Assembly: GCA_028279765.1 (NCBI GenBank) | Contig: JANQND010000011.1 | Coordinates: 30,976-94,975 of the forward strand | Direction of reading: 5' to 3' | From: Candidatus Nanoarchaeia archaeon | Lineage (GTDB): Archaea; Nanobdellota; Nanobdellia; Woesearchaeales; WJIZ01 | Length of the DNA stretch: 64,000 nt | In this document: one piece after another, positions 1 to 64,000 of the stretch | Layout: each line of letters begins with the position of its first letter | How positions within the stretch are numbered: position 1 is the first letter of the stretch | Program-made: the position numbers and the translations under genes | Notes under the pieces: generated by a model | What the model was told of the DNA's origin: nothing | What the model saw: the letters and a program-made list of their open reading frames with translations, nothing else | The model's database searches: none

Positions 1-268
1 TTTTATGGGATGTATGCAAAGAAATTCTCTGGCAGCAGTGCATTTATTTCGACGATTGCCGGAATTATAGCGGGCTTCTTGTACTTTCCTGACACGACTT
101 GGTCAACGAGTATTTTGGGCCTGATTGCTCCGCTTCCCTTTATGCAGGCAAATTTGCTGTGGTCTTTTGCTATTGCATTTGTAGTACCTTTAGTGCTTTC
201 CTTTGCCTTGCGCTTTGGAAAACCGTACTCTTTTGCAGCGCTGAAGAAGAAAGTAGTGGTGCTTTCTG

Positions 269-898
269 ATGAGTAAGCTTCATGCACAACTCTGGGAGGA
301 GAATAAGGGTTTAGTTCAGGCTTGCCTGAACCATCCTTTTGTTCAAGGCCTAAAAGATGGAAGTTTGGATCCGGAAGCATTCAAGCGTTATGTAGGACAG
401 GATGCATTTTTTTTGAAGGCTTTTTTTCGCGCTTATGCGCTTGCTGCAGCTAAATGTACTGATGAGAGCCATGCTACACTTTTTGTTACCTTGATGCAGG
501 GAGTTCTGGATGAGCTTGCATTGCATAAGGCTTACAGTAAGAAACTGGAAATTGATTTGGACTCTGTTAAGCCTTTCTCTGCTTGTCGTTCCTACATTGA
601 TTTTCTGATGCACACTTCTTATCAGTGCCCGCTGGGTGAGATTACTGCAGCAATGGTCCCCTGCATGAGACTGTATGCTTTTCTCGGCCAGGAGTTAAGT
701 AAAGGCTCTTATGCTGAAACATATAAAGAATGGATAGGGAACTATTCTTCTGAAGAGTTTGAGAAGTTAGCAGTGGAACTTGAGGACCTGCTTGATTCGG
801 TAGCTACTGATACTGCTGCGGCGCATGATGCTTATCGCTACGCGTTACAGTGTGAGCTGGATTTTTTTCAGGCACCGTTGGAGGTTAGAGATGCTTAA
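269..898 (+). CDS. tenA: TenA/thiaminase II family protein (aminopyrimidine aminohydrolase)
   Basis: 209-aa ORF; N-terminal region resembles the TenA/PqqC fold (HPFVQGL...FKRYVGQDAFFLKAFFRAYALAA). Adjacent to thiL and thiD. Confidence 0.7.
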   Translation: MSKLHAQLWEENKGLVQACLNHPFVQGLKDGSLDPEAFKRYVGQDAFFLKAFFRAYALAAAKCTDESHATLFVTLMQGVLDELALHKAYSKKLEIDLDSVKPFSACRSYIDFLMHTSYQCPLGEITAAMVPCMRLYAFLGQELSKGSYAETYKEWIGNYSSEEFEKLAVELEDLLDSVATDTAAAHDAYRYALQCELDFFQAPLEVRDA

Positions 899-1811
899 TT
901 CGGTTGGCGAGTTTGGACTGATCGATTTGATTTCGAAGAAGATCAAGTCTAAGGATGTAGTCGTAGGTATAGGTGATGATTGTGCAGTTGTTAAGCATAA
1001 GAAAGAGTTTCTACTCTATACGACGGATTGCCATGTTGAAGGTGTGCATTCCGACTTACGATGGTTTTCCTTTAAGCAGGTCGGCATGAAAGCGATCGAG
1101 GCGAATGCTTCTGATATTTATGCGATGGGTGGAATTGCACGGTTTGCTTTGGTTAGTTTGGTTCTTCCTAAATCTTTAGAGGTTTCTTCTGTTAAAGAAA
1201 TGTATAAAGGAATGCGTGTTTCTGGTAAAAAACATAGTGTTGAAATTATTGGAGGGAATATTACCTCAGGAAAACAGCTGAGCATTTCTGTTACGATGAT
1301 CGGTTCTTGCTCTAAACCTGTTTTACGCTCTACTGCTAAACCTGGCGATTTGATTTTCGTGAATGCTTCTCTGGGAAATGGGCATGCAGGCCTTCGATTA
1401 CTGCAGAAGAAGAAAAAGGGTTTTGATATCCTGAAGAAAGCGCACGTTTTGCCTAAAACTAAGTCTGTTGATTGCCCTGCGAGCTCCATGATTGATATTA
1501 GCGACGGCCTTGTTTCTGACCTTTCGCATATCTGCAAATCCAGCGGCTGCGGTGCGGTCTTGTTTTCTTCGAATATTCCTCTTTCTGAATCAGTGAAAGA
1601 GGCAGCTTTGCTGCTTGGTGAGGATCCTTTGTCCTATGCTCTTTTTGGTGGCGAAGAGTTTTGCATGTTGTATACGGTTTCTCCTAAGGATTTAGATTCT
1701 GCTGAAGGCTACTTAATTGGTGAGATTACTTCTAAGAAAGGTATTCGTCTGTATGATGAAGGAAAAGAGAAATTGATTAAGAAAAGAGGGTATGAGCATT
1801 TTAGGGAGTAG
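891..1811 (+). CDS. thiL: Thiamine-monophosphate kinase
   Basis: Start reassigned to the ATG at 891 (MLNSVGEFGLIDLI...GIGDDCAVV), a typical ThiL/AIR-synthase-like N-terminus. It overlaps the tenA stop by 8 nt. The ORF track's start at 825 would overlap tenA extensively. Confidence 0.75.
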   Translation: MLNSVGEFGLIDLISKKIKSKDVVVGIGDDCAVVKHKKEFLLYTTDCHVEGVHSDLRWFSFKQVGMKAIEANASDIYAMGGIARFALVSLVLPKSLEVSSVKEMYKGMRVSGKKHSVEIIGGNITSGKQLSISVTMIGSCSKPVLRSTAKPGDLIFVNASLGNGHAGLRLLQKKKKGFDILKKAHVLPKTKSVDCPASSMIDISDGLVSDLSHICKSSGCGAVLFSSNIPLSESVKEAALLLGEDPLSYALFGGEEFCMLYTVSPKDLDSAEGYLIGEITSKKGIRLYDEGKEKLIKKRGYEHFRE

Positions 1812-1923
1812 ATTTCTGATTTGTCGTAGTTCTATTCTCAAAATGCTTATAAATTGATTCTGGCTTCTCCCTTTCTATTGACAAGAAAGTAGAATATTGA
1901 TTAAGGTGAGCTAATTTCTTGAA

Positions 1924-2331
1924 GTGATTGCAATGCAGGAATACAACTTAGAAAGATTTATGGATGAGACTGAAAGCTTGTACGAGTCTGCTCCTGTCAA
2001 TTATCTTAAAATTCTGGATATCATTTACGATTTGCTTCATATTCGTAAGGAGATTATGGAGGCAGAAACCCTTGTATCTGAATACTCTGCTAAAGCTTAC
2101 CTTCTGCTTGATGAGGGAGAAGCGGGGAACGTGAACCCCCGATTAATGTTAGCGGGAGAGCAGAGAGAGAAGTCTCTGCATAATTGGTATGATGTTGAGA
2201 GAAAGGAATTATCCTTGGAAAAATCCCTCTTTGAAATAGGGGTTTCTGCGCCAAATGCATATGAAGGTGCTCTCAATTATGAGAAGGCAGTCGGTTATGT
2301 CAAACAGAAAATTCTTTTTGCTCTTGAGTGA
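1924..2331 (+). CDS. hypothetical protein
   Basis: 135-aa ORF with no recognisable motifs. Confidence 0.4.
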   Translation: MIAMQEYNLERFMDETESLYESAPVNYLKILDIIYDLLHIRKEIMEAETLVSEYSAKAYLLLDEGEAGNVNPRLMLAGEQREKSLHNWYDVERKELSLEKSLFEIGVSAPNAYEGALNYEKAVGYVKQKILFALE

Positions 2332-2545
2332 TTATTCATCACAACATTATTAAAGCATAACCTCTCAGAGTACCTATTATGGTCGATAAGGATTTTCAGG
2401 AATTCATTGATTATGCAATGGAGCAATATAAGGAATATGAGAAGCTTGACAAGGGAGACTTTTCTTTTCAGGAATTCTTGATGATTGTGCTAATCTGGAA
2501 AACCGAGGAAATCCTGGAGCGCTTAGAGACGCCAAAAAAATAAAT

Positions 2546-3328
2546 CTATTTCTGATAGAAATGATCTAACACATAATTTTGCGATCCTACCTTGAATCCA
2601 TTTTCGAGGGCATAATGCACGTACTCAACGGATTTCTTTACTGATTCTTTCATAGTGTTTCCTTTTGCCAGGTGCGCTGCAATTGCTGATGATAGTGTGC
2701 AGCCGGTTCCGTGGCCTTCTTTGTCCAGTTTTTTGTTTTGGATTTCAGTGAATTCTTCTCTATCGTAGAATAAGTCTGATACTTTATCTCCTTCTAAGTG
2801 CCCGCCTTTGAGCAAAACACTTTTGCAGCCTAATTTATGGATGTCAATTGCTGCTTTTTTCATCTCTTCTGGTGTTTTAATGTCGAATCCTACCAGCACT
2901 TCTGCTTCGGGAATGTTTGGTGTAACGATGTCAGCTAAAGGAAAAAGCTTTGTTTTGAGGGTTTCTATTGCTTCGTCTTCTAAGAGTTTTGCACCGCTTG
3001 CCGCAATCATAACCGGATCGAGAACGATATTTTTTAGGTTGTGTTTTTGTATGTTTTCAGCAACGCATGCAATGATTTCTTTGTTTGCCAGCATACCAAC
3101 TTTTACTGCATCCGCTCCAATATCAGTTACCACCGCTTCAACCTGTTTAGAAATGACTTCTAACTCCGTATTCTGTACTGCGGTTACTTCCTTGCTGTTT
3201 TGTGCGGTAATAGCAACAATTGCAGATGAACCCCATACTCCTAGTGACGCAAAGGTTTTCAGGTCTGCCTGAATGCCTGCCCCTCCCCCAGAATCCGATC
3301 CTGCAATCGTTAATGCCTTTGGTTTCAT
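2546..3328 (-). CDS. thiD: Hydroxymethylpyrimidine/phosphomethylpyrimidine kinase
   Basis: MKPKALTIAGSDSGGGAGIQADLKTF... is the canonical ThiD/PfkB-like N-terminus. Lies with tenA and thiL in a thiamine salvage cluster. Confidence 0.85.
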   Translation of the reverse strand: MKPKALTIAGSDSGGGAGIQADLKTFASLGVWGSSAIVAITAQNSKEVTAVQNTELEVISKQVEAVVTDIGADAVKVGMLANKEIIACVAENIQKHNLKNIVLDPVMIAASGAKLLEDEAIETLKTKLFPLADIVTPNIPEAEVLVGFDIKTPEEMKKAAIDIHKLGCKSVLLKGGHLEGDKVSDLFYDREEFTEIQNKKLDKEGHGTGCTLSSAIAAHLAKGNTMKESVKKSVEYVHYALENGFKVGSQNYVLDHFYQK

Positions 3329-3426
3329 GCATAGAATGAATGAGATGTGGTTTTTAAGAATTATGATTGAAAATTTAGTATTTATAAGCCGATACCTTTA
3401 TAAATCAATCTCAAATCCAAGAATGC

Positions 3427-3714
3427 ATGAAAAGAATTGGTACTTCACGACGCAAGACACGAGCTAAGTTTACAAAGCATTTTCGAAAAAAAGGCAAAAT
3501 TGGCCTTTCCCAGTATTTTCAAACTTTTAATGAGGGTGACAAAGTACAGCTTAGTGTTGAGCCTGCTGTTCAGAAGGGTATGTATCACCCACGATTTATG
3601 GGTAAGGCAGCAACTATTTTAGGTAAAGTAGGAACCTGCTATGAAGTATCTATTCAGGACCAACAGAAAAAGAAAACATTGATTGTTCATCCAGTACATT
3701 TGAAGAGGGTATAA
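3427..3714 (+). CDS. rpl21e: 50S ribosomal protein L21e
   Basis: 95-aa basic protein (SRRKTRAKFTKHFRKKG...GKVGTCYEV) of L21e type. Followed by rpoF, as in archaea. Confidence 0.85.
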   Translation: MKRIGTSRRKTRAKFTKHFRKKGKIGLSQYFQTFNEGDKVQLSVEPAVQKGMYHPRFMGKAATILGKVGTCYEVSIQDQQKKKTLIVHPVHLKRV

Positions 3715-3716
3715 GT

Positions 3717-4052
3717 ATGTCACAACCAGAACTTGTTAAAGAAACGCCTATGAGCCTTGCAGAGGTAAACCTGGAAGTTGCTAAAATTAAGAAAAGAGAC
3801 AAGGAGCTGAGCTTTCGAACCCAGCGAACCGACGAGTACCTACAGCATTTTGCTGTGAAAGATGCTCACAAGCTTGTTGAGACCCTCAAAAAGCTGGAAA
3901 TTCCACGATTAAAAGAGGAACATATTGCAAAGATTGTTGATTTGCTTCCTAAGACTGTTGATGATCTGAAAGGTGTTCTTCAGGGTTACACCGTTACCGT
4001 AACCAAGGATAACCTGAAGAAGATCGTTGATGAAGTTGTTAAGTTTGCTTAA
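3717..4052 (+). CDS. rpoF: DNA-directed RNA polymerase subunit F (Rpb4 homolog)
   Basis: 111-aa ORF immediately downstream of rpl21e, reproducing the conserved archaeal rpl21e-rpoF gene order. Its size and charged helical character fit RpoF. Confidence 0.6.
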   Translation: MSQPELVKETPMSLAEVNLEVAKIKKRDKELSFRTQRTDEYLQHFAVKDAHKLVETLKKLEIPRLKEEHIAKIVDLLPKTVDDLKGVLQGYTVTVTKDNLKKIVDEVVKFA

Positions 4053-4220
4053 TTCTTTATTTTGTTTACTTGTTTGTTGTAGAAAAAATAATACTACTGG
4101 CAGGTAAACCAATTTTTACTTCGTAAAAATCTCGGCTCCAAGTCTTCGCCGTTTACGCCAGTATTATTTTTTCTAGTTGAATGAAAAGATTGAAAGAAAT
4201 ATAAGATAAAAGAAAAAAAA

Positions 4221-4808
4221 TTAATCCTTAAGCGCTTTTTTTCTGCGGTTAAGGTTTGCTCTTCGGCTTGGTCGCAATTTCTCTGCACCTTTGCCTTTGT
4301 TGTTTCTCAATCCACGGCTTTTAAGGCCGGATGAAGTTAATCCTCTAAAGACTCTGTTCTTCTCTGAGCTGATCCAGTTGATGTTTTTATCCGCAACGAT
4401 GTGAGGATTGGTTCGATCAACTAAGATGATTTCAAACCAGAAGAATTTCCCGTCTTCAGCGACCTGATAAGAGTTAAGAACCTCGCAGTTAATGAATTTT
4501 CGTGCTGCACGCTCTTCAGCTACCTGCTGATAGCTTTTTTCAAGGTTTTTGATCTGTGAGCTTGCTCGCGGCCGTTTTCCCTTTACCCAGTCTCTTGGGT
4601 GCTGTCTTTTGGACCTGCTCAGGCGCTGCCTTACGATAATAAAGCCGGGCTTTGCCTTGTATCCAAGTGATCGCGCTCTATCGATTCTGGTCGGTTTTTC
4701 AATGCGAATCGTTACCGGATCTCTTCTCCAGGCAATTAATCGTTCTTTGTAGAATTCATTTTCCTTGGGTTTTTTCCAAGCATCTCTTACGTATTTGTAT
4801 AGTCCCAT
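4221..4808 (-). CDS. rpl15e: 50S ribosomal protein L15e
   Basis: [15 protein letters not shown]...FIIVRQRL is a canonical L15e. A T-rich terminator region lies between it and the convergent rpoF. Confidence 0.9.
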
Positions 4809-4924
4809 TTGGTCTAGCCTCCGTTGTTTACTATTGTTCCCAATTCAGGCAAGCTACGCCCACATCTTGGTATATCTAAGAATTAGCTATTGCTTTATAA
4901 AGATTAGGGTATATTCTCCTTTCT

Positions 4925-5077
4925 ATGACGAAGAAAATTGTTGCTCTTGTGCTGATCACGGTGTTAATTCTTAATTTATTGGGATTAGCGTTTGGGTATG
5001 TTAATAACTTGGCGTTTTGGGTTGTTTTGATTGTTATTGCTGCTATTTCTCATGTGATGTTTCCAATGAGAAAGTGA
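4925..5077 (+). CDS. small hydrophobic protein (about 50 aa, unannotated)
   Basis: ATG-initiated short ORF (MTKKIVALVLITVLILNLLGLAFGYVNNLAFWVVLIVIAAISHVMFPMRK) with two TM-like segments. Not in the ORF track because of its length. Confidence 0.3.
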   Translation: MTKKIVALVLITVLILNLLGLAFGYVNNLAFWVVLIVIAAISHVMFPMRK

Positions 5078-5154
5078 ATTGAGGGCTTTGCCTTTTCCGT
5101 TTTGCTAAAATTTATATGTTATAAGTTATTCTTTTGCTATTTTAAAGTACTAAA

Positions 5155-5898
5155 ATGGCAACAGTTGAAGATTTATATAACGCAGGTAAGAAAAGTAAGA
5201 AGTTTGATCAACTGATAAGAGCAGCAGCAGGTGTCGCTGATGGCGGAAAGGGCAATAAAACTGAATTCTTCAAATATTTGAACCGAGCAGCAAAGGACTT
5301 GATCAAAAAGGGCGGAACAACTTCTGGTTTGGTTGAAATAACTCGACTCTATTCTGAAATTAAACAGCTTGTGCCGAATAGCATATACTTCACTATCAAT
5401 AGAAAACTAGGTGGAGATTATCATCTTGAGGACAACACGTTGCAGCATAGCATTTCAGTGAAAACTGCACATATAATGCACATTGAAAGACAAAGACACT
5501 CAGAATATGGTGCGGAACCACACTCTTGCATTGATGTAATTTGTTTTGGTTACAAAATTGATGAAAGACACCAAGTTGACTTGTTTCGGCCTTGGATATT
5601 TGCTGATGGTACTGAAGAACTTGCTTCGCAGTATTTCCAGGGTATTTCTGTTAATGGCAGTGCACTCGGTGCTGCTTGGGATGGGGCATGCGAGCATGAG
5701 CACATGCGCCAGTTGCATAAGAATCCTGAACTGCTTCACTTCTCAATTCTCGCAAGTGGTAGGCCAATTTTCTTTCCAAATGGAAAATCTTTTCAGCTAG
5801 GAGATAAGGCAGCAAATAGGGGAATAATTAGAAACCATTTCTATGATTTAGCAAATTTAGTTGTAGATGCCTATAATAAAGAACTCTCTAATAACTAG
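5155..5898 (+). CDS. hypothetical protein
   Basis: 247-aa ORF with no recognisable motif. Confidence 0.45.
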   Translation: MATVEDLYNAGKKSKKFDQLIRAAAGVADGGKGNKTEFFKYLNRAAKDLIKKGGTTSGLVEITRLYSEIKQLVPNSIYFTINRKLGGDYHLEDNTLQHSISVKTAHIMHIERQRHSEYGAEPHSCIDVICFGYKIDERHQVDLFRPWIFADGTEELASQYFQGISVNGSALGAAWDGACEHEHMRQLHKNPELLHFSILASGRPIFFPNGKSFQLGDKAANRGIIRNHFYDLANLVVDAYNKELSNN

Positions 5899-5903
5899 AA
5901 ATC

Positions 5904-6506
5904 TTAAACACCACTCTCAGCCATTCGGGTTGGCGAGCGAAGCGTTCCTTCGATCCTTTTGATCTCTTCTCTGAGATGGTCGATGGTTCGCTGGTTTTCC
6001 TGCTGCTGAAGAAGGGTTCCGCATTCCGGACACTTAAACTCGAACTCAGTTGCCTGATCGAAATCCAATCTTGCACATGCTTTTGCGCAAATAAAGAAAA
6101 TGCCTTTGCTTGCCTCTTCTTTTCTGAGGCGCTCTTTGAGTCGCTCAAGCTGCATTTTTTTCATGTTTTCGATGAGCTCATTGATTCTTTTCTTATTGAA
6201 GGTCCAGTAGCTGATGTACCAGCCTTTTTGCCTGTCCTTCTTTCGAATATAGGTCGCAACATGATGAGTATGCAGTTTATAGAGCGTGTTTCTTACGGTC
6301 TGCATATCCAGCTTGAGTTTATCTGCGATGGTAAATTCAGAGACGTTTTTTTGATCTCCCAGAAAATTGATAATGGCAACGCCGACTTCTCCTGCTACTG
6401 CAAACACAGTATCTTCTACTTTTTTGTTTTCTTTCTTCTTTGGAGCTGCTTTTTTTGCTTTTGTAGCAGTTTTCTTGGTTTTTTTTGCCGCCATTGTCTT
6501 TTCCAA
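5904..6506 (-). CDS. tfe: Transcription factor E (TFE alpha) with lysine-rich N-terminal tail
   Basis: Winged-helix region followed by a zinc ribbon (CPECG...). The N-terminal about 30 aa are K/A/T-rich (KKTKKTATKAKKAAPKKKENKK). Confidence 0.7.
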   Translation of the reverse strand: MEKTMAAKKTKKTATKAKKAAPKKKENKKVEDTVFAVAGEVGVAIINFLGDQKNVSEFTIADKLKLDMQTVRNTLYKLHTHHVATYIRKKDRQKGWYISYWTFNKKRINELIENMKKMQLERLKERLRKEEASKGIFFICAKACARLDFDQATEFEFKCPECGTLLQQQENQRTIDHLREEIKRIEGTLRSPTRMAESGV

Positions 6507-6732
6507 TTATATGCGAGAGCAGTCTCTCAGGCTCCATTTATGATGAAACGCTAGTACTGCAGAACACATCATCTACCTGTTCTTTCGCTTTAACCTAATT
6601 TATGAGAATACTCTTATATAAATCTTTCGGTTTAAGTATACACTTTTGTGATATTTTTCCGTCGATAAATGAGTTTATATAGATTTAGTAACCATTATAA
6701 AGTAATGATACTAAGTTATATAATTTATATAA

Positions 6733-6999
6733 TCATTCAAGCCTCACCACATTAGTCGTAGGCAGCTTGATGCCGATCTTGCGAAGATTGACTAAGTCTT
6801 CTATCTGCTTTCGAGTAATCTTGAGGAATTCCTCATAATCTTTTGGCTTGAGCTTTCTGAGAAGGAAGTGGAAAGTATCAATATGGGTATTGTATACTCT
6901 TCCCATTATGGGATGTTTCTGCACACATTTCTTGCAGATGAAATGCGACCCAATGATTTCCAGCCAGGAATCTTCTCTCTTGCAGCTATCACAGTTCAT
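6733..6999 (-). CDS. small zinc-ribbon protein (CxxC...CxxC)
   Basis: MNCDSCK...FICKKCVQ. Overlaps the upstream GTPase gene by 4 nt on the same strand, so they are probably co-transcribed. Confidence 0.45.
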   Translation of the reverse strand: MNCDSCKREDSWLEIIGSHFICKKCVQKHPIMGRVYNTHIDTFHFLLRKLKPKDYEEFLKITRKQIEDLVNLRKIGIKLPTTNVVRLE

Positions 7000-7742
7000 T
7001 GTATTTCTCCCTTCTGCCAGTCTTTGATAATCATTCTTGCTGCTCTTTGAATATCAGCTTCCCCACCCTTTTTCAAGATATTCTTTTTGAGAGCGATCTG
7101 TTCAATGATTTCTTCCTGATCTTCCCTTTGGTCTTCCTGGTAGTGAGCCTCTATTTTTCCCGGAAATGATTCCATGAGCTCTAATACGATGAGATCGGGA
7201 TCTTTACATTTGGCATAATCAATGCTTCCGATAATCGTGTGCTTTGCCGTGTCTTTTTCTTTGTAGGGGATGACACCCGGAGTATCCAGAAACACTATTC
7301 TATTGTCTGCTCTCACTTTCTGAAGGCCTTTGGTATGGCCGCTTGAAGAGCTTGTTGAGGCCGAATGCTTTCCCTTCATGGCGTTTATTAATGAGCTCTT
7401 GCCTACATTCGGATATCCGAGAACCCCTACATTGGTTTTTTTGAACTGCGGATAGGCCCTGGTGGCTTCTATGAGAATCCTGTCTCTGAGCATGGTTGTT
7501 CCATGATGGTTCTTTGCCGAGATGAACACACAGGGTTTAAGTGTTTTCTTTTGCTTTTCAACGATTTCTTTGTCTACCAGATCACATTTTGTGAGGACAT
7601 AGATTAATGGTTTATTCGCTTTTTTTACTTTGTTTTCGATCTCTTTATTTCTGGTCTGCTCGATCATTCGTGCATCCAGAAGTAGTAGGAGCACATCAGC
7701 ATCTTCAATAACCTTGTTTACGACATTCCAAAAGTTTGGCAT
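6996..7742 (-). CDS. Circularly permuted ribosome-biogenesis GTPase (YlqF/RbgA/Nug1-like)
   Basis: The G4 motif (TKCDL) precedes the G1 P-loop (GYPNVGKSSLIN) and G3 (DTPG), which is the permuted order seen in YlqF-family GTPases. Confidence 0.7.
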   Translation of the reverse strand: MPNFWNVVNKVIEDADVLLLLLDARMIEQTRNKEIENKVKKANKPLIYVLTKCDLVDKEIVEKQKKTLKPCVFISAKNHHGTTMLRDRILIEATRAYPQFKKTNVGVLGYPNVGKSSLINAMKGKHSASTSSSSGHTKGLQKVRADNRIVFLDTPGVIPYKEKDTAKHTIIGSIDYAKCKDPDLIVLELMESFPGKIEAHYQEDQREDQEEIIEQIALKKNILKKGGEADIQRAARMIIKDWQKGEIQ

Positions 7743-7788
7743 AAGAGATCAAGTCCTTGGAGGCTATAAAAAGGTTTGTGAGAATCAA

Positions 7789-8232
7789 TCAAATACCATT
7801 ACCCTGGTTCTGCCAGATGTCCTCGAAGATTTCCCGCTCAAAGAATGCGAATCTTCCCTGGTGCTGCCTGTTCTCTAAGGAACTATCACCAAGCACGTGT
7901 TGGCGATGATGGGCAAGCTCATGGCTTATGGCATCGACACTGCACTCGTGCAACTCCAGAACACCATTCTCGTAATAATGCCCTATGAACTCTCTTTGAG
8001 GAGACTGTATTTTAATTACTCTCAGACCTTCGAGATATTCATCAGAGACACTGTCCAGTATTTGCAGGCATTCCTCTTCCTGAGTTGTATCATAAATTTT
8101 TAGTTCAATGGTTCGATATTTGGTTGGATCAACATAGGCACCAGTGATATCACTGACTTCAAATCGAATGACATAGGAGAATACCAGAAGAAAAACGATA
8201 ACTCCCGCTGTCGTCATAATGATTTTCTGCAT
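7789..8232 (-). CDS. membrane-anchored putative zinc metalloprotease (HExxH; DUF45/WLM-like)
   Basis: Start trimmed to MQKIIM, giving an N-terminal TM anchor, then an HELAHH motif. The track's upstream extension would translate through the GC-rich structured element, so it is rejected. Confidence 0.45.
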   Translation of the reverse strand: MQKIIMTTAGVIVFLLVFSYVIRFEVSDITGAYVDPTKYRTIELKIYDTTQEEECLQILDSVSDEYLEGLRVIKIQSPQREFIGHYYENGVLELHECSVDAISHELAHHRQHVLGDSSLENRQHQGRFAFFEREIFEDIWQNQGNGI

Positions 8233-8302
8233 ACTTACTTTTTGGGCATTAGGGTATAAATATGTTTTGGAATTGAGAACATAATTAACTATAGTAGTCT
8301 CT

Positions 8303-8436
8303 TTTGACGCCAGCAACTTTGACGGCTGACGGATTGCAAGGCAATCCTTGTCGGCTACCCCGGAGGGGCTGAATTTGCTAAGCAAATTCAACTTCGCATA
8401 GCGAAGTTCCCCCAGCCGACCAGCGTCACAGCTGGC
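8303..8436 (+). ncRNA. candidate structured ncRNA (element A of a two-member family)
   Basis: GC-rich island in an AT-rich intergenic region. It carries hairpins ggattgc-aag-gcaatcc, gaatttgc-taa-gcaaattc and cttcgc-ata-gcgaag, plus an enclosing helix gtcggct/agccgac. Shares CTACCCCGRAGG and TCCCCCAGCCGR motifs with 12307-12447. Strand is assumed. Confidence 0.45.
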
Positions 8437-8500
8437 TATTTTTATGTTAATTAGGACTGTAAGAACATACTTTTTTATAGTTTTCAACTATTTGTTACTT

Positions 8501-9118
8501 ATGGTGCAATCATTCAACGCTGAAGGAATACTCTTTTTCCCTTATGCACGGTTTATGAGAAAAGAGCTTGCCATCCCTCATCTGCAGATGAAGAATATTT
8601 CTCAACTTGACCCGAAAAAATTGAAAAAAGCCGGTATTAGGGCTGTTGTGTTTGATAAGGATAATACTCTGACTGAACCCTATGCTTTGATAGTACACCC
8701 CAGTATAAGAAAATCACTTGCTTCTTTTCGAAAAGAATTCGGCAAGAACCTTGCTATTCTCTCTAATTCTGCAGGATCAGCTGATGATAATGCCTTTCGG
8801 GATGCAAAGAACATTGAAAAATCGCTTGGCATCTCTGTCATCAGGCACAAAAAGAAAAAACCTTCCTGCATTGATGAGGTTGAGATGCATTTTGGGATAA
8901 AACGAGAGGAGATTGCCTGTATCGGTGATCGATTATTTACCGATACGGTGTTTGGGAACCGCTATGGCATGCTTACTATTTTGGTTGAACCGTTTACTCA
9001 TAAGAGAGATAATTGGTTTGCAAAGATGCTCGGTCTTTATGAAAGAAAATTACTCGAGAAATGGGAAAAGAAAGGAATGAGTCCTCTGGCGCATCCTGCT
9101 CAAGAAAAACTGGCTTAG
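8501..9118 (+). CDS. HAD-superfamily phosphatase, subfamily IIIA (YqeG/GEP4-like)
   Basis: Has the VVFDKDNTLT (DxDxT) motif and a downstream GDR..D motif. Start chosen at the internal ATG (MVQSFNAEG) to avoid overlapping the structured element. Confidence 0.65.
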   Translation: MVQSFNAEGILFFPYARFMRKELAIPHLQMKNISQLDPKKLKKAGIRAVVFDKDNTLTEPYALIVHPSIRKSLASFRKEFGKNLAILSNSAGSADDNAFRDAKNIEKSLGISVIRHKKKKPSCIDEVEMHFGIKREEIACIGDRLFTDTVFGNRYGMLTILVEPFTHKRDNWFAKMLGLYERKLLEKWEKKGMSPLAHPAQEKLA

Positions 9119-11040
9119 TTGCCTTCAAATTCTGCCCGTACAATATCGCGATCAATTCTTCGGATGCACTCAGACATTTTATCGCGCAGATCACCATCAG
9201 TTGTTGCCTTGATGATTTGCTTTTGCACATCAATGATTCTTCTGAATAACCGAATAATATCTCCTTCTAATAGGTTGCAGTACCCGAGCAACTCAATGAA
9301 CTGCTCCTCATTGGACCAGGCACTGATCATTGCGGTGAGCCGAAAGAGGCTTTTCTTGTTGATTTGACGATCAAGATAGCGATTAGGACAAATAATGCTT
9401 AGAATATGCCCATAGGTTGATTTGGCTCCTTTGGTCACGAATTTATCCATCCTGCGCTCTTCATACACAATTGCTGCAATGATACAGTTAATCTCTGTGA
9501 CAGAGAGTTTTTTGTACATCTGTGAATAAAAGAGTTCGCTGATGAGCAATTCTTCAAAATAGATATGGGTTGCGAAATCACCTTTTCCGGTGATGTGCTT
9601 TTCTTCATCGATATATCCCATCTTGGTCAGGTTTTTGACTTTATTGTTATAGGAGGCAACAATTCTTACTTGTTTATCCGACTTTGTTCGCAGAAAATAA
9701 TCAAAGTTACTCTTGAGAATCGTGTCGATCTCTTCTTCTGTGTGTGCCTTGATAAGGTTGAGAACCGTATTTACGGATAATCGAAATTGAGAGACAATCG
9801 GCTCAATGTCCTTATCGGTGAGTTTCTTTATTTTTTCAATGTCTGCCCGTCTTCGATCCACTAAGGCGATGACAGTTCCGTGCGTATCAATTCCTCTTCT
9901 TCCTGCTCTTCCTGCAAGCTGGAAATATTCTTTGGAATTGAGGTAGCGAAAGGAATACCCATCATATTTCTCTAATGAATCAAAACAGACGGTCTTTGCG
10001 GGCATATTGATCCCTACGGCAAAGGTTTCGGTTGCGTAGAGTACTGAGATGAGTCCTTTTTCAAAGAGCCGCTCTACAATCTCCTTGAGATTAGGGAGTA
10101 GTCCTGCGTGATGATAGGCAATTCCTTTGGTGAGGCACTCTCTGATCTTTCGATAGCTCTGCATTTGCCTCACTTCAGCATTGAGATGCTTATTGATGAT
10201 TTCGATGATTTCTTTTTTCTGCTGTTTTGAGCAGTAATCACGCATCTTAGCAAGCTCCTGGCTGTATTTCTCGCAGGATTTTCTGTTGAAGATAAAATAA
10301 ATGACCGGGACATTGTTTCCGATTTCCTTGATGAGGTCCTTGTGATTGGCAGGGTATTCTCTGGGCTGCTTTCTTCTTCCTCTGCTCCTGATGGAGTAGG
10401 TGGGAATGTCCTGGATATGGGTTAATTTCTCTACATCAGTAACCCCGAGGGTTTTCTCGAAGACTGAGTGCGTGAGGGGAACCGCTCGCTTGTCATGCGA
10501 GACCACATGCACGTTATGCCCTTTGATAGAGGAGATCCATTCAGCGAACTCTTCAGCATTGGGAATAGTAGCAGAGAGGCATAAGAACCGAATAGTAGTT
10601 GGAGAGAAAATAATGGATTCTTCCCAGACTGTTCCTCTTTCTCTATCAGAGATATAGTGAATTTCATCAAAGATAACATAGCTGAGATGCTCCATGATGT
10701 CATCGCGGCTCAACAGCATGTTTCGATAGATCTCAGTGGTCATGACTAAGAGCGGTGCATCGGGGTTGATAACAACATCACCAGTCATGATTCCTACATT
10801 TTCTTTGCCGTAATCATTGATGAAATCCTTGTACTTTTGATTTGAAAGCGCCTTGATAGGCGCCGTATAGATAACTCTTCTTTTGGATTCGAGAAATTTA
10901 TGAATAGTATAGTCGGCAGTAAGAGTTTTTCCTGTCCCGGTTGGTGCAGAGACAATGACCGAATCGTTGTTTTCGATATGATTGATGGACTGAACCTGAA
11001 ATTCGTCCAGTGTTAACCCTTTAAATTGCATGAATTTCAA
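9115..11040 (-). CDS. Ski2/Mtr4/HelY-like SF2 RNA helicase with C-terminal DSHCT domain
   Basis: Walker A APTGTGKT, a DEIH box and SAT. The C-terminus (LLEGDIIRLFRRIIDVQKQI...RRIDRDIV) resembles the DSHCT domain of Mtr4/Ski2/HelY. No arch/KOW insertion at 641 aa. Confidence 0.7.
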   Translation of the reverse strand: MKFMQFKGLTLDEFQVQSINHIENNDSVIVSAPTGTGKTLTADYTIHKFLESKRRVIYTAPIKALSNQKYKDFINDYGKENVGIMTGDVVINPDAPLLVMTTEIYRNMLLSRDDIMEHLSYVIFDEIHYISDRERGTVWEESIIFSPTTIRFLCLSATIPNAEEFAEWISSIKGHNVHVVSHDKRAVPLTHSVFEKTLGVTDVEKLTHIQDIPTYSIRSRGRRKQPREYPANHKDLIKEIGNNVPVIYFIFNRKSCEKYSQELAKMRDYCSKQQKKEIIEIINKHLNAEVRQMQSYRKIRECLTKGIAYHHAGLLPNLKEIVERLFEKGLISVLYATETFAVGINMPAKTVCFDSLEKYDGYSFRYLNSKEYFQLAGRAGRRGIDTHGTVIALVDRRRADIEKIKKLTDKDIEPIVSQFRLSVNTVLNLIKAHTEEEIDTILKSNFDYFLRTKSDKQVRIVASYNNKVKNLTKMGYIDEEKHITGKGDFATHIYFEELLISELFYSQMYKKLSVTEINCIIAAIVYEERRMDKFVTKGAKSTYGHILSIICPNRYLDRQINKKSLFRLTAMISAWSNEEQFIELLGYCNLLEGDIIRLFRRIIDVQKQIIKATTDGDLRDKMSECIRRIDRDIVRAEFEGN

Positions 11041-11064
11041 AGAAGTGAGGAGGTTTAAATAACT

Positions 11065-11205
11065 TTAGCTCCTGGCCTTGAGCTTTTTTCTTTGTTCATA
11101 GCAAGCAAAACAGAGTGTATGAACTGTCTTATTGTCATTCGTGTATAATCTACAGTCAGAAGCGCTATTAATGTGCTTTTTGCAAGATTCGCATTGATTG
11201 TACAT
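11065..11205 (-). CDS. small C4 zinc-ribbon protein (about 46 aa, unannotated)
   Basis: Manual translation gives MYNQCESCKKHINSASDCRLYTNDNKTVHTLCFACYEQRKKLKARS, with two CxxC pairs. Confidence 0.35.
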   Translation of the reverse strand: MYNQCESCKKHINSASDCRLYTNDNKTVHTLCFACYEQRKKLKARS

Positions 11206-11312
11206 GGTACACCTGCTGGTAATCTTTGCTTACTACTTTAGAGATGTTAATGTATAAATAATTTGCGAATGAATATAAACTGGAAGAAAAAGATAAGAAA
11301 AAAAGAAAAGGC

Positions 11313-11460
11313 TTAGGCTTTTCCAAGGATTCTGAATACTTTGGTTCCGCAGTCAGGACATACACCCTTTGCTGCCTTCATACCATTTTTCATGATCGTT
11401 TCCTCTGGATCTTTGATGGTTACTTGTTTTTTACATTTCATGCATCTTCCTTCTGGCATA
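11313..11460 (-). CDS. small zinc-ribbon protein (about 48 aa, unannotated)
   Basis: Manual translation gives MPEGRCMKCKKQVTIKDPEETIMKNGMKAAKGVCPDCGTKVFRILGKA, a CxxC...CxxC arrangement typical of small archaeal Zn-ribbon proteins. Confidence 0.45.
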
Positions 11461-11563
11461 GTATCACCTTTGATTGTTTTTACAGTATTTTCTCATATAG
11501 CCTATTTAGTTTATAAAACTTTGGGAAAAATATTCGCTGCTAAGGGCCTGATTTATAAAGAAA

Positions 11564-12253
11564 TCACTTCACAATCTTGAGAAGGTCTAAGATGTCATTG
11601 AGCTCATAATCGGCTTTTACGATCTTTTTTCCTTTTCTGTGGCCATATTTTGCAAAGCAGGTTTGCATTCCCATCTTTTTTGCGCCCATAATATCGCGCT
11701 CAGGCATATCCCCAACCATGAGGCAGTCTTCAGGCGGAAGCCTGAGTTTTTTGAGTGCGACTTCAAACGGCTTGGGAGATGGTTTTTTCTGCTTGGTATC
11801 ATCAAAGGTTACTACGGTATCAAAGAAATAATCAATCTTCATTGCACTGAGCCTCATCCAGGCCTGTATCTTTGGCGCGTCGCTGACAATCGCCAGAGTA
11901 ATTCCTTTCTCCTTGAGCTTTTGCAGGGTGGCGATAACATGAGGATACGGCTCAAGAAAGCCTACCCGTACTCTTCGATAGGCGTTGATCGCGTAGGCGA
12001 GAATCCGATAATCAATTGTTTTTGTCTCTTCCTGGAGAAATTTCTGAAAAATGGTCTGATGCTCCCAACCTAACTGATCATAGAGCTTGAAGAGTTTTCG
12101 CATTATTCTTTCCGCTTTCATGTCAAGCCCGGCATCTATCATCGCCGAGGCAGCAGCCTCGACACTGAGGCGTTTCATTTTGATGAAGTCAGTGAGTGTG
12201 TTGTCAAGATCAAAAATAATAGCCTTTATCATGATCTTTTCTGGACTTAACAC
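11564..12253 (-). CDS. HAD-superfamily hydrolase, subfamily IA (phosphoglycolate phosphatase-like)
   Basis: IIFDLDNTL motif I and a downstream VGD..D. The start may instead be the internal MIKAII at 12232. Confidence 0.7.
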   Translation of the reverse strand: MLSPEKIMIKAIIFDLDNTLTDFIKMKRLSVEAAASAMIDAGLDMKAERIMRKLFKLYDQLGWEHQTIFQKFLQEETKTIDYRILAYAINAYRRVRVGFLEPYPHVIATLQKLKEKGITLAIVSDAPKIQAWMRLSAMKIDYFFDTVVTFDDTKQKKPSPKPFEVALKKLRLPPEDCLMVGDMPERDIMGAKKMGMQTCFAKYGHRKGKKIVKADYELNDILDLLKIVK

Positions 12254-12306
12254 CTATATAAAATGTGTGGAGATGTTACATAGAGTTCTTACTTTTCTTT
12301 ATTGCC

Positions 12307-12447
12307 ATTTTGACGATGATGGAGGTAGACGCTCACGACGTTCGCTACCGACTACCCCGAAGGTCATGGAAAGCAACAGACTGATTGTCTCGCTTTCTAG
12401 GACTCCCAGAAATCCTTGATTTCTGTGAGGGGCATCCCCCAGCCGGT
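12307..12447 (+). ncRNA. candidate structured ncRNA (element B, homologous to 8303-8436)
   Basis: GC-rich island in an intergenic region. Shares TTGACG..TGAYGG, CTACCCCGAAGG and TCCCCCAGCCGG with element A and has a GGGG-cat-CCCCC hairpin. Compensatory base changes in the outer helix: accgact/agccggt here against gtcggct/agccgac in A. Confidence 0.4.
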
Positions 12448-12577
12448 CTACTCCATCGGCAAAATCATGTAAGGAACTGTGTAATGGATCAAAGATAGTT
12501 TCAAACTTTTAATTTTCAGTATCGAAATTAATCCCGCTTTAGAATACTTTATATAGAAACCTGCAACGAGAAGTCTC

Positions 12578-12916
12578 ATGAAACAAGTCATTATTGTTCG
12601 TTCAGACCTGAAACTCCCGAAGGGCAAAATGTCTGCACAAGTTGCTCACGCATCAACTGAGGCAGTGCTTCGGTCGCATAAAGATGATATTTCGGTATGG
12701 AGAAAGGGCGGGATGAAGAAAATTGTCCTGAAGGTTGCTAATCAAAAAGAACTGCTAAAATATAAGACTCTTGCAGAAGATCATGGCTTGGTTACTGCAC
12801 TTATTACTGATGCAGGCCACACGGTTGTTGAGCCGGGAACCATGACTTGTCTAGGCATCGGTCCAGATAAGGAAGAGAAGATTGATATGGTTACTGGTAA
12901 ACTCAAGATGGTGTAG
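12578..12916 (+). CDS. pth2: Peptidyl-tRNA hydrolase, archaeal type (Pth2)
   Basis: MKQVIIVRSDLKLPKGKMSAQVAHAS... is the canonical PTH2 fold signature. Size 112 aa. Confidence 0.9.
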   Translation: MKQVIIVRSDLKLPKGKMSAQVAHASTEAVLRSHKDDISVWRKGGMKKIVLKVANQKELLKYKTLAEDHGLVTALITDAGHTVVEPGTMTCLGIGPDKEEKIDMVTGKLKMV

Positions 12917-12970
12917 CGTATTTTTGACAATACTTTTTTAAATTGCTAACTGGTTCTTATGTACTTACAT

Positions 12971-13074
12971 GGGCTCTTAGCTCAGCCTGGTTAGAGCGAT
13001 CGCCTCTTACGCGACTGGTTATATACCAGTATGAAGAAAGCGATAGGTCGGGGGTTCGAATCCCCTAGGGCCCA
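12971..13074 (+). tRNA. tRNA-Lys(CUU) with about 29-nt intron in the anticodon arm
   Basis: Cloverleaf folded by hand. Acceptor GGGCTCT/AGGGCCC, D-stem GCTC/GAGC, anticodon stem ATCGC/GCGAT, loop CUCUUA(A/C), T-stem GGGGG-TTCGAAT-CCCCT, discriminator A. The intron (~cgcgactggttatataccagtatgaagaa) contains its own hairpin. No CCA is encoded. Confidence 0.75.
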
Positions 13075-13179
13075 CTTGTATTCTAAACTTTTACTCTTTT
13101 CACTTTTATTCTTTTCTTGACCACTATTGGCACACATTTGTCGAATAATTTATATATCTGATTAGGCCAAAGAATACGT

Positions 13180-13428
13180 ATGTGTCTTGCGATACCCGGG
13201 AAAGTCATTGAAATAACAGGAGATAAGGCTGTTGCTGATTTTGGGGGATTGAAACGAAAAGTCGATGTTTCCCTTATTGATCAATGCAAGGTAAGTGATT
13301 ACGTCTTAGTCCATGTTGGTTTTGCTATTCAAAAGATTGATGAGCCAACAGCAAGAGAAACCTATCGTCTTCTCTCGGAAATGGATAAGGAAGCAATGAA
13401 CGAAGAGCTGAGGGCAAATCATGAATGA
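13180..13428 (+). CDS. hypC: Hydrogenase maturation factor HypC/HupF
   Basis: MCLAIPGKV... N-terminus, with the essential Cys2 after Met. Size 82 aa. Confidence 0.85.
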   Translation: MCLAIPGKVIEITGDKAVADFGGLKRKVDVSLIDQCKVSDYVLVHVGFAIQKIDEPTARETYRLLSEMDKEAMNEELRANHE

Positions 13429-14434
13429 GTATGTACAGAAAATAGAGGATCTTGCAAAAGAGATGGGAGAGGTTCGCATTATGGAGGTGTGCGGGGGCCA
13501 TACGAATACTATTATGCGCTATGGCATCAGGGAAGTACTGCCCAGCAACATCAAACTGATATCCGGTCCCGGGTGCCCTGTGTGCGTTACTTCTCAATAT
13601 GATATTGATTGCATGATTGAGCTTGCGCTTTCTGGGGTGAAGGTTGCTACGTATGGTGATATGATTAATGTTCCGGGAACGAAGATGAGCTTAAAGGATG
13701 CTCAGGCGCAAGGGGCAGATGTGAAGATGATTTACTCTGCCGACCAGATCATTGATGAGAAAGATCGTGTGTTCTTTGCTGTTGGATTCGAGACTACTAC
13801 TCCTATGACTGCGCGGCTGCTTCAGCAGGGCATAACAGTTTTTTGCGCTCATAAACTTATTCCCCCTGCAATGAGAGTGCTTGTGCAGGAAATGAAAATT
13901 GATGGATTTATTGATCCGGGGCATGTCTCAACGATCATCGGGGAAGATATCTGGTCTGAGCTGGACATTCCCGCTCCTCAGGTTATCTCCGGATTCAAGC
14001 CTGAGCAACTGATTAAGGCAACGTATGTGCTGCTTGATCTCATCAAAAATAAAGAGAAAGAAGTAGTGAATGAATACCCTGAGGTGGTCTTTTCTAAGGG
14101 TAATCCTATAGCTACGAAAATTATTGAGGAGACCATGAAGGTGGTGGACTCCGAATGGAGGGGCATGGGTACTATCCCACAGTCCAGTCTTGCTCCTAAG
14201 GATCCAAAGCTTGATGCACGGATAGTGTATAAAGATATTCTGAAGAATGTCGTTAGTCAGGAAAATAAGGAGTGCAGGTGCGGTGAAATTGTTAGGGGAA
14301 TGATTGAGCCGAGAGACTGTAAGCTCTTTGGGCAGGGATGCACTCCTGAAAACCCTCAGGGCGCCTGCATGGTGAGCGAGTCAGAAGGAGCGTGCGCTAT
14401 TGCATTTAAGTATGGGAAGAGCCTTTCTGAATAG
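13421..14434 (+). CDS. hypD: Hydrogenase maturation factor HypD
   Basis: Conserved CGGHT and GPGCPVCV motifs with C-terminal Cys motifs. Overlaps hypC by 8 nt. Confidence 0.85.
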   Translation: MNEYVQKIEDLAKEMGEVRIMEVCGGHTNTIMRYGIREVLPSNIKLISGPGCPVCVTSQYDIDCMIELALSGVKVATYGDMINVPGTKMSLKDAQAQGADVKMIYSADQIIDEKDRVFFAVGFETTTPMTARLLQQGITVFCAHKLIPPAMRVLVQEMKIDGFIDPGHVSTIIGEDIWSELDIPAPQVISGFKPEQLIKATYVLLDLIKNKEKEVVNEYPEVVFSKGNPIATKIIEETMKVVDSEWRGMGTIPQSSLAPKDPKLDARIVYKDILKNVVSQENKECRCGEIVRGMIEPRDCKLFGQGCTPENPQGACMVSESEGACAIAFKYGKSLSE

Positions 14435-14463
14435 ATAGTAAGTTGATTGGGAACAGATAGTGA

Positions 14464-15504
14464 ATGGATATGAGTGAGAGCATGGCTTCGGAAAAAAAAT
14501 GTTTAACTGGGCAATGCCCTCCTTTGCAAAAGGAAGATGAGCAGGTAGTCAAGCTTAGCGAGGGTTCGGGAGGCAAGGAGATGCACCGGCTTATTGCTGA
14601 GGCAACATCCCACTTTAGTTCTGGAGACTGGAAGCATACTGATGAAGACTCCTCTTTGCTTGCGGTGAATCAGAATAACGTCTTGTTTACTACTGATTCT
14701 TATGTGGTCACTCCTCTTTTTTTCCCCGGAGGAGATATAGGGAAGCTTGCGTTTTGCGGTACGGTCAATGATCTTTCGGTGATGGGCGCAAAGCCACTTG
14801 GGATCTCTCTCGGGCTTATTATTGAGGAAGGATTTTCGAAGTCGGACCTCTTTGCGATACTCAAAACCATCGGGGAGCTTTCTAAGCAGGCCGGAATACC
14901 GATTGCTACTGGTGATACCAAGGTTATGGAGAGAGGATCGGTGGATAAACTTATTATCAATACGAGCGGGATTGGGGTTGCGCAGAATGTTCTCGATGAG
15001 CAGATAGAACCCGGGGACAAGATCATTGTTTCCGGGGGTATCGGCGAGCATGGCACTGCACTTCTTGCAAAACGCTTTGAGCTTGAATCTTCAGTTAAAA
15101 CCGACAGTAAACCACTCTGGGAAGAGATTAACAGTGTCGTACACCTGGTGAAGCAGGCAAAGGATATTACCAGGGGCGGGCTTGCCTCAGTGCTTAATGA
15201 GATTGCACAAAAAGAGAAGAAACAACTGACAATTATTGAAGAGTCTATTCCACTGCTTGGCGAGGTACGGGCATTGACAGAAATTCTGGGCATTGATGCG
15301 TATTCGCTTGCCTGCGAGGGAAGGTTTGTTTGTATTTGCTCTGCAAAACATGCAGATGCTGCTGTTGAAAAACTACGAGTGTTTAATACGATGGCCTGTG
15401 TCGTTGGGGAGGTTCAGGATGGCAGCGATGTTATTGTGCAGACACGATTCGGGAAAAAAATTCTGAGTATGCCCTCGGGCAATATCGTTCCGAGGATTTG
15501 TTAG
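14464..15504 (+). CDS. hypE: Hydrogenase maturation factor HypE (carbamoyl dehydratase)
   Basis: AIR-synthase/PurM-like fold ending in ...PRIC with a C-terminal Cys, as in HypE. Confidence 0.8.
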   Translation: MDMSESMASEKKCLTGQCPPLQKEDEQVVKLSEGSGGKEMHRLIAEATSHFSSGDWKHTDEDSSLLAVNQNNVLFTTDSYVVTPLFFPGGDIGKLAFCGTVNDLSVMGAKPLGISLGLIIEEGFSKSDLFAILKTIGELSKQAGIPIATGDTKVMERGSVDKLIINTSGIGVAQNVLDEQIEPGDKIIVSGGIGEHGTALLAKRFELESSVKTDSKPLWEEINSVVHLVKQAKDITRGGLASVLNEIAQKEKKQLTIIEESIPLLGEVRALTEILGIDAYSLACEGRFVCICSAKHADAAVEKLRVFNTMACVVGEVQDGSDVIVQTRFGKKILSMPSGNIVPRIC

Positions 15505-17645
15505 AAATTAGTTTTCAGATAATAAGCAATTTGTCCGAAACTAATTCCTCCGTCTCCGCTTGGAACCTGCTTATTAAGATATACTCCTTTGTCGATCATA
15601 TAGGAGGACATGATTGTGTTGTATGCACACCCTCCTGAGAAGACTATCGGTTTCTTTTGTTCTGAAGCTATTTCGTGCAATCCTTTTGCAAGATAGAGCT
15701 GAGCGGTAGCTGCAAGCCTTTTCCTGTCTTTTTCTTTGTTTTCGATGAGGTACCTGAATAGAGGGGTAGTGAGTAAAACGTTATTTTCAATGACCGGCTC
15801 CATATCATAGGGTATGGATGAATGCGCTTCCAGCAGCATAGCTGGCCTTCCTTCATAGGTTCTCTCATTGCAAAGTCCCAGCATGAATGCGGCAGCATCT
15901 AAGATTCTCCCGCAGCTACTGGTTAGAGGACAATTGAATTGCTCATTGAGCTGCTTTCTCATTATGGCTAGTTCTTTTTGCGTGAAATAGTTTCGCATGT
16001 GCTTACTGCATTCTTCAGGAGGGAGGAATTTTGACAAAATGGAGAAAAGCATTTTTGCTGGATATTTCGCTGCAGAGTCGCCCCCCAGCTGATAGTGCTG
16101 CTCAAGATGTCCCGTTCGCTTGTTATTGTAAAATACCTCTCCCCCCCATATTGTCTCATCCTCACCGTAGCCTAGTCCATCACAGACGATTGCTGCGAAA
16201 TCTGTTAGATTGTGCTCTTGTGCGACACTGCAGGCATGAGCTTTGTGGTGCTGCACTCTTATCAGCGGAATATTCCACTCTTCTGAGAGTTCCTGTGCAT
16301 ATATCGAGGTATTGTAGGCGGGATGCGCATCTGCAAGTATCACCTCTGGTTTGCACTGAGTAAATGCAAGGAACTTGCTTACCATTTTTTTATAGGAATT
16401 GAAGGTGTTTGCATCTGAGGTTGTCCCCATGTAGGGAGAGAATATTGCTTTCTTGTCTTTGAATAGGCAGAAGGTATTGCTTAATTCTGCTCCCAGAGCG
16501 AGTATCTGTTTATGACATGAGGTTTTTAGGGGGATTGACTGTGGGACAAATCCCCTGCTTCTTCTTATCAGGAGGTTTTTGTTTTGGATGATTTTTACCA
16601 GAGAATCATCAATGGGGTTTTCTATTGGCCTGGTGTGATTGAGAATATTTTGTACGTTCTGCTGGCTGCTTGCGGTGGTGATAGGTTGATCGGAGATATT
16701 TGAGGAGGTCATGACAATAGGCTCACCGATGTAATCAAAAAGAAGGTAGTGAAGAGCGGTATAAGGCAGCATGATCCCAATCGTATCAAGCTCGCTTATT
16801 TCTTTCAGGGATGCTTTCTTTTTGAGAATGAGGATGGGGCGCTGTACGGACTGGAGAATGTCTGCTTCTTTTTTCGATATGTGAGCTATTTTTTTTGCCA
16901 TATCGATGTCTCTGCACATAACGGCGAAGGGTTTATGCGGCCTTGCTGTTATTGCTCTGAGTTCCTTGATTGACTCTTTTTGAAGGCTGCAGGCCAAATG
17001 GAATCCTCCGATTCCTTTTATGGCTACTACTTTGCTATTCTTAATGAGTTTAACCGTTTGCTCTATGAGTTCCAGCTCATTTGCGCTTTTAACTTCTCTC
17101 CCTTCTCTGAATAACTGCAGTCTTGGACCGCAGTTGTGACAGGCAATGGTCTGTGCATGATACCTTCTGTCTTTGGGGTCAGTGTATTCCCTATGGCATT
17201 CCGGGCACATCTCAAAAGAATCCATCGTTATTGTTTTTCGATCGTAGGGGCTTTTTTTTGCGATAGAGAAGCGGGGGCCGCAGTTCGTGCAGGTAGTGAA
17301 GTAGTAGTTGTGCCTTCTGCTTGTACTATCCTTGAGTTCTTTTTGGCAATCTTTGCAGAGGAACAGATCAGGCGGGATCTCAGCAAATCCTTTTCCTTCA
17401 CTTTCTTTTATGGTAAAATCATTGAAGTGTTTTTCTGATGGTTTTACCTCGTATGACTCGATTTTTGCAAGTTCAGGAACACCCTTTAGAATTCGTACAA
17501 ACTTTTCTTTATCGTTTACCTCAACGATCACGCCTCCTCCAGTATTTTGAACATATCCTCTTAGTCCTGCTTTTTTGCAGGCATTATAGATATATGGCCT
17601 AAACCCCACTCCCTGAACGATGCCTTTGATGATAAAGGTGTACAT
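15501..17645 (-). CDS. hypF: Carbamoyltransferase HypF
   Basis: Acylphosphatase-like N-terminus (VQGVGFRPYIY), paired Zn-finger CxxC repeats, a YrdC-like domain and a Kae1-like domain. Size 714 aa. Confidence 0.85.
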   Translation of the reverse strand: MYTFIIKGIVQGVGFRPYIYNACKKAGLRGYVQNTGGGVIVEVNDKEKFVRILKGVPELAKIESYEVKPSEKHFNDFTIKESEGKGFAEIPPDLFLCKDCQKELKDSTSRRHNYYFTTCTNCGPRFSIAKKSPYDRKTITMDSFEMCPECHREYTDPKDRRYHAQTIACHNCGPRLQLFREGREVKSANELELIEQTVKLIKNSKVVAIKGIGGFHLACSLQKESIKELRAITARPHKPFAVMCRDIDMAKKIAHISKKEADILQSVQRPILILKKKASLKEISELDTIGIMLPYTALHYLLFDYIGEPIVMTSSNISDQPITTASSQQNVQNILNHTRPIENPIDDSLVKIIQNKNLLIRRSRGFVPQSIPLKTSCHKQILALGAELSNTFCLFKDKKAIFSPYMGTTSDANTFNSYKKMVSKFLAFTQCKPEVILADAHPAYNTSIYAQELSEEWNIPLIRVQHHKAHACSVAQEHNLTDFAAIVCDGLGYGEDETIWGGEVFYNNKRTGHLEQHYQLGGDSAAKYPAKMLFSILSKFLPPEECSKHMRNYFTQKELAIMRKQLNEQFNCPLTSSCGRILDAAAFMLGLCNERTYEGRPAMLLEAHSSIPYDMEPVIENNVLLTTPLFRYLIENKEKDRKRLAATAQLYLAKGLHEIASEQKKPIVFSGGCAYNTIMSSYMIDKGVYLNKQVPSGDGGISFGQIAYYLKTNF

Positions 17646-17823
17646 GCAATGTGCTAAGAGGTTTTCTCTTAAATAGATTTCTTAATCTCCCCTGTTTTCA
17701 TGCTAAACTTTTCATCACAATCTTTATATATGCGATCACTTCCAAAAAGAGAGAGGTGGGACCATCGATAAGAATGTATCTTCAAAATATCTTCTGATAG
17801 GAATTTTCGTTGGACTTCTTGCT

Positions 17824-18813
17824 TTGGTGTACTTTATTTTGCATCCTTTTCTGCAGGCAATCCTAGCTAGTTTTGTGTTAGCCTATGTTTTTTATCCCAT
17901 TTACACATTTTTTCGCAGAACTCTTCGCTCAAAGAATCTTGCCGCTCTTCTGGTAAGTGTCTTAGTTGTACTTGTATTTTCGCTTCCTATTGTCTTTGTT
18001 GCGAACTCGCTTAGCCAGGAGGCAAGAGTAAACTATGTCTTCATCAAGAAAATCCTTGCAACCGGCGACATCGTAGAGGGGGAGTGCGACCCGGAAAACC
18101 CTATCTGCAGGCTGGAGGGATTTCTCGGAGAGTATATTGCTGATCCTCAAATTAAATTCCAGCTCACCAGCGGCCTTACGCGCGTAACTGACTTCTTTGT
18201 TAATTTTGCAGGTGACATCATTTTTTCTATACCTTTGTTCATCCTGAACTTTTGTGTTATGGTCTTTATTATTTTTTATCTGCTTAAAGAAGGAGATGTG
18301 CTGGTGTACAGGCTTAAACGGCTTATCCCGCTCAAGCAAATCCACCGAACGAATATTTTTGATAAGCTCAAGGACGTGACTTTTGCGGTTATCTACGGGC
18401 ATATTACGGTTGTTGCAGGCCAGGCGGCAATTGGGGGGCTTGCCCTTTGGATATTCGGAGTGCGAAGCCCTTTCCTTTGGGCTATTGTGATGTTTTTCTT
18501 CGGGCTTATTCCTTTCCTTGGGACCGGGGTGGTATGGGTGCCTGCAGTTATCTTTAAAGCGATTAATCAGGAACCCGGTGCAGCAATCGGCCTGCTTATT
18601 GTTGGCCTGTTCATATCAACAGCAGATAATTTCATCAAACCTAAAATTATTTCCGGGAGAGCAGATGTTCATCCAGTATTGGTGTTGCTCGGTGTAATCG
18701 GAGGCTTGCTTGTTTTTGGGGGAATTGGTATTATCGTAGGCCCTGTTATTCTCTCCTTGTTCATTACTTTTATTGAAATCTATGAGGCGGAACATCTTGA
18801 AGCTAAAAGTTAA
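17824..18813 (+). CDS. AI-2E family transporter (PerM/UPF0118 permease)
   Basis: Multi-TM protein with a glycine-rich C-terminal TM region typical of this family. Confidence 0.6.
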   Translation: MVYFILHPFLQAILASFVLAYVFYPIYTFFRRTLRSKNLAALLVSVLVVLVFSLPIVFVANSLSQEARVNYVFIKKILATGDIVEGECDPENPICRLEGFLGEYIADPQIKFQLTSGLTRVTDFFVNFAGDIIFSIPLFILNFCVMVFIIFYLLKEGDVLVYRLKRLIPLKQIHRTNIFDKLKDVTFAVIYGHITVVAGQAAIGGLALWIFGVRSPFLWAIVMFFFGLIPFLGTGVVWVPAVIFKAINQEPGAAIGLLIVGLFISTADNFIKPKIISGRADVHPVLVLLGVIGGLLVFGGIGIIVGPVILSLFITFIEIYEAEHLEAKS

Positions 18814-20281
18814 GCGGCTGGGAATATCAACAGGAGGCCCGCTAGTGGCTATTATCAATGAGGAGGATGCGAAGGTTTTGGACCTTCATCCTCTGGACAG
18901 AATTAAGATAACTAAAGGAAAATCCATTGAAACAGTGGTTGTGGATATAGGAAAAAAAAGTGTTGTTCCGAAGGGAACTATTGGGGTCTTTGATGAGCTG
19001 ACTGCATCCCTTCCTCTAAAGGATCGCGATTCGGTAGCGATTAAAGTTGCCAAGAAACCGGTTTCTCTGGACTATATCAAAAAAAAGCTTGATGGCTATA
19101 GCCTGAGCAAGAAAGAAATTGACCAGATTGTATGGGATATTGTTCATAACAGATTAAGTGATGTGGAGCTGACGTTTTTCATCGCTGCATCCTACTGCAA
19201 CCCAAATAACATGGATGAGACCGTCTGGCTTACGCGGGCCATTGCTAATGAGGGGGATCGACTGCAGCTTAAGGAAAAAAAGATTATCGATAAGCATAGC
19301 ATAGGCGGTATTCCCGGAAATCGCACTACCCTGGTAGTTGTCCCGATCATGGCAGCTGCGGGCTACACGATGCCAAAGACCAGTAGCAGGGCGATTACTT
19401 CTCCTGCAGGCACTGCAGACACCATGGAGGTGCTTGCGAGTGTTGAATTCAGCCTCAAGAAAATGAGGGAGATTATTACTAAGGCTAAGGCCTGCATTGT
19501 ATGGGGTGGTGCCCTTAATCTTGCTCCTGCTGATGATAAGATCATTAATGTGGAGAAATCGTTGATGATTGATGCCGAGTCTCAATTGCTTGCATCTATT
19601 ATGGCAAAGAAGCACTCGGTTTCTTCTACTCATGTCATTATTGATATTCCGATTGGCCCTAATACCAAGATTACTGACCGCAAAAAGGCTGAGCACCTGA
19701 AATATAAGTTTAAACAACTGGGAACTAAATTGGGGATGAAGATAAGTGTGATACTCACTGACGGCAAAGAGCCTATCGGTAATGGAATCGGCCCTGCGCT
19801 TGAGGCGCGCGACGTATTGAAAATCCTGCGGCAGGATGATGATCGACCCCTTGATCTCGAAAAGAAATGCCTTGCGATGTGCACTCAGCTGTTTTCCCTG
19901 ATGGGAAAGAGGAACGGGCTTACGCTCTCAAAACAACTCCTGCAATCCGGAAAGGCGTATGAGAAGATGCAGCACATCATTAAGCTGCAGGGAGGAAATG
20001 CCCGAATAAAACCGGAAGAGATTCCTCTCGCGCGCTTTGAATATGATGTTATTGCAAGCAAGAGCGGGAAAATCAAATCCATCAACAACCTCTTTGTTGC
20101 GAAGATCGCGCGCATTGCCGGTGCTCCGCAAAATAAGGGTGCAGGGATTTACTTGTATAAGCATATTGGCGAAACCTTAAAAAAGGGAGAGCGTATTATG
20201 ACTGTCTATGCCGGAACCAAGAGCAAGATTGATTATGTCGAGCAGGTTCTGGAAGGGATGGATGATATTGTTGTGTATTGA
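18773..20281 (+). CDS. AMP phosphorylase / thymidine phosphorylase family (archaeal DeoA-like, about 500 aa)
   Basis: Has the N-terminal extension characteristic of archaeal AMP phosphorylase plus pyrimidine-nucleoside-phosphorylase core motifs (SIGGIPGNRTT...TSSRAITSPAGTADTME). Confidence 0.75.
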   Translation: MKSMRRNILKLKVKRLGISTGGPLVAIINEEDAKVLDLHPLDRIKITKGKSIETVVVDIGKKSVVPKGTIGVFDELTASLPLKDRDSVAIKVAKKPVSLDYIKKKLDGYSLSKKEIDQIVWDIVHNRLSDVELTFFIAASYCNPNNMDETVWLTRAIANEGDRLQLKEKKIIDKHSIGGIPGNRTTLVVVPIMAAAGYTMPKTSSRAITSPAGTADTMEVLASVEFSLKKMREIITKAKACIVWGGALNLAPADDKIINVEKSLMIDAESQLLASIMAKKHSVSSTHVIIDIPIGPNTKITDRKKAEHLKYKFKQLGTKLGMKISVILTDGKEPIGNGIGPALEARDVLKILRQDDDRPLDLEKKCLAMCTQLFSLMGKRNGLTLSKQLLQSGKAYEKMQHIIKLQGGNARIKPEEIPLARFEYDVIASKSGKIKSINNLFVAKIARIAGAPQNKGAGIYLYKHIGETLKKGERIMTVYAGTKSKIDYVEQVLEGMDDIVVY

Positions 20282-20290
20282 GGAACGAAC

Positions 20291-20503
20291 ATGCCAAGAC
20301 CAGGATCAATTATACCAAAGGCACCTGTTGCCAAGGTTATGCAAAATGCAGGAGCGAAACGCGTTTCCGATGATGCGACAGAGGCTATGGTGCAGTTTTT
20401 AATGGATTATTCTTTGACCGTGAGCGAGAGAGCAGTTCGCATTGCCCGGCACTCGGGCCGAAAGACCGTGAAGGCAGGCGATATTAAAGTTGCGGTGAAG
20501 TGA
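20291..20503 (+). CDS. Archaeal histone (HMf-type histone fold)
   Basis: 70 aa. PKAPVAKVMQNAGAKRVSDDA...RIARHSGRKTVKAGDIKVAV matches the archaeal histone consensus. Confidence 0.9.
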   Translation: MPRPGSIIPKAPVAKVMQNAGAKRVSDDATEAMVQFLMDYSLTVSERAVRIARHSGRKTVKAGDIKVAVK

Positions 20504-20551
20504 TTTCTTGGAATAGTTTTATAAAATAGTGTTTTGTTCTGAAATGTTTAT

Positions 20552-20646
20552 GGGCTGGTAGTTAAATCTGGAAGCTGGGAACAGTTGGATAATATAACGC
20601 GCCGCTGGCAGCGGTGAGGCTCCGGGTTCAAATCCCGGCCAGTCCA
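20552..20646 (+). tRNA. tRNA-Ala(GGC) with non-canonical intron (about 18-20 nt) in the D-loop
   Basis: Folded by hand. Acceptor GGGCTGG/CCAGTCC with a G3:U70 pair, the alanine identity element. U8-A9, D-stem GTTA/TAAC enclosing a 30-nt loop (normally 8-11), anticodon stem CGCCG/CGGTG, loop CUGGCAG, T-arm CCGGG-TTCAAAT-CCCGG, discriminator A. Confidence 0.65.
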
Positions 20647-20654
20647 TTTTTTTC

Positions 20655-21071
20655 TTAAAAATCAATCGCCATTTCTAATAACTGCTTTTTATACTTAACC
20701 ATGGCATCGAGAATGTCGTTTGATGAGATGATTCCCTGGAGCGCTCCGTTTTCAAGAACGATGACTCGTTTGATTCCTTTATCTCTCATTAATCCCATGG
20801 CTTTGGAACTATGATCTGTTGGCTTGACAGAAACAGGGTTTTTGTTCATAACCTCCCTGATAAATACTTTTTTTGGTGAGATTCCTTTGGCGATGACTTT
20901 GTTTATGATGTCTTTGTTTGAGACTACCCCGATAACCTTTTTATTTTCAATGGTATCGAAGACAACCACTAAGCCACGATTATATTTTCCCATCTCTTCG
21001 GCTGCTTTTTGTACCGTGTCTCCACCGAATACGGCAACGGTGTCTTTGTTCATGAGGTCTTTTACGTCCAT
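20655..21071 (-). CDS. CBS domain pair protein
   Basis: Two CBS repeats in a 138-aa protein. Confidence 0.75.
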   Translation of the reverse strand: MDVKDLMNKDTVAVFGGDTVQKAAEEMGKYNRGLVVVFDTIENKKVIGVVSNKDIINKVIAKGISPKKVFIREVMNKNPVSVKPTDHSSKAMGLMRDKGIKRVIVLENGALQGIISSNDILDAMVKYKKQLLEMAIDF

Positions 21072-21106
21072 GTTTTGATATCTGGTTTTAGTCTATTAAA
21101 AAGTTG

Positions 21107-21733
21107 TCATTTCCTATACACATGCAGATAATCAATCAACATCGGCAAATCAGTAAACTTCTCTCCTTTTTCGTATCGTTTTATTGCTTTTTTATCTTTG
21201 AGCGTGACTGTTTTTATGAATTGCAGTCCTTCGAAATTGGTACGTACTTTAGAAGTATCGTAGAGCAGGAACAATGTTCCTTGTTTTGATTCTTCTGCGA
21301 TCTTTTCTGCTATTTCATTGCAGCCGTTGATGAAGTTGAAGATGATATTGAAATCTTTGAAGCTTTTTTTTAGCTTCTTGTAGGGCTTTTCTTCCAGGAA
21401 ATTTCCTTGCACTATTTCTACTTTTAAAGAAAGGTTACTTAGCATTTCAATTGATGCTTTGTAAAATTCTTCCTCTGCCTCTATTCCATAGGCTTGCAGT
21501 CCATGTATTGACGCAAAAGCAAGCACTCTTCCATCACCTGATCCCATGTCGAGAAAAGACTGCCCTTTTTCTATGAGGCCTTCAGAGAATAATACTTTGA
21601 ATAACTCTTCCATATGACCCAGAGCAGTGGGCATATACAATCCTGCTGACGTATTTGTGTTTACTTCTCCTAGCCTTTCTCTTCGGTTGTTCTCGTATTG
21701 TTGATAGTAATTAATGATGGTCTGTGCGTCCAT
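21107..21733 (-). CDS. Class I SAM-dependent methyltransferase
   Basis: Motif I LDMGSGDGRV and a Rossmann-like arrangement. Confidence 0.6.
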   Translation of the reverse strand: MDAQTIINYYQQYENNRRERLGEVNTNTSAGLYMPTALGHMEELFKVLFSEGLIEKGQSFLDMGSGDGRVLAFASIHGLQAYGIEAEEEFYKASIEMLSNLSLKVEIVQGNFLEEKPYKKLKKSFKDFNIIFNFINGCNEIAEKIAEESKQGTLFLLYDTSKVRTNFEGLQFIKTVTLKDKKAIKRYEKGEKFTDLPMLIDYLHVYRK

Positions 21734-21826
21734 ATTGCTTCCATTTGAATTCAGGTTTATATTTTTTTTCTCTCTTCCTCTCTTACAATAGCAATACTTT
21801 TATAGCGTCTGTGTTTAACTTCTGCT

Positions 21827-22438
21827 ATGGGTAAAACAGAGACGTTTCTTGAAATCTTCCGAAAAGCACAGAAGAAATACGGTAAAAGCACCTATCGACT
21901 GGCAGGCGATGCCTGGCCAGAGCCTTGGCAGACCGTGATTACAACCATCATGTCTGCGCAGAGCCGAGACGAGACCACGATTCCTATTGCAGAAGATTTG
22001 TATAGAAAATATCCTACATTGGAGAGCCTGGCAAGTGCGAAGTATGATGATGTTCTTCTGGTCTTGAAAAGCATGAACTATAACCGAACCAAAACAAAGC
22101 ATGTGATTGAGGCAGCGCAGTTTATCTTGAGCGAGTTTAAGGGCAAAGTTCCCGAATCGATTGATGAGCTGGTGAAAATTCCGGGGGTTGGCAGGAAAAC
22201 AGCGAATTTAGTGGTCTCTGAGGTATTTCAGAAGCCTGGTATTTGTGTGGATACGCATGTGCATCGCATCTCTAATGTCTTTGGTTTTGTTGATACCAAA
22301 ACACCCGAACAAACAGAGTATGCGCTTCAGAAAATCGCACCAAAGCGATATTGGTCAAAAATAAACCGATTATTTGTTCTGTGGGGTAAAGACGTTGCGG
22401 GAAGGGATAAGGAGAAATTGCTTGCAGCACTGGAATAG
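21827..22438 (+). CDS. nth: Endonuclease III-like HhH-GPD DNA glycosylase (no Fe-S cysteine cluster)
   Basis: Helix-hairpin-helix IPGVGRKTANLV and a VDTHVHRI motif. The C-terminus lacks the four-Cys [4Fe-4S] motif. Confidence 0.65.
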   Translation: MGKTETFLEIFRKAQKKYGKSTYRLAGDAWPEPWQTVITTIMSAQSRDETTIPIAEDLYRKYPTLESLASAKYDDVLLVLKSMNYNRTKTKHVIEAAQFILSEFKGKVPESIDELVKIPGVGRKTANLVVSEVFQKPGICVDTHVHRISNVFGFVDTKTPEQTEYALQKIAPKRYWSKINRLFVLWGKDVAGRDKEKLLAALE

Positions 22439-22465
22439 TTTATGAGAAAGTCAAGCTGCGCTTGG

Positions 22466-22576
22466 CTAGTAGCTGTAAAATCCCTTATTTTTCTTTGCTT
22501 GCTGACATTCTCCGGATGAGACGACCCTCTTGTCAGCCCGTTACTTTATACGTATGGATTTTACCTGATGCTACTA
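22466..22576 (+). other. long imperfect hairpin / structured element in the nth-guaA intergenic region
   Basis: ctagtagc..taaaatcc pairs with ggatttta..gctactag, two 8-bp segments about 90 nt apart. They enclose an inner hairpin gctgaca(23 nt)tgtcagc. Confidence 0.35.
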
Positions 22577-22639
22577 GCAATACTTTCTCTTAACCTTGTG
22601 AAAAGTAACCTTTTTAAACCCTAGATTCATACCTTCTCT

Positions 22640-24175
22640 ATGCTGGTAGTGATTAATTTTGGGTCCCAACTTGCACATTTGATAGCAAGAAGGGTGCGCG
22701 AACTGGGTGTGTATTCTGAGATTGTTCCTTCTGATATTTCTGCTAAAAAGCTTGCATTAATGAGCCCATCAGGCATTATTCTCTCTGGCGGACCTTCTTC
22801 AGTCTATGAGAAGGGGGCACCTGCATTGGATGATGCTATCTTTGATCTGGGTATTCCTGTTTTAGGAATCTGCTATGGCTTGCAACTGATTGGGAAGCGG
22901 TTTGGTAAGGTAAAGAACCATGCTATCAAAGAATATGGCAAGGCTATGCTTGCGGTAAAGAAGACAGGGAAGCTTTTGAATACACTAGGTAAGGAAGAGC
23001 AGGTGTGGATGAGCCATGGTGATGCAATTACTTCCCTGGATAAAGATTTTCAGATTATCGGCTCTACTGACTCCTGCTCTGTTGCGGCAGTTGAGAACAC
23101 GAAGCAGAATATCTACGGTGTTCAGTTCCATCCGGAAGTCGTGCATACGAAAAAAGGAAAACAAATTCTTAAGAATTTCGTATTTGGGATCTGCAAGTCT
23201 AAAAAAGACTTCAATATTTCTGATCTAAAAGAAAAAATTATCACTGAAATACGAGAAGAAGTAGGTGATGAAGAAGTGCTGATGGCTACTTCCGGAGGAG
23301 TTGATTCTACTGTTGCTGCGGCTTTGCTGCATGAGGCTATCGGCGAGCGGTTACATTGCGTGTTTATTGACCATGGTTTGATTCGAAAGAACGAGAAAAA
23401 GGAAGTAGATACTGCCTATAAACGATATATGAAGTTTGAGCATTATCATTCCCTTGATGCTTCCTCAATTTTTTTGCAAAAGCTTAAGGGAGTAAGTGAT
23501 CCTGAACAAAAACGAAAAATCATTGGGCACACGTTTATCGAAGTATTTGAGAAGAAGGCACGAGAACTCAAGAACAAGCATCCAAATATCACGTTCTTAG
23601 GTCAGGGAACGATTTATCCTGATCGTATCGAGTCCGCCCAGCCCTCAAAGAATGCTTCAAAGATTAAATCTCATCATAATCTTACCCTGCCTGAGAAAAT
23701 GGATCTGAAGATCATTGAACCGCTGAAGGAATTTTATAAGGATAATGTCCGACAGATGGGTACATTGCTGAATATCCCTTCTTCTCTTCTTGATCGGCAC
23801 CCCTTTCCGGGACCTGGCCTTGCTATTCGGATCCTTGGAGAAATTACTCCGCGCAGAATTTCTATCCTGCAGGAAGCAGATGCAATCTTTATTCACGAAT
23901 TGAAGGATTCAGGATATTATGCGAAAACCTGGCAGGCGCTTGCTGCTTTGCTTCCGGTAAAGACCGTTGGAGTAATGGGAGATTCACGAACATATGAGTA
24001 TATGATTTCGCTTCGGGCGGTGACCTCTGTTGATGCGATGACTGCTGATTGGGCAAAACTTCCACATTCTCTTTTGGAAAAGATTTCTACCCGTATTGTT
24101 AACGAAGTGAAGGGCGTGAATCGCGTTGTGTATGATATCACTCAGAAGCCTCCTGGTACAATTGAGTATGAATAG
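22640..24175 (+). CDS. guaA: GMP synthase (glutamine-hydrolysing), fused GATase and ATP-PPase
   Basis: N-terminal class I GATase (GICYGLQL, HPE) fused to a PP-loop domain (SGGVDSTV) and C-terminal dimerisation domain. Size 511 aa. Confidence 0.9.
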   Translation: MLVVINFGSQLAHLIARRVRELGVYSEIVPSDISAKKLALMSPSGIILSGGPSSVYEKGAPALDDAIFDLGIPVLGICYGLQLIGKRFGKVKNHAIKEYGKAMLAVKKTGKLLNTLGKEEQVWMSHGDAITSLDKDFQIIGSTDSCSVAAVENTKQNIYGVQFHPEVVHTKKGKQILKNFVFGICKSKKDFNISDLKEKIITEIREEVGDEEVLMATSGGVDSTVAAALLHEAIGERLHCVFIDHGLIRKNEKKEVDTAYKRYMKFEHYHSLDASSIFLQKLKGVSDPEQKRKIIGHTFIEVFEKKARELKNKHPNITFLGQGTIYPDRIESAQPSKNASKIKSHHNLTLPEKMDLKIIEPLKEFYKDNVRQMGTLLNIPSSLLDRHPFPGPGLAIRILGEITPRRISILQEADAIFIHELKDSGYYAKTWQALAALLPVKTVGVMGDSRTYEYMISLRAVTSVDAMTADWAKLPHSLLEKISTRIVNEVKGVNRVVYDITQKPPGTIEYE

Positions 24176-24236
24176 TTCTTGTTGTCTCTACTTTTCAATA
24201 GTTAAATATATAAATCCCTATTTGAAATAGTCAGCG

Positions 24237-25124
24237 ATGGATCATTATCTGAAAAATGAGAAGACTATTCTAGAAGTAAAGGATTTGACCATTACCTATA
24301 AGGGAAACGGAAAGACCAGTTCTGATCAGCAAGCCCTTTATGACGTAGATTTAAGAATTCCAAAGAATAAAGTTACTGCTTTGATCGGCTCAAGTGGCTG
24401 TGGAAAGAGTACTCTTCTTAAATCCCTCAATCGGATGCTCGAGGTTAATGCGGTCTTTGAGAAAAAGGGAGAGATACTCTATCATGGTCGTGAGATTTAC
24501 GATCCAATGACTGATGTAGTAGAGCTTAGAAGGTCAGTAGGAATGGTTTTTCAAAAACCGACTCCCTTTCCTAAAAATATCTATGAAAATGTTGCTTATG
24601 GATTAAGAATCCAAGAAGGAAAGTACAAAGACTCAAATTTCATCACTACTTCCTACGATCACCTTACTCGTTATAGACGTAAGAAGAAAAATTTTCCTAG
24701 AACTGAGTTGGATCAAATAGTAGAAAGCTCTCTTCAACAAGCCGGACTCTTGAATGAAGTTAAAGATCGGCTATTTGAATCTGGTTTAGACCTTTCTGGT
24801 GGGCAGCACCAGCGTCTGTGTATTGCACGGGCGATTGCGGTCAAGCCAGAAGTTCTTCTTATGGATGAGCCTTGTTCAGCACTGGATCCTACTTCGACAG
24901 CTAAGATTGAAGAATTGATTGAAAAGCTGAAGAAAAAGTATACTATCGTAATTGTAACACATAATATGGAGCAGGCTATGCGAGTTTCTGATTATACAGC
25001 ATTTCTTAATAAGGAAGACAACGGTAAAGGAGCAGAGCTCATTGAAGTTGGCCCAACAGAAAAAATTTTTTCGAATCCAAATAAAAAAGAAACAGAAAAC
25101 TATATCACTGGCAAATTCGGCTAG
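24237..25124 (+). CDS. pstB: Phosphate ABC transporter ATP-binding protein PstB-like (orphan, with about 35-aa insertion)
   Basis: Walker [10 protein letters not shown] and LNRM, signature LSGGQHQRL, Walker B LLMDEP, and [17 protein letters not shown] of PstB type. No pstS, pstC or pstA nearby. Confidence 0.7.
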
Positions 25125-25164
25125 CACAAAAAGCTTTTATACTCACTTCTTTTAGCAACTATTC

Positions 25165-26394
25165 ATGGCCTTTGCACGACCGAAAGGAACAGAGGATTTT
25201 TACCCATCTCAGATGGCTATTCGATCCCGTATTTTTGATTCGCTTAGAAATACGTCTCAAAAGTATGGATACAGAGAGGTATCTACTCCTGCTTTCGAGA
25301 GCTTGGGGCTGCTTTCGAAAAAAGAAGGTGAGGAGATTAAAGAGCAGATTTTTACCTTAGAAAAACGCTCAAAGGAAGAGTTTGGCCTACGTTTCGATTT
25401 GACTGTTCCTTTGACCCGCATGTTCATGGAACAGCAGAAATCACTCTCAAAACCTGTTCGCTGGTTTGCACTGGATCGCATGTGGCGTTATGAGCGGCCG
25501 CAGAAGGGCCGGATGCGCGAATTCTATCAGCTTAGTGTTGAGCTATTTGGAGCAGACTCCCTTACTGCGGATGCAGAGATTGTCTCACTTGCCCTGGACT
25601 GCCTCATTGATCTTGGACTGACAGAGAAGGATATTGTTTTGAAACTGAATGATCGAAAATTGCTGCAGGCGCTCTTATTGGATATTATTCCTAAGGGAAA
25701 ATTAGAGGCAGTTATTCGGCTGATTGATAAGCGAGCAAAGATTCCAGCAGAGGTTTTTGCGGATGAATTAAAGAAGGAAGGAATTGATAAGGTTTCTGAG
25801 ATTGAATCTCTTTTAGACTCTGATTTGAGCTCGATTGATTCTTCAAAGAAAGAAGTTCGGGATGCTTTAGCGTCCATTACTACATTACTTGAGCTTCTCG
25901 GAGATAAGAAAAAATATGTTGAATTTGATCTGTCCACCGCTCGCGGCCTTTCATACTATACCGGAATTGTGTTTGAGGTGTTTGATCGCACAGGCAAGTA
26001 TCGCTCTATTCTTGGCGGTGGAAGGTATGATAATTTAGTGGAAATGTTTGGAGGACAACCCACTCCTGCGACTGGGTTTGGGATTGGGTATTCAACGCTC
26101 TCTCTTCTTTTAGAAGATAAAGGATTGATCTCTGCTGATGAGGCTGGTCCGGATTATTTTATTGGAGCATTGTCTGAAGGTCAGGCCAGTATTGCCCTGA
26201 AGCTTGCTACCAAGCTACGCAAAAAATCTACCGTCGAGGTAGATGTGATGGGAAGAAATGTAGGCAATCAACTCAAGTATGCAAACAAGATTAAGGCGCG
26301 CAAAGTTATTATCATTGGTGAAGATGAGGCAAAGTCTGGTTCTGCTGTAGTAAAAGATCTAGAGACAGGAAAAGAAGAAAAGATTTCTCTTTAA
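25165..26394 (+). CDS. hisS: Histidine--tRNA ligase
   Basis: Class II aaRS motifs with a HisRS-type N-terminus (RPKGTEDFYP) and a C-terminal anticodon-binding domain. Confidence 0.85.
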   Translation: MAFARPKGTEDFYPSQMAIRSRIFDSLRNTSQKYGYREVSTPAFESLGLLSKKEGEEIKEQIFTLEKRSKEEFGLRFDLTVPLTRMFMEQQKSLSKPVRWFALDRMWRYERPQKGRMREFYQLSVELFGADSLTADAEIVSLALDCLIDLGLTEKDIVLKLNDRKLLQALLLDIIPKGKLEAVIRLIDKRAKIPAEVFADELKKEGIDKVSEIESLLDSDLSSIDSSKKEVRDALASITTLLELLGDKKKYVEFDLSTARGLSYYTGIVFEVFDRTGKYRSILGGGRYDNLVEMFGGQPTPATGFGIGYSTLSLLLEDKGLISADEAGPDYFIGALSEGQASIALKLATKLRKKSTVEVDVMGRNVGNQLKYANKIKARKVIIIGEDEAKSGSAVVKDLETGKEEKISL

Positions 26395-26397
26395 TAA

Positions 26398-27282
26398 TTA
26401 AATTTTTGTTAACTGAATGATTTCATCTCCTATGTAGAACGAATTCTCTGCCTGGCTGACCATGCCACCACTTCTCTCAACTAAAGGAGGATGCTCTCTG
26501 AGAACATTAAGCTGCTTGAATTGCTTTAAGGCATAGTTGATTTGTGCTTCTGAGCGCTTGTCTGAGAGCCAGCGCTTGGTGAAGGGAAGGTTTTCGAATC
26601 CGTCGATTTCTTTTTGAATATCCCGCACGAACCCGGTTCTTACAGATTTTTTGCCGACCATTTCAAAGACATTAGGCTCGCCTTGTTCTTGGATGAGACC
26701 AACGCCTGTGCTTGCGAACGGCTCAACAGCAATAAAGCCTTCTTCGAGAACATCGTCTCCTTTTGTGTCATAATTTGGAATAGTTGGTGCGGTATGAATC
26801 CCGTAATGTGCTAGTCCATGGCCAGAGAGATTTCTTACGGGTTGAAATCCTAGGTTTGTTGTGGCATCCTCAATTGCTTTTCCTATTCTTGAAATTTTGA
26901 TGCCTTTTTCCAGGACCTCTGTTGCTGCTTTGAGCGCTTCCTCGCTTGCTTTGAGAAGGTCACTGTAGTTTCCTGAAAGATCAACAGAGCAGGCATTATC
27001 TCCTATGTATCCGTCTACATGGACTCCAACATCAAGACAGCAGATCTGGTCTTCGAAGATGATGGGATCATCTTTTATGGCGCAATAATGCGCAGCAATT
27101 TCATTGCAGCTAATTTGTGGTGGAAAAGCGGGCTTTGCTCCTAATTCTTCTATTTTGTTTTCTATTTTTTGAGTAACATCGAGCATGCCAGCTCCTTTTT
27201 TAATGAGGTCTTTTCCGTATAAAAGAACTTCTTTTGCGATCTTTCCTGCATGCTTATAGTTTTGGAGTACTTCTTCGTCCAT
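26398..27282 (-). CDS. map: Methionine aminopeptidase, type 2 (archaeal)
   Basis: Pita-bread fold with metal ligands (D..D..H..E..E pattern) and a MetAP2-type insertion. Size 294 aa. Confidence 0.85.
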   Translation of the reverse strand: MDEEVLQNYKHAGKIAKEVLLYGKDLIKKGAGMLDVTQKIENKIEELGAKPAFPPQISCNEIAAHYCAIKDDPIIFEDQICCLDVGVHVDGYIGDNACSVDLSGNYSDLLKASEEALKAATEVLEKGIKISRIGKAIEDATTNLGFQPVRNLSGHGLAHYGIHTAPTIPNYDTKGDDVLEEGFIAVEPFASTGVGLIQEQGEPNVFEMVGKKSVRTGFVRDIQKEIDGFENLPFTKRWLSDKRSEAQINYALKQFKQLNVLREHPPLVERSGGMVSQAENSFYIGDEIIQLTKI

Positions 27283-27303
27283 ATTTTGCTAGATTTTACT
27301 GAT

Positions 27304-27945
27304 TTATTTAAAGGTTGTTGAAAGAGATTGTTCTAACTCTATTTCCTTTTCCCAATTGCTGTCAGGGAATCGTTTTCGTTTTTCTTCTAATAACTTTAGA
27401 TAATATTCAAACTTTTCTTTAGTGAATCTCGGATGATGTTTTATGCTGATTCTTGTTGATCCTATTGTTCCGTCTTTTTCTCTGATTGATTTTTTGACTG
27501 TTTCATGGATGGGATAGGTAAAGTGTATTCCTTTTTTGTTTTGAAAGAGTTTGCAAATTCCTCTGCTGAAGAGTTTTTTTTCTTTAGAGTATGTTTCTTG
27601 AATGAATCGATAGCCAAGGTGTTTTGTATTTTTTGTTAGATTTCGTATTGTTTCGAAATCTTTCTCATCAATAGACTCATCAGGGTCTAGCCATAATATC
27701 CAGTCTTTGGTTGCTTTTTGTACGGACTGATTTCTTGCTTTTGAAAAATCATCTTCCCATCTTTCTGTAAATATTTTTTTGGTGAATTTTTTTGCAATGC
27801 TTATCGTGTTATCTGTTGATCCGGTATCTATGATGATGATTTCATCGGCTAATGGCTGGTGATGTTGTAGAAATTTCTCTAGATGCTGTTCTTCATTCTT
27901 TGTGATTATGCAAAGAGAGATGGACATAAAGAAAGCAATACTCAA
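27304..27945 (-). CDS. Glycosyltransferase family 2
   Basis: CIITKNEE...IIIIDTGSTDNT...LWLDPDE, the DxD-type GT-A fold. Confidence 0.7.
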   Translation of the reverse strand: MSIAFFMSISLCIITKNEEQHLEKFLQHHQPLADEIIIIDTGSTDNTISIAKKFTKKIFTERWEDDFSKARNQSVQKATKDWILWLDPDESIDEKDFETIRNLTKNTKHLGYRFIQETYSKEKKLFSRGICKLFQNKKGIHFTYPIHETVKKSIREKDGTIGSTRISIKHHPRFTKEKFEYYLKLLEEKRKRFPDSNWEKEIELEQSLSTTFK

Positions 27946-27963
27946 GAACTAATATAATGCTTT

Positions 27964-29865
27964 CTACTTCAACCGAACCGTATCTAAATTCCTCGGCGCA
28001 GCGGTCTCAATTCTATTTTGCTTGTGAATCGAAGATGCTAAATCAGAACACCGTGAACTCTCGCCGTGGACAATAAGAACTCTTTTCGGTCGCGGATTGC
28101 ATTTATGCACGAAGCTCATCAACTGGTTTCTTCCGGAGTGGCCGGTTAATCCATCAATCGTATGAATTTCTAATTTTACTTTAAGCATATCGGGCTTGGT
28201 TGCCGTACCCATATTGATGTCGCGCTCTCCGCGCTGTATTCGCCTTCCCATAGATCCTTCTCCCTGATAGGATACAAAGGTCATGGTATTCTTTGGATTG
28301 TCTGCAAGATGCTTGAAGTACTCGACAGATGGACCGCCAACAAGCATACCGGAGGTTGCTAAAATTACGCAAGGTCCGGTTTCTTCAATGACTTCCATTC
28401 GCTCTTTTTGCGATCCGATTCGCTTGAACATGGGGTGCAAAAATGGATTATGGTCCTTGTGGAATATGAGTTTTCGAATAGAACTGTTGAGATATTCCGG
28501 ATACGCGGTATGAATTGCAGTAATATCCCATACCATTCCATCAATGATGACAGGAATTTCCTTAATAACATTCGTTCGCACCATCTCTTCGATTACCATC
28601 ATGACTTCCTGCGCTCTTCCTACACCCAGAACCGGGATAAGCACTTTTCCTCCCCTATTAAGAGTGGTACTGATGATATCTTTGATTTGAGCTTCGCACT
28701 CTTTTCTGGTCGGAAGAATATTGTCTCTGCCTCCATATGTCGATTCGATCATTAAGGTTTCTAACCGTGGGAACTCGGAGACCGCAGGCTCTAAGAGCGC
28801 AGTTCTTCCGTATTTCATGTCTGCACCGTAGAGAAGATTATGGAGCCCGTTTCCAATATGAATATGGACCATTGCACTTCCTAAGATATGTCCAGAGTTG
28901 TAGAAGGTGATTCTCATATCCGGCGTAATATCGGTTACTTCATTATAGTCAAGAGTGATGGTTTGCCTTACCGTATTCTTTACTTCTTCAGAAGTATAGA
29001 TGGGTTCTCTTCCTTCATTTCTCATGATTTTAATGAGGTCCAATTGCAGAAGAGACATGACATCTCTTGTAGGAGTGGTACAATAGATCGGTCCACTGTA
29101 TCCGAATTTCACTAAGTAGGGAATTAATGCTGAATGATCAAGATGTGCGTGGCTCACAATGACTGCATCTAATTCGCCTACCTTAAACTCAGGTGCTTCC
29201 AAGTATGGATATGCTTCAGGATTATCAGGAGTAAGCGATGGATCCATTCCGCAATCGAGGAGCACTCGTGATTCCGGGGTATGTAACAGGAAGCATGATC
29301 TTCCAACCTGTCTTCCTGCGCCAAGATAGGTTAATCGTACCCATTCATGCTTTTTCTCCCTCATCCATCCATCGTAGACTCGATGGCCTACTTTATCGAG
29401 GAATTTTCTTCTCCAGTCAGAGTTTTGGTAGAGAACGGAGCGGATGTTCTCGATTAATTTTGATCTAATTGCAGGCTTTCTTCGAATGGTTGGCACCCAC
29501 CTGGTTTTTTCTTTGATTTCTCTAAGCAGAGCTCCCTGCTTTCCGATGGCAAGGCCAGGCTTTTCTGCTTCAATGACCACCATGCTTCTTTGTGGGTCAA
29601 AGATAACCTGATCAATGCCAGCCTCATCAGTGAGAATTCTGCGAATTTCTTTTTCTGCTTCTTCCTGATCGATGGTTATGGATGGATCCGGCCGCAGCTC
29701 GATTCTTTTCTTGACTTTATCGACACACTGCCTAATCAATCCATTGTTATTTAGAAAGAAGTCTTGGTCTTTCGTATATAATACAATATTTGCTCCCTCA
29801 TAGCCTGCTGCTGAGATTTTATCATTAGGCAGGTCCTTGAGGATTTCCTTTATAATGTCAGCCAT
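27964..29865 (-). CDS. aCPSF1/FttA: KH-domain beta-CASP metallo-beta-lactamase ribonuclease (transcription termination factor)
   Basis: N-terminal tandem KH (GKQGALLREIK), MBL motif HAHLDHSALIPY, and beta-CASP motifs. Size 633 aa, typical of aCPSF1. Confidence 0.9.
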   Translation of the reverse strand: MADIIKEILKDLPNDKISAAGYEGANIVLYTKDQDFFLNNNGLIRQCVDKVKKRIELRPDPSITIDQEEAEKEIRRILTDEAGIDQVIFDPQRSMVVIEAEKPGLAIGKQGALLREIKEKTRWVPTIRRKPAIRSKLIENIRSVLYQNSDWRRKFLDKVGHRVYDGWMREKKHEWVRLTYLGAGRQVGRSCFLLHTPESRVLLDCGMDPSLTPDNPEAYPYLEAPEFKVGELDAVIVSHAHLDHSALIPYLVKFGYSGPIYCTTPTRDVMSLLQLDLIKIMRNEGREPIYTSEEVKNTVRQTITLDYNEVTDITPDMRITFYNSGHILGSAMVHIHIGNGLHNLLYGADMKYGRTALLEPAVSEFPRLETLMIESTYGGRDNILPTRKECEAQIKDIISTTLNRGGKVLIPVLGVGRAQEVMMVIEEMVRTNVIKEIPVIIDGMVWDITAIHTAYPEYLNSSIRKLIFHKDHNPFLHPMFKRIGSQKERMEVIEETGPCVILATSGMLVGGPSVEYFKHLADNPKNTMTFVSYQGEGSMGRRIQRGERDINMGTATKPDMLKVKLEIHTIDGLTGHSGRNQLMSFVHKCNPRPKRVLIVHGESSRCSDLASSIHKQNRIETAAPRNLDTVRLK

Positions 29866-29911
29866 TCTGTAACAACTATATGTCTGTTTTCTGTAGAGAG
29901 AACTCTATACT

Positions 29912-30550
29912 TTATTCAATCTTATAGGCAAGTTCCTGCGTTGGCAGGTTATTTACGCCCTCTTTGGTTATTACTGCAATATCGACTCCGTTACCTGAGG
30001 CAACGTCTCGCTGTACTGCAGAGTTAATTGCTTTCTTTGCTACATCCACTGCAAGGTCTGTAGTCATCTCATTCTGGCATAACGCTTCCAGAACTCCATA
30101 GGCCATAACGCTTCCAGAGCCTGAAGATACGAAATCATCGCACTCCATGACGGAACCATCTGCGCCTACATCATAAATATGAAATCCGTACTCATCAACA
30201 CCGGCAACCAGAAAATGGCTTACTCCCGGAATAGTACTGAATTTTCTGATATTGCCATAAACAAGTGATCCTAATAGGTGAACAACTTCCTTTACTGTTG
30301 ATGTTCTGCCTGATCTAATGTCTTTAAGGCTGATTTCTGCCTTGAGAATATTTGCCATTAGCTGAATATCAGAGACCGTACCTGCAGTGGTAACGGAAAT
30401 ATTTGGCGTGATTTGCAGAATCTTGGTTACTTTCTTATGTGCGACTAAATATCCTGCTGTTGCCCGTTTGTCTGCTGCTAATACTACACCGTCTTTGCAT
30501 TTAATAGCAAGCGTTGTAGTTCCTGTTTTTACTATGTTTTCTTGTGCCAT
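29912..30550 (-). CDS. psmB: Proteasome subunit beta
   Basis: Propeptide followed by the catalytic TGTTT N-terminus (MAQENIVK/TGTTTLAIKCKDGVVLAADKR). Confidence 0.9.
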   Translation of the reverse strand: MAQENIVKTGTTTLAIKCKDGVVLAADKRATAGYLVAHKKVTKILQITPNISVTTAGTVSDIQLMANILKAEISLKDIRSGRTSTVKEVVHLLGSLVYGNIRKFSTIPGVSHFLVAGVDEYGFHIYDVGADGSVMECDDFVSSGSGSVMAYGVLEALCQNEMTTDLAVDVAKKAINSAVQRDVASGNGVDIAVITKEGVNNLPTQELAYKIE

Positions 30551-30711
30551 CTATGATCCCACGTTAAAAATTCTTTTTTAAGAATTGATAGTAGCTGGAT
30601 AGTGCGCAGGTAGTATATAAATATTATGGTTTGGATGGTGCTATTCAAATATAACGGTCGCTATGTTACTGACCAAAATTTATTTATATTTGTATTCCAT
30701 TAGCCAGAGAC

Positions 30712-31053
30712 ATGATTTACCCTATATACATAATAGGATGCGCAATTATTTTCATTAGTCTTTACATTAAATGGTTTCGAGAGACCCAAATTATTATAGA
30801 TTATGCTAGACAAAAATATGCTAAAGAATCAGGAGAATTACCCAGGTATGCCTCACTACTGCCTAGCTTGTCATTTAGATACTCAAAGCCCCAAAACAAT
30901 TGGAGAGAGTTACTTAGAAAGCACCCTCAGGATGAGAGGCTACGCAGTGTTAATAGGATTATCCTCAAGTATGGATTGATTAGCTTCTTGGTTTACATCT
31001 TGTTTACTGCTTTTGTGTTTGGTATCGGCTTTCTCTTCTCCACACACATTTGA
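30712..31053 (+). CDS. small membrane protein, hypothetical
   Basis: Two TM segments flank a basic loop. Confidence 0.4.
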   Translation: MIYPIYIIGCAIIFISLYIKWFRETQIIIDYARQKYAKESGELPRYASLLPSLSFRYSKPQNNWRELLRKHPQDERLRSVNRIILKYGLISFLVYILFTAFVFGIGFLFSTHI

Positions 31054-31074
31054 CTTTTGAGGGCAATCTCTCCT

Positions 31075-31443
31075 CTAATCCTTACACTCCTGGCACGTGC
31101 CCCTCACTTCAATTTGAAATGAGGAAATCGTTCCGGGGATCTTACTTTTAAGAAAATCAATGGAGTCTACATCAAAATGAATTACTTGGCCTGTTTTCTC
31201 ACAAATATAATGACAATGGCTTTTCTTGTTATTCGAATAAATAGTGCGCCGATCACACAGATAGGAATGAATGCTGCTTTGCTTTTTTAGATGATTGAGG
31301 TATCGATAAATCGTTGCAATACCAATAGAGGAGTCTTTCTTTTTTACTTTTTCGAGGAGCGATTCAGCAGTAAAGAAATCGGTCAGCTTGTCTATTTCTT
31401 TTTGAATGAGTTCTTTTTGTTTTGTATTTCGTGATTTTTTCAT
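31075..31443 (-). CDS. Fur-family metalloregulator (likely Zur)
   Basis: RNTKQKELI...IATIYRYL wHTH, with HxH and CxxC metal sites (HCHYIC, CQEC). Divergent from the COG0523 GTPase and near znuABC. Confidence 0.75.
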   Translation of the reverse strand: MKKSRNTKQKELIQKEIDKLTDFFTAESLLEKVKKKDSSIGIATIYRYLNHLKKQSSIHSYLCDRRTIYSNNKKSHCHYICEKTGQVIHFDVDSIDFLKSKIPGTISSFQIEVRGTCQECKD

Positions 31444-31518
31444 GGTCTTATTGACATACTCCTTACTGATACTGAAAATCGCTAAGTATTATAAATATTG
31501 CCTATTTACGCTTAAAAC

Positions 31519-32493
31519 ATGAAGAAAATACCTATCACATTAATCACTGGATTTTTAGGTGCGGGGAAAAGTACTTTTGTGAACAGAATTCTTAAAGAAA
31601 GACCTGATATTAAGTTTGGGCTTATCCTTAATGAGTTTGGCGATGTTAAATTAGAAAGCCAGATTGTTGAAGCAAAGGAGGATGAAATAGTTGAGCTTGA
31701 AAATGGGTGCATGTGCTGTGTTGGTCGCTCTGATATTGTTGACAGCGTAGTAAATATTCTTAGAGCTCAACCTCAGTTAGATCATATTATTATAGAAGCA
31801 TCGGGCCTCTCCGATCCTGTTCCGATTGCGCAAACCTTAATGACTATGCCAAGATCAACTGAATTTGACCTGAAGGTTAATCTTGAGACCATTATTTGCA
31901 TTGTTGATGCCCTTAATTTCAGTTTTGCTGAGCAAGATTTCATTATAACAACAAAACAGCTAGAGTTTGCCAGCTTTATTGTTTTTACGAAAACCAAGGA
32001 AGCAGGCATTGAACAAACCGAAAAGGTCCGAGCGCAGATTCAGGCATTAGCTGGCAGAGTGTCATTTCATGATTATGAGGCACTTGACCTTGATGATCTT
32101 CTGGACTGCTCTACTGTCGATCATTCTGATATTGCAGCGCTTGAGATCGAACATGGTCATCATGGAAAAGACACCAAGCATAAACATCATCATGTACATG
32201 AGCATGTAACCAAACTCTTCTACAAGTCAAAAAAACCTCTTGATTATAAGAAATTTTTAGATTTTCTCCAAAGCTTCCCGCAAGAAATCATTCGCGCAAA
32301 AGGTATCGTGCATTTCCCCGGCAAGCACTCTGAACTAAAAGTAGTAGTGCAGTGCGTGGGATCACGAAGGGATGGCATTTTGCAGAACTGGAAGGAAGGC
32401 GAAGAAAAACAGAATGCCATTGTTTTTTTGGGCAAGGAATTTGATAAGCAGGCAGTGGAAGATGCGCTGAAAGCGTGTGAGGAACAGAGCTAA
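31519..32493 (+). CDS. COG0523/CobW-family G3E GTPase (zinc metallochaperone ZigA/YciC-like)
   Basis: P-loop GFLGAGKST, CxCC motif GCMCCV, and a His-rich stretch [18 protein letters not shown]. Confidence 0.85.
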
Positions 32494-32622
32494 TTTCTTA
32501 CTGAAAATCTCTAGCGAGGTTTTCAATTCCAAAAATTTGCTTAGACAGCTAATGAACAAATTTTTGTTATTGATAATGAGCATCAATAACACTTATATAA
32601 TTAGGTTCTCCTAACTGACTCA

Positions 32623-34863
32623 GTGGTTGAGGCACTAACAGTATCTGAGACAGAAATCGAGGGCATTCCTTCTCTTATTGATGATCTTTCACAGACAATA
32701 GACAAGAAATCTTCGGATAGAGCCAGTTTGCGAAAGTCACCAATCTCTCATAAGAAGGAGAAGACAAAAAAGAAGAAAGGAAAAAAGAAAAAAACAGTTG
32801 AAAAAGCTGAAGAATTAAAGGAACCTACGAAGGAGTCAAAAAAAGAGAAGTCCAGAAAAAATACAAAGAACAAAAAAAAGAAATCAGAAAAAAAATCCTC
32901 CTCTGAAAAGGATTCATCAGATGAAGGATCAGAAAATTCAAACCATATTAGCATAACCTATACCAGGGAGAAGCAACTAGCTGCGTATAGGTCATCTACT
33001 TCTGAAGTACACTCGAACGAAAGCCAGCATCAATTTTACCGCACTTCCAAAGAAACACATCTGGGACTACTCACAGAGACGGATCATGTACTTATTGATT
33101 ATGTGTCGGGAGACAAACAACTGTCTATGCAGTACGATCGAATTGAGCAAGTTAGTCAAAAAACGAGCACCAGTAATTATGAGTCATTAGATCAGGCGAT
33201 TCATATTGATGCTGCAACTCGTGAAACCAAAACCATAGAGGAAAAAACGGTTAGATACCAGTCTGTAGACCAATCCACAGAAGCAATTACGATAGCTCAC
33301 AGTCAGGATAGTTCTCTTGAATCAACAGTGGTGGAGTATTCGTCATCACAGTCAGTTTCAGTTGTTAGCACAGACATAGCAACTCACACTGATCAGGGAG
33401 AATCTCACCTCTACCAGCAGCAGAATCAACAGAGTGAAAATGTGCAGGCAAGTGATGCTGCACCATATTCAGGCTCTTCATCTCAGGCTTCTGCAAACGA
33501 ACAAGTACATGCGGAGACTACTACTGCTCCGACACAAGATCTTTCTCTTGAGCAGGCTGCCGCTGCTTATACAGCTTCCGACTCTTCTGCTTTGTCCAGT
33601 TCTGATCCTTTGGTTCTTGCTACTGAAGAACCTGCAGCATCTCACTATCAGGCTGGTGCAGAGAGCACCACTACCGCTGCTCCTACTCAAGACTTTACCC
33701 TTGAGCAAGCCGCTATTGCCTATACAAACTCCGATACTATTGATATTGCTAGTTTTGATTCTGCTTTACAGGTTACTGAACAACAGATAGAAACTCAGTA
33801 CCAAGCTAATACAGAGGGCACTACTATCACTGCCCCTTCACAGGACCTAACGCTTGAGCAGGCTGCCACTGCTTATACAAACTCCGCTACTTTTGATCTT
33901 GCTAATTTTGATTCAGCTTTGGAGGCTACTGAACATTTACGAGATTCAAATCAAGGAGTGCAGGTCTCGCAAGAATTGGAACAGATTACTCAAAAGGAGG
34001 CGGTCCAATATCAAACAGGACAAACCAGTCAACAAGCTGAAACTCAGACAGTTGTACAAGATTCTCAGCAACAAAATGAAAGATATAGCAGTGGCAGTAA
34101 CAATCTTGAGCAAATAACAGTAGCTCCTTCTGGTGATAAGGAAATCCAATCAGTTCAGAATAAAACTGCATCAGCCAACGTAGAGGTGCAAAAGGAGAGT
34201 AATTACCGGTCAAGCGAGGCAGCTTCCAATGCCAGTGAAACAACACCTGTATATCGAGATTCTCAGTCACAGACTACAGCCGCCCAAAGTAGCTATAGGG
34301 AATCTTCTTCGTCCATTGATCAGGTGACAGGATCAACACCGTATACTCGGGAATCATCAGGAAGTCCAGAATCAGGATACAAGTCTCAATCAAGTAGCTA
34401 TACTCAAACTGAAACCTCGACTTCTTCATCAACTGTTGAAGTAGTGACCAGTATAGATGAAGTCACTGATAAAGCTCAAGACAACTATTCAGCTGAACCC
34501 TCTCTTGGAGAGCATGGCCATAACGGTCAAGATGATGGCCCGATGTATAATGGGGGAGAAGGGGATCATCCATATGATGGCGGTTGTGGGTGTGGTGCTT
34601 GCGCGACAGCTGGCTCTTCTCCTGTTGTATCCATGACGGAAGAGGGCGAAAAAGCGTATACTTCAGCGACAGAATTTAGCAATACTTCTCATAATTCAGA
34701 TAACGGGCAACCTGACTCGGGAGGAGATTATTCAGCTGATGCCCTGGCGGATATATTTAATATAGATATTGGGGCAAATGTTGATGATGCCAAAAAAGAC
34801 GCAGATCTTTGTGGCTGTGGTTGCGGAACGGAAGTTTACAAATCCTTAGAACCAATGCAGTAA
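32623..34863 (+). CDS. large intrinsically disordered K-rich/acidic Ser-Thr-Gln-rich repeat protein with C-terminal CGCG motifs
   Basis: 746-aa ORF from an apparent GTG start about 25 nt after a TATA-like box. Lys-rich N-terminal region, three imperfect 48-aa tandem repeats (TTAPTQDLSLEQAAAAYT...), C-terminal GGCGCGAC and CGCGCGTE. No signal peptide seen. Confidence 0.55.
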   Translation: MVEALTVSETEIEGIPSLIDDLSQTIDKKSSDRASLRKSPISHKKEKTKKKKGKKKKTVEKAEELKEPTKESKKEKSRKNTKNKKKKSEKKSSSEKDSSDEGSENSNHISITYTREKQLAAYRSSTSEVHSNESQHQFYRTSKETHLGLLTETDHVLIDYVSGDKQLSMQYDRIEQVSQKTSTSNYESLDQAIHIDAATRETKTIEEKTVRYQSVDQSTEAITIAHSQDSSLESTVVEYSSSQSVSVVSTDIATHTDQGESHLYQQQNQQSENVQASDAAPYSGSSSQASANEQVHAETTTAPTQDLSLEQAAAAYTASDSSALSSSDPLVLATEEPAASHYQAGAESTTTAAPTQDFTLEQAAIAYTNSDTIDIASFDSALQVTEQQIETQYQANTEGTTITAPSQDLTLEQAATAYTNSATFDLANFDSALEATEHLRDSNQGVQVSQELEQITQKEAVQYQTGQTSQQAETQTVVQDSQQQNERYSSGSNNLEQITVAPSGDKEIQSVQNKTASANVEVQKESNYRSSEAASNASETTPVYRDSQSQTTAAQSSYRESSSSIDQVTGSTPYTRESSGSPESGYKSQSSSYTQTETSTSSSTVEVVTSIDEVTDKAQDNYSAEPSLGEHGHNGQDDGPMYNGGEGDHPYDGGCGCGACATAGSSPVVSMTEEGEKAYTSATEFSNTSHNSDNGQPDSGGDYSADALADIFNIDIGANVDDAKKDADLCGCGCGTEVYKSLEPMQ
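33520..33960 (+). repeat. three imperfect tandem repeats of about 145 nt within the coding sequence
   Basis: Repeated units begin actactgctccgacacaagatctttctcttgagcaggctgcc, actaccgctgctcctactcaagactttacccttgagcaagccgct, and actatcactgccccttcacaggacctaacgcttgagcaggctgcc. Confidence 0.7.
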
Positions 34864-34930
34864 GTAGTATGAGCTTATTGATAATGACAATCAACAAGCT
34901 TATTAAATAGCTATTTGTTTCTTTCTAAAA

Positions 34931-35959
34931 ATGATAATTGATCTAGAGCATAGTGCTAAACTAGTTGAAGATAAGCTTACTGGGGTAAGTAGTATTGACG
35001 AGGTGACAACTAACGCAGCACAGATAATTCTAACTTTGGCGCCCGATAAAGACAGAACAAATACAATTGATGAAACATTTGAACCAGCTACAAATTTGTT
35101 GAATATTCAGGAGGCATTAAATGCAATAGGATTCACTTTCGCAAAAGAGGTATCACCTTATCTCAGCTCGAACTCAGATAACGATAATGCTAAGAAAATT
35201 AATTACTGGTTCCAGCAAATTGGTCCTGTATTAAAAACAACAACAGACCAGATAAAAAAAGCCGGAAATGGATTTTGCAACCAGTCGATGATTCTTGAAG
35301 ATTTTGTCTCCGTTCAGGAAAAACCAAAAATATTGACAGAACAAGGGATGACGAGATATGCTGCAGAGCATTGGGACCATTATGTGGCAGATGGAACAAC
35401 ATCCACCATCAAGATATCACTTGATAAAAGGAAAGGTAAAGAGCCCAAGTTGGCTGATTTGGCTAATCGAGATGCGATATATCAGCAAAGATTTTTTGAA
35501 TGGAGTGAACAGAAAAATTGCTTAGATAGAGGACTGGAGGATGTTTCTTCTCATTGCCATGCTTCAGATCTAAAGTTAACACCCCCGACGCAGAAAAATA
35601 GCATGTATGAACTCATGGACACTGAACTTGCTCACTTACGTGATGCAGCCTATGTGGCTGCTCCACATGGCAGTTTAATACTTGCACAGTACGACAATGC
35701 GTGTACTAATGGAGCAGTCAACGGAACTACTCAATCCGAAAGACAAGCAGCAGGAATTGGCTCTTCACTAGTTGCAGATAGGATGTTTGCCTTGTCAGGA
35801 TTTTTTGGGACCCTTAGCGGCGGATTAACTGATCAGGCAAAAGCTGCTAAAACAGGTCTAATGAAAATCTCTCATTATATGGCTGCTATGGGTACTTACA
35901 TGACTGCATCACTTGATGCTATGGGACCTGTTATCAAATCAGTACCATTTGGGGAGTAA
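34931..35959 (+). CDS. hypothetical protein (342 aa)
   Basis: No recognisable motifs. Co-directional with and immediately downstream of the disordered repeat protein. Confidence 0.45.
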   Translation: MIIDLEHSAKLVEDKLTGVSSIDEVTTNAAQIILTLAPDKDRTNTIDETFEPATNLLNIQEALNAIGFTFAKEVSPYLSSNSDNDNAKKINYWFQQIGPVLKTTTDQIKKAGNGFCNQSMILEDFVSVQEKPKILTEQGMTRYAAEHWDHYVADGTTSTIKISLDKRKGKEPKLADLANRDAIYQQRFFEWSEQKNCLDRGLEDVSSHCHASDLKLTPPTQKNSMYELMDTELAHLRDAAYVAAPHGSLILAQYDNACTNGAVNGTTQSERQAAGIGSSLVADRMFALSGFFGTLSGGLTDQAKAAKTGLMKISHYMAAMGTYMTASLDAMGPVIKSVPFGE

Positions 35960-36094
35960 TTGGTATTACAAACGATAATTCTTTTGCACTTTTTATCCGC
36001 ATTCTTTGTGGAGCAACCTTTGCAAAGGAGGCAATCATTTCAGATTTCTTATTTGACCACAGGTTTAATGGGTATGCCAAAAACATCAAACTTA

Positions 36095-36115
36095 ATTCTT
36101 ATTGAGAGTAAGAAT
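36095..36115. promoter_or_regulatory. 7-7-7 palindrome ATTCTTA-n7-TAAGAAT upstream of znuA (candidate Zur operator)
   Basis: Perfect 7-bp inverted arms abutting a TATA-like atatatttaaat box, about 70 nt upstream of the znuA start. Confidence 0.35.
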
Positions 36116-36184
36116 CAGTAATATATTTAAATGCTGTTGATTTCATTCGTCCCTAAGACTGAATACTATTCAGGGGGTTTTACA

Positions 36185-37309
36185 ATGAAAAAAACAATAC
36201 TATTACTATTTACCTTGGTTGCTCTCTTTCTTTTTGGATGCAGCCAAGCAACCGTTACTCAGGCGCCTGAGAAACAGGGAGATAAGCTTACGGTTGTTAC
36301 CACGTTATTTCCTTTGTACGAATTTGCCAGGGAAATCGGCGGCGATAATGTTGACGTAACGCTGCTTTTGCCACCGGGTGTTGAGCCTCATTCTTTTGAG
36401 CCAAAACCAAGTGATATTAAGAAAATTGAAAATGCTGATGCTTTCTTGTATATTGGCGAGATTATGGAGCCCTGGGCTCATGATATTCTTGAAGGGTTAA
36501 GCAATAAAGATCTTCAGGTTGTTGATGCCAGTAGCTTAGTGACACTTCTGGAAAGCAATCATGATGATCACGATGAACATGGACATGAAGAACATGGTGA
36601 TGAACATGATCACGCGGAAGACCATGCAGAGGAACACCATGATGAAGAACACGGTCATGATCATAAAGAAGAAGATCTTATGCACGATGAACACGATCAT
36701 GAAGATGAACATGGAGATGAAGGTCATATGCATGATGAGCACGAAGAAGAGGGGCACGATCATCACAACCACGGAGCATTTGATCCGCACATCTGGCTTG
36801 ACCTAGAAAAGGATCAGAAGATAGTTGCAGAAATTGCCAAAGTGTTTAGTTTGCTGGATAATGCGAATGCAGATGTGTATCAGACTAATGCAAATGCATA
36901 TATTGCAAAATTGATAGCTCTTGATGAGCGATACAAAACAGAATTGGCCTCTTGCAGCCATGATGAATTCCTTGTTGGAGGACACAATTTCTTTGGATAT
37001 ATTGAGCATCGGTACAACATTGAAGGAATTCCTGCTATCGAGAATCTTGCACCAAAAACCGAACCTACGCCAAAAAGGATCCAGGAGATTACAGATATTG
37101 CAAATGAGCACGGAATTAAGCATATTCTCACTGAGGTGCTCGTGAGCAAACAAATGGCAGAGGCAATCGCCTCAGAGTCAGGAGCAGAGGTTCTCGTATT
37201 CCATCCGGCACCAAATCTACCTAAAGCAGATTTGGATCGGGGTGTTACTTTTCTTTCGGTAATGGAGGAAAACCTTGAAACCCTGAAGACGGCACTGGAG
37301 TGCAGTTAG
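36185..37309 (+). CDS. znuA: Zinc ABC transporter substrate-binding lipoprotein ZnuA-like
   Basis: Signal peptide with lipobox-like LFGC, TroA-like SBP, and a long His/Asp/Glu-rich loop characteristic of ZnuA. Start trimmed to MKKTILLL. Confidence 0.85.
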   Translation: MKKTILLLFTLVALFLFGCSQATVTQAPEKQGDKLTVVTTLFPLYEFAREIGGDNVDVTLLLPPGVEPHSFEPKPSDIKKIENADAFLYIGEIMEPWAHDILEGLSNKDLQVVDASSLVTLLESNHDDHDEHGHEEHGDEHDHAEDHAEEHHDEEHGHDHKEEDLMHDEHDHEDEHGDEGHMHDEHEEEGHDHHNHGAFDPHIWLDLEKDQKIVAEIAKVFSLLDNANADVYQTNANAYIAKLIALDERYKTELASCSHDEFLVGGHNFFGYIEHRYNIEGIPAIENLAPKTEPTPKRIQEITDIANEHGIKHILTEVLVSKQMAEAIASESGAEVLVFHPAPNLPKADLDRGVTFLSVMEENLETLKTALECS

Positions 37310-38089
37310 ATGGACAGTCTTGTCGACATTAGGAACCTAAGTTTTCATTTCGGAAGCACGACTGTGCTTTCCAATATTAGTTTTTCCATCAACAAAGGAG
37401 ACTTTGTGGGATTAATAGGCCCTAATGGTTCGGGCAAGACAACGCTGATCAAACTGCTGCTTGGATTATACAAGATCCAAAAAGGAATAATCAGGATTAA
37501 TGGAAAAGAGATTTCTCATTTTTCTGATTGGGGAACCATTGGTTATGTGCCTCAAAAGGTTACGAACTTTTCAGATACCTTTCCAGCTACTGTTCAGGAG
37601 ATAGTCCTGACAGGTTGCCTTTCGAATAAGAAATTTCCTAGAAGATATACTTCTGAGGATCGCAAGACAACACTTGATGCTTTAAAGAAAGTTGAAATGC
37701 AAGGATTCCTCAACAGACGAATCGGGGAGCTTTCGGGAGGACAGCAGCAGCGGGTTTTCATTGCCCGAGCTTTGGTAACCAGGCCTGATCTCTTAATTCT
37801 TGATGAACCCACGACTGGTGTAGATCAAGTGACACAGAACAAGTTTTATGATATGCTTGGTGCATTGAACAAAGAGGGAATCAGCATAGTTCTTGTTTCT
37901 CATGATCTCGGGAGAATTACGCGACATGTTACCAAAGTTGCCAGCCTCAATAAAAAACTTGATTTTTACGGAACTCATGAAGAATTTTGCAGCCACCCGG
38001 ATCATGATGCAGATCATCACTGCTTAACTATCAAGCATGGGTCTGATTGTAAAGAACCCCACTGCGCAAAGGAGTCACCAAGATGCTAG
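37310..38089 (+). CDS. znuC: Zinc ABC transporter ATP-binding protein ZnuC-like
   Basis: Walker A GPNGSGKTT, signature LSGGQQQRV, Walker B LLILDEP. The C-terminus is Cys/His-rich (HPDHDADHHC...CKEPHC). Confidence 0.85.
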   Translation: MDSLVDIRNLSFHFGSTTVLSNISFSINKGDFVGLIGPNGSGKTTLIKLLLGLYKIQKGIIRINGKEISHFSDWGTIGYVPQKVTNFSDTFPATVQEIVLTGCLSNKKFPRRYTSEDRKTTLDALKKVEMQGFLNRRIGELSGGQQQRVFIARALVTRPDLLILDEPTTGVDQVTQNKFYDMLGALNKEGISIVLVSHDLGRITRHVTKVASLNKKLDFYGTHEEFCSHPDHDADHHCLTIKHGSDCKEPHCAKESPRC

Positions 38090-38922
38090 AATTATTTCAG
38101 TATGCGTTTATGCAAAAGGCTTTCATAACAGGAATCGTGATTGCCATAGCTTGCTCATTGCTCGGAGTATTTTTAGTTCTTCGAAGATATGCGCTGATGG
38201 GCGATGGTATTGCGCATATTGCATTTGGGGGTGTAGCAACCGGTTTGCTGTTCAACCTCACCCCGTTTTTAGGAGCCCTGCTCTTCTCACTTGTTGGGTC
38301 ACTTGGCATTCTTAAAATTAAAGAAAAAACCAATTTGTATGGGGACTCTGCAATAGGGATCGTCAGCCATGCAGGTTTAGGCATAGGAATATTTATTTTG
38401 TCTGTTGCCAATGGCTTTAATGTAGATATACTCAGCTATCTTTTTGGAAGCATTCTTGCTATACGGCAAAGTGAGATGATTCTATCTATTATTCTTGCCA
38501 TTATTGTCATTGGAGTTATCTATCTCTTTTATAATGAATTATTCTCCATGACCTTTGATGAGAACTCGTCCAAAACGTTTGGAATAAAGACAAGTCTTCT
38601 CAACACTCTCCTGATACTCCTCACTGCACTTACTATTGTGAGTTCCATGAGAGTGGTTGGCCTAATGCTTGCCTCATCGCTTATCATACTACCGGCATCT
38701 TCGGCGCTACAGCTGAAGTTAAGCTTCAGAAATACATTGATTGCATCAGTAGGCATTGCCGTATTGAGTGTGGTTCTGGGATTGTGTTTAGCTTATTGGT
38801 TTGATTTTGCGGTATCAGGAACGATTGTCCTGCTTAATGCAGTGTTTTTTCTTTTCATACAGATTGTTAAAATGAGTTTTAGACTGTATTCAGGCGTTCT
38901 TTCAGTATCCAATAATGATTAA
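38083..38922 (+). CDS. znuB: Zinc ABC transporter permease ZnuB-like
   Basis: Polytopic ABC-3 family permease. Overlaps znuC. Confidence 0.8.
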   Translation: MLELFQYAFMQKAFITGIVIAIACSLLGVFLVLRRYALMGDGIAHIAFGGVATGLLFNLTPFLGALLFSLVGSLGILKIKEKTNLYGDSAIGIVSHAGLGIGIFILSVANGFNVDILSYLFGSILAIRQSEMILSIILAIIVIGVIYLFYNELFSMTFDENSSKTFGIKTSLLNTLLILLTALTIVSSMRVVGLMLASSLIILPASSALQLKLSFRNTLIASVGIAVLSVVLGLCLAYWFDFAVSGTIVLLNAVFFLFIQIVKMSFRLYSGVLSVSNND

Positions 38923-39005
38923 TATCGACCTATTTCAAAGTAAATTCGCAAGTTTTATATACTAGACCGACTAATCAGTCTAATATCAACTAAAACGGTG
39001 ATACT

Positions 39006-39815
39006 ATGGCTAAAAAAGTAATTCTGATTACCGGAGCTTCATCCGGAATGGGTTTAGAAACAACAAAGGATTTGGTTAAACAAGGATATACTGTCTATGG
39101 CGGTGCAAGGCATACCGACAAGATAGAGAAAGCAGGTGCCCACTCCCTTAAAATGAATATGGCAGACTATGCTTCTTTAGAAAAAGGTGTTAACCAGATA
39201 ATTAAAGAGCAAGGAAAGATTGATGTGCTATGGAATAATGCTGGATTTGGATTGTATGGGGCTGTAGAAGATACTCCTATTGATACTGCGAAATATCAGT
39301 TCGAAGTGAACCTCTTTGGATTGGCTCGTTTAACCCAACTAGTAACTCCGCATATGCGAAAGAAAAAATCAGGATTAATTATCAATACTTCTTCTATGGG
39401 CGGAAAGATTTACTTCCCATTAGGTGCATGGTACCATGCAACGAAGCATGCCTTAGAGGGTTTCTCAGATTGCCTGCGCTTAGAACTCAAACAATTTGGA
39501 ATTAAAGTAGTAATTCTTGAACCTGGGGCAATTGATACTAATTTCGGTGAAGTATTTATGGAACATTTCAACAAGCTTCCCAAGAATAGTGCTTACAAGT
39601 CTTTGATGGATGGATACAGAAACATGGATATGTCCAGTATGAAAGCATCCCCCTCGTCACTTATATCTGAAACTATTCAGAAAATTATAAGCAGTGATAA
39701 ACCTAAAAGAAGGTATCTTGTAGGAAGCATGGCAAAACCAACCGTATACATGCGAAAATGGTTGGGTGATGCCTATCTGGACAATATGATGCTTAAGATG
39801 GTAAAACCAAAATGA
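39006..39815 (+). CDS. Short-chain dehydrogenase/reductase (SDR)
   Basis: TGASSGMG cofactor motif, NNAG, and a YxxxK active site. Confidence 0.85.
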   Translation: MAKKVILITGASSGMGLETTKDLVKQGYTVYGGARHTDKIEKAGAHSLKMNMADYASLEKGVNQIIKEQGKIDVLWNNAGFGLYGAVEDTPIDTAKYQFEVNLFGLARLTQLVTPHMRKKKSGLIINTSSMGGKIYFPLGAWYHATKHALEGFSDCLRLELKQFGIKVVILEPGAIDTNFGEVFMEHFNKLPKNSAYKSLMDGYRNMDMSSMKASPSSLISETIQKIISSDKPKRRYLVGSMAKPTVYMRKWLGDAYLDNMMLKMVKPK

Positions 39816-40693
39816 TAGGAAAATACATCTCTGATCTAATGGTTAAACCTGGTAAATCTCCTGTCTTTGATAACCCAAGAGACTATGGATTAGAATATGA
39901 AGACGTGGTCTTCAAAAGCAGTGATGGTATAGAGCTCTCCGGTTGGCTTGTCAAAGGAGGCAAGGACAAAGTCATCATTCAGTCACACTTTGGCGTGCAA
40001 TGCTCTAGAAGTGGATACACTCAGGAAGGCAAAGGAATGATGAAGAATGCGTTATGGAATAGCAACATTCATTTCCTAGAACAAGCAAAATATCTCGTCA
40101 ATGCAGGATACTCAGTTCTGATGTATGATTTGCGTAGTCATGGAAAAAGTGGCCAAGCAAAAACTCCATGGGTTACTTGGGGTAAAGATGAACGCAAAGA
40201 CGTGGCTGCAGCTGTTCACTTTATATCAAACCATAAAGAATTAAGAGACGCATCAATAGGTCTATTGAGTTTTTGTATGGGTGCAGGCTCAACCACTTTT
40301 GCGTATGGAATGGAAAAGGAACTTAAGGCCAACAAAAAAGTTAAAGCGCTCATTGCCGTGCAGCCCTTAACGTACGATTATTTTGTTAAAGCTATGGAAC
40401 TGCCTCAGTTTGTAATAAATGCTGGAAATAAGTACAACAAGCAGAAGCGAAATGTTGATCTTACTGGTGAATCGTTCTTACCGTATGTTAAGGATGTTTC
40501 TGTACCTACACTATTAATACAAAATAAAAACGATCCGATGACTAACCTTGATATGGTCAAGCAGTATTTCAGTGATTTACCTAGTGAAAAGGAAATGCTG
40601 TGGCTTGATATTGAGAAAAAGCGGGGAGCTGCTTATGCTTGGGTTGGTAAACATCCTGAAAAAATAATTGGATGGTTTAACAAATATCTTTAG
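39812..40693 (+). CDS. alpha/beta-hydrolase fold protein
   Basis: Size and a nucleophile-elbow-like LSFCMGAGS. Overlaps the SDR gene by 4 nt. Confidence 0.5.
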   Translation: MIGKYISDLMVKPGKSPVFDNPRDYGLEYEDVVFKSSDGIELSGWLVKGGKDKVIIQSHFGVQCSRSGYTQEGKGMMKNALWNSNIHFLEQAKYLVNAGYSVLMYDLRSHGKSGQAKTPWVTWGKDERKDVAAAVHFISNHKELRDASIGLLSFCMGAGSTTFAYGMEKELKANKKVKALIAVQPLTYDYFVKAMELPQFVINAGNKYNKQKRNVDLTGESFLPYVKDVSVPTLLIQNKNDPMTNLDMVKQYFSDLPSEKEMLWLDIEKKRGAAYAWVGKHPEKIIGWFNKYL

Positions 40694-40735
40694 ATTTCGG
40701 ACAAGTTTTTATAGTATGAGACTGCAAGTGTCAAT

Positions 40736-41281
40736 ATGGACAAGAAAGAGAAGATAATCAATACGGCAATCAAGCTATTTGTAGCGCAGGGGTTTGAAAA
40801 TACCCCTACGTCTCAAATTTCTAAAGAGGCCGGAGTAGCTACCGGCACTATGTTTCATCACTTTAAGACGAAGGAAGACCTCATTAATGCATCTTATATT
40901 TTTGCTAAGAGAAGTATGCTGGAGGCAGTCACTAAAGATTTCAGTGATGATGATCCTGTTAGGGAATCAACGAAGAAGATATGGTGTAGCTTACTCAAAT
41001 GGGGAGTGAAAAATAAATTGTTGAGTGATTTTATTCAAAAGTTCTACAATTCTGTTTATATCAGCAAGATAGCTCGTAGTGAGGTCGAGAAAGGATTTGA
41101 GCGAATTGGCATGGTGTTTGTTAAGGGAGTGAAAGATAAGACGTTCAAACAACTCCCTGTTGACCTGCTCGGAGAGTTGACTATGGGAAACTACTATGTT
41201 TTTGTAAATAAATACTCTACGATAGATGCTAAAATATTGCAAAAAAGTTTTGAGGTCCTCTGGGATATGCTCAAGAAATAG
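40736..41281 (+). CDS. TetR-family transcriptional regulator
   Basis: N-terminal HTH INTAIKLFVAQGFENTPTSQISKEAGVATGTMFHHF. Confidence 0.8.
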   Translation: MDKKEKIINTAIKLFVAQGFENTPTSQISKEAGVATGTMFHHFKTKEDLINASYIFAKRSMLEAVTKDFSDDDPVRESTKKIWCSLLKWGVKNKLLSDFIQKFYNSVYISKIARSEVEKGFERIGMVFVKGVKDKTFKQLPVDLLGELTMGNYYVFVNKYSTIDAKILQKSFEVLWDMLKK

Positions 41282-41328
41282 TTAACAATCTCTATTGAAC
41301 AATTGTAAAAAATATGCGGAGGAAAAAA

Positions 41329-41718
41329 ATGAATGAGAGAAATGTAGTTGGATGGTTTGAGATAGTAGTCTCTGATATAGAACGAGCGGTGAAGTTTTAT
41401 AACGAATTGTTTGGCTTTAGTATGGAAGCGGTAGATTTTGGTGAAGCAAAGATGGCAATGTTCCCTGCTGATTTTGAGAAAGATCTTCCAGGGGCAGCAG
41501 GCGCGCTTTTTTTGGATACACAGAGAAAGCCTAGCAGTGACGGAACGTTGGTTTATTTTACCTCTCCTTCAGGTGATTGTGCAAACGAACAAAAAAAAGC
41601 TCAAGAGCTCGGAGCGAAGATAATCACGGAAAAATACGAGATTCCTGAGGGTCACGGATTTATGATACTGATTGAAGACTCCGAGGGGAATACTATTGCT
41701 ATTCATTCAAGAGAATGA
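41329..41718 (+). CDS. VOC/glyoxalase-bleomycin resistance family protein
   Basis: About 130 aa with a beta-alpha-beta-beta-beta module (VGWFEIVVSDIERAVKFY). The start could be the ATG at 41314. Confidence 0.7.
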   Translation: MNERNVVGWFEIVVSDIERAVKFYNELFGFSMEAVDFGEAKMAMFPADFEKDLPGAAGALFLDTQRKPSSDGTLVYFTSPSGDCANEQKKAQELGAKIITEKYEIPEGHGFMILIEDSEGNTIAIHSRE

Positions 41719-41960
41719 GTGATGAGAAAAGAGCGCCGACGCCCGGAATTTCACGACTGGTTACGCTCGGTCGACACGCAATGAGGGTTTCGCTTGGCTC
41801 AAGCCCTCTGCTTTATGTCCTGCGCACCTGCTCTTTTGAACCGGGATATCCTTTCGGAAACTGGCTACCTTGACCTTTAATGCAAAGGCACTCAAGGCCA
41901 GCGCAATACCAGGTTATGCGACATCGGCATAGTCTTTACGAAATAAATCATTTTTATAAG
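41719..41960. ncRNA. GC-rich non-coding island, candidate structured RNA (identity unresolved; RNase P RNA or SRP RNA are possibilities)
   Basis: About 240-nt intergenic segment at roughly 52% GC in a 40% GC context with no ORF. The minus strand has GAAATTCCGGGCGTC, matching the RNase P CR-I GAAAGUCCGGGCUCC at 12/15, but it sits at the 3' end in that orientation. Confidence 0.3.
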
Positions 41961-42007
41961 GTTATTGGTTTTTGGGCAGCTAGTATTCTCTCTACAATTC
42001 TTGGCTA

Positions 42008-43219
42008 TTACCTATTTGTTAGCCGCGCCTGAAAGTAGGGGGCAGGGACACGATTTTTGAAATCCTTTGCCCACTCATTCGTTTCAATTATTGATCTCAG
42101 AAAAGGAAGAGAAACATTTTTTCCCTTGGCATAATTGAAAAAGCCAATCGTGTCCTTTGGAAGGCAGGATCCGCCATAGGCGACGGGGAGTCCTCCTTCA
42201 CCCCCCTTGGTTCCATACTCTGGGTTCCGATATGCTTCAGCTGTTTTTATAATCGTATTTTTAACAAGTAAGGAATTAATGTTGAGATGATTATTGAATG
42301 TGTCAACTTCTTTTGCGAATGCCAAGCTTAACAATTCCAGATATGCTCCTGACCAGTGCTTTGAATCTCCTTTGCCGTATTGAATGTTCAGCCCTACGTC
42401 TTGCAGAGCAGTATTATACATGGAGTTAGAGCATAGTTTATTCTCAGGTATCTCTTGCAGATTCAGGGTAAAGGAGTCTGTCTGGCTCGTGAATAATGTT
42501 CGTTTCAGTTCTAGAAATGAAACTTGCGCACCTTTTCTCACTTTTAGAGGAGATCCATTCACTAACACTGCTACTTCTGCTATCTCATTAAAAGCAGAAA
42601 TCTTGAATGCATTAGCAATATTATGCCAATACTTGATGGACTCAGCAGTTCGATAATCCACAGCTAAGAACTCTGCACCAAAGGAAGAGTATAGATTAAA
42701 AAGAGCATCTTTTGTCCTCTGATCTCGTGTGCCTACTACAGTAACTTGAGGGTTTGCAAAATCCGCTTCTGCGCTTGCAGCTCTCATGAATTCGGGATTC
42801 ATGCACAGGCCCAAGTCTTGACCGATCTTCCTTGCAGAGCTCTGCTCGAGAAGCCTTTCTATTGATTCTGTAGTTCCCGGAGGAACAGTGCTTCTGATTG
42901 CAACGATCGGATAGCCCTGCGGGCTTTCTTTTAACTCCTTGCCAATTTGAGTAACAGTATCCTGCAAGTAGTCAAGATTTATTCTTCCTTCTAAGCCTTT
43001 TGGTGAAGTAGGTGTAGGGACCGATACCAGAATGAGATTATGGTCATCTGAGAGATACCTCTGTTTTGCATCCTGAACATGGTACTCTTCATTAGCTAAT
43101 ATGCTCAAAACACTATCATCTGTATCAGCGAAGGTAACAGAGAGCCCTTTTTGTGCAAATACTTTTCCTGTTGCAGATCCGACAACGCCGGAGCCTATGA
43201 TTGCAATGTTATGATCCAT
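42008..43219 (-). CDS. Nucleotide-sugar dehydrogenase family (UDP-glucose/GDP-mannose 6-dehydrogenase-like), atypical architecture
   Basis: N-terminal Rossmann fold IGSGVVGS and catalytic-Cys motif GGSCLPKD. The Cys lies unusually close to the C-terminus (about residue 352 of 403). Confidence 0.55.
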   Translation of the reverse strand: MDHNIAIIGSGVVGSATGKVFAQKGLSVTFADTDDSVLSILANEEYHVQDAKQRYLSDDHNLILVSVPTPTSPKGLEGRINLDYLQDTVTQIGKELKESPQGYPIVAIRSTVPPGTTESIERLLEQSSARKIGQDLGLCMNPEFMRAASAEADFANPQVTVVGTRDQRTKDALFNLYSSFGAEFLAVDYRTAESIKYWHNIANAFKISAFNEIAEVAVLVNGSPLKVRKGAQVSFLELKRTLFTSQTDSFTLNLQEIPENKLCSNSMYNTALQDVGLNIQYGKGDSKHWSGAYLELLSLAFAKEVDTFNNHLNINSLLVKNTIIKTAEAYRNPEYGTKGGEGGLPVAYGGSCLPKDTIGFFNYAKGKNVSLPFLRSIIETNEWAKDFKNRVPAPYFQARLTNR

Positions 43220-43417
43220 TATTAATCATCTAGCACACAGAGAAACCATTTTTCCTTTAAAACAGTTAGCAATTTTATCATTTTGGAATGGCAACTTTCT
43301 TCTCTGTTTTTCTTTATATAAATCGCCGTAAATCTTTATAACCTCAAAATTTCTTTAAGGATTGTTTATCCCATTAACACAAACCTTTATATACCGATTA
43401 GCATTAAATTATTTCAG

Positions 43418-44980
43418 ATGTCAGGAGAAGTCCATGATGAGTGCGGTGTTGCTGCGGTCTATTTTAAGCAAAACGGCTCATCAGAAAACAAGGCCTTATT
43501 CTATCTATACAAATTGCTACTCAACCTGCAAAACCGCGGGCAGCTTAGTGCAGGGGTTTCAACTTTTAACCGGCAGCGCAGGCAGATTCTTCAAACGTAT
43601 CGCGACATTGGGACCGTCAATGAGGTCTTTAAGACCAGCAAGAAAGAGAAGAGCATGGCTATTTTCAATAAGTATTCGGGCAATAAAGGAATTGGCCATG
43701 TCCGGTACGCAACGTTCGGAAAAAATGAGCGATCGTACGCGCAGCCTTTTGAGCGCCATCACGGCCGCTTATGGAAATGGTTCTCGTATTGCTTCAACGG
43801 AAACCTGGTCAATTATGTTTCTCTGAGAGAAGAGCTGGAAAAGAAGAAGGAATATCACTTTATTCTGGAAAACGATACCGAAATGATCATGCATTATATC
43901 TCTCGCGAGCTTGCCGGAAATAAAAAGCCATCTTTGCGAACGGTCTTTTCTAACCTGGCAAAGAAATTTGAGGGATCGTATAACATGGCTTTTGCGAACG
44001 CTATGGGAGAGATCGCGGTTACCCGTGACCCACTCGGCTTTAGACCACTTTGTTATGTCATTGAGGATGGCAATATGCTTGCAGCATCCGAATCAAACGC
44101 ACTGGTTAACGCAGGATTCGAGAATTTCAAAGACCTTGAACCCGGCAAGATGATCCATGTGGAAGATGGCGAAGTCAGCGTAAAGCGATATGCTAAATCT
44201 GAGAAAAAAGCGTTTTGTATGTTTGAATATGTGTATTTCTCTAATGTGTCTTCTATTATGAATGGCAAATCGGTTTATATCACCCGAACAAACTTGGGAA
44301 AAGAGCTTGCTAAACTGGAAACCCAGAAGATTGACGATGATTGCATCGTGGTCCCTGTACCTGACAGCGCAAAGGCTGCCGGCGATTCCTTTGCCTATGA
44401 GCTGGGCATTCCTTCCCGCGAGGGCTTAATCCGAAACCGATATGTTGGTCGGACTTTTATTGAGGGTACGAGCAGAAAGGACAAAATTCAAAATAAGTTT
44501 ACGATTGTGAAAGAAGTTCTTAAAGGAAAACGGGTTTTCCTTGTTGACGACAGTATTGTTCGCGGAACAACGACTGACCAGCTGGTGCGCAGCCTGAAGG
44601 AAGAAGGCGGTGCTAAGGAAGTGCACGTGCGTGTAAGCTGCCCTCCTATCATGGGCCCTTGCTTCTACGGGATTGATATGAGTACGTTGCATGAGCTTCT
44701 TGCACCACGATTTATCAAAGAGCCTCAGGATGCAGTTCCCGAAAATGAGGCTGACAATCTTGCAAAACATATCGGTGCTGACACGATTATCTACCAAACG
44801 ATTTCTGGTTTGGTTCGCAGTATCGGCATTCCACGAAAAGATTTATGCATGGCCTGCCTGGACAGAAAGTATCCTACCCCGCTTGGAAAGTCTTTATTTA
44901 AAATTGGGCTTGAGAATTATCAGAGCGGCAAGCATGAAGAAGGACGTGCGTATGAGCGCGCGGTGCAGTGTGGGTGTTAG
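43418..44980 (+). CDS. purF: Amidophosphoribosyltransferase-like class II glutamine amidotransferase (PurF family)
   Basis: Propeptide then Ntn Cys (MSGEVHDE/CGVAAVYF), PRTase motif VFLVDDSIVRGTT, and C-terminal Cys residues. Confidence 0.7.
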   Translation: MSGEVHDECGVAAVYFKQNGSSENKALFYLYKLLLNLQNRGQLSAGVSTFNRQRRQILQTYRDIGTVNEVFKTSKKEKSMAIFNKYSGNKGIGHVRYATFGKNERSYAQPFERHHGRLWKWFSYCFNGNLVNYVSLREELEKKKEYHFILENDTEMIMHYISRELAGNKKPSLRTVFSNLAKKFEGSYNMAFANAMGEIAVTRDPLGFRPLCYVIEDGNMLAASESNALVNAGFENFKDLEPGKMIHVEDGEVSVKRYAKSEKKAFCMFEYVYFSNVSSIMNGKSVYITRTNLGKELAKLETQKIDDDCIVVPVPDSAKAAGDSFAYELGIPSREGLIRNRYVGRTFIEGTSRKDKIQNKFTIVKEVLKGKRVFLVDDSIVRGTTTDQLVRSLKEEGGAKEVHVRVSCPPIMGPCFYGIDMSTLHELLAPRFIKEPQDAVPENEADNLAKHIGADTIIYQTISGLVRSIGIPRKDLCMACLDRKYPTPLGKSLFKIGLENYQSGKHEEGRAYERAVQCGC

Positions 44981-45083
44981 TTCTCTATTGTTTCTTCCAC
45001 CAATAGTAACATTTATATAGCCTGAACCAAAACCTACACAGAAGAGAGAGAAAGACGGTGCGCTTTTCTCTGGGTTTAATAGA

Positions 45084-45440
45084 ATGGTGAAACCCAAACC
45101 AAGTTCACGTGAAAAAAAACGTTATGTGGTCTTTGCGCTGGCATCTAAGGAGACGTTCAGTTACGAGGTCGTAAAGCATGCGCTGCAGAAGAACCTTTTG
45201 CGCTATATCGGTGAATTCGGCTACGAGAAAGCTCAGTTATATGTGATAAAAAATACCTATTCTCCTCAACAAAAAAAAGGAATACTGCGCGTGACGAATA
45301 AGTCTCTGTCGCAGGTTAAAGAGTCATTTTCCATGCTCAAGGATATTCAGGGAAAAAAAGCAAGCCTTAACATCCTGGGTATTAGCGGAATACTCAAAAA
45401 AGCAAAATATAAGTTTTTGACAAATAAACAAAAGAAATAA
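45084..45440 (+). CDS. RNase P protein subunit Pop5 (Rnp2)
   Basis: REKKRYVVFAL...GILRV...ILGISGILKKAK matches the Pop5 consensus. First gene of the exosome superoperon. Confidence 0.7.
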   Translation: MVKPKPSSREKKRYVVFALASKETFSYEVVKHALQKNLLRYIGEFGYEKAQLYVIKNTYSPQQKKGILRVTNKSLSQVKESFSMLKDIQGKKASLNILGISGILKKAKYKFLTNKQKK

Positions 45441-45468
45441 TCACGTTTACAGACGAGGTGGATACACT

Positions 45469-46206
45469 ATGCAACCAATGCAGCATCAAATGATGGGTTA
45501 TGATCGAGCGATAACCATGTTTTCTCCGGATGGGAGATTACTACAGGTAGAATATGCAAAAAAGACCGTACGGCAGGGCAGTACCGCAATAGGAATGGCT
45601 TGCTCTGACGGAGTTATTGTCGTAACAGACAAGCGAATCGTAGACAGCTTAATTGTTTCTGATTCTGTGGAAAAAATATTTCAGATTGATGAGCATATTA
45701 GCGCAACTGCGTCAGGCATTCTCTCTGATGCACGCGTTCTCATTGAGCGGGCGCAGGTGAAGGCGCAGCAGAATCGCATCACATTCGGATCCCCTATTGA
45801 TACCCTGAGCATTGTGAAAGATATTTGCTCCCTGAAACAAATTTGCACACAGTCTGGAGGCCTTCGGCCATTTGGTGTGTCTGTTCTGGTAGCGGGTATT
45901 GATAACGAAACTCCGCGCTTATATCAGACCGACCCTACGGGAATTTATTTTGAGTATAGGGCATCTGCTCTTGGAGAAGGTGGCGAAGAAGCCGAAGAAA
46001 TTCTCAAGAAGGAATACAAGCCTGAGCTTACCATGGATGAGGGGCTTGCGATTTCTGTTAGCGCTCTGAAAAAAGTATTAGGTGAGAAATTTAGCCTTGA
46101 TCGTGTAGATGCAGCGTATGTCTCCGTGAAGAATAAGGTATTTACCCGCTATACACGAGAAGAAATTGAAGCGGTATCCAGCGGAAAGAAAAAGAAGAAG
46201 AAATAG
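45469..46206 (+). CDS. psmA: Proteasome subunit alpha
   Basis: GYDRAITMFSPDGRLLQVEYA is the canonical alpha-subunit N-terminus. Confidence 0.9.
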   Translation: MQPMQHQMMGYDRAITMFSPDGRLLQVEYAKKTVRQGSTAIGMACSDGVIVVTDKRIVDSLIVSDSVEKIFQIDEHISATASGILSDARVLIERAQVKAQQNRITFGSPIDTLSIVKDICSLKQICTQSGGLRPFGVSVLVAGIDNETPRLYQTDPTGIYFEYRASALGEGGEEAEEILKKEYKPELTMDEGLAISVSALKKVLGEKFSLDRVDAAYVSVKNKVFTRYTREEIEAVSSGKKKKKK

Positions 46207-46256
46207 AGAATAAAGAGACGATAAATAAGTATGATTAAATTCTAAGGTGAAAAACA

Positions 46257-46988
46257 ATGAGTGAAATAGTAGTAAAGGAAAAGGAGATTGTCATTCCTGG
46301 CCAGCTACTGGCAAAAGGAATGGACACGTTTCCGGCATCCGGCTCCTACCGTGAAAAAGAAGATATTTTTTCAGGAAGAGTTGGTGTGGTATATATCGAC
46401 GGACGGGCAATCAAAGTTATTCCCCTCTCTGGCGCCTACATGCCAAAAGTTGGTGATGTTATCATTGCAAAAGTGATTGATATCACGATGAGCGGATGGA
46501 GAGTTGAGACTAATAGTGCCTACTCTGCAATGCTTCCCCTCAAGGATGCAACTTCTGAATATATTCAGCGGGGAGCAGATTTGTCCAGTTATTATGCGAT
46601 CGGCGATCATGTGGTCTGTAAGATCACGAATGTTACCAGCCAAAAACTGGTTGATGTTGCCATGCGCGATCCCGGACTCAAGAAATTATCTGGCGGGAGA
46701 ATTTTTAGTGTGAACACTAACAAGGTTCCCCGGATTATCGGCAAGAAAGGGTCTATGGTGAGCATGATAAAACAAGCAACTGGCTGCAGAATCGTTGTAG
46801 GACAGAACGGATTAGTATGGATCCAGGGAGAGACAGACAATGAGTTTATTGCTGTTGACACGATCAAGAAAATCGAGAAGGAATCCCATATTTCGGGACT
46901 TACGAATCGCATTAAAGAGTATCTTGAAGAGAGAACTCAAAAGAAGTTAGAAGGAGTTGAAGAGAATGAGCTACACACAAAGGCATGA
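46257..46988 (+). CDS. rrp4: Exosome complex RNA-binding protein Rrp4 (S1 + KH)
   Basis: N-terminal domain, S1 domain and KH domain (IIGKKGSMVSMI). Lies in the conserved position. Confidence 0.85.
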   Translation: MSEIVVKEKEIVIPGQLLAKGMDTFPASGSYREKEDIFSGRVGVVYIDGRAIKVIPLSGAYMPKVGDVIIAKVIDITMSGWRVETNSAYSAMLPLKDATSEYIQRGADLSSYYAIGDHVVCKITNVTSQKLVDVAMRDPGLKKLSGGRIFSVNTNKVPRIIGKKGSMVSMIKQATGCRIVVGQNGLVWIQGETDNEFIAVDTIKKIEKESHISGLTNRIKEYLEERTQKKLEGVEENELHTKA

Positions 46989-47673
46989 TGGCAGAGCACC
47001 GGATGAGCTTCGGGCAATGGAAGCAAAGGTTGGTGTGATCAAGAACGCAGACGGTTCTGCATTTTTCAAAATCGGCAATACCTCTGCATACGCAGCAGTG
47101 TATGGGCCCCGGAACCTGTATCCGAAGTTTTTGCAGAACCCGGACAAGGGAATTTTACGTTGCTCTTATAATATGCTGCCGTTCTCCGGTTCAGGAGAGC
47201 GAATCAGGCCAGGACAAAACAGGCGCGCAAAGGAAATCTCGATGGTTACCGAGAAAAGCTTGCTCTCTGTTCTGAACCTGGATGAGTATCCGAATGCAGT
47301 AGTTGATGTATTTATTGAACTGCCACAGACAGAGGCAGGCTCACGATGCGCAGGCATCTGCGCTGCATCCATGGCACTTGCTGATGCAGGGCTTTTGATG
47401 AAGGATTTAGTGAGTGCAGTCTCTGTTGGGCGAGTAGGTGATATGCTGGTGGTTGACCTTGATTATGCTGAAGAGGCGTATGAGGATGGACCCGTTGCGG
47501 ACATCCCCGTTGCTATGACGCATAACAGCTCAGAGGTTACGCTACTGCAAATGGATGGCGAGATCTCAAAGGATATGCTGATGAAAGCAGTTGAGATGGG
47601 AAAAGCAGCCTGCGAAAAAATCTATGAAGTTCAAAAAGAAGCACTGAAGAAGAAGTATGAAGGAGCTGAGTAA
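46957..47673 (+). CDS. rrp41: Exosome complex exonuclease Rrp41 (RNase PH-like)
   Basis: RNase PH domain (RHDGRAPDELR, GSAFFKIGNT). The start may be the internal Met at 46966. Confidence 0.85.
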   Translation: MKRMSYTQRHDGRAPDELRAMEAKVGVIKNADGSAFFKIGNTSAYAAVYGPRNLYPKFLQNPDKGILRCSYNMLPFSGSGERIRPGQNRRAKEISMVTEKSLLSVLNLDEYPNAVVDVFIELPQTEAGSRCAGICAASMALADAGLLMKDLVSAVSVGRVGDMLVVDLDYAEEAYEDGPVADIPVAMTHNSSEVTLLQMDGEISKDMLMKAVEMGKAACEKIYEVQKEALKKKYEGAE

Positions 47674-47674
47674 A

Positions 47675-48445
47675 ATGAGTGAATTAAAATCATATCTCGT
47701 TGACCTTTTGAAAAAAGGAAAGCGACTGGATGGCAGAAACATTCTTGATGTTCGAGCCCCTTTTACTATTGAATATGGCGTTTCCAGCACTGCAGAAGGC
47801 TCTGCCCAGGTTACCCTGGGAGACACTGTTGTTATGGCAGGTGTCAAAGTTGAAGTAGGAACACCATATCCTGACCAGCCGGATCAGGGATCCATCATGG
47901 TTGGGGCTGAACTTATTCCGCTTTCAAGCCCTCGTTTCGAGGCCGGACCCCCAACTATTGAGGCAATTGAGCTTGCCCGTGTTGTTGATCGTGGTATCAG
48001 GGAGAGTAAAGCTATAGATTTCAAGAAACTGTGCATCGAGGTTGGTGAAAAAGCCTGGATTATTATCATTGATATTGTAGTGATGAACGATGACGGCGGC
48101 TTGTTTGATGCTTCTTCGCTTGCGGTACTTGCTGCACTCAAGGACATGAAGTTCCCTGAGTATGCTGATGGCAAGATTGAGTATAAGAAGAAGACCGACA
48201 AGGGAATGGAGCTTGAGAAAGAGCCTATCGCGGTTACTGTCTTCAAGGTAGGGCCGCACCTGATTGTTGACCCAACCCGGGAAGAAGAAGAGGTTGCAGA
48301 TGCCCGCCTGACTATTACGACTACTGTCGACGGCACTATTTGCGCACTTCAGAAAGGTGGCGACTATCCGCTTCTTGAAGAGGAAATTTCTCAGATGATT
48401 GATATTGCTATCGAGAAAGCAAAAGTTCTGAGGGAGGCACTATAA
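47675..48445 (+). CDS. rrp42: Exosome complex subunit Rrp42 (inactive RNase PH-like)
   Basis: RNase PH-like fold. Start placed at MSELKSY directly after the rrp41 stop. The track's start at 47657 overlaps rrp41. Confidence 0.8.
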
Positions 48446-48446
48446 A

Positions 48447-48677
48447 ATGGATGCTACGTACACGAAGTATGAAGAAGCGCGAATTATTGGCTCCCGGGCA
48501 CTGCAAATCAGCATGGGCGCCCCTTTTCTGGTTAAACTAAAAGATGCTGACCTTGAGAAGATCAAGTATAACCCTGTTGAGATTGCGAAACTGGAGTTTA
48601 CTGAGGATGCCATACCGATCACGGTAAAGGCTCCTCAGCCTCGCTCTAAAAACGTTTCTGAAGAAGACGAGAAATAA
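48447..48677 (+). CDS. rpoK: DNA-directed RNA polymerase subunit K (Rpb6/omega homolog)
   Basis: [21 protein letters not shown] is a conserved RpoK/Rpb6 motif. Confidence 0.8.
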
Positions 48678-48967
48678 TGAATATCATTACTGCTGAAAAG
48701 CTCGAGAAATACTTTTCTGTAACCGGAAAAGCAATCGAGCTTGCAAAGCAGTCTGGTAATCGAACCTCGTTAGTCTCTGAGCGCTCTGATTTTTTGGATA
48801 TGATTTCCCGCTATTTTTCTGATGCAAAGCACTTTCAGTCTCAGGGAGATATGGTGAATGCGTTTGCCTGCTTAAACTATGCGCACGGCTGGCTCGATGC
48901 CGGTGCGCGCCTCGGGATTTTTGATGTGCACGATGATTCTTTGTTTACGGTTGATGGGAAAGAGTGA
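48677..48967 (+). CDS. conserved hypothetical protein in exosome superoperon
   Basis: 96-aa ORF translationally coupled to rpoK. No motif identified. Confidence 0.4.
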   Translation: MNIITAEKLEKYFSVTGKAIELAKQSGNRTSLVSERSDFLDMISRYFSDAKHFQSQGDMVNAFACLNYAHGWLDAGARLGIFDVHDDSLFTVDGKE

Positions 48968-48970
48968 GGC

Positions 48971-49447
48971 TTACACTTGCTTATCAGTTACCCTAGCTTC
49001 TAACCCATATACCTTGGCTATTTTTTCTAGATGCTCTAGAGAAGGAGTAAGCCCATCATATTGACCTGATTTACCATACCCGATTATAACATTTGACTCA
49101 AACATAATAAGACCAGCACCAACGATGTGAATTTCTCGAGAATCTTCAATGTTTTTGATTAGTTTATCTCCATAGAATTGTTCGTTATCAAATATATTGA
49201 AGGGCAATCCATGTCCCAAATTAACATGGTTTAACAGTATTGAATCTGCAATATATAGCACGTATATGTCTTCTTGCTTTGGTTGAATTATTTGAGCCTG
49301 AATCATTTTACGCTCATCACTAATAGCCTTATCGGAATAGTGTTCTAAATATTGACAGCTTGAATCGTTCCCAATAAAAATCCCACTGCGTTCAATCCCC
49401 TCCATACTTGTGCTAATACATTTTCCTTTATTAAAATACCTAAACAA
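48971..49447 (-). CDS. hypothetical protein
   Basis: 158-aa ORF with no motif assigned. Confidence 0.35.
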   Translation of the reverse strand: MFRYFNKGKCISTSMEGIERSGIFIGNDSSCQYLEHYSDKAISDERKMIQAQIIQPKQEDIYVLYIADSILLNHVNLGHGLPFNIFDNEQFYGDKLIKNIEDSREIHIVGAGLIMFESNVIIGYGKSGQYDGLTPSLEHLEKIAKVYGLEARVTDKQV

Positions 49448-49515
49448 AGAAGAATTCCGCAGTACGGACTTCTTCCCATACCTTTAAATACCTCTTCTCC
49501 AGAAAATAGGTTGGG

Positions 49516-49965
49516 GTGAAGAGAGCTACCAATAAAAGGGGTGAATATTATAGTAGCTACGCGTATAACTATGGATGGCTCCTGCTTTTCTTTATTGGTG
49601 TTCTGATTGTTCTGTTTTATTTCGGTCTGTTAAAGTATGGTCTGTATGGAGGGAAGCACTGCAACCTACCACAGGGATTCTTATGCAAGGATCCTTATGC
49701 GGATCCTTCGAAGATATCTTTTTCTATTAAGAATCATAAATTAGTTCCGATTCAGATTACGTCTATTTCCCTTCTGGACGGAACCTGCGATAGAGTACAA
49801 AAATTTGATATCCCAGTGCGAATGGAAAATCGGGCAGAGCAGCAATTTACGTTTACCTGTGATGAATTTGCTCCGGTCACTCATGGAAGGGTTGTAATTG
49901 AATTTGAGAATGTGCATAATGGCCTTACCTATAAGGAGGAAGGAAAGATACGGTTTTTAACCTAG
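49516..49965 (+). CDS. membrane-anchored hypothetical protein
   Basis: N-terminal TM (WLLLFFIGVLIVLFYFGLL) then a soluble domain with 4 Cys. Confidence 0.4.
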   Translation: MKRATNKRGEYYSSYAYNYGWLLLFFIGVLIVLFYFGLLKYGLYGGKHCNLPQGFLCKDPYADPSKISFSIKNHKLVPIQITSISLLDGTCDRVQKFDIPVRMENRAEQQFTFTCDEFAPVTHGRVVIEFENVHNGLTYKEEGKIRFLT

Positions 49966-49970
49966 AAGAA

Positions 49971-50309
49971 TTACTTTTTGGATTTTCTTTTGGTCTGTTT
50001 AGCAACTTTTTTGAGGAGCCTGATTTCCTGCAGTTCTTCATCGCGTATTTTTTGTAGCGTCTTGCTTTCTTTAATGTGCTCTTGGATTAGCTCCTTAAGC
50101 TCTTCAGTAAGTACCCGGTTATTATCAGCGATAAGAAGCAGAGCAACAATGATTACCCACATCATGCCGGTTTCGATAAGTGCAAAGAGGATCATGCCCT
50201 GTCCAGTAATATATACATTGAGAAAGTAGAACACTGCTAAGGTGAGTAACATACCTATTATGATAGCTCCTTTTTCCTCTTTTTTTAACCTCTTTACAGA
50301 CCCAAACAT
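49971..50309 (-). CDS. small membrane protein with C-terminal charged helix
   Basis: Two TM segments then a K/E-rich helix. Confidence 0.4.
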   Translation of the reverse strand: MFGSVKRLKKEEKGAIIIGMLLTLAVFYFLNVYITGQGMILFALIETGMMWVIIVALLLIADNNRVLTEELKELIQEHIKESKTLQKIRDEELQEIRLLKKVAKQTKRKSKK

Positions 50310-50380
50310 TGAGTTTGTTTTTGTCTGAAAGGTATTTAAATATTTGGGTTTTTTAGAGATGCTGAGTAACGGGACTTACA

Positions 50381-51121
50381 TTATTTCTTATTTACTAAAT
50401 AAGAGGATAGACTCTTCTTTGATTTTGCTAATCCCCATAAGTAATCAAACATCTTCTTGCCTCCGGCTGCTATTGACCTGCTCTCTATTAACACAACATA
50501 AAGGGGGTTCGACCAAATGAACTGCGCGGTTTTATTCCCATATACCCAGGTAGTAATTTCAGGAAGAAGTCTCTTATCAATAAAACGTAACTTTTCGGTT
50601 CTCGCAATCTTAAACCTTTGCTCATTTGAGCACAATAATCTTCCGCTAATCTTTTTCTCTTCAACTTTCTTTATCCACTGCAAACTGAATACTTCTAACT
50701 CCTCAAAATATTTCTGTGCCTCTCCCATCAAAATATAATCCTTTCCCTCTCTAATGATATCATTCATCACTGCTCGCATTCCTTCTTTTCCCTTAAATAG
50801 CTCTACTTTTGCGCCTTCCTCTTTTTTCTCTATAAGCTTCCTTAAGTCAGGTATAATCCTACTAACCTCTTCCATCCTCTCTTGCAAGATTTCTGGAATC
50901 CTGTCAGGAGTTGTTGGTGCGAAATATCTAATATTTTTCTGGATCGCCTCGCTCACCAGCCCTTTATCATGCAAGCTGGCCAAAAATCTGTAAATTGTCG
51001 TCCTTGCGACTCCTAGTTTCTTAGAGATTGTAGTTGCTTTAGATGCCCCTTCCCTAAGCAAGAGCAAGTAAATATTAATCTCCTCATCCTCCAGCCCTAT
51101 CCGTTTTAATTCAGATCTCAT
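50381..51121 (-). CDS. TrmB-family transcriptional regulator
   Basis: N-terminal wHTH (YLLLLREGASKATTISKKLGVARTTIYRFLASLHDKGLV) and a C-terminal effector domain. Confidence 0.7.
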   Translation of the reverse strand: MRSELKRIGLEDEEINIYLLLLREGASKATTISKKLGVARTTIYRFLASLHDKGLVSEAIQKNIRYFAPTTPDRIPEILQERMEEVSRIIPDLRKLIEKKEEGAKVELFKGKEGMRAVMNDIIREGKDYILMGEAQKYFEELEVFSLQWIKKVEEKKISGRLLCSNEQRFKIARTEKLRFIDKRLLPEITTWVYGNKTAQFIWSNPLYVVLIESRSIAAGGKKMFDYLWGLAKSKKSLSSYLVNKK

Positions 51122-51185
51122 TGTTGTCCATATAGGACTACTTTACTTTATATACTTTTTGTTTTTCCTTCTATAGGGATAACAA

Positions 51186-52130
51186 ATGGTGCAATCAGCT
51201 CAAATCAGCTATGATTCTGAAAGTGTCAGAAAGGCAGCGGAGCAAGCAGGGTTCACTATTGAATTTAATCCTTTAGTTAGCGCCCCTCTACTCCTTAGGG
51301 ATACCGCTGTTGATAGAGTATACTTCCATTTATCTGGGGGAAGAGGCCAAGAAGCTCTAGGAATAGGAAGAGGGGCAGGGAGGTCTACAATGTATTCTCT
51401 ACTGACGCGATCTTCGAGAGAGCAATGGAATCGGGATCATAGAGATGCCTGGACTTTGCTTAGAAAGAATGAAGCTGTGATGGAATTTATAGACTATTAT
51501 GTTTGTGCGAATGGAAAAGAGCGGATTACAGCAGGAACATTCCCCGAGAGATCAGCATATCCTGATGTGATTCCTAGAACTTTAGTAGAGCATCCATCTT
51601 TTCATGGGGAAGGCTTGGACGCGCTTTTTGGAGGGAATTACGGCCAAGCAACTGGCCTTGATGACTATGCAAATCCGATATTGCATCAACTGTCGCAAGA
51701 GGATAAAATGATGCTAGCACTGCGTGACTATCGTTGGGAAAATTTTTCGAATACTCAGCGCGAAATTTATTGGATGGATGGGATGTTATTTACGGGAATG
51801 ACGACTATGCTAGGTGTTCTTGTTTGTGGCGCTTTACCTACTGCAACAATTTGTGCAGTCTATGAAAGTATACAGGGGAGTCCCGCTCTTCCCGGTAACC
51901 CTCCTCTTCCTGAATGGATAGCACATGTTGCTGGAGTTGGAACAGTGATTGGAGCAACGATCGGACTTGCATATGGGATTAAGGACGTTCTCAGTGCTAG
52001 CAAAGATGAAGAAGCAGAAGATCTATCATTGGATACTCTTTTATTCAATGAGAACGTTATCAGATATCTGGAGTCTGTTCCAAAATTGAGTAAGATAGGT
52101 CAGCTATTAGTGACTAAGCTAAGGAATTGA
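51186..52130 (+). CDS. hypothetical protein with C-terminal TM segments
   Basis: 314 aa with hydrophobic stretches near residues 200-260. Confidence 0.4.
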   Translation: MVQSAQISYDSESVRKAAEQAGFTIEFNPLVSAPLLLRDTAVDRVYFHLSGGRGQEALGIGRGAGRSTMYSLLTRSSREQWNRDHRDAWTLLRKNEAVMEFIDYYVCANGKERITAGTFPERSAYPDVIPRTLVEHPSFHGEGLDALFGGNYGQATGLDDYANPILHQLSQEDKMMLALRDYRWENFSNTQREIYWMDGMLFTGMTTMLGVLVCGALPTATICAVYESIQGSPALPGNPPLPEWIAHVAGVGTVIGATIGLAYGIKDVLSASKDEEAEDLSLDTLLFNENVIRYLESVPKLSKIGQLLVTKLRN

Positions 52131-52982
52131 ATTCTTACCAAAACATTGCCTCATCGCAAGTACCTTATGCGCGAGTTTAGCCAGACTAAACGCCTCCGCA
52201 TCATCGTTTTCTTTTGGTGCAAACTCAACAATGTCTGCGCTGATAACTTCTTTTTCCTTAAAGATAACCTTGAGCATAGCAATGACCTGCAGCCAGTGAA
52301 ACCCTCCCGGCTCCGGCGTTCCGGTATTGCGAACAAATGAGGGATCGAAGACATCTACATCAATGGAGAGATAGACTTTGGTTTTGAGTCTTTTGAGCTT
52401 TTCTTTCAATATACTTTCATCGTATTCGTATGCTTTAATCATGTCAATGCGATCGTTTTCTTCAATCATTTCTTTTTCATCGCGATCCATAGACCGAATT
52501 CCTATCTGAAGAACCTGGTGATTCTCAACTGCACGCATACTTACGCAGCGATGATTATTCGATGATCCATTCCAGGAATGAAAATAATCTGCATGCGCAT
52601 CAAGGATAATAACAGAGCAATCCTCCTCGATACCCTGCAATAATCCAATAGTAGTGGAATGATCTCCACCTAATGAGAGAGTGAATCGTTTTCCAATCTT
52701 TTTTCTTTCTGAATCTATTTTTTTTATTGCATCCTGCGGCTTCTCATTCGTAACATCTAGGAGAGGCAACGTATGTATCCCCTCCATAAACGGCTCGCAA
52801 TCAAACTCATCATCATAATACTCCAAATGCTTGGAGGCTTTGATAATTTCCTGCGCTCCCTTTGCTGCACCCTTGCCGAAGGTTACTTCTCCTTCGTTTG
52901 CAATAGGAAAAATGATTGCTTCTGAATCAGGTTTACTGTACTCTTCTGGTAGGTTCATGAAATTCATCTTGACCATTCTCAT
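52119..52982 (-). CDS. speB: Agmatinase/arginase-family ureohydrolase
   Basis: Mn-binding motifs GGDHS, DAHADY and SIDVDVFDP. Confidence 0.8.
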   Translation of the reverse strand: MRMVKMNFMNLPEEYSKPDSEAIIFPIANEGEVTFGKGAAKGAQEIIKASKHLEYYDDEFDCEPFMEGIHTLPLLDVTNEKPQDAIKKIDSERKKIGKRFTLSLGGDHSTTIGLLQGIEEDCSVIILDAHADYFHSWNGSSNNHRCVSMRAVENHQVLQIGIRSMDRDEKEMIEENDRIDMIKAYEYDESILKEKLKRLKTKVYLSIDVDVFDPSFVRNTGTPEPGGFHWLQVIAMLKVIFKEKEVISADIVEFAPKENDDAEAFSLAKLAHKVLAMRQCFGKNSIP

Positions 52983-54017
52983 TCACTCTACGATCTTAGT
53001 CTCTAACTTATCTAGATCACAAAAATCTGTCGTAAAATTATAGGCGCCAGCATTAAGAAAGGTGATAGTATCTCCTATCTTGGGGTCTTTCAAGTAAACA
53101 CGGTAGCGAAACAGATCCATGGAACAGGGTGTTATTCCTTTGATGACATAGGGCTCTCCCTCGTCTTTAGATACTTCTCCTTTTACCAGTAGCTTAACGG
53201 GTACGACCACTGCATCAAGGTCTGAATTGTACACCGATGCGTTCACGATGATGGTGTTCTCGTGTATGCCGATAATTGTTGATTCGAGGGTTACTGCAGG
53301 GGCTGCGACAAACCTGCCAGGCTCAAGGATGAGCTTTACGTTATGCGATGCGAGCCACTGCTTAAATTCTGTAATTTTCCTGTAGATCCCATCCAGCACT
53401 TTCATGTTCGTGTTGGCATAAGAAGAAGGAAGGCCCCCCCCTATGTTTACAACATCGATTTTTTCAAGCAAGTCTTTGGGCAGGATTCCTGAGAGTTCAT
53501 GGGAGAGATTCCACTCACTCATATTTTGTGTTTTGCGATGAAAATGAACGCCAAGAGAGGTAATGTTCTTGATTTGATGCAGCTGCTCAATTCTTTTTTG
53601 CACTACTGCTGCTTTCATTCCAAATACATAGTACCGCTCTGTTCTGAGGGTGTTTTCTTTGAGTTGCAGCCGAAGGAAAAGCTCAATGGGTATGTCGTTT
53701 TTCCCGATATAAGCAATCAATGTGTCCAGGTCAGTTTCATTATCGACAATGAATGAGCGAATCCCTTTTTCTATCAGCTGTTTGATTGCTTTCTCGTCCC
53801 ATCCCTGCGCAAGAAAAATGACCCGTCCCATATCCTGTACATGCTTAAGCTCATTGAAAAAATGTACGCTAAACCTGCTGTCTGTTTCTTTTTCGAGAAT
53901 CCTGGTAATATCCTGGTTGGTCTTGGAACTATAGGATATTTCATCGGCAAGTTCTCTTACTACGTTGTACTGTTGCAGTGCTTTACTCTTTGATAGGATA
54001 AACTTAGCTTTTTGCAT
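52983..54017 (-). CDS. PLP-dependent fold-III decarboxylase (Orn/Arg/DAP decarboxylase family)
   Basis: PLP-Lys motif YSSKTN, GVHFH..TQ (cf. GxHxHxGSQ), NIGGGLP, EPGR, and a C-terminal Cys-x-x-D. Substrate not assignable from sequence alone. Confidence 0.65.
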   Translation of the reverse strand: MQKAKFILSKSKALQQYNVVRELADEISYSSKTNQDITRILEKETDSRFSVHFFNELKHVQDMGRVIFLAQGWDEKAIKQLIEKGIRSFIVDNETDLDTLIAYIGKNDIPIELFLRLQLKENTLRTERYYVFGMKAAVVQKRIEQLHQIKNITSLGVHFHRKTQNMSEWNLSHELSGILPKDLLEKIDVVNIGGGLPSSYANTNMKVLDGIYRKITEFKQWLASHNVKLILEPGRFVAAPAVTLESTIIGIHENTIIVNASVYNSDLDAVVVPVKLLVKGEVSKDEGEPYVIKGITPCSMDLFRYRVYLKDPKIGDTITFLNAGAYNFTTDFCDLDKLETKIVE

Positions 54018-55011
54018 GTTGATTCACGTGTTCTTGCAGTGTTCCTTTTTTCTTTTCTGAATCTGCTCTTTCTTTTTTGAGCAAACCTTCAGATTCCAGC
54101 TCTTCGAGGGCTTTAATCATCGCCAGCGGGAACATGATCGTTACATCACCGATAACGGTTGCGACATCACTCTCATCTTTTACTTTCCCCCACGATTTTG
54201 CCTCTTCGGTGGTCGCCCCGGACATGCTTCCTGAAGTCTTGTGTGCTGTGGTCATATAGACTGCGTATTCTGCACCGCCGTTGAGCAAGGTTGCAAGGAT
54301 AGCATGGTGCTTGGAGATGCTTCCCCCCAGTGCGATCACTCCTTTTTTCTCATCAAAGGTTGTTGAGAGTAATATATTTCCAAAGTCAGCAACCACATCA
54401 ATGATGAAGTCCGGATGCTTTTGCTGGAATAGATAAAGATGGAACCCGATTGCTCCATCAGTGATCGCAGGACAATAGATAGGAATGCCATTTTTTGCTG
54501 CCTGATAGAGTATGGAGTTTTCATCTTCAAGGAGCAAGCCAATTTCCCTGAGCAACTCTGATACTGCCCATCGCTTCTTCTTTTGATAGAGTCTGTCGAG
54601 AACCGGCATGAGCCAGTCTTCAAAATTCATATAACTCTCATTGTTGACCAGGATATTCCCTACCCTGTTTACTCCCTGCTCATGCAACTCGACATCGTCG
54701 CTATCAAACCTTCCTACTTTGAACTGCTCGCCAGTTGCCTTCATGATGTCTTCCTCGAGGCCTCCTGCAGTGGTTACGATGACATCAGCGATACCAAGGC
54801 TTGCCATCTGAGCAAAGAACCCGCGCAAGCCGGAAGTCACCATGTTTGAGGTAAAGGTGAGAAATATCTTTGCAGAGTCTTTTTTCATCTTGACGATAAC
54901 ATCAGCAGCTTTTGCCAGCTCGATACTTTGATACCCTAAAGAAGCATAACTATTGAGAAGATCTTCCACCTTCATGCCCTTTTTCCATAAAAAATCGTTT
55001 ACTATTTGCAT
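54004..55011 (-). CDS. dys: Deoxyhypusine synthase
   Basis: DHS-family Rossmann motifs (TSNMVTSGLR, TTAGGLEED, GGSISKHH). Confidence 0.8.
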   Translation of the reverse strand: MQIVNDFLWKKGMKVEDLLNSYASLGYQSIELAKAADVIVKMKKDSAKIFLTFTSNMVTSGLRGFFAQMASLGIADVIVTTAGGLEEDIMKATGEQFKVGRFDSDDVELHEQGVNRVGNILVNNESYMNFEDWLMPVLDRLYQKKKRWAVSELLREIGLLLEDENSILYQAAKNGIPIYCPAITDGAIGFHLYLFQQKHPDFIIDVVADFGNILLSTTFDEKKGVIALGGSISKHHAILATLLNGGAEYAVYMTTAHKTSGSMSGATTEEAKSWGKVKDESDVATVIGDVTIMFPLAMIKALEELESEGLLKKERADSEKKKGTLQEHVNQHAKS

Positions 55012-55176
55012 ACTATCACCTAGAATACTGTTGTCTAAAGAGAAATCTACCTACCTGAATGGCTTACAGAATCAAAACACCCGCTTGGGAACTGAGGTAG
55101 CATAGAAGGTCAAAACACCGGCTTCTTTAAAAAAATTGCGATATATTTATATAGGAAAAGGTTCAGGGAGTACTTT

Positions 55177-55395
55177 ATGAAGAAAAATGTGGCTTTTTGG
55201 CTACTAATATCTGTTTTACTAGCCTATGGTTGCTCAGAGTCCGGACAGAATCAGGTAAGCGGCAGTGCCACCAGTGATCTTCAGGAAACCGCCTGCAATG
55301 CTGCTCATAGAAACGGTGAGTGCAGCAGGCTAGGCAGTCTGAAACTGGCCTCTGTTGAGGTGTGCTGTAGCGAATACGGTAAGTGTTGCCCATGA
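55177..55395 (+). CDS. small secreted Cys-rich lipoprotein
   Basis: Signal peptide with lipobox LAYGC, then 7 Cys in 50 residues. Overlaps the start of the downstream beta-helix gene. Confidence 0.5.
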   Translation: MKKNVAFWLLISVLLAYGCSESGQNQVSGSATSDLQETACNAAHRNGECSRLGSLKLASVEVCCSEYGKCCP

Positions 55396-57383
55396 AAAAA
55401 ATAATCTTGCTCCTCAGTCTTTCTTTGCTGTTATCTACAGTTGTTTATGCAGAAAAAATCTTTCCGAATTGTCCCGTAGAATCAGATGAGGAAATGGAGA
55501 TCCAGCAGATCATTGGCCAGGGTTTGTTTGATTACCTAAAAAATCCAGAGGAGAGTTCCATTACTCAGGACGAGCTTAAAGATGTGATTGATTTCTATTT
55601 CGGATCAGACTCGTGCTATAATAAGGGATCAAGGACCAAGGCTGATTATATCGCAATTCTCAACAAGATAAGAAAAGTAGGCTTTCTGAATTTTCAGCAG
55701 GGTACTACCTGTGCCCTCAAGAATACTGTTGTTCCTAATGGCACCTGGCATAGAGAATTTATTTGTATTGATGGCCTCATGCATCCAGACTGCACCAATG
55801 AGAGTGCCAGCTGCCCGGCCGGAACATTGTGCAATGCAACTTCCGGGCGATGCTATCAGGAAGAATCCTATCTTTATTCCTGCGCAAATTCGACCATTGA
55901 GCCTAACTATTATATCCTGCAAAATGATGTGCAAGCTAACGAGAGTACGTGTTTTACTTTAGGAGCTGATCATACGGTACTTGACCTAAACGGGTTCACG
56001 ATTCATACTGAAGAGGGAGCTCATGCAGTGCAAGTTAATGCACAAAAAGTTACTATCAAAAATGGAGGCATCAGCGGTTTTTCCTCGGCAATTTCCGTTC
56101 AGGGATCTCAGAATGTTGTTGATGGAGTTACTGTAGAGCAGTCATCTAACGGGCTCGCAGTTGACATTAACGGAAATTTCAATATGGTCTCCTCAGTTAC
56201 TGCAGAGCAGGGAAGCGGTGTACGGGTAACTGGCAACAGAAATGCCATCAGTGGCCTTGTGGCCAGCGGTAATAAGATAATCGGGAATAATAACTGGATT
56301 AAGGATAGTACTATTGATGGAAAAAACATTGCGGGAAGCAAAGGGATATATCTTACAGGTACGGGAAACAATGTGACTGACAATACTATCTCTAAGCACA
56401 AAGCTGCAGGTATTCATGTTTTCAGCAGCTCTAAAGGTTATATTAAGGATAATATCTTTTCTTCTAATTATGACGGGATTTATCTGCAGAACTCTGAACA
56501 TACGATAGTTACTGACAACACCATTGGATCAAGCTCAAGCAAGGCAATTTATTTGAGGAGTACTAAATCGGCAGCAGTGAATCGTAATACCATTAACGGT
56601 GGTGTACACAGTATTCGACTCTCGCACTCTGATAGCAACGCGATGAAGCATAATACTATCATTGGTAGCAGCTATGGCCCTTACCTGTATAGATCTGATA
56701 GCAACAGGGTCTACTACAATGATATTACGAATGTGAAAAACTATGGAACGTATGTGAAGTATAGCTATAGGAACTACTTGTTCGCGAACGATATTATCAA
56801 TAGCAAGAAAGAAGGTATTTATTTGTCCAGGTCTCATAAAAATACTCTTAGTTCAAATGATGTGGAAAATTCAAAGAGTTATGGTATCAGGCTTTCCTCA
56901 AGCGATAGCAATAAAATGAGGTATAATGATGTCATTAAGGCTAAGAAGTCGGGATACCGGCTCTATGATAGTGATAAGAACTTACTTTGGAGAAATGATG
57001 CAGTAGAAGGAAATTCGTATGGGTTCTATATTTATAACAGTGACAAAAATAAACTTTCCTTTGATATAGCAAAGCGAAACAAAGGAAGAGGATTTTATCT
57101 CTCCAGCAGCAGCAGCAGCTCGTATAAAGTTTCTAAATATAATGACCTGAATAGGATAAGATCGTATGACAATAAGTATTATGGAATCTTCTTGCGTTAC
57201 CACAAGTACACCAAATTGCGGAACACTGTCTCCTGCGGCAATAAGGTTGCCGATCTGGCATGTGCACATAAGCCCTCGACCTTTAGCGACAACACTGCTG
57301 AGAAGTCCAGTAGTGCATATGGTGGCTGCAAAAAATCCGTAAGCAAATGTTCTGATGTAGAATATTTCTATGGAAGAAATTAA
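55383..57383 (+). CDS. secreted right-handed parallel beta-helix repeat protein with Cys-rich N-terminal domain
   Basis: Signal peptide, a conserved 150-aa 8-Cys domain (FPNCP...SCPAGTLCNATSGRCY), and more than 12 PbH1-like repeats (N.I..N...GI.L..S..N.I..N). Confidence 0.65.
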   Translation: MLPMKKIILLLSLSLLLSTVVYAEKIFPNCPVESDEEMEIQQIIGQGLFDYLKNPEESSITQDELKDVIDFYFGSDSCYNKGSRTKADYIAILNKIRKVGFLNFQQGTTCALKNTVVPNGTWHREFICIDGLMHPDCTNESASCPAGTLCNATSGRCYQEESYLYSCANSTIEPNYYILQNDVQANESTCFTLGADHTVLDLNGFTIHTEEGAHAVQVNAQKVTIKNGGISGFSSAISVQGSQNVVDGVTVEQSSNGLAVDINGNFNMVSSVTAEQGSGVRVTGNRNAISGLVASGNKIIGNNNWIKDSTIDGKNIAGSKGIYLTGTGNNVTDNTISKHKAAGIHVFSSSKGYIKDNIFSSNYDGIYLQNSEHTIVTDNTIGSSSSKAIYLRSTKSAAVNRNTINGGVHSIRLSHSDSNAMKHNTIIGSSYGPYLYRSDSNRVYYNDITNVKNYGTYVKYSYRNYLFANDIINSKKEGIYLSRSHKNTLSSNDVENSKSYGIRLSSSDSNKMRYNDVIKAKKSGYRLYDSDKNLLWRNDAVEGNSYGFYIYNSDKNKLSFDIAKRNKGRGFYLSSSSSSSYKVSKYNDLNRIRSYDNKYYGIFLRYHKYTKLRNTVSCGNKVADLACAHKPSTFSDNTAEKSSSAYGGCKKSVSKCSDVEYFYGRN

Positions 57384-57403
57384 TTCGAGGTGCAAGAACT
57401 TAA

Positions 57404-59644
57404 ATGAGAAAGATAATACTGACCATGCTTCTTTGTTGCCTGTTTTCTGTTAGCGTGAGTGCTGCAAAAATATTCCCTAACTGCCCCACCGAATCCGATG
57501 AAGATGGAGAGGTACAGCAAATCATTGGCAGAGGGCTGTTTGAGTTTCTTAAGAATCCTGAGCAGAGCAAGGTAACTGCTGATGAACTCAAGGATGTTAT
57601 CGAGTTTTATTTTGCGCTTGATTCGTGCTATACTAAAGGGATGCGTACGAATTTACACTATATTGATATTCTTAATAAAATATCAAATATAGGCTATATT
57701 CAGGTGCAGCCGGGAAATGATTGTACGCTTAATACGACTACTATTCAAAATGGAAGCTGGTATGAAGAGTTCTATTGTATTGATGGCCTGCTTCATGCTG
57801 ACTGCACTGATACAAATGCTGAATGTCCGCAGGGAACACTGTGTAATGCGACATCTGGCAGGTGTTATGGAGATGAGCTCATTAATGGATCAGTCTCCCC
57901 ACCTTCTCTTGACCTACCGCCGGGATTGATCTCTTGGTGGACCTTTGATGACCTTGAGGGAGATACCGTTAAAGATGAGGCTGGAAACTACAATGGAACA
58001 TTACATGAGGGCTCAAGCCCTGCAGGTTCTGGTGAGGGTCCTCAACAAGTAACAGGAGTAAAAGGTATGGCATTAAACTTTGATGGTATCAATGATCATA
58101 TTAAAGTAGGAGCAATAGATGAGCTGACCACCTATAATTTTACAATTGCTGCCTGGGTGAAAGGGGAGGGAACCATTGTTGACATTGGGCGAGGTGCTCC
58201 TCATGCAGCTTACGGTATAAAAAAAGATCACCGCGTGCGAGCATATGCAAAGTACCCTCTCAAAAATTATAACGAAAAATATTCTTACGCTCCAGAGGAA
58301 TGGAACTTCATTGTAGCTTCCTTTTGGGGTCCGATTGAGTGGGACCAGTTTAACTTTAACAAGTATATTGCATTATACCATAATCGAGATAGTAAACCAA
58401 TTCGTTCCCATACTGCATTGAAGCATACTTCTGCAAAATTCCTCTCTATTGGATTGTCATGGTATCATTACTATAATGATTATTTCAGCGGTATTATCGA
58501 TGAAGTGATGATTTTTGATCGTGTATTGACGGAATCTGAAAAGGATTCATTATATGATGCAGTAGCTGATATTCCAAATAATGGGGTATGCGGAAATAAA
58601 AAAGATCCTAGTGAATTTGACTGTGGGCCTCTCGTATTACTCGAAAGCTGTTCAGAGGACCCCTTAGATCAGCAAGGTATGCAATATATCTTGCAAAACG
58701 ATGTCACCACAGCAACTGGAAACTGCTTTACGGTTACTGCAGATGATATTTATTTGAACCTCAACTCCAAAACTATTACTGCTCAAGCACCCAGCAGCAA
58801 TGGTATCAATCTTCAAGCTCAGAATGCTACTGTTCGAGATGGAACTCTTGTCCTGGCAGGCATAACGATTGATTCAAGTAGTTCAAAAAACACTATTGAA
58901 GATCTGGATATTCAGATGGATGGAGAAGAGGGAATTGTAGTCAAAGGAGATGATAATTTTCTTCGGTCAAACACTATTGATGGTGCAGAAAAGGCTATTC
59001 ACGTAGTTTCATCAGGGGGAAATTTTGTTGAAACGAATACCATAACCGACTCTACCCTTGGAATCTATTTACACAATGCAAGCAATAATCAATTATCCTC
59101 AAATAATGTTCGAAACAGCGAAGATGATGGAATTCTCCTCTCAAAAAGTTTGAATAATACTTTAATAGCAAACCGTGTGTACGACAGTATAGGGGAGGGA
59201 ATTGTTCTGCTCGATAAAAGCTCCTTCAATCAGATCCGCTACAGTATAACACAAGGAAACCATTATGGGATTGCCATCATATCCAGCGGTAATAATACCT
59301 TCACGCAAAACAATGCACATAGGAATCGAGATTCTGGATTCTATAGTACTAGCGGGCACAATAATAGGTTTAACGCAGACAGAGCAAATGAAAATGAGGT
59401 AAATGGATGGACTATTCGGCTATCAAATGATAACAGTTTCAGTGGAATACAAGCATATAATAACGTAAACTATGGTATCCGATTCAATCTGCATGCTAGA
59501 AATAATATTACGAACAGTGTAGCCTGTGGAAACTCGGCATTTGATATACATTGTAAGCATGGCGTGCTCGGAGAAAGTACTTCTGGAAATAGGGCTGACA
59601 GTGCTGTCGGATGTACTTCGCTAACCGTTCAGAGTTGTTCATAA
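57404..59644 (+). CDS. secreted LamG-like + parallel beta-helix repeat protein (paralog of upstream gene)
   Basis: The same N-terminal Cys-rich domain (about 60% identical to its neighbour), a concanavalin/LamG_3-like segment (WWTFDD...GVKGMALNFDG...NFTIAAWVK), and PbH1 repeats. Confidence 0.65.
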   Translation: MRKIILTMLLCCLFSVSVSAAKIFPNCPTESDEDGEVQQIIGRGLFEFLKNPEQSKVTADELKDVIEFYFALDSCYTKGMRTNLHYIDILNKISNIGYIQVQPGNDCTLNTTTIQNGSWYEEFYCIDGLLHADCTDTNAECPQGTLCNATSGRCYGDELINGSVSPPSLDLPPGLISWWTFDDLEGDTVKDEAGNYNGTLHEGSSPAGSGEGPQQVTGVKGMALNFDGINDHIKVGAIDELTTYNFTIAAWVKGEGTIVDIGRGAPHAAYGIKKDHRVRAYAKYPLKNYNEKYSYAPEEWNFIVASFWGPIEWDQFNFNKYIALYHNRDSKPIRSHTALKHTSAKFLSIGLSWYHYYNDYFSGIIDEVMIFDRVLTESEKDSLYDAVADIPNNGVCGNKKDPSEFDCGPLVLLESCSEDPLDQQGMQYILQNDVTTATGNCFTVTADDIYLNLNSKTITAQAPSSNGINLQAQNATVRDGTLVLAGITIDSSSSKNTIEDLDIQMDGEEGIVVKGDDNFLRSNTIDGAEKAIHVVSSGGNFVETNTITDSTLGIYLHNASNNQLSSNNVRNSEDDGILLSKSLNNTLIANRVYDSIGEGIVLLDKSSFNQIRYSITQGNHYGIAIISSGNNTFTQNNAHRNRDSGFYSTSGHNNRFNADRANENEVNGWTIRLSNDNSFSGIQAYNNVNYGIRFNLHARNNITNSVACGNSAFDIHCKHGVLGESTSGNRADSAVGCTSLTVQSCS

Positions 59645-59678
59645 GCAAGAAAAGGAGCAAACATTCGTTTGAAAGGAA

Positions 59679-60167
59679 TTATCTCTTTTTCCCACTGTAT
59701 TTTTCTTTAATGCGTCTAAGAACTGAATCAGGAACTAAATCCTGTAACCCTCCTCCTAATGACGCCACTTCCTTGACTACAGAGGAACTTAGATAGCAGT
59801 ATTTTCCCCTGGTCATGATAAATACGGTTTCAATACTGGAGTCTAATTTTCGGTTCATGAGCGCTGCCTGAAACTCAAAATCAAAATCAGATACTGCTCT
59901 TAGCCCTCTAATAAGAGCCTGAGACTTTTTTTCTTTTACGAAATCTACGAGAAGTCCGGAAAAATGATCAACTTCCACTTTGAGATGCTTGGTTGCTTCT
60001 TTGACCATCTCTTTTCTTTCTTCAACAGAAAAAAGATAGTTCTTCTCTTGATTCTCTCCGACAGCGATGATTACCTTATCGAATATTTTTAATGCTCGTT
60101 CGATAATATCTACGTGACCCATCGTAATAGGATCAAAACTTCCTGGGTATACACCTACTTTCTCCAT
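59679..60167 (-). CDS. coaD: Phosphopantetheine adenylyltransferase, bacterial type
   Basis: GVYPGSFDPITMGH with a nucleotidyltransferase H/TxGH motif. Size 162 aa, typical of bacterial CoaD. Confidence 0.85.
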   Translation of the reverse strand: MEKVGVYPGSFDPITMGHVDIIERALKIFDKVIIAVGENQEKNYLFSVEERKEMVKEATKHLKVEVDHFSGLLVDFVKEKKSQALIRGLRAVSDFDFEFQAALMNRKLDSSIETVFIMTRGKYCYLSSSVVKEVASLGGGLQDLVPDSVLRRIKEKYSGKKR

Positions 60168-60202
60168 AGGCCTAAAGAATGATTTATTGGTTATAATGGT
60201 TA

Positions 60203-60790
60203 CTATTTTTCTGCGGATCTTTTCTTGCTAAGTGTTTCTATGAGCTTTTGAACATTATTCTTGAGTTCTTCTTTCGTTCCTGAATTATCAATAATATAGT
60301 CCGCAGAGCTTATTTTTTCATCTTGTGGAAGCTGCGATTTGATGATCGTGCGAATTTCTTGCTCAGAATATTTTCCTTTTTGTAATAATCGTTTAACCTG
60401 TTCTTGCTCATCACAGGTGATGAGAACCAGTATGTCGTGTATGTTCCACCCTGCTTCAATCGCAAGCGCAGCCTCAATGACAATGTCTGATTGCTTATTC
60501 ACTGTTTTTTTTTTAATCTCCTCAAGAATTAGTGGATGAACGAGCGCATTCAATTCTTTTAATTTCTGTGCATCATAAAATACAATTTCTTTTAGCTTTT
60601 TGCGGTCAATTTCATTATTGGTAAGGATATTTTTATCAAATAGATTGACGACTTTTTGCTTTACTTCTTCAGTTAAATAGAGTTCATGTCCCACGTAATC
60701 GGCATTGATATAATCGAACCCCTGATCAGAAAACACTTCTGCAGCGCAGGATTTTCCGCATCCTATCGATCCTGTAATGGCTATGATCAT
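60203..60790 (-). CDS. coaE: Dephospho-CoA kinase, bacterial type
   Basis: IAITGSIGCGKS P-loop and overall CoaE layout. Size 195 aa. Confidence 0.8.
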   Translation of the reverse strand: MIIAITGSIGCGKSCAAEVFSDQGFDYINADYVGHELYLTEEVKQKVVNLFDKNILTNNEIDRKKLKEIVFYDAQKLKELNALVHPLILEEIKKKTVNKQSDIVIEAALAIEAGWNIHDILVLITCDEQEQVKRLLQKGKYSEQEIRTIIKSQLPQDEKISSADYIIDNSGTKEELKNNVQKLIETLSKKRSAEK

Positions 60791-60841
60791 GGATCCTCTA
60801 GAAGAAAAGAGATGTTAAATAACTTATGTTTCCTAGCGATT

Positions 60842-61159
60842 CTATGAACTTTTCTTTTCAAATTTTTCTCTGATGAGAAAGAACATCGTTACGATATTAG
60901 TAAAGAGGAGCATCATAATAGCGATGGATTGCACTCCTAATGCAGATGCAGACCCATCCTCTTTCACGGCAAAACCGGAAATGCCCTGTATTCCCAGGCT
61001 TCCTGAGTAGCCTGCGATTACAAATAAGAATAAGCCCACCCAGAATACGCCAACAATAACAAACGGCCTGATATTTCTGTTCATAGGCGAACACTGACCT
61101 GAGAGGTATTTAAATTTTATGGAACCTTGAGATGAACACTGGACATTAAAAGGCAACAA
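60842..61159 (-). CDS. small membrane protein, hypothetical
   Basis: Hydrophobic 105-aa ORF. Confidence 0.35.
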   Translation of the reverse strand: MLPFNVQCSSQGSIKFKYLSGQCSPMNRNIRPFVIVGVFWVGLFLFVIAGYSGSLGIQGISGFAVKEDGSASALGVQSIAIMMLLFTNIVTMFFLIREKFEKKSS

Positions 61160-61628
61160 CTTTTCCTTCTCTTACTGAATACGATTTATTATCATCTAAC
61201 TTTAAATAAAGTGTCTCTGTATTTGTATAATCGTTACTTTGATCCCTTATAAAATCGAGTGTAACTTCGTCATTTTTTGGCTCTTGCACATAGATGAAAA
61301 AGGAGTCTTTGCTTTTCTCTAATCTCTTAAAATCCTTAACAACTCCTTTCTTACTTCCCCAATACTTTACTTCTATTGGTATTTCTAGTGAGTCATTACT
61401 ATCTTCATCTGGATCATCAACAACAAGATCAAACCCTTTGAAACCACCTTCGCTTCCCATACGAACTGAAAATGTATTCCAGAACTTTTCATCTACCTTA
61501 TTGAGGATGAAGTATAGGTCGGCATGAATATAAGACTCGAACCCGTATTCATCTAAGTCACTAAGTATCCTCTCGAAGAGAATCTTAACACCTTTTTTGA
61601 TATAGTCTTTAAGTTCTTCTGACTTCAT
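61146..61628 (-). CDS. hypothetical protein
   Basis: 160 aa with no motif. Confidence 0.4.
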   Translation of the reverse strand: MKSEELKDYIKKGVKILFERILSDLDEYGFESYIHADLYFILNKVDEKFWNTFSVRMGSEGGFKGFDLVVDDPDEDSNDSLEIPIEVKYWGSKKGVVKDFKRLEKSKDSFFIYVQEPKNDEVTLDFIRDQSNDYTNTETLYLKLDDNKSYSVREGKVVAF

Positions 61629-61763
61629 AAAGCTCTAGATTTTTTCTTCTTTTTAAAAATTATGAAAGAGAAATGCAACCTTTCAATCGTTTACTCTACA
61701 GCTTATGGAACCTGGTAACTGAGAAAAAAAAGAACAGAGAAAAAAACTGTAATACACTCTACT

Positions 61764-61920
61764 TTACTTCATCATCCTCTTCATCTTCTTTTTCTGTATC
61801 ACCCTCGGATGCTTCTTCTGCTCCTTTAGAGAATGCAGCCTCAGCAGGGGACATTTCATCATCATCAACCTGGTCATCAGGGTCTTCTGTTATTCTATCT
61901 TCATAGTCTTCGTCAGACAT
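61764..61920 (-). CDS. small highly acidic protein (about 51 aa, unannotated)
   Basis: Manual translation gives MSDEDYEDRITEDPDDQVDDDEMSPAEAAFSKGAEEASEGDTEKEDEEDDEV. Confidence 0.35.
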
Positions 61921-61985
61921 AGTACCACCTAGTTCATTTCCTCATCAGGTTATTTATATAGTTTACGCAGAGAGATATAGCGGGT

Positions 61986-63968
61986 TTATTCCATAGGTGT
62001 CTCGCTCCAGAGTGTCCAGTCATTACTGGGTGCGTACGCTCCGAAGATGAAATAGGGTGATTGTCCCTGCCCGAAATAACTGTGCTGCATCTGGCTCCAG
62101 CGATCCTGAGGACCGCCCCCGCCTCCTCCACCGCCGGCACCATAAATAGGTGATCCAAGAAATCTCCAGGTTTTCATGAGGCCATGAAAGTCTGAGAGGT
62201 CGGTAGACGCATCCGCCCCCGGCTCGATAGTGATGGCATCCTCATAGCCATGCTTTTTCATAATATGCAAAAACTCTTTGAGGGGTGCGTTTCCCTCTCC
62301 GGGAGAGAGATGATCATCCTGATACCCGAAATTATCCACCAGATGCACATTGCCGACCATTTTTTCTTTTGCTAAGTCCTCTATTTGGTTAAGGTACCAG
62401 TTTTTGAATTCCTGCTCATTTTCTTCTTCACTTGCGCCCGGCTTAGGCTGAAAATATTTCCTCCAGAGATTGAGATGGCCGGTATCGATCGTTGCCCTGA
62501 TATGCGTTTCTGCCAGCTTCTTTGCTTCTTCTTTGTTCAGATCAGAGCGATAGAAAGGGTTTTCCTGCTTTCTTACTGATAGCTCCCCTGTTGCAGGATC
62601 CTTGTCAAAAACTGATTCTCCCTGATACGTTGTTCCTAATTCCATTTCAGGCTCAGTCAAATAGTCCACCATCCGATCCCTTGCACGCTGAATGATCCAT
62701 TTGAGTTCTGCAGGGTGGCCTCCAAATCGCTCCGGAAAGATGTGCTCGATGGAGACGAAGATGGGCTTTTCTGGATTGTCTGACTTGTTCATGGCATGCA
62801 GGCCGGATTCTGCATAATGCCTGATGGAGTATCGGTCAACGTACTTGAGCGGCTCGACGATATGCCGTTTGTTTTCTGCGGTATCAAATGCCTGCTGCTC
62901 CTGCGAGGCTGATGACTGCCTTGCGAACTCTAATTGCTTCTGCTCTGCACGGATAGCATCATTTATTGCTTCCAGGGGCGAGAGTGTCTCTGATGGAATC
63001 ATTCCTTGAGTTGCAATGGTAATATTAAATTGCTTTTCACGCATGAGCTTCCATTTCTCTTCTTCAGGCATGTTCTTGTCTAACTCTTCATAAAAATTTT
63101 TTGCCTCATGCAGCTTGTTGAGATTATCCAGGTGAATATCGGTACTCAGCCCGTACTGCAGTGCCCATCCCCTGGAGTGGCCTTCCTGTGTTTCCAGTGT
63201 TGCCTGCAGGAATGCCTCGGTTTGGGTCGTCGTGTCATAAAAATCAAGCTGCGCGTTAGATCCGTCTTCTCTTTGCAGGTTTCGCAGCTTATAGTAATTC
63301 TTCTCATCTGCTTCCTGCTTGAAATCTTCATAGCTCATGTACCTGATTTCGAACCTGCCTGAATCGCGATTATATTGCGGAACCCTTCCCTTGTTTGGGT
63401 CGAATGGGTCGTCAATGAGGTTTCCCCGATAATCAATGTAATCTCCTTTTCTTACGGTATGGCCGTTTTCGTCGACGTACTGCGATTTTCCTCCTGCCCT
63501 TTTCCAGAACTCGTCATTTGTTTCATCGTACCTGTTCCAGACCGGAAACGCTACCAGGCGATCCTTTTCCACGGTTCCCATTGCCTGGCCGGTTCGATCG
63601 TCAACCAGATAGAACTTTGCATCTTTATCTTCTGTCAGGCGCTGCTTGAACATGATCCTGCCGTCCTGCCCCTCTGAGAGGTTATGCCCGTTTGTTGGAT
63701 CGAGGTACATGTCCGTAAGCGGCCGTAAGAATTCTCCAGTATGAATCACTACGCTCCCTCCGCCTGCAACATCGGCAGCAAAGTCAATTGCCCGCTCGAC
63801 TTCGTGCTGTGCCTGGCGTGCCCTGTTCATGTCAAATTTGATCATATCTGACCCCTGCTCGATCGCGCCGGTCATGCCCATCATCTGGTAGGCGGCATGA
63901 GTAGTGTACTCCACTTCATTGATCTCTGCCATTTCCCGTAGCGCCTGCCGCTGATCTCTTCCGTACAT
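61986..63968 (-). CDS. large hypothetical protein with C-terminal xylose-isomerase-like TIM-barrel domain and poly-Gly tract (N-terminus may lie beyond window)
   Basis: C-terminal region has motifs IDTGHLN and HLVDNFGYQDD...EP resembling sugar-phosphate isomerase/AP-endonuclease-2 TIM barrels, plus GAGGGGGGGGP. This region is more GC-rich than the rest of the window. Confidence 0.5.
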   Translation of the reverse strand: MYGRDQRQALREMAEINEVEYTTHAAYQMMGMTGAIEQGSDMIKFDMNRARQAQHEVERAIDFAADVAGGGSVVIHTGEFLRPLTDMYLDPTNGHNLSEGQDGRIMFKQRLTEDKDAKFYLVDDRTGQAMGTVEKDRLVAFPVWNRYDETNDEFWKRAGGKSQYVDENGHTVRKGDYIDYRGNLIDDPFDPNKGRVPQYNRDSGRFEIRYMSYEDFKQEADEKNYYKLRNLQREDGSNAQLDFYDTTTQTEAFLQATLETQEGHSRGWALQYGLSTDIHLDNLNKLHEAKNFYEELDKNMPEEEKWKLMREKQFNITIATQGMIPSETLSPLEAINDAIRAEQKQLEFARQSSASQEQQAFDTAENKRHIVEPLKYVDRYSIRHYAESGLHAMNKSDNPEKPIFVSIEHIFPERFGGHPAELKWIIQRARDRMVDYLTEPEMELGTTYQGESVFDKDPATGELSVRKQENPFYRSDLNKEEAKKLAETHIRATIDTGHLNLWRKYFQPKPGASEEENEQEFKNWYLNQIEDLAKEKMVGNVHLVDNFGYQDDHLSPGEGNAPLKEFLHIMKKHGYEDAITIEPGADASTDLSDFHGLMKTWRFLGSPIYGAGGGGGGGGPQDRWSQMQHSYFGQGQSPYFIFGAYAPSNDWTLWSETPME

Positions 63969-64000
63969 TCCGGGTGTTTGCGCCTGCCGGTTCCCGGAGA

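What the first reader, a model, noticed from the sequence alone, without database searches (positions are those of the whole stretch)
8303..12447. Two homologous GC-rich structured RNA-like elements with shared motifs and helix covariation
The intergenic islands at about 8303-8436 and 12307-12447 lie on the same strand in an otherwise AT-rich background. They share an ordered set of blocks. First is TTGACG(1-2 nt)TGAYGG. Second is a hairpin. Third is the 5' strand of an outer helix immediately followed by CTACCCCGRAGG (CGGCTACCCCGGAGG versus CGACTACCCCGAAGG, 13 of 15 identical). Fourth is a variable insert, which is two clean triloop hairpins in element A and about 60 nt in element B. Fifth is GGGG...CCCCC. 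Sixth is TCCCCCAGCCGR, which forms the 3' strand of the outer helix. The outer helix shows compensatory changes, gtcggct/agccgac in A against accgact/agccggt in B. This argues for a conserved RNA structure rather than a protein-coding region or a promoter. The G-tract can pair either with the upstream CCCC or with the downstream CCCCC, a mutually exclusive arrangement reminiscent of a riboswitch or attenuator. Both elements sit next to HAD-family phosphatase genes. I could not match them to any RNA family I know, including SRP RNA, RNase P RNA, 5S rRNA, C/D sRNA, hammerhead, or the fluoride or TPP riboswitches.
Basis: seen in the sequence. Interest (0 to 1): 0.78.

Follow-up and report, generated by a model that had tools for sequence, protein, structure and literature searches.

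The report
New structured RNA element in Woesearchaeota

Summary
Both loci are real and homologous: A at 8309-8436 and B at 12307-12465. I found 14 more copies in Woesearchaeota/Nanoarchaeota contigs. All share one architecture. A free-sequence outer stem P0 leads into P1, which carries a one-nucleotide bulge. P1 opens into a three-way junction with a side hairpin (H2) and a 7-bp stem (P3).

In 12 confident copies, 20 of 25 modelled pairs show changes on both sides. Paired cells are 88%, against 68% in shuffles. Rfam 15 has no match on either strand.

A and B are expanded members. A has 38 nt (two hairpins) inserted after the G tract. B has about 65 nt inserted before it.

HAD adjacency is peculiar to this window; neighbouring genes elsewhere are unrelated. 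Three other loci carry inverted pairs. Insertion sites differ between syntenic relatives, so the element is multi-copy and positionally labile.

The mismatch census favours the complementary strand (window minus strand): 0 G·U, 7 A×C and 26 pyrimidine·pyrimidine. Promoter and terminator cues conflict with that.

Function is unknown. My best reading is a protein-recognised structural module in transcripts, comparable to REP/BIME. A stand-alone sRNA is the main rival.

The parts
8309..8436 (-). Element A, full copy including outer stem P0. The minus strand is favoured but not proven.
   Evidence: Sequence. Folds on both strands. Its architecture matches the family found in relatives.
8309..8314 (.). 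A: outer stem P0, GCCAGC, pairing with GCTGGC at 8431-8436.
   Evidence: duplex -13.1 kcal/mol against -6.0 +/- 2.2 in shuffles.
8321..8328 (.). A: P1, GACG-g-CTG (bulged G at 8325), pairing with CAG-CGTC at 8421-8427. AC at 8329-8330 is the junction.
   Evidence: The same 4 bp, 1-nt bulge and 3-4 bp pattern followed by 'AC' recurs in relatives.
8331..8347 (.). A: side hairpin H2, GGATTGC-AAG-GCAATCC.
   Evidence: All 7 H2 pairs covary in the family.
8350..8356 (.). A: P3, GTCGGCT, pairing with AGCCGAC at 8414-8420.
8357..8369 (.). A: conserved core, 5' part. A, C tract 1 (8358-8361), GGA, G tract (8365-8368), C.
   Evidence: Near-invariant across the family.
8370..8407 (.). A-specific insert of two perfect triloop hairpins (8370-8390 and 8391-8407), lying between the G tract and C tract 2.
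   Evidence: Absent from the minimal relatives.
8408..8413 (.). A: T followed by C tract 2 (CCCCC at 8409-8413).
12307..12465 (-). Element B, full copy. The minus strand is favoured but not proven.
   Evidence: Sequence. Folds. The 5' half aligns to the family model as GGAG-g-TAG-AC-H2-TA.
12308..12328 (.). B: P0 and P1, 5' strands. TTTTG/CAAAA (12308-12312 with 12460-12464) and CGAT/ATCG (12314-12317 with 12455-12458). A GAT bulge at 12318-12320. P1 GGAG-g-TAG (12321-12328) pairs with CTA-CTCC (12448-12454).
   Evidence: The pattern of a 3-nt bulge, then 4 bp, then a 1-nt bulge also occurs in L116b and L121b.
12331..12345 (.). B: side hairpin H2. It is weak on the + strand (GC-UC-A...U-UC-GC). 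On the - strand it reads GCGAA-CGUCG-UGAGC with tandem G.A pairs.
   Evidence: plus my reading of the sequence.
12347..12353 (.). B: P3, ACCGACT, pairing with AGCCGGT at 12441-12447. It has one A x C on the + strand, which is G.U on the - strand.
12354..12363 (.). B: conserved core, 5' part. A, C tract 1 (12355-12358), GAAGG.
12364..12428 (.). B-specific insert with two hairpins (about 12368-12398 and 12407-12425), lying between C tract 1 and the G tract.
12429..12440 (.). B: G tract (12429-12432), CAT, C tract 2 (12436-12440).
8454..8496 (-). Flank shared by A and B on one side only. On the - strand it reads ..AAATAGTTGAAAACTATAAAAAAG..ACAGTCC... It is a possible BRE/TATA and start region for minus-strand transcription of A. 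The same TATA could instead serve the divergent YqeG gene.
   Evidence: Inference only.
12473..12510 (-). The corresponding flank of B. On the - strand it reads ..AAAAGTTTGAAACTATCTTTG..ACAGTTCC...
   Evidence: Inference only.

Best explanation
A and B are two old, diverged copies of a previously uncatalogued structured nucleic-acid element, most likely an RNA, found in Woesearchaeota.

Shown: the element folds into a long closing stem (P0 plus P1, with a one-nucleotide bulge). This opens into a three-way junction that bears a variable side hairpin (H2) and a 7-bp stem (P3). Sequence outside the core is free as long as pairing is kept. The element is multi-copy where present. It occurs singly or as inverted pairs whose outer strands adjoin or overlap. 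It sits at different intergenic sites in related genomes.

Inferred mechanism: it is carried in transcripts, its own or read-through ones, most likely from the window's minus strand. There it acts as a very stable structural module whose conserved GC core and non-Watson-Crick pairs are recognised by a protein. On the minus strand those pairs are tandem G.A in P3 and a G.A in H2. It would then work as an intergenic RNA processing, stability or termination barrier element, much as bacterial REP/BIME elements do. The same recognition may also underlie its spread to new sites. The second C tract may allow a minor alternative hairpin.

It is not a ligand-sensing leader of the neighbouring HAD genes.
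For: Family and structure:
- A third copy turned up in a Nanoarchaeota MAG.
- About ten more came from a metagenome pattern scan.
- A covariance model scores 12 copies at 45-75 bits.
- 20 of 25 pairs change on both sides. Paired cells are 88.0% against 67.9% in shuffles and 32-53% when the partner is slid.
- RNAalifold independently recovers P1, H2 and inner P3.
- The outer stem P0 is significant in 7 of 12 copies at 0-1 of 200 shuffles, with free sequence.
- No Rfam family matches.

Lability and multi-copy:
- The element is the only DNA shared between member contigs.
- Inverted pairs occur in L116, L121 and L145.
- The pair lies upstream of dnaK in L121 and downstream of dnaK in L145. It is absent in L146, where DUF3467 and dnaK are 24 nt apart, and in L145 those two genes are 11 nt apart.
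- B lies between HAD and Pth2, which are 76 nt apart in syntenic L140.
- The Pth2-85% relative L011 has no confident copy in the 6.9 kb held; its best model match is 14.1 bits, E 0.26.
- No copy was found in 75 kb of four contigs from three other Woesearchaeota genomes.

Strand:
- The complementary strand is more stable in 11 of 12 copies.

No coherent gene context.
Against: There are no expression data, so transcription, strand and ends are all inferred.

Only two copies exist in this 64-kb window, and they are highly diverged. No target-site duplications or conserved terminal repeats are visible. No dedicated transposase is linked: DDE_Tnp_1 genes flank only 2 copies. Classic REP or MITE behaviour is therefore not shown.

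The 27-nt core is identical across genomes whose proteins are only 50-85% identical. This fits a host-essential RNA at least as well.

On the favoured strand, the paired copies are head-to-head with no room for TATA promoters.

The alignments were fitted to the model, and most members were found with a pattern that fixed the core. Core invariance is therefore partly an ascertainment effect.
Confidence: 0.45

Rival explanations
1. A stand-alone, trans-acting small RNA gene family. It would be the scaffold of an unknown RNP, transcribed from its own promoter. The conserved GC core would be the protein- or RNA-binding site, and the paralogues (A/B, a/b pairs) would be functional variants.
For: The core is strongly conserved and the stems change by compensation. 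The element is the only conserved DNA between contigs. A and B share a flank that could be a promoter on the minus strand. The three-way junction has the same helix order as the SRP S domain (my knowledge of that fold).
Against: Presence is patchy and positions are non-syntenic. Inverted pairs have adjoining or overlapping ends, which leaves no promoter room on the structurally favoured strand. Promoter-like motifs are expected anyway in AT-rich intergenic DNA, and several of them fit the neighbouring leaderless genes equally well.
Confidence: 0.3
2. A cis-regulatory 5' leader (riboswitch, attenuator or thermometer) of the gene downstream. On the minus strand A would precede a HExxH membrane protein gene (7789-8232) and B would precede the HAD hydrolase gene (11564-12235).
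For: On the complementary strand, 11 of 13 copies are co-directional with the next gene. The start codon lies 58-113 nt downstream in 8 of them (my tabulation). The two C tracts give near-isoenergetic alternative hairpins. L116b changed all three tracts in concert.
Against: The downstream genes have no common function. TATA-like boxes sit about 25 nt before the downstream ATG, between element and gene, in A, B, L010 and L034, which suggests separate leaderless mRNAs. Few single-stranded nucleotides are conserved that could form a ligand pocket. Neither SD sequestration nor a terminator is part of the alternative fold. The alternative helix is less well kept (85% against 96%). Two copies are convergent with their neighbours.
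Confidence: 0.08
3. A single-stranded DNA structure of a mobile element or recombination site, of the REP/RAYT, IS200/IS605-end or integron attC type, rather than an RNA.
For: Inverted pairs and changing insertion sites. Perfect palindromic hairpins. DDE transposases lie next to two copies.
Against: No Y1/HUH transposase or integrase is nearby in any locus. There are no attC core sites or cassette arrays and no target duplications. Copy density is low and the copies in one genome are highly diverged. Nothing matched in the phage or plasmid collections.
Confidence: 0.08
4. A very divergent form of a universal RNA (5S rRNA, SRP RNA S domain, RNase P RNA, or an odd or split tRNA) that the standard models miss.
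For: The size with P0 (about 105-115 nt) and the three-way-junction topology resemble 5S rRNA and the SRP S domain. tRNAscan misses tRNA-Trp in 30 of 123 complete Woesearchaeales genomes (bioRxiv 10.64898/2026.05.13.725050).
Against: Rfam hits are absent even at E<=10. The Rfam 5S model finds a normal 5S in 203-205 of 208 complete Nanobdellota genomes. I saw no SRP helix-8 AGCA/GGA loop, no T-loop or anticodon loop, and ARAGORN finds nothing at these sites. Multi-copy, diverged paralogues and inverted pairs do not fit a universal RNA.
Confidence: 0.04

Closest known systems
Bacterial REP/BIME elements (repetitive extragenic palindromes, often in inverted pairs)
   Same: GC-rich structured intergenic elements. 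They are multi-copy and occur singly or as inverted pairs. They sit inside operon junctions and between promoters, and their positions differ between relatives. Pairing is kept while sequence drifts.
   Different: REPs are simple imperfect hairpins of about 35 nt, present in tens to hundreds of near-identical copies, and tied to RAYT transposases. This element is a 75-165-nt three-way junction with a core conserved across distant genomes. Its observed density is low, and no linked Y1 transposase was seen in any held locus. Membership is not claimed; this is an analogy of behaviour only.
SRP RNA S domain (helix 5, 6, 8 three-way junction)
   Same: A long closing helix followed by two hairpin arms in the same order. 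One arm is GC-rich, with a 3-4-nt purine-rich (GNAR-like) apical loop and an asymmetric internal loop.
   Different: The conserved helix-8 symmetric loop (AGCA / GG-A) is absent. There is no Alu domain and no Rfam SRP hit at E<=10. Copies are multiple and diverged within a genome.
5S rRNA
   Same: About 105-120 nt, a three-way junction closed by the 5' and 3' ends, and very short junction strands.
   Different: No loop C or loop E signatures and no RF00001 hit. Canonical 5S genes are found in nearly all complete Nanobdellota genomes. Paralogues carry different large inserts.
Bistable RNA switches (riboswitch expression platforms, attenuators)
   Same: One G tract can pair with either of two C tracts. 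The two forms are within a few kcal/mol of each other.
   Different: I found no aptamer-like conserved pocket, no linked terminator or SD, and no coherent regulon. The alternative helix is less conserved than the primary one.

Membership tests
Any Rfam 15 family (4227 models) | A covariance-model match at or near the family's gathering score. | tested here: not met
   Whole window at gathering threshold: only a tRNA at 12971-13074. A and B at E<=10: only noise, tmRNA at 5 bits and RMST_8 at 13 bits. Minimal relatives at E<=10: nothing at the element. 137 kb of related loci: tRNAs only.
Riboswitch / attenuator | Lies in the 5' UTR of the regulated gene, on the same strand, within the same transcript. 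| tested here: inconclusive
   The strand is unresolved. On the favoured strand, 11 of 13 copies are co-directional with the next gene. However, TATA-like boxes lie between element and ATG in A, B, L010 and L034.
Riboswitch / attenuator | Recurrent association with functionally related genes. | tested here: not met
   Neighbours are a HExxH membrane protein, HAD, YqeG, Pth2, DHH, Nre, DDE transposases, RadB, a carboxyltransferase-like ORF (named from its sequence by eye, not run against Pfam), a glycosyltransferase-like protein, DnaK, Cdc48 and L35Ae.
Riboswitch / attenuator | An expression platform: the alternative fold includes a terminator or masks the ribosome-binding site. | tested here: not met
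   Both alternative hairpins lie inside P3. No SD or start codon is involved, and most copies have no adjacent T-run.
5S rRNA | Loop C and loop E sequence signatures, an RF00001 match, and a role as the genome's 5S gene. | tested here: not met
   No RF00001 hit at E<=10. Canonical 5S is detected in 203-205 of 208 complete Nanobdellota genomes.
SRP RNA | Helix 8 with the conserved symmetric and asymmetric loops that bind SRP54; one copy per genome. | tested here: not met
   No SRP model hit. The motif is absent by inspection of alignment A8. Copies are multiple.
tRNA / split or intron-containing tRNA | A cloverleaf with a T-loop, a 7-nt anticodon loop and a D-arm. | tested here: not met
   ARAGORN and the Rfam tRNA model find tRNAs elsewhere but none at the elements. 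There is no T-loop-like sequence.
C/D or H/ACA guide sRNA | C (RUGAUGA) and D (CUGA) boxes forming a K-turn, or a pseudouridylation pocket with a 3' ACA. | tested here: not met
   By inspection of A8 and the flanks, there are no conserved boxes, no two-sided pocket and no conserved ACA.
REP/BIME- or MITE-like mobile repeat | Many near-identical copies per genome. | tested here: not met
   Only 2 highly diverged copies in 64 kb. None in 75 kb of other Woesearchaeota contigs. Whole genomes could not be scanned.
REP/BIME- or MITE-like mobile repeat | Insertion polymorphism between related genomes, and inverted pairs. | tested here: met
   Pairs occur in L116, L121 and L145. The pair is upstream of dnaK in L121, downstream in L145 and absent in L146. 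B is absent from syntenic L140.
REP/BIME- or MITE-like mobile repeat | Conserved terminal repeats or target-site duplication, and a cognate transposase. | tested here: not met
   P0 sequences differ between copies and no direct repeats flank them. Only DDE_Tnp_1 genes lie next to 2 copies, with unrelated flanks.
Integron attC | R''/R' core sites (RYYYAAC...GTTRRRY), cassette arrays, and an integrase nearby. | tested here: not met
   No such cores at the ends. The genes between A and B are a YqeG phosphatase, a Ski2-like helicase and a HAD.

The most novel reading that the evidence does not exclude
A new class of conserved three-way-junction RNA specific to Woesearchaeota (DPANN). It would be either the RNA subunit or recognition module of an unknown RNP, or a structure-dependent mobile RNA element that spreads as inverted pairs. 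Its GC core would toggle between two hairpins as part of its function.
Probability: 0.3. Interest if true: 0.8.

Novelty: new variant of a known kind. Interest (0 to 1): 0.68.

Why it matters
DPANN archaea have tiny genomes with little non-coding DNA, and almost no lineage-specific non-coding RNAs have been described for them. This element keeps a 27-nt core identical across genomes whose proteins have diverged to 50-85% identity. It maintains four helices by compensatory change, and it moves or duplicates within intergenic DNA. That points to a dedicated protein partner and an unrecognised layer of RNA biology or genome dynamics in these symbionts.

The work also yields a ready covariance-model seed (alignment A8, model R1). 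With it, a census across the 200 or more complete Nanobdellota genomes and existing metatranscriptomes could test copy number, strand and expression directly.

Tried and rejected
1. A genome-contig scan with CTACCCCGRAGGN{42,72}CCCCCAGCCG gave 5 chance hits in GC-rich genomes. One was inside an RNA cyclase ORF of a Thermoplasmata MAG.
2. Viral contig scans with both patterns found no family member.
3. Synteny walks from the YqeG phosphatase and Pth2 genes found no element at the corresponding sites, apart from the chance find in L010.
4. MAFFT alignments of full-length copies misplace H2 and element B. I therefore built the model from six length-normalised seeds, which are real sequences with the apical part of H2 and an extra P1 pair trimmed, and re-aligned the real sequences to it.
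5. Model R1 scores A and B poorly (12 and 10 bits) because of their inserts. Their membership rests on element-by-element correspondence, not on a bit score.
6. K-turn, BHB splice motif, hammerhead core, H/ACA pocket, base triple and HDV-like folds were considered by eye and rejected. The bulges lie on the same strand. No GA follows a 3-nt bulge. The polarity is wrong for a C+.G-C triplex.
7. Reading the apical loop as UNCG (minus strand) or GNAR/GNA (plus strand): both fit most copies, neither fits all (L116b, L145 copy 2). This does not settle the strand.
8. blastn against phages and plasmids found nothing meaningful.
9. Literature searches found no description of such an RNA.

Full report
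**Organism and setting.** The window comes from a DPANN archaeon of the Woesearchaeota/Nanoarchaeota group.
- It encodes Pth2, TFE, a Ski2-like helicase with a DSHCT domain, and HypCDE.
- It has a tRNA with a 31-nt intron.
- Its proteins' closest named relatives are Woesearchaeota/Nanoarchaeota MAG proteins.
- The same sequence is on record in a Logan assembly (SRR20820735), and the encoded protein is listed from NCBI with a longest contig of 129,876 bp.

**The observation.**
- CTACCCCGRAGG and TCCCCCAGCCGR each match exactly only at the two loci in the whole window, on both strands.
- Both regions fold much better than shuffled sequence on either strand. A gives -64.7 kcal/mol on the plus strand and -68.3 on the minus. 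B gives -61.7 on both.
- An ordinary local alignment of A against B is not significant (22 against 16.5 +/- 2.6). Two loci alone could not have proved homology.

**Relatives.**
- A fuzzy search of loci fetched for other reasons turned up a third copy in a Nanoarchaeota MAG (L010, GCA_030647105.1). It is a minimal form without inserts: GGCGGCUG-UC-GGGCUGC-UCC-GCAGCCC-UC-GUCAGCC-ACCCCGAGGGGGGCUUCCCCC-GGCUGAC-CAGCCGC.
- A metagenome scan for the minimal core returned 120 loci. Most were chance hits in GC-rich contigs. About ten low-GC contigs carry true copies.
- Further diverged copies lie next to some of these on the opposite strand: L116b, L121b and the L145 pair.
- L121's DnaK is identical to that of 'Candidatus Woesearchaeota archaeon CG10_big_fil_rev_8_21_14_0_10_44...'.

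- P0 is an outer stem of 6-15 bp with free sequence. It is better than all or all but one of 200 shuffles in 7 of 12 copies, and better than all but 4 and 8 in two more.
- A 2-5-nt bulge or loop follows on the 5' strand.
- P1 has 4 bp, a bulged G or A, then 3-5 bp.
- The junction 'AC' leads into hairpin H2 (6-10 bp, with a loop of 3-17 nt).
- A junction 'U(A)' leads into P3 (7 positions).
- P3 encloses the core: A, C tract 1, G-N-R, G tract, C-R-U, C tract 2.
- P3 and P1 are contiguous on the 3' strand.
- A covariance model built from six length-normalised seeds scores 12 copies at 45-75 bits.

**Covariation.** On the resulting alignment A8, 88.0% of cells are standard pairs. Shuffles give 67.9% and sliding the partner gives 32-53%. 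Changes on both sides occur in 20 of 25 pairs: 6 of 7 in P1, 7 of 7 in H2, 5 of 7 in P3 and 2 of 4 in the core helix. RNAalifold independently recovers P1, H2 and inner P3. The alignment is fitted to the model, and the core was fixed by the search pattern for most members. P0, P1, H2 and outer P3 were free to vary, so their covariation is not an artefact of how the members were found.

**A and B within the family.** Both have every element in order.
- A: P0 8309-8314 with 8431-8436. P1 8321-8328 with 8421-8427. H2 8331-8347. P3 8350-8356 with 8414-8420. The core is split by a 38-nt insert of two hairpins (8370-8407) between the G tract and C tract 2.
- B: P0 and P1 12308-12328 with 12448-12464. 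A weak H2 at 12331-12345. P3 12347-12353 with 12441-12447. A roughly 65-nt insert (12364-12428) lies between C tract 1 and the G tract.
- Because of these inserts the model scores them poorly, and it finds no further copy in the window.

**Known families excluded.**
- Rfam 15 gives nothing on either strand at permissive thresholds, for A, for B or for the minimal copies.
- ARAGORN finds no tRNA at the sites.
- A divergent 5S rRNA is excluded. There is no model hit, and the Rfam 5S model detects a normal 5S in 203-205 of 208 complete Nanobdellota genomes.
- SRP helix-8 motifs, C/D and H/ACA boxes, K-turns, BHB motifs and hammerhead cores are absent on inspection.

**Context.**
- The HAD adjacency does not generalise. 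Neighbours elsewhere are unrelated.
- The element is the only DNA shared between member contigs.
- It is positionally labile. B lies between HAD and Pth2, which are 76 nt apart in the syntenic relative L140.
- The Pth2-85% relative L011 has no confident copy in the 6.9 kb held; its best model match is 14.1 bits, E 0.26.
- In L121 an inverted pair lies between DUF3467 and dnaK. In L145 (84% DnaK identity) those genes are 11 nt apart and the pair lies downstream of dnaK. L146, where they are 24 nt apart, has none.
- Three loci carry such pairs in the same relative arrangement, with adjoining or overlapping outer strands.
- Two copies abut DDE transposase genes with otherwise unrelated flanks.
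- No copy occurs in 75 kb from four contigs of three other Woesearchaeota genomes.

**Strand.**
- On the complementary strand these become 7 G.U wobbles and G.A pairs. They include a tandem 5'-CGAG/5'-CGAG motif in P3 of 7 of the 12 aligned copies (L145a has UGAG/CGAA), a recurrent G.A at the third pair of H2, and a tandem G.A in B's H2.
- The complementary strand is also more stable in 11 of 12 copies and has purine-rich loops.
- This favours the window's minus strand. My estimate is about 0.7.
- Against it: the pairs become head-to-head with no room for TATA promoters.
- A and B share a flank on one side that would be a BRE/TATA-like promoter for the minus strand.
- The strand is therefore not settled.

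**The proposed switch.**
- Folds with one or the other C tract blocked differ by -1.5 to +4.1 kcal/mol in 15 copies.
- L116b changed C tract 1, the G tract and C tract 2 in concert (C.G.C to U.A.U), which keeps both helices.
- A has its insert in one loop and B has its insert in the other.
- However, the tract1:G helix is kept better (95.8% paired, two covarying pairs) than G:tract2 (85.4%, one covarying pair, register-dependent). One L145 copy keeps only the former cleanly.
- Bistability is possible but not demonstrated.

**Interpretation.** What is shown is a conserved, covarying, multi-copy, positionally labile structured element with no known family. What is inferred is its mode of action. 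I favour a protein-recognised structural module carried in transcripts, a processing, stability or termination barrier that behaves like bacterial REP/BIME elements (0.45). A stand-alone RNP RNA comes next (0.30). A cis-regulatory leader, an ssDNA mobile-element structure and a divergent universal RNA are each below 0.1. Expression data and a whole-genome census would decide between them.

Noticed in passing
window 12971-13074 (+): A tRNA gene with a 31-nt intron scores 56.4 bits with the Rfam tRNA model. ARAGORN missed it and reported only tRNA-Ala at 20578-20646.
   Followed up: partly
L116 2534-2607 (-) and L116 2307-2413: A tRNA-Arg gene lies about 120 nt from one copy of the element.
   Followed up: partly
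L034 345-971 (+) and L090 695-1297 (+): DDE_Tnp_1 transposase genes end 25-50 nt from the element in two contigs. The transposases and flanks are otherwise unrelated at the DNA level. This may mean insertions target the element's neighbourhood.
   Followed up: partly
L056 920-945 (+) and L091 913-966 (+): These are core-only or truncated copies (P3 plus core, without a clear P1 or H2).
   Followed up: partly
L121 2660-2870 and L145 4100-4300: In the inverted pairs, the outer-stem strands of the two copies overlap. One roughly 20-bp DNA segment serves both copies, one on each strand.
   Followed up: partly
window 5904-12916 compared with L140 5273-10339: The TFE, 88-aa gene, Ski2-like helicase, HAD and Pth2 block is syntenic with a Woesearchaeota MAG (GCA_014729995.1). 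Relative to it, the window has an extra segment (a GTPase, a HExxH membrane protein, element A and a YqeG phosphatase) between the 88-aa gene and the helicase.
   Followed up: partly
window 9115-11040 (-): A Ski2/Mtr4-like helicase with a C-terminal DSHCT domain, a eukaryote-like exosome-cofactor architecture, is conserved in relatives (L011, L140).
   Followed up: no
window 8504-9118 (+): The YqeG/GEP4-type HAD phosphatase has many eukaryotic (plant, algal, amoebal) PGP-phosphatase homologues among its best hits at 40-50% identity.
   Followed up: no
L141 3672-3790 (+), L141 6485-6602 (-), L034 2592-2720 (+): Further tRNA genes with long introns (118-129 nt overall) were found in related Woesearchaeota contigs by the Rfam tRNA model.
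   Followed up: no

What the first reader, a model, noticed from the sequence alone, without database searches (positions are those of the whole stretch)
9115..11040. Mtr4/Ski2/HelY-type helicase with DSHCT domain in an archaeon that also encodes the exosome
The 641-aa SF2 helicase ends in a clear DSHCT-like segment (LLEGDIIRLFRRIIDVQKQI...MSECIRRIDRDIV). This domain is characteristic of the eukaryotic exosome cofactors Mtr4 and Ski2 and of bacterial HelY. The protein lacks the arch/KOW insertion. Archaeal exosomes are generally described as lacking an Mtr4-like helicase cofactor. A compact DSHCT helicase encoded about 35 kb from the rrp4-rrp41-rrp42 operon is therefore worth examining as a possible exosome- or RNA-decay-associated helicase, or as a horizontal acquisition.
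Basis: partly seen in the sequence, partly recalled or inferred. Interest (0 to 1): 0.5.

Follow-up and report, generated by a model that had tools for sequence, protein, structure and literature searches.

The report
Archless bacterial-type DSHCT helicase in Woesearchaeota
This DPANN archaeon (Woesearchaeota) really does encode a compact Mtr4/Ski2/HelY-family RNA helicase that surveys of archaeal helicases have missed, but it looks like an old acquisition from bacteria and nothing found here ties it to the exosome.

Summary
ORF 9115..11040(-) most likely starts at ATG 11031 (638 aa). It is an intact DExH helicase with a Pfam DSHCT domain (87.5 bits, cutoff 22.7). It has no arch/KOW insertion and no N-terminal extension. 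Its best solved relative is arch-deleted human MTR4 (E 1e-117; AF2 model TM 0.85); Hel308 is far weaker. The ratchet helix is Mtr4/Ski2-type (R597, R601, D604), not Hel308-type.

The gene is not a singleton. At least 511 species genomes encode relatives, and the best 80 loci, all 48-74% identical, are Woesearchaeota-type and include closed genomes. The 2024 survey of archaeal Ski2-like helicases called this group (COG4581) eukaryote-only.

The interpretation needs correcting. The nearest non-Woesearchaeota relatives are bacterial (Bacillota 44%, versus Asgard 38% and Mtr4 36%). In bootstrapped NJ trees the clade sits among bacteria in 87% (scoredist) or 41% (Kimura) of replicates and never joins eukaryotes plus Asgard. 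Archless forms are common in bacteria.

None of 80 related loci has an exosome gene within 10 kb, and the Mtr4 parts reported to bind adaptors and Rrp6-Rrp47 are absent. The best reading is an ancient bacterial acquisition acting as a 3'-to-5' RNA helicase with an unknown partner. An exosome role is possible but unsupported.

The parts
9115..11031 (-). Helicase CDS, 638 aa from ATG 11031 (the mechanical ORF extends to TTG 11040, 641 aa). The stop codon is at 9115-9117.
   Evidence: ORF list. The homologue P0001 is 100% identical and 638 aa, and all homologues start at the M4 equivalent. Sequence read.
11054..11062 (-). TATA-like TTATTTAAA centred about 27 nt upstream of ATG 11031. Putative archaeal promoter of a leaderless mRNA (inferred, not tested).
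   Evidence: Sequence read directly.
10456..11031 (-). RecA1 domain (aa ~4-195) with motif I GTGKT, motif II DEIH and motif III SAT.
   Evidence: Pfam DEAD 13-164. Motifs are invariant in 24 homologues. AF2 model.
9796..10305 (-). RecA2 domain (aa ~246-415) with motif VI QLAGRAGRRG and the beta-hairpin KYDGYSFRY.
   Evidence: Pfam Helicase_C 272-383. Alignment to MTR4. Invariant columns. AF2 strands at model residues 354-356 and 361-363 (query 357-359 and 364-366).
9601..9795 (-). Winged-helix domain (aa ~416-480). The point where Mtr4/Ski2 carry the arch (aa ~450-470; nt ~9631-9690) has no insertion here.
   Evidence: Single-stretch alignment to arch-deleted MTR4. Insertion sizes measured on alignments.
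9139..9597 (-). DSHCT / helical-bundle (ratchet) domain, aa 482-634.
   Evidence: Pfam PF08148, E 1.1e-24, 87.5 bits against GA 22.7.
9214..9267 (-). Ratchet-helix motif EGDIIRLFRRIIDVQKQI (aa 592-609). R597, R601 and D604 correspond to yeast Mtr4 R1026, R1030 and E1033.
   Evidence: Column read-out across clades. Residue roles from PMC4267639.
6996..7742 (-). YlqF/RbgA-like circularly permuted ribosome-biogenesis GTPase. It is the only recurrent neighbour of the helicase (10 of 80 related loci). It is context only and not shown to be functionally linked.
   Evidence: NCBIfam TIGR03596, 139.5 bits, below the cutoff of 208. Pfam MMR_HSR1. Neighbourhood counts.
46257..48445 (+). rrp4-rrp41-rrp42 exosome operon (Rrp4 46257-46988, Rrp41 46957-47673, Rrp42 47657-48445). 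It is context cited by the finding and is not linked to the helicase by any test here.
   Evidence: Pfam RRP4_S1/KH and RNase_PH/RNase_PH_C hits. 0 of 80 related loci have these genes near the helicase.

Best explanation
The gene encodes an arch-less, N-terminally minimal member of the DSHCT (COG4581; Mtr4/Ski2/HelY) branch of Ski2-like DExH helicases.

By homology to Mtr4 it should bind a single-stranded RNA 3' end and thread it between the two RecA domains and the ratchet helix of the C-terminal DSHCT bundle. The base-contacting residues on that helix would be R597, R601 and D604. It should then translocate 3'-to-5' on ATP hydrolysis and strip off duplex or protein at the RecA2 beta-hairpin. 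It lacks the arch/KOW module and the N-terminal tail, which in Mtr4 bind adaptors and Rrp6-Rrp47. It is therefore most likely a stand-alone or loosely recruited unwinding motor, not an adaptor hub.

The gene is a stable, lineage-wide component of Woesearchaeota genomes. It most probably entered their ancestor from bacteria, whose relatives carry no arch or a short helical 'mini-arch'.

Its cellular role is inferred, not shown. The likeliest role is to help 3'-to-5' RNA decay or rRNA/ribosome-associated RNA processing by clearing structure ahead of a nuclease. That nuclease could be the exosome.

Shown here: domain identity, architecture, conservation, distribution, and the lack of genomic linkage. 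Inferred: RNA substrate, polarity, bacterial origin and partner.
For: Identity:
- Pfam DSHCT scores 87.5 bits against a cutoff of 22.7.
- phmmer against PDB gives MTR4 at 1e-117, yeast Mtr4 and Ski2 at about 1e-110, Hel308 at 1.9e-46 and Brr2 at about 1e-42.
- The AF2 model (pLDDT 85.5) matches arch-deleted MTR4 at TM 0.85 with 35% identity, against Hel308 at 0.70-0.76 with 20-23%.

Catalytic competence:
- Motifs I, II (DEIH), III and VI are invariant in 24 homologues.
- The ratchet helix reads R-x3-R-x2-D, as in Mtr4/Ski2 (R1026, R1030, E1033), not the Hel308 Trp.
- Engineered arch-less Mtr4 keeps the wild-type unwinding rate (PMC4267639).

Lineage-wide gene:
- More than 120 clusters at 53-76% identity.
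- At least 511 GTDB species genomes encode a relative. The best 80 loci are Woesearchaeota-type and include the closed genomes CP060219, CP010425 and OY970338.
- GC content does not differ from the surroundings, and the neighbours are native archaeal genes: TFE, L15e, Pth2.

Bacterial affinity:
- The best non-Woesearchaeota representatives are mini-arch proteins. Named members come from Bacillota, Wallbacteria, Muiribacteriota, Riflebacteria and Poribacteria.
- Arch-less forms are common in Omnitrophota, Planctomycetota and Actinomycetota.
- Mean identity to the query is 44% for Bacillota, 38% for Asgard, 36% for Mtr4 and 35% for Ski2. Bacillota is highest, or within one point of the highest, in every region.
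- In NJ on labelled taxa (606 columns, 300 bootstraps), Woesearchaeota are monophyletic in 94% of replicates. They fall in an exclusive clade with bacterial lineages in 87% (scoredist) or 41% (Kimura). They join eukaryotes plus Asgard in 0%.
- Batista 2024 found no COG4581 member among the 466 archaeal Ski2-like sequences it retained.
Against: - The deep backbone of the larger 171-sequence NJ tree is poorly supported (10-56%).
- Only distance methods were available, and the root rests on distant, partly truncated outgroups (Hel308, Lhr, DEAD-box). Bacterial origin is therefore favoured but not proven.
- No biochemical data exist for any arch-less natural member.
- No conserved partner gene was found in archaeal or bacterial contexts, so the pathway assignment is by analogy only.
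- Mycobacterial HelY is reported (from my own knowledge, not read here) to unwind RNA:DNA hybrids as well, so a DNA-related role is not excluded.
Confidence: 0.6

Rival explanations
1. It is a dedicated exosome cofactor, a functional analogue of Mtr4/Ski2. It would dock on the Rrp4/Csl4 cap of the Woesearchaeota exosome and feed unwound RNA 3' ends into the Rrp41-Rrp42 channel.
For: The helicase core and DSHCT domain are the same as in the two eukaryotic exosome helicases. The same genome encodes Rrp4, Rrp41 and Rrp42. In eukaryotes the helicase core also contacts Rrp4 directly (PMC10411580). Arch-less Mtr4 still unwinds RNA.
Against: - There is no genomic linkage: the genes are 35 kb apart here, and 0 of 80 related loci have exosome genes within 10 kb.
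- The closest relatives are in bacteria, which have no exosome.
- The Mtr4 N-terminus and arch are absent.
- No homologue of the eukaryotic tethering factors (Rrp6, Rrp47, Mpp6, Ski7) was looked for in the window or the related loci.
- Co-occurrence across genomes could not be tested.
Confidence: 0.2
2. It is a ribosome-associated helicase that works in rRNA maturation or in clearing RNA from stalled ribosomes. This would resemble Ski2 on 80S ribosomes or Streptomyces HelY in the WblC regulon. It might act together with the YlqF-type GTPase.
For: The only recurrent neighbour is a YlqF/RbgA-like ribosome-biogenesis GTPase, in 10 of 80 loci and directly downstream on the same strand in 5. S. coelicolor HelY is enriched in the ribosome fraction under tetracycline stress (PMC7157823). 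Mtr4 processes 5.8S precursors.
Against: The GTPase is adjacent in only 12% of loci, and in this window it is separated by two genes, one on the opposite strand. Deleting helY in Streptomyces had only a marginal phenotype. There is no direct evidence in any archaeon.
Confidence: 0.15
3. It is a vertically inherited archaeal protein, a relic of the ancestor of eukaryotic Mtr4/Ski2 retained in DPANN, and not a bacterial import.
For: It shares 35-36% full-length identity with Mtr4 and has the same domain order. A second archaeal group, Hodarchaeales, also has the family. The NJ backbone is weak in the large tree.
Against: The Woesearchaeota clade never joins Asgard plus eukaryotes in 600 bootstrap replicates across two distance measures. 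It is more similar to Bacillota than to Asgard or eukaryotes in almost every region (RecA1 is tied with Poribacteria, WH is one point below Actinomycetota). The fourth-turn Asp is shared with the Bacillota, WMR and Poribacteria clades, though it also occurs in 2 of 4 Asgard sequences. No member of the family was reported from other archaea.
Confidence: 0.1
4. It is a Hel308-type DNA repair helicase, or the helicase subunit of a defence system such as Hachiman HamB, and the C-terminus has been misread as DSHCT.
For: Generic Ski2-like similarity: Hel308 models score 148-184 bits and HamB models up to 132 bits.
Against: The Hel308 equivalog cutoffs (887-1216 bits) are missed by a wide margin. DSHCT clears its cutoff fourfold. 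The ratchet helix has Asp where Hel308 has Trp. Separate Hel308-type genes exist in Woesearchaeota loci. No nuclease gene recurs next to the helicase across 81 loci, although HamA was not searched for by name. No viral relatives were found.
Confidence: 0.02

Closest known systems
Eukaryotic Mtr4 (MTREX/Dob1), in particular the engineered arch-deleted construct (PDB 6C90)
   Same: Same four-domain ring: RecA1, RecA2, winged helix and the DSHCT/ratchet bundle. E 1e-117, 35% identity, TM 0.85. DExH motifs, the RecA2 beta-hairpin and the ratchet-helix R-x3-R-x2-acidic pattern are all present.
   Different: There is no arch (stalk plus KOW) and no N-terminal extension. The fourth-turn residue is Asp, not Glu. 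It falls outside the eukaryotic Mtr4+Ski2 clade (bs 100) and never groups with eukaryotes plus Asgard. The Mtr4 partner proteins (Rrp6/Rrp47, Mpp6, Air/Trf4, ZCCHC8) were not searched for here.
Eukaryotic Ski2 (SKIV2L)
   Same: DSHCT helicase core, with E about 1e-109 and TM 0.81-0.82.
   Different: It lacks the long N-terminal region of roughly 140-360 aa that Ski2 representatives carry ahead of the helicase core, and it lacks the arch. Overall identity is 35%.
Bacterial HelY and related uncharacterised COG4581 helicases (Actinomycetota HelY; Bacillota, Wallbacteria, Riflebacteria and Muiribacteriota mini-arch forms; Omnitrophota and Planctomycetota arch-less forms)
   Same: These are the closest relatives outside Woesearchaeota: 44-49% identity in the core and 36% in DSHCT. 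They have the same short N-terminus and are also stand-alone genes without a conserved partner. Arch-less forms of about 650 aa exist in several bacterial phyla.
   Different: The nearest bacterial clades carry a 105-125 aa helical mini-arch with two CX7C pairs, which is absent here. The host is an archaeon with an exosome, not PNPase-based decay. The gene has an archaeal-looking TATA element.
Archaeal Hel308 and ASH-Ski2 (the two archaeal Ski2-like families recognised so far)
   Same: SF2 Ski2-like fold with a winged helix and a ratchet-type domain 4. TM 0.70-0.76 to Hel308.
   Different: Identity is only 20-23%. The Hel308 equivalog cutoffs are not met. DSHCT replaces the Hel308 domain 4/5 with its HhH, and there is no N-terminal zinc finger as in ASH-Ski2. 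Hel308-type genes are separate paralogues in Woesearchaeota loci.

Membership tests
DSHCT-containing Ski2-like helicases (COG4581: Mtr4/Ski2/HelY) | C-terminal DSHCT (PF08148) domain above the Pfam gathering threshold | tested here: met
   87.5 bits against 22.7, covering profile positions 3-170 of 172. It is also present in all listed homologues.
DSHCT-containing Ski2-like helicases (COG4581: Mtr4/Ski2/HelY) | Intact DExH helicase core (motifs I, II DExH, III, VI) | tested here: met
   GTGKT, DEIH, SAT and QLAGRAGRRG are invariant in 24 homologues. Pfam DEAD and Helicase_C hits.
DSHCT-containing Ski2-like helicases (COG4581: Mtr4/Ski2/HelY) | [quoted passage not shown] | tested here: met
   R597, R601 and D604. 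In Woesearchaeota the counts are D 12/12, R597 12/12 and R601 8/12. Criterion from PMC4267639.
DSHCT-containing Ski2-like helicases (COG4581: Mtr4/Ski2/HelY) | RNA-stimulated ATPase and 3'-to-5' RNA unwinding | not testable with these tools
   Needs purified protein.
Mtr4/Ski2 proper (eukaryotic exosome helicases) | Arch insertion (stalk plus KOW/beta-barrel) within the winged-helix domain | tested here: not met
   Insertion size is 0. There is no PF13234 or PF21408 hit, and the protein aligns in a single stretch to arch-deleted MTR4.
Mtr4/Ski2 proper (eukaryotic exosome helicases) | N-terminal region that binds Rrp6-Rrp47 (Mtr4) or Ski3 (Ski2) | tested here: not met
   The helicase core begins at about residue 10. 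Eukaryotic representatives carry 24-152 (Mtr4, excluding the arch-less P0209) or roughly 140-360 (Ski2) extra N-terminal residues.
Mtr4/Ski2 proper (eukaryotic exosome helicases) | Phylogenetic placement inside or sister to the eukaryotic clade | tested here: not met
   The eukaryotic clade has bs 99-100 without it. Woesearchaeota plus eukaryotes plus Asgard occurs in 0% of bootstraps. NJ only.
Mtr4/Ski2 proper (eukaryotic exosome helicases) | Physical or functional association with the exosome | not testable with these tools
   The only proxy is genomic: 0 of 80 loci are linked. Genome-wide co-occurrence could not be computed.
Archaeal Hel308 | Scores above the NCBIfam Hel308 equivalog cutoffs; domain 4 Trp ratchet residue; domain 5 HhH | tested here: not met
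   148-184 bits against cutoffs of 887-1216. Asp at the Trp position. DSHCT replaces domain 5.
Hachiman HamB (defence helicase) | HamB-specific profile match as the best family, and an adjacent HamA nuclease | tested here: not met
   HamB scores at most 132 bits, against about 397 bits for MTR4. No nuclease gene recurs among neighbours in 81 loci; HamA was not searched for by name.

The most novel reading that the evidence does not exclude
Woesearchaeota recruited a bacterial arch-less DSHCT helicase as a true helicase cofactor of the archaeal exosome. This would be an independent, convergent origin of the 'Ski2-like helicase feeds the exosome' arrangement that eukaryotes built from a different (Asgard-type, arch-bearing) branch of the same family. 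It would be the first archaeal exosome with an Mtr4-like motor.
Probability: 0.15. Interest if true: 0.7.

Novelty: new member of a known kind. Interest (0 to 1): 0.4.

Why it matters
The field's current map of archaeal Ski2-like helicases lists Hel308, ASH-Ski2 and a few Brr2-like proteins. It states that the Mtr4/Ski2 group is exclusively eukaryal (PMC10946056).

This result shows that a whole DPANN order carries a member of that group. In passing, it also shows that Hodarchaeales carry an arch-bearing one closer to eukaryotes.

That adds a candidate RNA-decay helicase to archaea whose exosome has no known motor. It also provides a naturally minimal (638 aa) DSHCT helicase for structure and biochemistry, and a clear case of bacterial gene flow into DPANN informational machinery.

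It does not by itself show a helicase-exosome partnership. The protein's mechanism is expected to be ordinary for its family.

Tried and rejected
- **Gene neighbourhood across 80 Woesearchaeota loci plus the window.** I used ORF calling and all-vs-all BLAST clustering at two stringencies. There is no conserved operon, only a YlqF-like GTPase in 10 of 81.
- **tblastn of the window's Rrp4, Rrp41, Rrp42, PsmA and aCPSF1 against those loci.** No hits.
- **Contexts of four bacterial relatives**. No shared partner. An RNase_T exonuclease sits downstream in one Bacillota genome only.
- **The listing of cluster members for taxonomy.** The first call returned no organism names. Later calls named a minority.
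- **171-sequence NJ tree.** The backbone was too weak to place the clade, so I replaced it with a labelled 62-taxon set and two distance measures.
- **The human MTR4 I1014 - EXOSC2 M40 contact as a test of exosome docking.** The aligned column is not conserved even among Mtr4 representatives in my alignment, so I dropped the argument.
- **Viral-contig scan.** No relatives.
- **PADLOC.** Only generic HamB similarity.
- **Literature searches.** DSHCT+archaea, Mtr4+Woesearchaeota, COG4581 and DPANN+exosome found no description of this family.
- **Not attempted.** I did not predict a helicase-Rrp4 complex, because the structure tool takes single chains from the window only.
Full report
**1. The observation**

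The 100%-identical database entry is 638 aa, and every homologue begins at the equivalent of Met4 (MQFKG...). The true start is therefore almost certainly ATG 11031. A TATA-like TTATTTAAA lies about 27 nt upstream, which fits an archaeal leaderless transcript; this is inferred from the sequence only.

Pfam finds DEAD (aa 13-164), Helicase_C (272-383) and DSHCT PF08148 (482-634). DSHCT has E 1.1e-24 and 87.5 bits against a cutoff of 22.7, covering nearly the whole model. No arch or stalk family is hit. The NCBIfam Hel308 equivalog models reach only 148-184 bits against cutoffs of 887-1216.

**2. The host**

The window is archaeal.
- Proteasome alpha followed by Rrp4, Rrp41 and Rrp42 at 45469-48445.
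- aCPSF1/FttA, 870 bits.
- TFE-alpha, L15e and Pth2.
- A 104-nt, probably intron-containing, tRNA.

Database names for close homologues are Woesearchaeota, Nanoarchaeota or Nanobdellota, which is DPANN. GC content around the gene does not differ from its surroundings.

**3. What the protein is**

- **Sequence against solved structures.** The best hit is the arch-deleted human MTR4 construct 6C90, at E 1e-117 in a single alignment over residues 10-636. Next come full-length MTR4, yeast Mtr4, FRH and Ski2 at about 1e-107 to 1e-113. Hel308 is at 1.9e-46 and Brr2 at about 1e-42.
- **Structure.** An AlphaFold2 model built on 24 homologues has pLDDT 85.5 and pTM 0.77. Foldseek puts arch-deleted MTR4 first (TM 0.85, 35% identity) and Ski2 at 0.81-0.82. 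Hel308/Hjm reach only 0.70-0.76 at 20-23% identity.
- **Motifs.** Helicase motifs I (GTGKT), II (DEIH), III (SAT) and VI (QLAGRAGRRG) are invariant across the family.
- **Ratchet helix.** Taylor et al. 2014 (PMC4267639) show that Mtr4/Ski2 ratchet helices carry Arg at turns two and three (R1026, R1030) and an invariant Glu at turn four (E1033). Hel308 has Trp there. The query has R597, R601 and D604, and Asp is 12/12 in the Woesearchaeota sampled.

Neither is met.

**4. Architecture**

Relative to Mtr4/Ski2 the protein has no insertion at the arch site (query aa ~450-470) and no N-terminal extension. Arch deletion does not change Mtr4's unwinding rate in vitro. A natural arch-less protein should therefore still be a competent motor. 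It would lack the arch, the platform reported to bind adaptors and structured RNA.

**5. Distribution**

The gene is not a singleton.
- More than 120 clusters at 53-76% identity, all about 620-660 aa (apart from a few fragments) and all with DSHCT.
- At least 511 GTDB species genomes encode a relative. The best 80 loci (48-74% identity) are Woesearchaeota-type and include closed genomes CP060219, CP010425 (AR15) and OY970338.
- Some records are titled 'uncultured Methanosarcinales/Thermoplasmatales archaeon'. These are probably placeholder names.

An exhaustive HMMER scan of 1.84 billion representatives finds 3,211 proteins at E<=1e-30. The top 150 fall into three architectures defined by the insert at the arch site:
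- none (620-690 aa);
- a 105-125-aa 'mini-arch' (735-810 aa);
- a 200-500-aa arch (about 850-1400 aa).

The names I could recover are as follows.

| Group | Architecture | Taxa |
|---|---|---|
| Mini-arch clades | mini-arch | Bacillota (Clostridia, Limnochordia, Desulfitobacteriia, Carboxydocella, Hydrogenispora), Wallbacteria, Muiribacteriota, Riflebacteria, Poribacteria |
| Arch-less clades | none | Omnitrophota, Planctomycetota, PVC, Actinomycetota ('HelY'), and one Bacillota clade |
| Asgard | full arch | Hodarchaeales |
| Eukaryotes | full arch | Mtr4 and Ski2, verified against PDB |

**6. Origin**

Mean identity of the query over shared columns is 44% to Bacillota, 43% to Poribacteria, 40% to the Wall/Muiri/Rifle group and 39% to Omnitrophota/PVC. 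It is 38% to Asgard, 36% to Mtr4 and 35% to Ski2. Bacillota is highest, or within one point of the highest, in every region.

A 171-sequence NJ tree recovers eukaryotic Mtr4+Ski2 at bootstrap 100 but has a weak backbone.

I then used a 62-sequence set of labelled taxa, with 606 columns, 300 bootstraps, and Hel308/Lhr/DEAD-box paralogues from Woesearchaeota loci as outgroup.

| Result | scoredist | Kimura |
|---|---|---|
| Woesearchaeota monophyletic | 94% | 64% |
| Exclusive clade with Bacillota, WMR, Omnitrophota/PVC and Poribacteria | 87% | 41% |
| Grouped with eukaryotes plus Asgard | 0% | 0% |

The family is spread over many bacterial phyla. Batista et al. [quoted passage not shown] Transfer from bacteria into an ancestor of Woesearchaeota, with loss or absence of the mini-arch, is therefore the most economical reading.

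It is not proven. Only distance methods were available, and rooting relies on distant outgroups.

**7. Function**

Nothing in gene order helps.
- Across 81 loci the only recurrent neighbour is a YlqF/RbgA-like circularly permuted GTPase. It occurs in 10 loci and is directly downstream in 5. In the window it lies two genes away.
- No locus has exosome, proteasome or aCPSF1 genes within 10 kb of the helicase.
- Four bacterial contexts share no partner. One Bacillota genome has an RNase_T-family exonuclease 119 bp downstream.
- PADLOC gives only generic HamB similarity, and no viral contig encodes a relative. A defence or mobile-element role is therefore unlikely.

In eukaryotes, Mtr4 is held on the exosome by its N-terminus (via Rrp6-Rrp47), by Mpp6 and by a direct contact with Rrp4. 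Adaptors bind the arch (PMC10411580; PMC10946056). The Woesearchaeota protein lacks both the N-terminus and the arch. Only a core-to-cap contact could be conserved, and I could not test that.

Streptomyces HelY is induced by WblC and enriched on ribosomes under tetracycline stress (PMC7157823). That observation and the occasional YlqF adjacency keep a ribosome-linked role open.

**8. Most likely mechanism**

This follows from homology and is not shown. The protein is an ATP-driven 3'-to-5' translocase on single-stranded RNA. The strand is threaded between RecA1/RecA2 and the DSHCT ratchet helix. Duplex or protein is displaced at the RecA2 beta-hairpin. The motor works without built-in adaptor modules and supports RNA decay or processing. 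The partner nuclease is unknown, and the exosome is one candidate.

**9. Novelty and verdict**

The protein is a new, lineage-wide archaeal member of a known helicase family, in a reduced architecture that also occurs in bacteria but has not been studied. I found no paper that describes it.

It corrects a statement in the literature and offers a testable candidate for the missing archaeal exosome helicase. The evidence here points to a bacterial-type housekeeping helicase, not an Mtr4 orthologue. Interest is moderate.

Noticed in passing
Proteins P0230/P0390 (847-868 aa), P0218 (1008 aa) and P0203 (960 aa); not in the window: Hodarchaeales (Asgard) encode DSHCT helicases with a full-size (~240 aa) arch insertion. 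They fall on the eukaryote side of the NJ trees (bs 76 for the Asgard clade; bs 31-56 for the nodes joining it to the eukaryote side). Batista 2024 reported COG4581 as eukaryote-only, and a 2024 preprint mentions Mtr4 in Hodarchaeales in a single sentence. This may bear on the origin of the eukaryotic exosome helicases.
   Followed up: partly
P0126 (775 aa, Bacillota-type relative), residues ~459-590; alignments A2 and A4: Bacterial relatives carry a 105-125 aa 'mini-arch' at the Mtr4 arch site. AF2 (pLDDT 88.3) predicts four long helices forming two hairpins. The invariant pairs C490/C498 and C555/C563 (CX7C twice) sit in the hairpin loops, which suggests a zinc clasp. There is no KOW domain, and the Pfam MTR4-like stalk hits are below threshold.
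   Followed up: partly
window 8444-9118 (+): A YqeG-family HAD-IIIA phosphatase (TIGR01668, 144 bits against cutoff 89; Pfam 'mitochondrial PGP phosphatase'). It is convergent with the helicase and overlaps its stop codon by 4 nt. From my own knowledge this family is best known from bacteria and eukaryotes, so it may be another bacterial-type gene. It is found next to the helicase in only 1 of 80 related loci.
   Followed up: partly
window 6996-7742 (-): A YlqF/RbgA-like circularly permuted GTPase (TIGR03596, 139.5 bits, below the cutoff of 208). It is the only recurrent neighbour of the helicase in Woesearchaeota (10 of 80 loci).
   Followed up: partly
window 12971-13074 (+): A 104-nt tRNA detected by Rfam (56.4 bits) but missed by ARAGORN in bacterial mode. 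It probably contains an intron. A second tRNA, Ala(GGC), lies at 20578-20646.
   Followed up: no
window 27964-29865 (-): aCPSF1/FttA, a beta-CASP ribonuclease and transcription termination factor (TIGR03675, 870 bits). It is another RNA 3'-end enzyme on the same contig.
   Followed up: no
window 32623-34863 (+): A 746-aa ORF with no Pfam hit at E<=1e-3.
   Followed up: no
window 55383-57383 and 57404-59644 (+): Two adjacent large NosD/right-handed beta-helix proteins, one with a laminin-G-like domain. They are probably surface proteins.
   Followed up: no
L081-L084, 8378-9253 (Bacillota contigs carrying P0145): An RNase_T-family (DEDD) 3'-5' exonuclease gene sits 119 bp downstream of the bacterial mini-arch helicase on the same strand. 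This pairing was not seen in three other bacterial contexts.
   Followed up: partly
L005 6489-8777, L042 6403-7950, L053 2595-5408, L052 15152-16612: Woesearchaeota loci also carry Hel308-type genes (PRK02362, ~434 bits over the C-terminal part), an Lhr-type gene (PRK13767, 1179 bits) and a DEAD-box (CshA-like) helicase gene. The DSHCT helicase is therefore an additional paralogue, not a replacement for Hel308.
   Followed up: partly
Record titles of L002, L007, L008, L015-L017, L022, L030, L037 and others: Many genome records in the Woesearchaeota helicase clade are titled 'uncultured Methanosarcinales archaeon', 'Thermoplasmatales' or 'Thermoplasmatota'. These are probably placeholder or mis-assigned names for DPANN MAGs. 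I did not verify this.
   Followed up: no

What the first reader, a model, noticed from the sequence alone, without database searches (positions are those of the whole stretch)
20552..20646. tRNA-Ala(GGC) carrying an apparent intron in the D-loop rather than the anticodon loop
A hand-folded cloverleaf gives perfect acceptor, anticodon and T arms, the G3:U70 alanine identity pair, U8-A9, and a 4-bp D-stem GTTA/TAAC. The D-loop is 30 nt where 8-11 is normal, which implies an 18-20 nt insertion (aatctggaagctgggaac...). Non-canonical intron positions are known in some archaeal lineages but are uncommon and lineage-specific. Standard tRNA finders may miss this gene or misfold it.
Basis: seen in the sequence. 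Interest (0 to 1): 0.55.

Follow-up and report, generated by a model that had tools for sequence, protein, structure and literature searches.

The report
Archaeal alanine tRNA with D-loop intron
This is a real alanine tRNA gene from a tiny DPANN (Woesearchaeota-like) archaeon, interrupted in its D-loop by a 21-base (or 19-base) protein-spliced intron; this kind of intron is already known in archaea, so the find is a sound but ordinary example.

Summary
Window 20552-20646 (+) folds as a full tRNA-Ala(GGC) cloverleaf whose D-loop is 30 nt long. [quoted passage not shown]

Removing 21 nt (20572-20592) gives a 74-nt tRNA. It is 100% identical to the spliced tRNA-Ala(GGC) of a related Woesearchaeota MAG, which has a normal D-loop and a canonical 37/38 intron instead. 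A second register, shifted by one base on each side (19 nt, 20573-20591), is a textbook-strict BHB and cannot be excluded.

Seven other distinct tRNA-Ala genes (GGC, CGC and UGC anticodons), from named Woesearchaeota MAGs, unclassified or mislabelled MAG contigs and one metagenome contig, carry an intron at the same site, with compensatory changes in the BHB helices.

D-loop BHB introns are already documented, including by in-vitro splicing in Aeropyrum pernix. At least 70 archaeal tRNA-Ala genes in public genomes have inserts 5' of the anticodon loop, mostly in the D-arm.

Verdict: a new member of a known kind, of low to moderate interest. The more interesting side result is that closely related genomes carry the intron of this tRNA at three different positions. 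Splicing itself is inferred, not shown.

The parts
20552..20646 (+). Complete pre-tRNA-Ala(GGC) gene, 95 nt, with no encoded CCA
   Evidence: Sequence; cloverleaf is the MFE fold; my own T-arm plus acceptor scan finds it; the exons equal the L129 tRNA
20552..20571 (+). 5' exon in the preferred register: acceptor 5' strand, U8 A9, D-stem 5' strand GUUA, D-loop AAUCUGG up to G19
20572..20592 (+). Intron, 21 nt, AAGCUGGGAACAGUUGGAUAA, between G19 and U20 (preferred register). The alternative strict-BHB register is 20573-20591 (19 nt), between A20 and A20a
   Evidence: Removing 20572-20592 gives 74/74 identity to spliced L129. The 21-mer is unique in the window
20593..20646 (+). 3' exon: U20 A21, D-stem 3' strand UAAC, G26, anticodon arm, variable loop, T-arm, acceptor 3' strand, A73
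20566..20593 (+). Bulge-helix-bulge motif. Preferred register: central helix 20566-20569 with 20587-20590 (A-U, U-A, C-G, U-G), 5' bulge 20570-20572 (GG^A), 3' bulge 20591-20593 (AA^U). Strict register: helix 20567-20570 with 20586-20589, bulges 20571-20573 (GA^A) and 20590-20592 (UA^A), closing pair 20566 with 20593
   Evidence: Local MFE of the D region picks the preferred register. The enumerator finds the strict register. Covariation
20573..20586 (+). Intron hairpin (the h' helix of the BHB): AGCUG-GGAA-CAGUU
   Evidence: The helix covaries in all three counted pairs
20607..20609 (+). Anticodon GGC
20517..20526 (+). A/T-rich TTTTATAAAA, about 30 nt upstream of the mature 5' end. Plausible archaeal TATA box (inferred)
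   Evidence: Read from the sequence. No archaeal promoter tool was available; the sigma-70 scan is not relevant
20647..20653 (+). Run of 7 T directly after A73. Plausible archaeal transcription stop (inferred)
   Evidence: Read from the sequence

Best explanation
Window 20552-20646 is a functional tRNA-Ala(GGC) gene of a Woesearchaeota-like DPANN archaeon. It is interrupted in the D-loop by a short intron of the protein-spliced, bulge-helix-bulge type.

In the precursor, D-loop nucleotides 15-18 (AUCU) pair with intron nucleotides GGAU to form the central 4-bp helix. A 5-bp intron hairpin (AGCUG-GGAA-CAGUU) forms one flanking helix, and the D-stem forms the other.

The archaeal splicing endonuclease (EndA) would cut between the 2nd and 3rd nucleotide of each 3-nt bulge: after G19 at 20571|20572, and before U20 at 20592|20593. 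An RtcB-type ligase would then join the exons. The product is a 74-nt tRNA with the ordinary 9-nt D-loop AAUCUGGUA, to which CCA is added.

Shown here: the sequence, the cloverleaf, the BHB geometry, its conservation and covariation, and identity of the predicted product to a homologue's product.

Inferred: that cleavage and ligation happen, which enzymes do it, and the exact register. A cut one base inward on each side, removing 19 nt and leaving the D-loop AAUCUGGAAUA, is the alternative.
For: 1. The cloverleaf with all Ala identity features is the MFE fold.

2. BHB motifs with 4 bp between two 3-nt bulges sit exactly around the insert. They are rare in shuffles, 1.6%, or 0.17% with a helix of at least 4 bp.

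3. Removing 20572-20592 gives 74/74 identity to the spliced tRNA-Ala(GGC) of L129. L129 comes from Woesearchaeota MAG GCA_018221205.1, whose neighbouring AMP phosphorylase is 73% identical to the window's. Its tRNA scores 52.6 bits against Rfam, has a normal D-loop AAUCUGGUA, and has a 37/38 intron. L134 has the same intron-less D-arm.

4. ARAGORN gives a full 7/7-acceptor cloverleaf only after in-silico splicing.

5. Seven other distinct tRNA-Ala genes (L042, L046/L124, L098, L100, L101, L125, L035/L108) have an intron at the same site. About 98% of cells are paired, 15-17 pairs have changes on both sides, and 0/500 shuffles reach the observed covariation score. Pair 16:32 switches U-A to C-G, and all three intron-helix pairs covary.

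6. The A15:U48 Levitt pair fits the 5' GG block being the real D-loop (sequence).

7. The identical gene appears in a second assembly, L133.

8. Literature support:
- BHB introns in the D-loop are cut by EndA in vitro (A. pernix tRNA-Thr, PMC3241643).
- Positions 20/21 and 20b/21 are known intron sites (PMC4090602, PMC5829648).
- DPANN EndAs carry an L3 loop that is associated with many disrupted tRNA genes (PMC5829648).
- Cleavage falls between the 2nd and 3rd bulge nucleotides (PMC12397907).
Against: There is no RNA evidence for splicing.

No EndA or ligase gene was found in the window. Only 10 ORFs were tested with Pfam, plus a phmmer search seeded with an M. jannaschii EndA sequence recalled from memory, so this is a weak negative.

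In the preferred register the 3' bulge is followed by an A:A mismatch, so that side is relaxed rather than a strict 3-nt bulge. Its pair 15:33 is also broken in 2 of the 8 family members. The strict register is 100% paired in all 8, but those members were selected with an enumerator that required exactly that pairing, so the figure is partly circular.

It is unknown whether the genome has another, uninterrupted tRNA-Ala(GGC).
Confidence: 0.88

Rival explanations
1. The same BHB intron, but cut in the strict register. The central helix is UCUG/UGGA (20567-20570 with 20586-20589), the bulges are GA^A and UA^A, the intron is 19 nt (20573-20591), and the mature D-loop is the 11-nt AAUCUGGAAUA (intron between positions 20 and 20a).
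For: This is the only register that forms a textbook hBHBh' with two clean 3-nt bulges. The central helix and the closing pair 15:36 are paired in 8/8 family members. ARAGORN accepts the 76-nt product. An 11-nt D-loop lies within the normal range (general tRNA knowledge).
Against: The product would carry two extra A's compared with the otherwise identical tRNAs of L129 and L134, whose D-loop is AAUCUGGUA. The central helix has two G:U pairs, and the exon-side helix is a single A-U pair next to an A:A mismatch. The local MFE prefers the other register. The 8/8 pairing is partly due to how the members were selected.
Confidence: 0.3
2. The true gene is the shorter, intron-less tRNA-Ala(GGC) that ARAGORN calls at 20578-20646, and the upstream 26 nt are just flanking sequence.
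For: ARAGORN reports it. Rfam aligns 20583-20638 to tRNA positions 9-63 with a D-arm GUUG/UAAC.
Against: The acceptor stem of that call has about 4 of 7 pairs and lacks G3:U70 (bracket string). Its D-loop has no GG. The Rfam match is partial and below gathering, 28.1 against 29 bits. The 95-nt reading has a 7/7 acceptor stem with G3:U70, and its exons match a homologue exactly.
Confidence: 0.02
3. The gene is a pseudogene disrupted by an insertion, or the insert is retained as an extra D-loop hairpin in the mature tRNA. Nothing is spliced.
For: There is no RNA data and no EndA was seen in the window. Relatives show messy rearrangements at this locus: a 5' fragment next to a LAGLIDADG ORF in L129, and a duplicated 5' end in L134.
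Against: The exons carry no mutation relative to L129 (74/74). The insert has BHB geometry placed so that removal restores the ancestral sequence exactly. The same-site insert is kept, with compensatory changes, in seven other distinct genes across three anticodons. A TATA-like box and a T-run flank the gene. A 30-nt D-loop would disrupt the G18/G19 contacts with the T-loop (general tRNA knowledge).
Confidence: 0.07
4. The insert is a self-splicing (group I or group II) intron, or a fragment of a mobile element.
For: Group I introns do occur in archaea, including Woesearchaeota (PMC6125680, title and abstract only). A LAGLIDADG ORF lies beside the homologous tRNA in L129.
Against: At 21 nt the insert is far too short for a ribozyme. 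There is no Rfam hit in 20450-20750 other than tRNA and noise. There is no second copy in the window.
Confidence: 0.01

Closest known systems
Aeropyrum pernix pre-tRNA-Thr2(UGU) with a BHB intron in the D-loop (Hirata et al. 2011, PMC3241643)
   Same: A BHB intron lies inside the D-loop of an otherwise normal tRNA. Purified EndA alone removes it in vitro, and the mature tRNA is seen in cells.
   Different: It is a crenarchaeon with an (alpha-beta)2 EndA carrying the Crenarchaea-specific loop. The isotype differs. Here the host is a DPANN archaeon whose EndA type was not seen, and there is no experimental evidence.
Methanopyrus kandleri pre-tRNA-Glu(UUC) intron at 20b/21 (Kaneta et al. 2018, PMC5829648)
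   Same: The intron sits in the 3' part of the D-loop, just after G18 G19, and has a relaxed (HBh') motif on one side. This resembles the preferred register here.
   Different: That tRNA also has a canonical intron. It is a euryarchaeal hyperthermophile, and its own EndA cut the D-loop intron poorly in vitro.
Non-canonical tRNA introns of Thermoproteales and Thaumarchaeota, and intron transposition (Sugahara 2008 and Fujishima 2010, as summarised in PMC4090602; tRNAscan-SE 2.0, PMC8450103)
   Same: BHB introns occur at 20/21, 59/60 and many other positions. Related genomes carry introns at different positions of the same tRNA, as seen here for the window, L129 and L004/L134.
   Different: The lineage differs (DPANN). 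The tRNAscan-SE 2.0 BHB models were trained on Cren-/Euryarchaeota and Thaumarchaeota introns, not on DPANN introns.
Same-site D-loop introns in tRNA-Ala genes from Woesearchaeota MAGs, unclassified or mislabelled MAG contigs and one metagenome contig, found here (L042, L046/L124, L098, L100, L101, L125, L035/L108)
   Same: The insertion point is the same. Seven of the eight same-site genes, the window included, share the exon context ARYYYGG|AA...UGGR-NAA|UA and a short intron hairpin. They occur in GGC, CGC and UGC isoacceptors.
   Different: The intron interiors are unrelated in sequence and vary from 19 to 36 nt in the preferred register (17-34 nt in the strict register). The window's intron sequence is unique.

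Membership tests
Archaeal BHB (EndA-spliced) tRNA intron | Two 3-nt bulges on opposite strands, separated by a 4-bp helix and flanked by helices (hBHBh' or a relaxed form) | tested here: met
   The strict motif is at helix 20567-20570 with 20586-20589. The shifted motif, relaxed on its 3' side, is the local MFE. Shuffles of the loop seldom give such a motif.
Archaeal BHB (EndA-spliced) tRNA intron | Cutting between the 2nd and 3rd bulge nucleotides and joining the exons yields a canonical tRNA | tested here: met
   The 21-nt removal gives 74/74 identity to spliced L129. ARAGORN gives full cloverleaves for both the 74-nt and the 76-nt product. The cleavage rule is from PMC12397907.
Archaeal BHB (EndA-spliced) tRNA intron | BHB helices are maintained by compensatory change in homologues | tested here: met
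   about 98% of cells paired, 0/500 shuffles reach the covariation score, and slid controls give 32-48% paired. Caveat: the members were selected with a BHB filter and the intron loops were trimmed by hand.
Archaeal BHB (EndA-spliced) tRNA intron | The host encodes a splicing endonuclease (EndA) and an RtcB-type ligase | tested here: inconclusive
   None was found among the 10 window ORFs scanned with Pfam, nor by phmmer with a remembered M. jannaschii EndA. The window covers only 64 kb of the genome. DPANN lineages are reported to encode EndA (PMC5829648).
Archaeal BHB (EndA-spliced) tRNA intron | The intron is actually excised in vivo or in vitro | not testable with these tools
   No RNA data are available.
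tRNA-Ala | G3:U70 identity pair, A73 discriminator, NGC anticodon, canonical cloverleaf | tested here: met
   G at 20554 pairs with T at 20643. A73 is at 20646. GGC is at 20607-20609.
Rfam RF00005 tRNA (as an unspliced gene) | Score at or above the 29-bit gathering threshold | tested here: not met
   The match is 28.1 bits, partial, at 20583-20638, and is absent at gathering threshold. This is expected for an insert the model does not allow. The homologue L129, with an identical product, scores 52.6 bits.
Self-splicing group I/II intron | A ribozyme core of 200 nt or more with conserved helices | tested here: not met
   The insert is 21 nt, and there is no Rfam intron hit.

The most novel reading that the evidence does not exclude
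The tRNA-Ala(GGC) gene next to the histone/AMP-phosphorylase cluster may be a hot spot of recent BHB-intron turnover in this Woesearchaeota clade.

Genomes whose flanking protein is only 72-75% identical carry tRNAs with identical or near-identical exons, but the intron position differs:
- D-loop 19/20 in the window.
- The canonical 37/38 site in L129.
- The T-loop near 59/60 in L004/L003 and L134.

The D-loop site is also shared by all three tRNA-Ala isoacceptors in other DPANN MAGs. In L134, two inserts in one gene share a 25-nt stretch.

Together these would point to active intron transposition or gene conversion in DPANN, of the kind proposed for Thermoproteales, possibly linked to mobile DNA (the LAGLIDADG ORF abutting the gene in L129).
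Probability: 0.45. Interest if true: 0.45.

Novelty: new member of a known kind. Interest (0 to 1): 0.27.

Why it matters
It matters mainly for annotation. The gene is mis-called by ARAGORN and missed by the Rfam tRNA model, so MAGs of this lineage can look as if they lack tRNA-Ala(GGC). That distorts completeness and codon-usage inferences for DPANN archaea.

The public BHB-intron models in tRNAscan-SE 2.0 were trained on Cren-/Euryarchaeota and Thaumarchaeota introns (PMC8450103), so DPANN examples like this family of eight same-site genes could improve them.

Biologically, it adds a well-supported case to a known pattern: DPANN lineages with broad-specificity endonucleases accumulate disrupted tRNA genes (PMC5829648). 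The comparison with L129, L004 and L134 also offers a clean natural example of one tRNA carrying its intron at three different positions in close relatives.

Tried and rejected
1. ARAGORN with the intron option (-i) still returns only the truncated gene.

2. The metagenome-contig scan with a family-specific pattern gave only 2 loci, one of them the same contig as L046, so it added a single new member, L125.

3. Synteny look-ups of L001, L002, L126-L128 and L130-L132 found no tRNA-Ala after the AMP phosphorylase/histone genes, or the contig ended first.

4. The search for EndA in the window was negative but not exhaustive. It used phmmer with an M. jannaschii EndA sequence recalled from memory and Pfam on 10 mid-sized ORFs.

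5. A third BHB register was rejected. It has helix CUGG/UUGG, a 17-nt intron and a 13-nt D-loop. The helix contains three G:U pairs, the D-loop would be over-long, and ARAGORN distorts the D-arm of its product.

6. The alternative that the second GG block (AGUUGGAUAAUA) is the real D-loop was rejected. It would give G15 opposite U48, whereas the first block gives A15:U48, and the L129 and L134 D-loops match the first block.

7. About 50 of the 120 genome-scan matches are false positives of my pattern. They are mostly from bacterial genomes, with a chance GGGCNNGTAG upstream of a normal tRNA-Ala and an acceptor stem below 7/7.

8. The sigma-70 promoter and intrinsic-terminator scan is not informative for an archaeon.

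Full report
**1. The observation**

- a 7/7 acceptor stem with G3:U70;
- U8-A9;
- a 4-bp D-stem;
- anticodon GGC;
- a 5-nt variable loop;
- a canonical T-arm;
- discriminator A73.

ViennaRNA returns this cloverleaf as the minimum-free-energy structure, with an additional hairpin (AGCUG-GGAA-CAGUU) inside the D-loop (-37.4 kcal/mol, z = -2.0).

The standard finders stumble as predicted. ARAGORN reports only a truncated 69-nt tRNA-Ala(GGC) at 20578-20646, with about 4 of 7 acceptor pairs. The Rfam tRNA model does not reach its gathering score, and gives a partial 28.1-bit match at 20583-20638.

My own scan for a perfect T-arm plus a 7/7 acceptor stem finds exactly two genes in the window: this one, and a tRNA-Lys(CUU) at 12971-13074 with a 37/38 intron (Rfam 56.4 bits).

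**2. The organism**

The gene lies 48 nt downstream of an archaeal histone gene (20291-20503), which follows an AMP phosphorylase gene (18773-20281). The best named homologues of the AMP phosphorylase are from Candidatus Woesearchaeota / "Nanoarchaeota" MAGs, at 59-75% identity. The window is about 41% G+C. The host is therefore a DPANN archaeon of the Woesearchaeota type.

**3. Anatomy of the insert**

In what follows, index 1 = window position 20552.

An archaeal BHB motif has two 3-nt bulges on opposite strands, 4 bp apart (PMC4090602). The endonuclease cuts between the 2nd and 3rd bulge nucleotide (PMC12397907). Two registers, one base apart, satisfy this geometry.

Preferred register (also the MFE of the D region alone):
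- Central helix A15-U39, U16-A38, C17-G37, U18-G36.
- 5' bulge G19 G20^A21.
- 5-bp intron hairpin 22-26 with 31-35.
- 3' bulge A40 A41^U42, followed by an A14:A43 mismatch and then the D-stem.
- Intron = index 21-41 = window 20572-20592, 21 nt.
- Mature D-loop AAUCUGGUA.

Strict register:
- Central helix U16-A38, C17-G37, U18-G36, G19-U35.
- Bulges G20 A21^A22 and U39 A40^A41.
- 4-bp hairpin and closing pair A15-U42.
- Intron = 20573-20591, 19 nt.
- Mature D-loop AAUCUGGAAUA.

A third register (17 nt) has three G:U pairs in the central helix and leaves a 13-nt D-loop. I rejected it.

Shuffling the 30-nt loop 20,000 times gives a strict BHB that leaves a 7-11-nt D-loop containing GG in 1.6% of cases. 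With an intron helix of at least 4 bp, it does so in 0.17%.

A15 matches U48 (a Levitt pair). This supports the first GG block (AAUCUGG) as the true D-loop.

**4. Comparative evidence**

(a) L133, a Logan assembly of run SRR20820735, carries the identical histone-tRNA stretch, including the insert. Whether that run is independent of the window's source is unknown.

(b) L129 comes from Woesearchaeota MAG GCA_018221205.1, whose AMP phosphorylase is 73% identical to the window's. It has a tRNA-Ala(GGC) at 3911-4014 that scores 52.6 bits against Rfam. Its D-loop is the normal 9-nt AAUCUGGUA, and it has a 30-nt intron at the canonical 37/38 site. Its spliced sequence is identical, 74 of 74 nt, to the window gene with 20572-20592 removed. 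This is the main reason I prefer the 21-nt register: the BHB cleavage rule applied to that register restores exactly the sequence that a relative has without any D-loop insert.

(c) L134 has the same intron-less D-arm (GUUA AAUCUGGUA UAAC) but an insert of about 89 nt in the T-loop. L004/L003 have a 9-nt D-loop and an insert of about 23 nt in the T-loop. One orthologous or near-orthologous tRNA therefore carries its intron at three different positions in close relatives.

(d) I scanned one genome per GTDB species for tRNA-Ala genes with 31-61 nt between G10 and position 32. Seventy of the 120 matches have a 7/7 acceptor stem and an anticodon stem of at least 4/5 pairs. They come from Bathyarchaeia, Nitrososphaeria/Thaumarchaeota, Woesearchaeota, Aenigmatarchaeota, Micrarchaeota, Hadarchaeota, Thermoproteales and Asgard MAGs. 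The rest are false positives of the pattern, mostly from bacterial genomes. Inserts 5' of the anticodon loop, mostly in the D-arm, are therefore widespread in archaeal tRNA-Ala genes.

(e) Seven other distinct genes have the insert at the same site as the window: L042, L046 (= L124), L098, L100, L101, L125 and L035 (= L108). Six of them share the window's context A-R-Y-Y-Y-G-G|A-A...U-(G/A)-G-R-N-A-A|U-A (L100 matches it except for the last intron base). They occur in GGC, CGC and UGC isoacceptors, and the intron interiors are unrelated in sequence.

I trimmed the variable intron loops by hand to give an 89-column alignment (A1). On it, both registers are about 98% paired, with 15-17 pairs changed on both sides. 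None of 500 shuffles reaches the observed covariation score (0.70 against 0.24-0.25), and slid controls give 32-48% paired. Pair 16:32 alternates U-A (5) and C-G (3), and all three counted intron-hairpin pairs covary.

The pairs that distinguish the registers do not settle the question:
- Strict register: G19:N29 is G-U 7 and G-C 1; pair 15:36 is paired in 8/8.
- Preferred register: A22:U29 is A-U 7 and G-C 1; pair 15:33 is paired in 6/8.

The 8/8 figures are partly circular, because I selected the members with a strict-BHB filter.

(f) D-loop introns are not specific to Ala. L001, the closest NCBI relative, has a 98-nt tRNA-Val(GAC) with a D-loop BHB insert.

**5. Mechanism**

The best-supported mechanism has these steps:
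1. Transcription from an A/T-rich box (TTTTATAAAA, 20517-20526) to the T-run at 20647-20653. Both signals are inferred from the sequence.
2. [quoted passage not shown]
3. Cleavage in both bulges by the archaeal splicing endonuclease.
4. Ligation by an RtcB-type ligase.
5. CCA addition, since CCA is not encoded.

Nothing in steps 2 to 5 was observed here. They rest on established knowledge of archaeal tRNA splicing. D-loop BHB introns are cut by EndA alone in vitro in A. pernix (PMC3241643). [quoted passage not shown]

I did not find EndA in the window, but 64 kb is a small part of the genome. The canonical introns of the window's tRNA-Lys and of L129 lack a strict BHB by my enumerator. This fits a lineage whose enzyme tolerates relaxed motifs, and so fits the relaxed 3' side of the preferred register.

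**6. Comparison with what is known**

Non-canonical positions such as 20/21 and 59/60 are listed in reviews (PMC4090602). M. kandleri tRNA-Glu has an intron at 20b/21 (PMC5829648). tRNAscan-SE 2.0 searches for such introns by default in archaeal mode, using BHB models trained on Cren-/Euryarchaeota and Thaumarchaeota (PMC8450103). I found no paper that describes this particular site in Woesearchaeota, but the kind of element is well known.

**7. Verdict**

This is a real tRNA-Ala(GGC) gene with a D-loop BHB intron. Confidence in the class is about 0.9. Confidence in the 21-nt boundaries is about 0.6, against about 0.3 for the 19-nt boundaries.

Interest is low to moderate (0.27). The intron-position turnover among close relatives is the part worth a follow-up.

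Noticed in passing
window 12971-13074 (+): A second tRNA, tRNA-Lys(CUU), 104 nt, with an intron of about 29 nt at the canonical 37/38 position. Rfam scores it 56.4 bits, but ARAGORN does not report it. My strict-BHB enumerator finds no perfect motif at its splice sites, so the motif is relaxed.
   Followed up: partly
L004 3129-3225 (+) and the end of L003: At the syntenic spot just after the histone gene, a related genome (AMP phosphorylase 73% identical) has a tRNA-Ala(GGC) with a normal D-loop but an insert of about 23 nt in the T-loop, near 59/60. ARAGORN misses it.
   Followed up: partly
L129 2946-4014: Right after the histone gene lies a 30-nt 5' fragment of a tRNA-Ala-like gene (GGGCCAGTAGTTAAACCTGGTATAACACCC). 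About 0.94 kb follows, containing a LAGLIDADG_3 ORF (3168-3920) that abuts the complete tRNA-Ala(GGC) at 3911-4014. No matching 3' half was found. This may be a footprint of a mobile element inserted at the tRNA gene.
   Followed up: partly
L134 3648-3903 (+): The ortholog has the 10-nt 5' end GGGCTGGTAG repeated, with 82 nt between the copies, and an insert of about 89 nt in the T-loop. The two inserts share a 25-nt stretch that is 21/25 identical (…AAAAATCTC.TAAAAT…). This hints at duplication or transposition of intron sequence within one gene.
   Followed up: partly
L001 from 2006 (+), 98 nt: The closest NCBI relative (GCA_023140175.1) has a tRNA-Val(GAC) with a D-loop BHB insert that ARAGORN missed in the unspliced locus. 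D-loop introns in this clade are therefore not restricted to tRNA-Ala.
   Followed up: no
L100 (NZCP01000004.1, labelled Woesebacteria) and L101 (DATDVD010000103.1, labelled Coxiellaceae): Contigs labelled as bacterial carry archaeal-style tRNA-Ala(UGC) genes with the same-site D-loop BHB intron. They are probably mis-binned or mislabelled DPANN contigs.
   Followed up: no
L098 5685 and 7164 (+): One 8-kb stretch of an unclassified archaeal MAG (nzgw41) holds two tRNA-Ala genes (GGC and CGC), both with inserts in the D-arm.
   Followed up: no
window 15501-17645 (-), 22640-24175 (+): Neighbouring genes include a HypF-like carbamoyltransferase (714 aa; HypF domains are recorded on the same gene in L133) and a 511-aa ORF that I read as a single-chain GMP synthase. 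The GMP synthase reading comes from the translation alone and was not tested.
   Followed up: no
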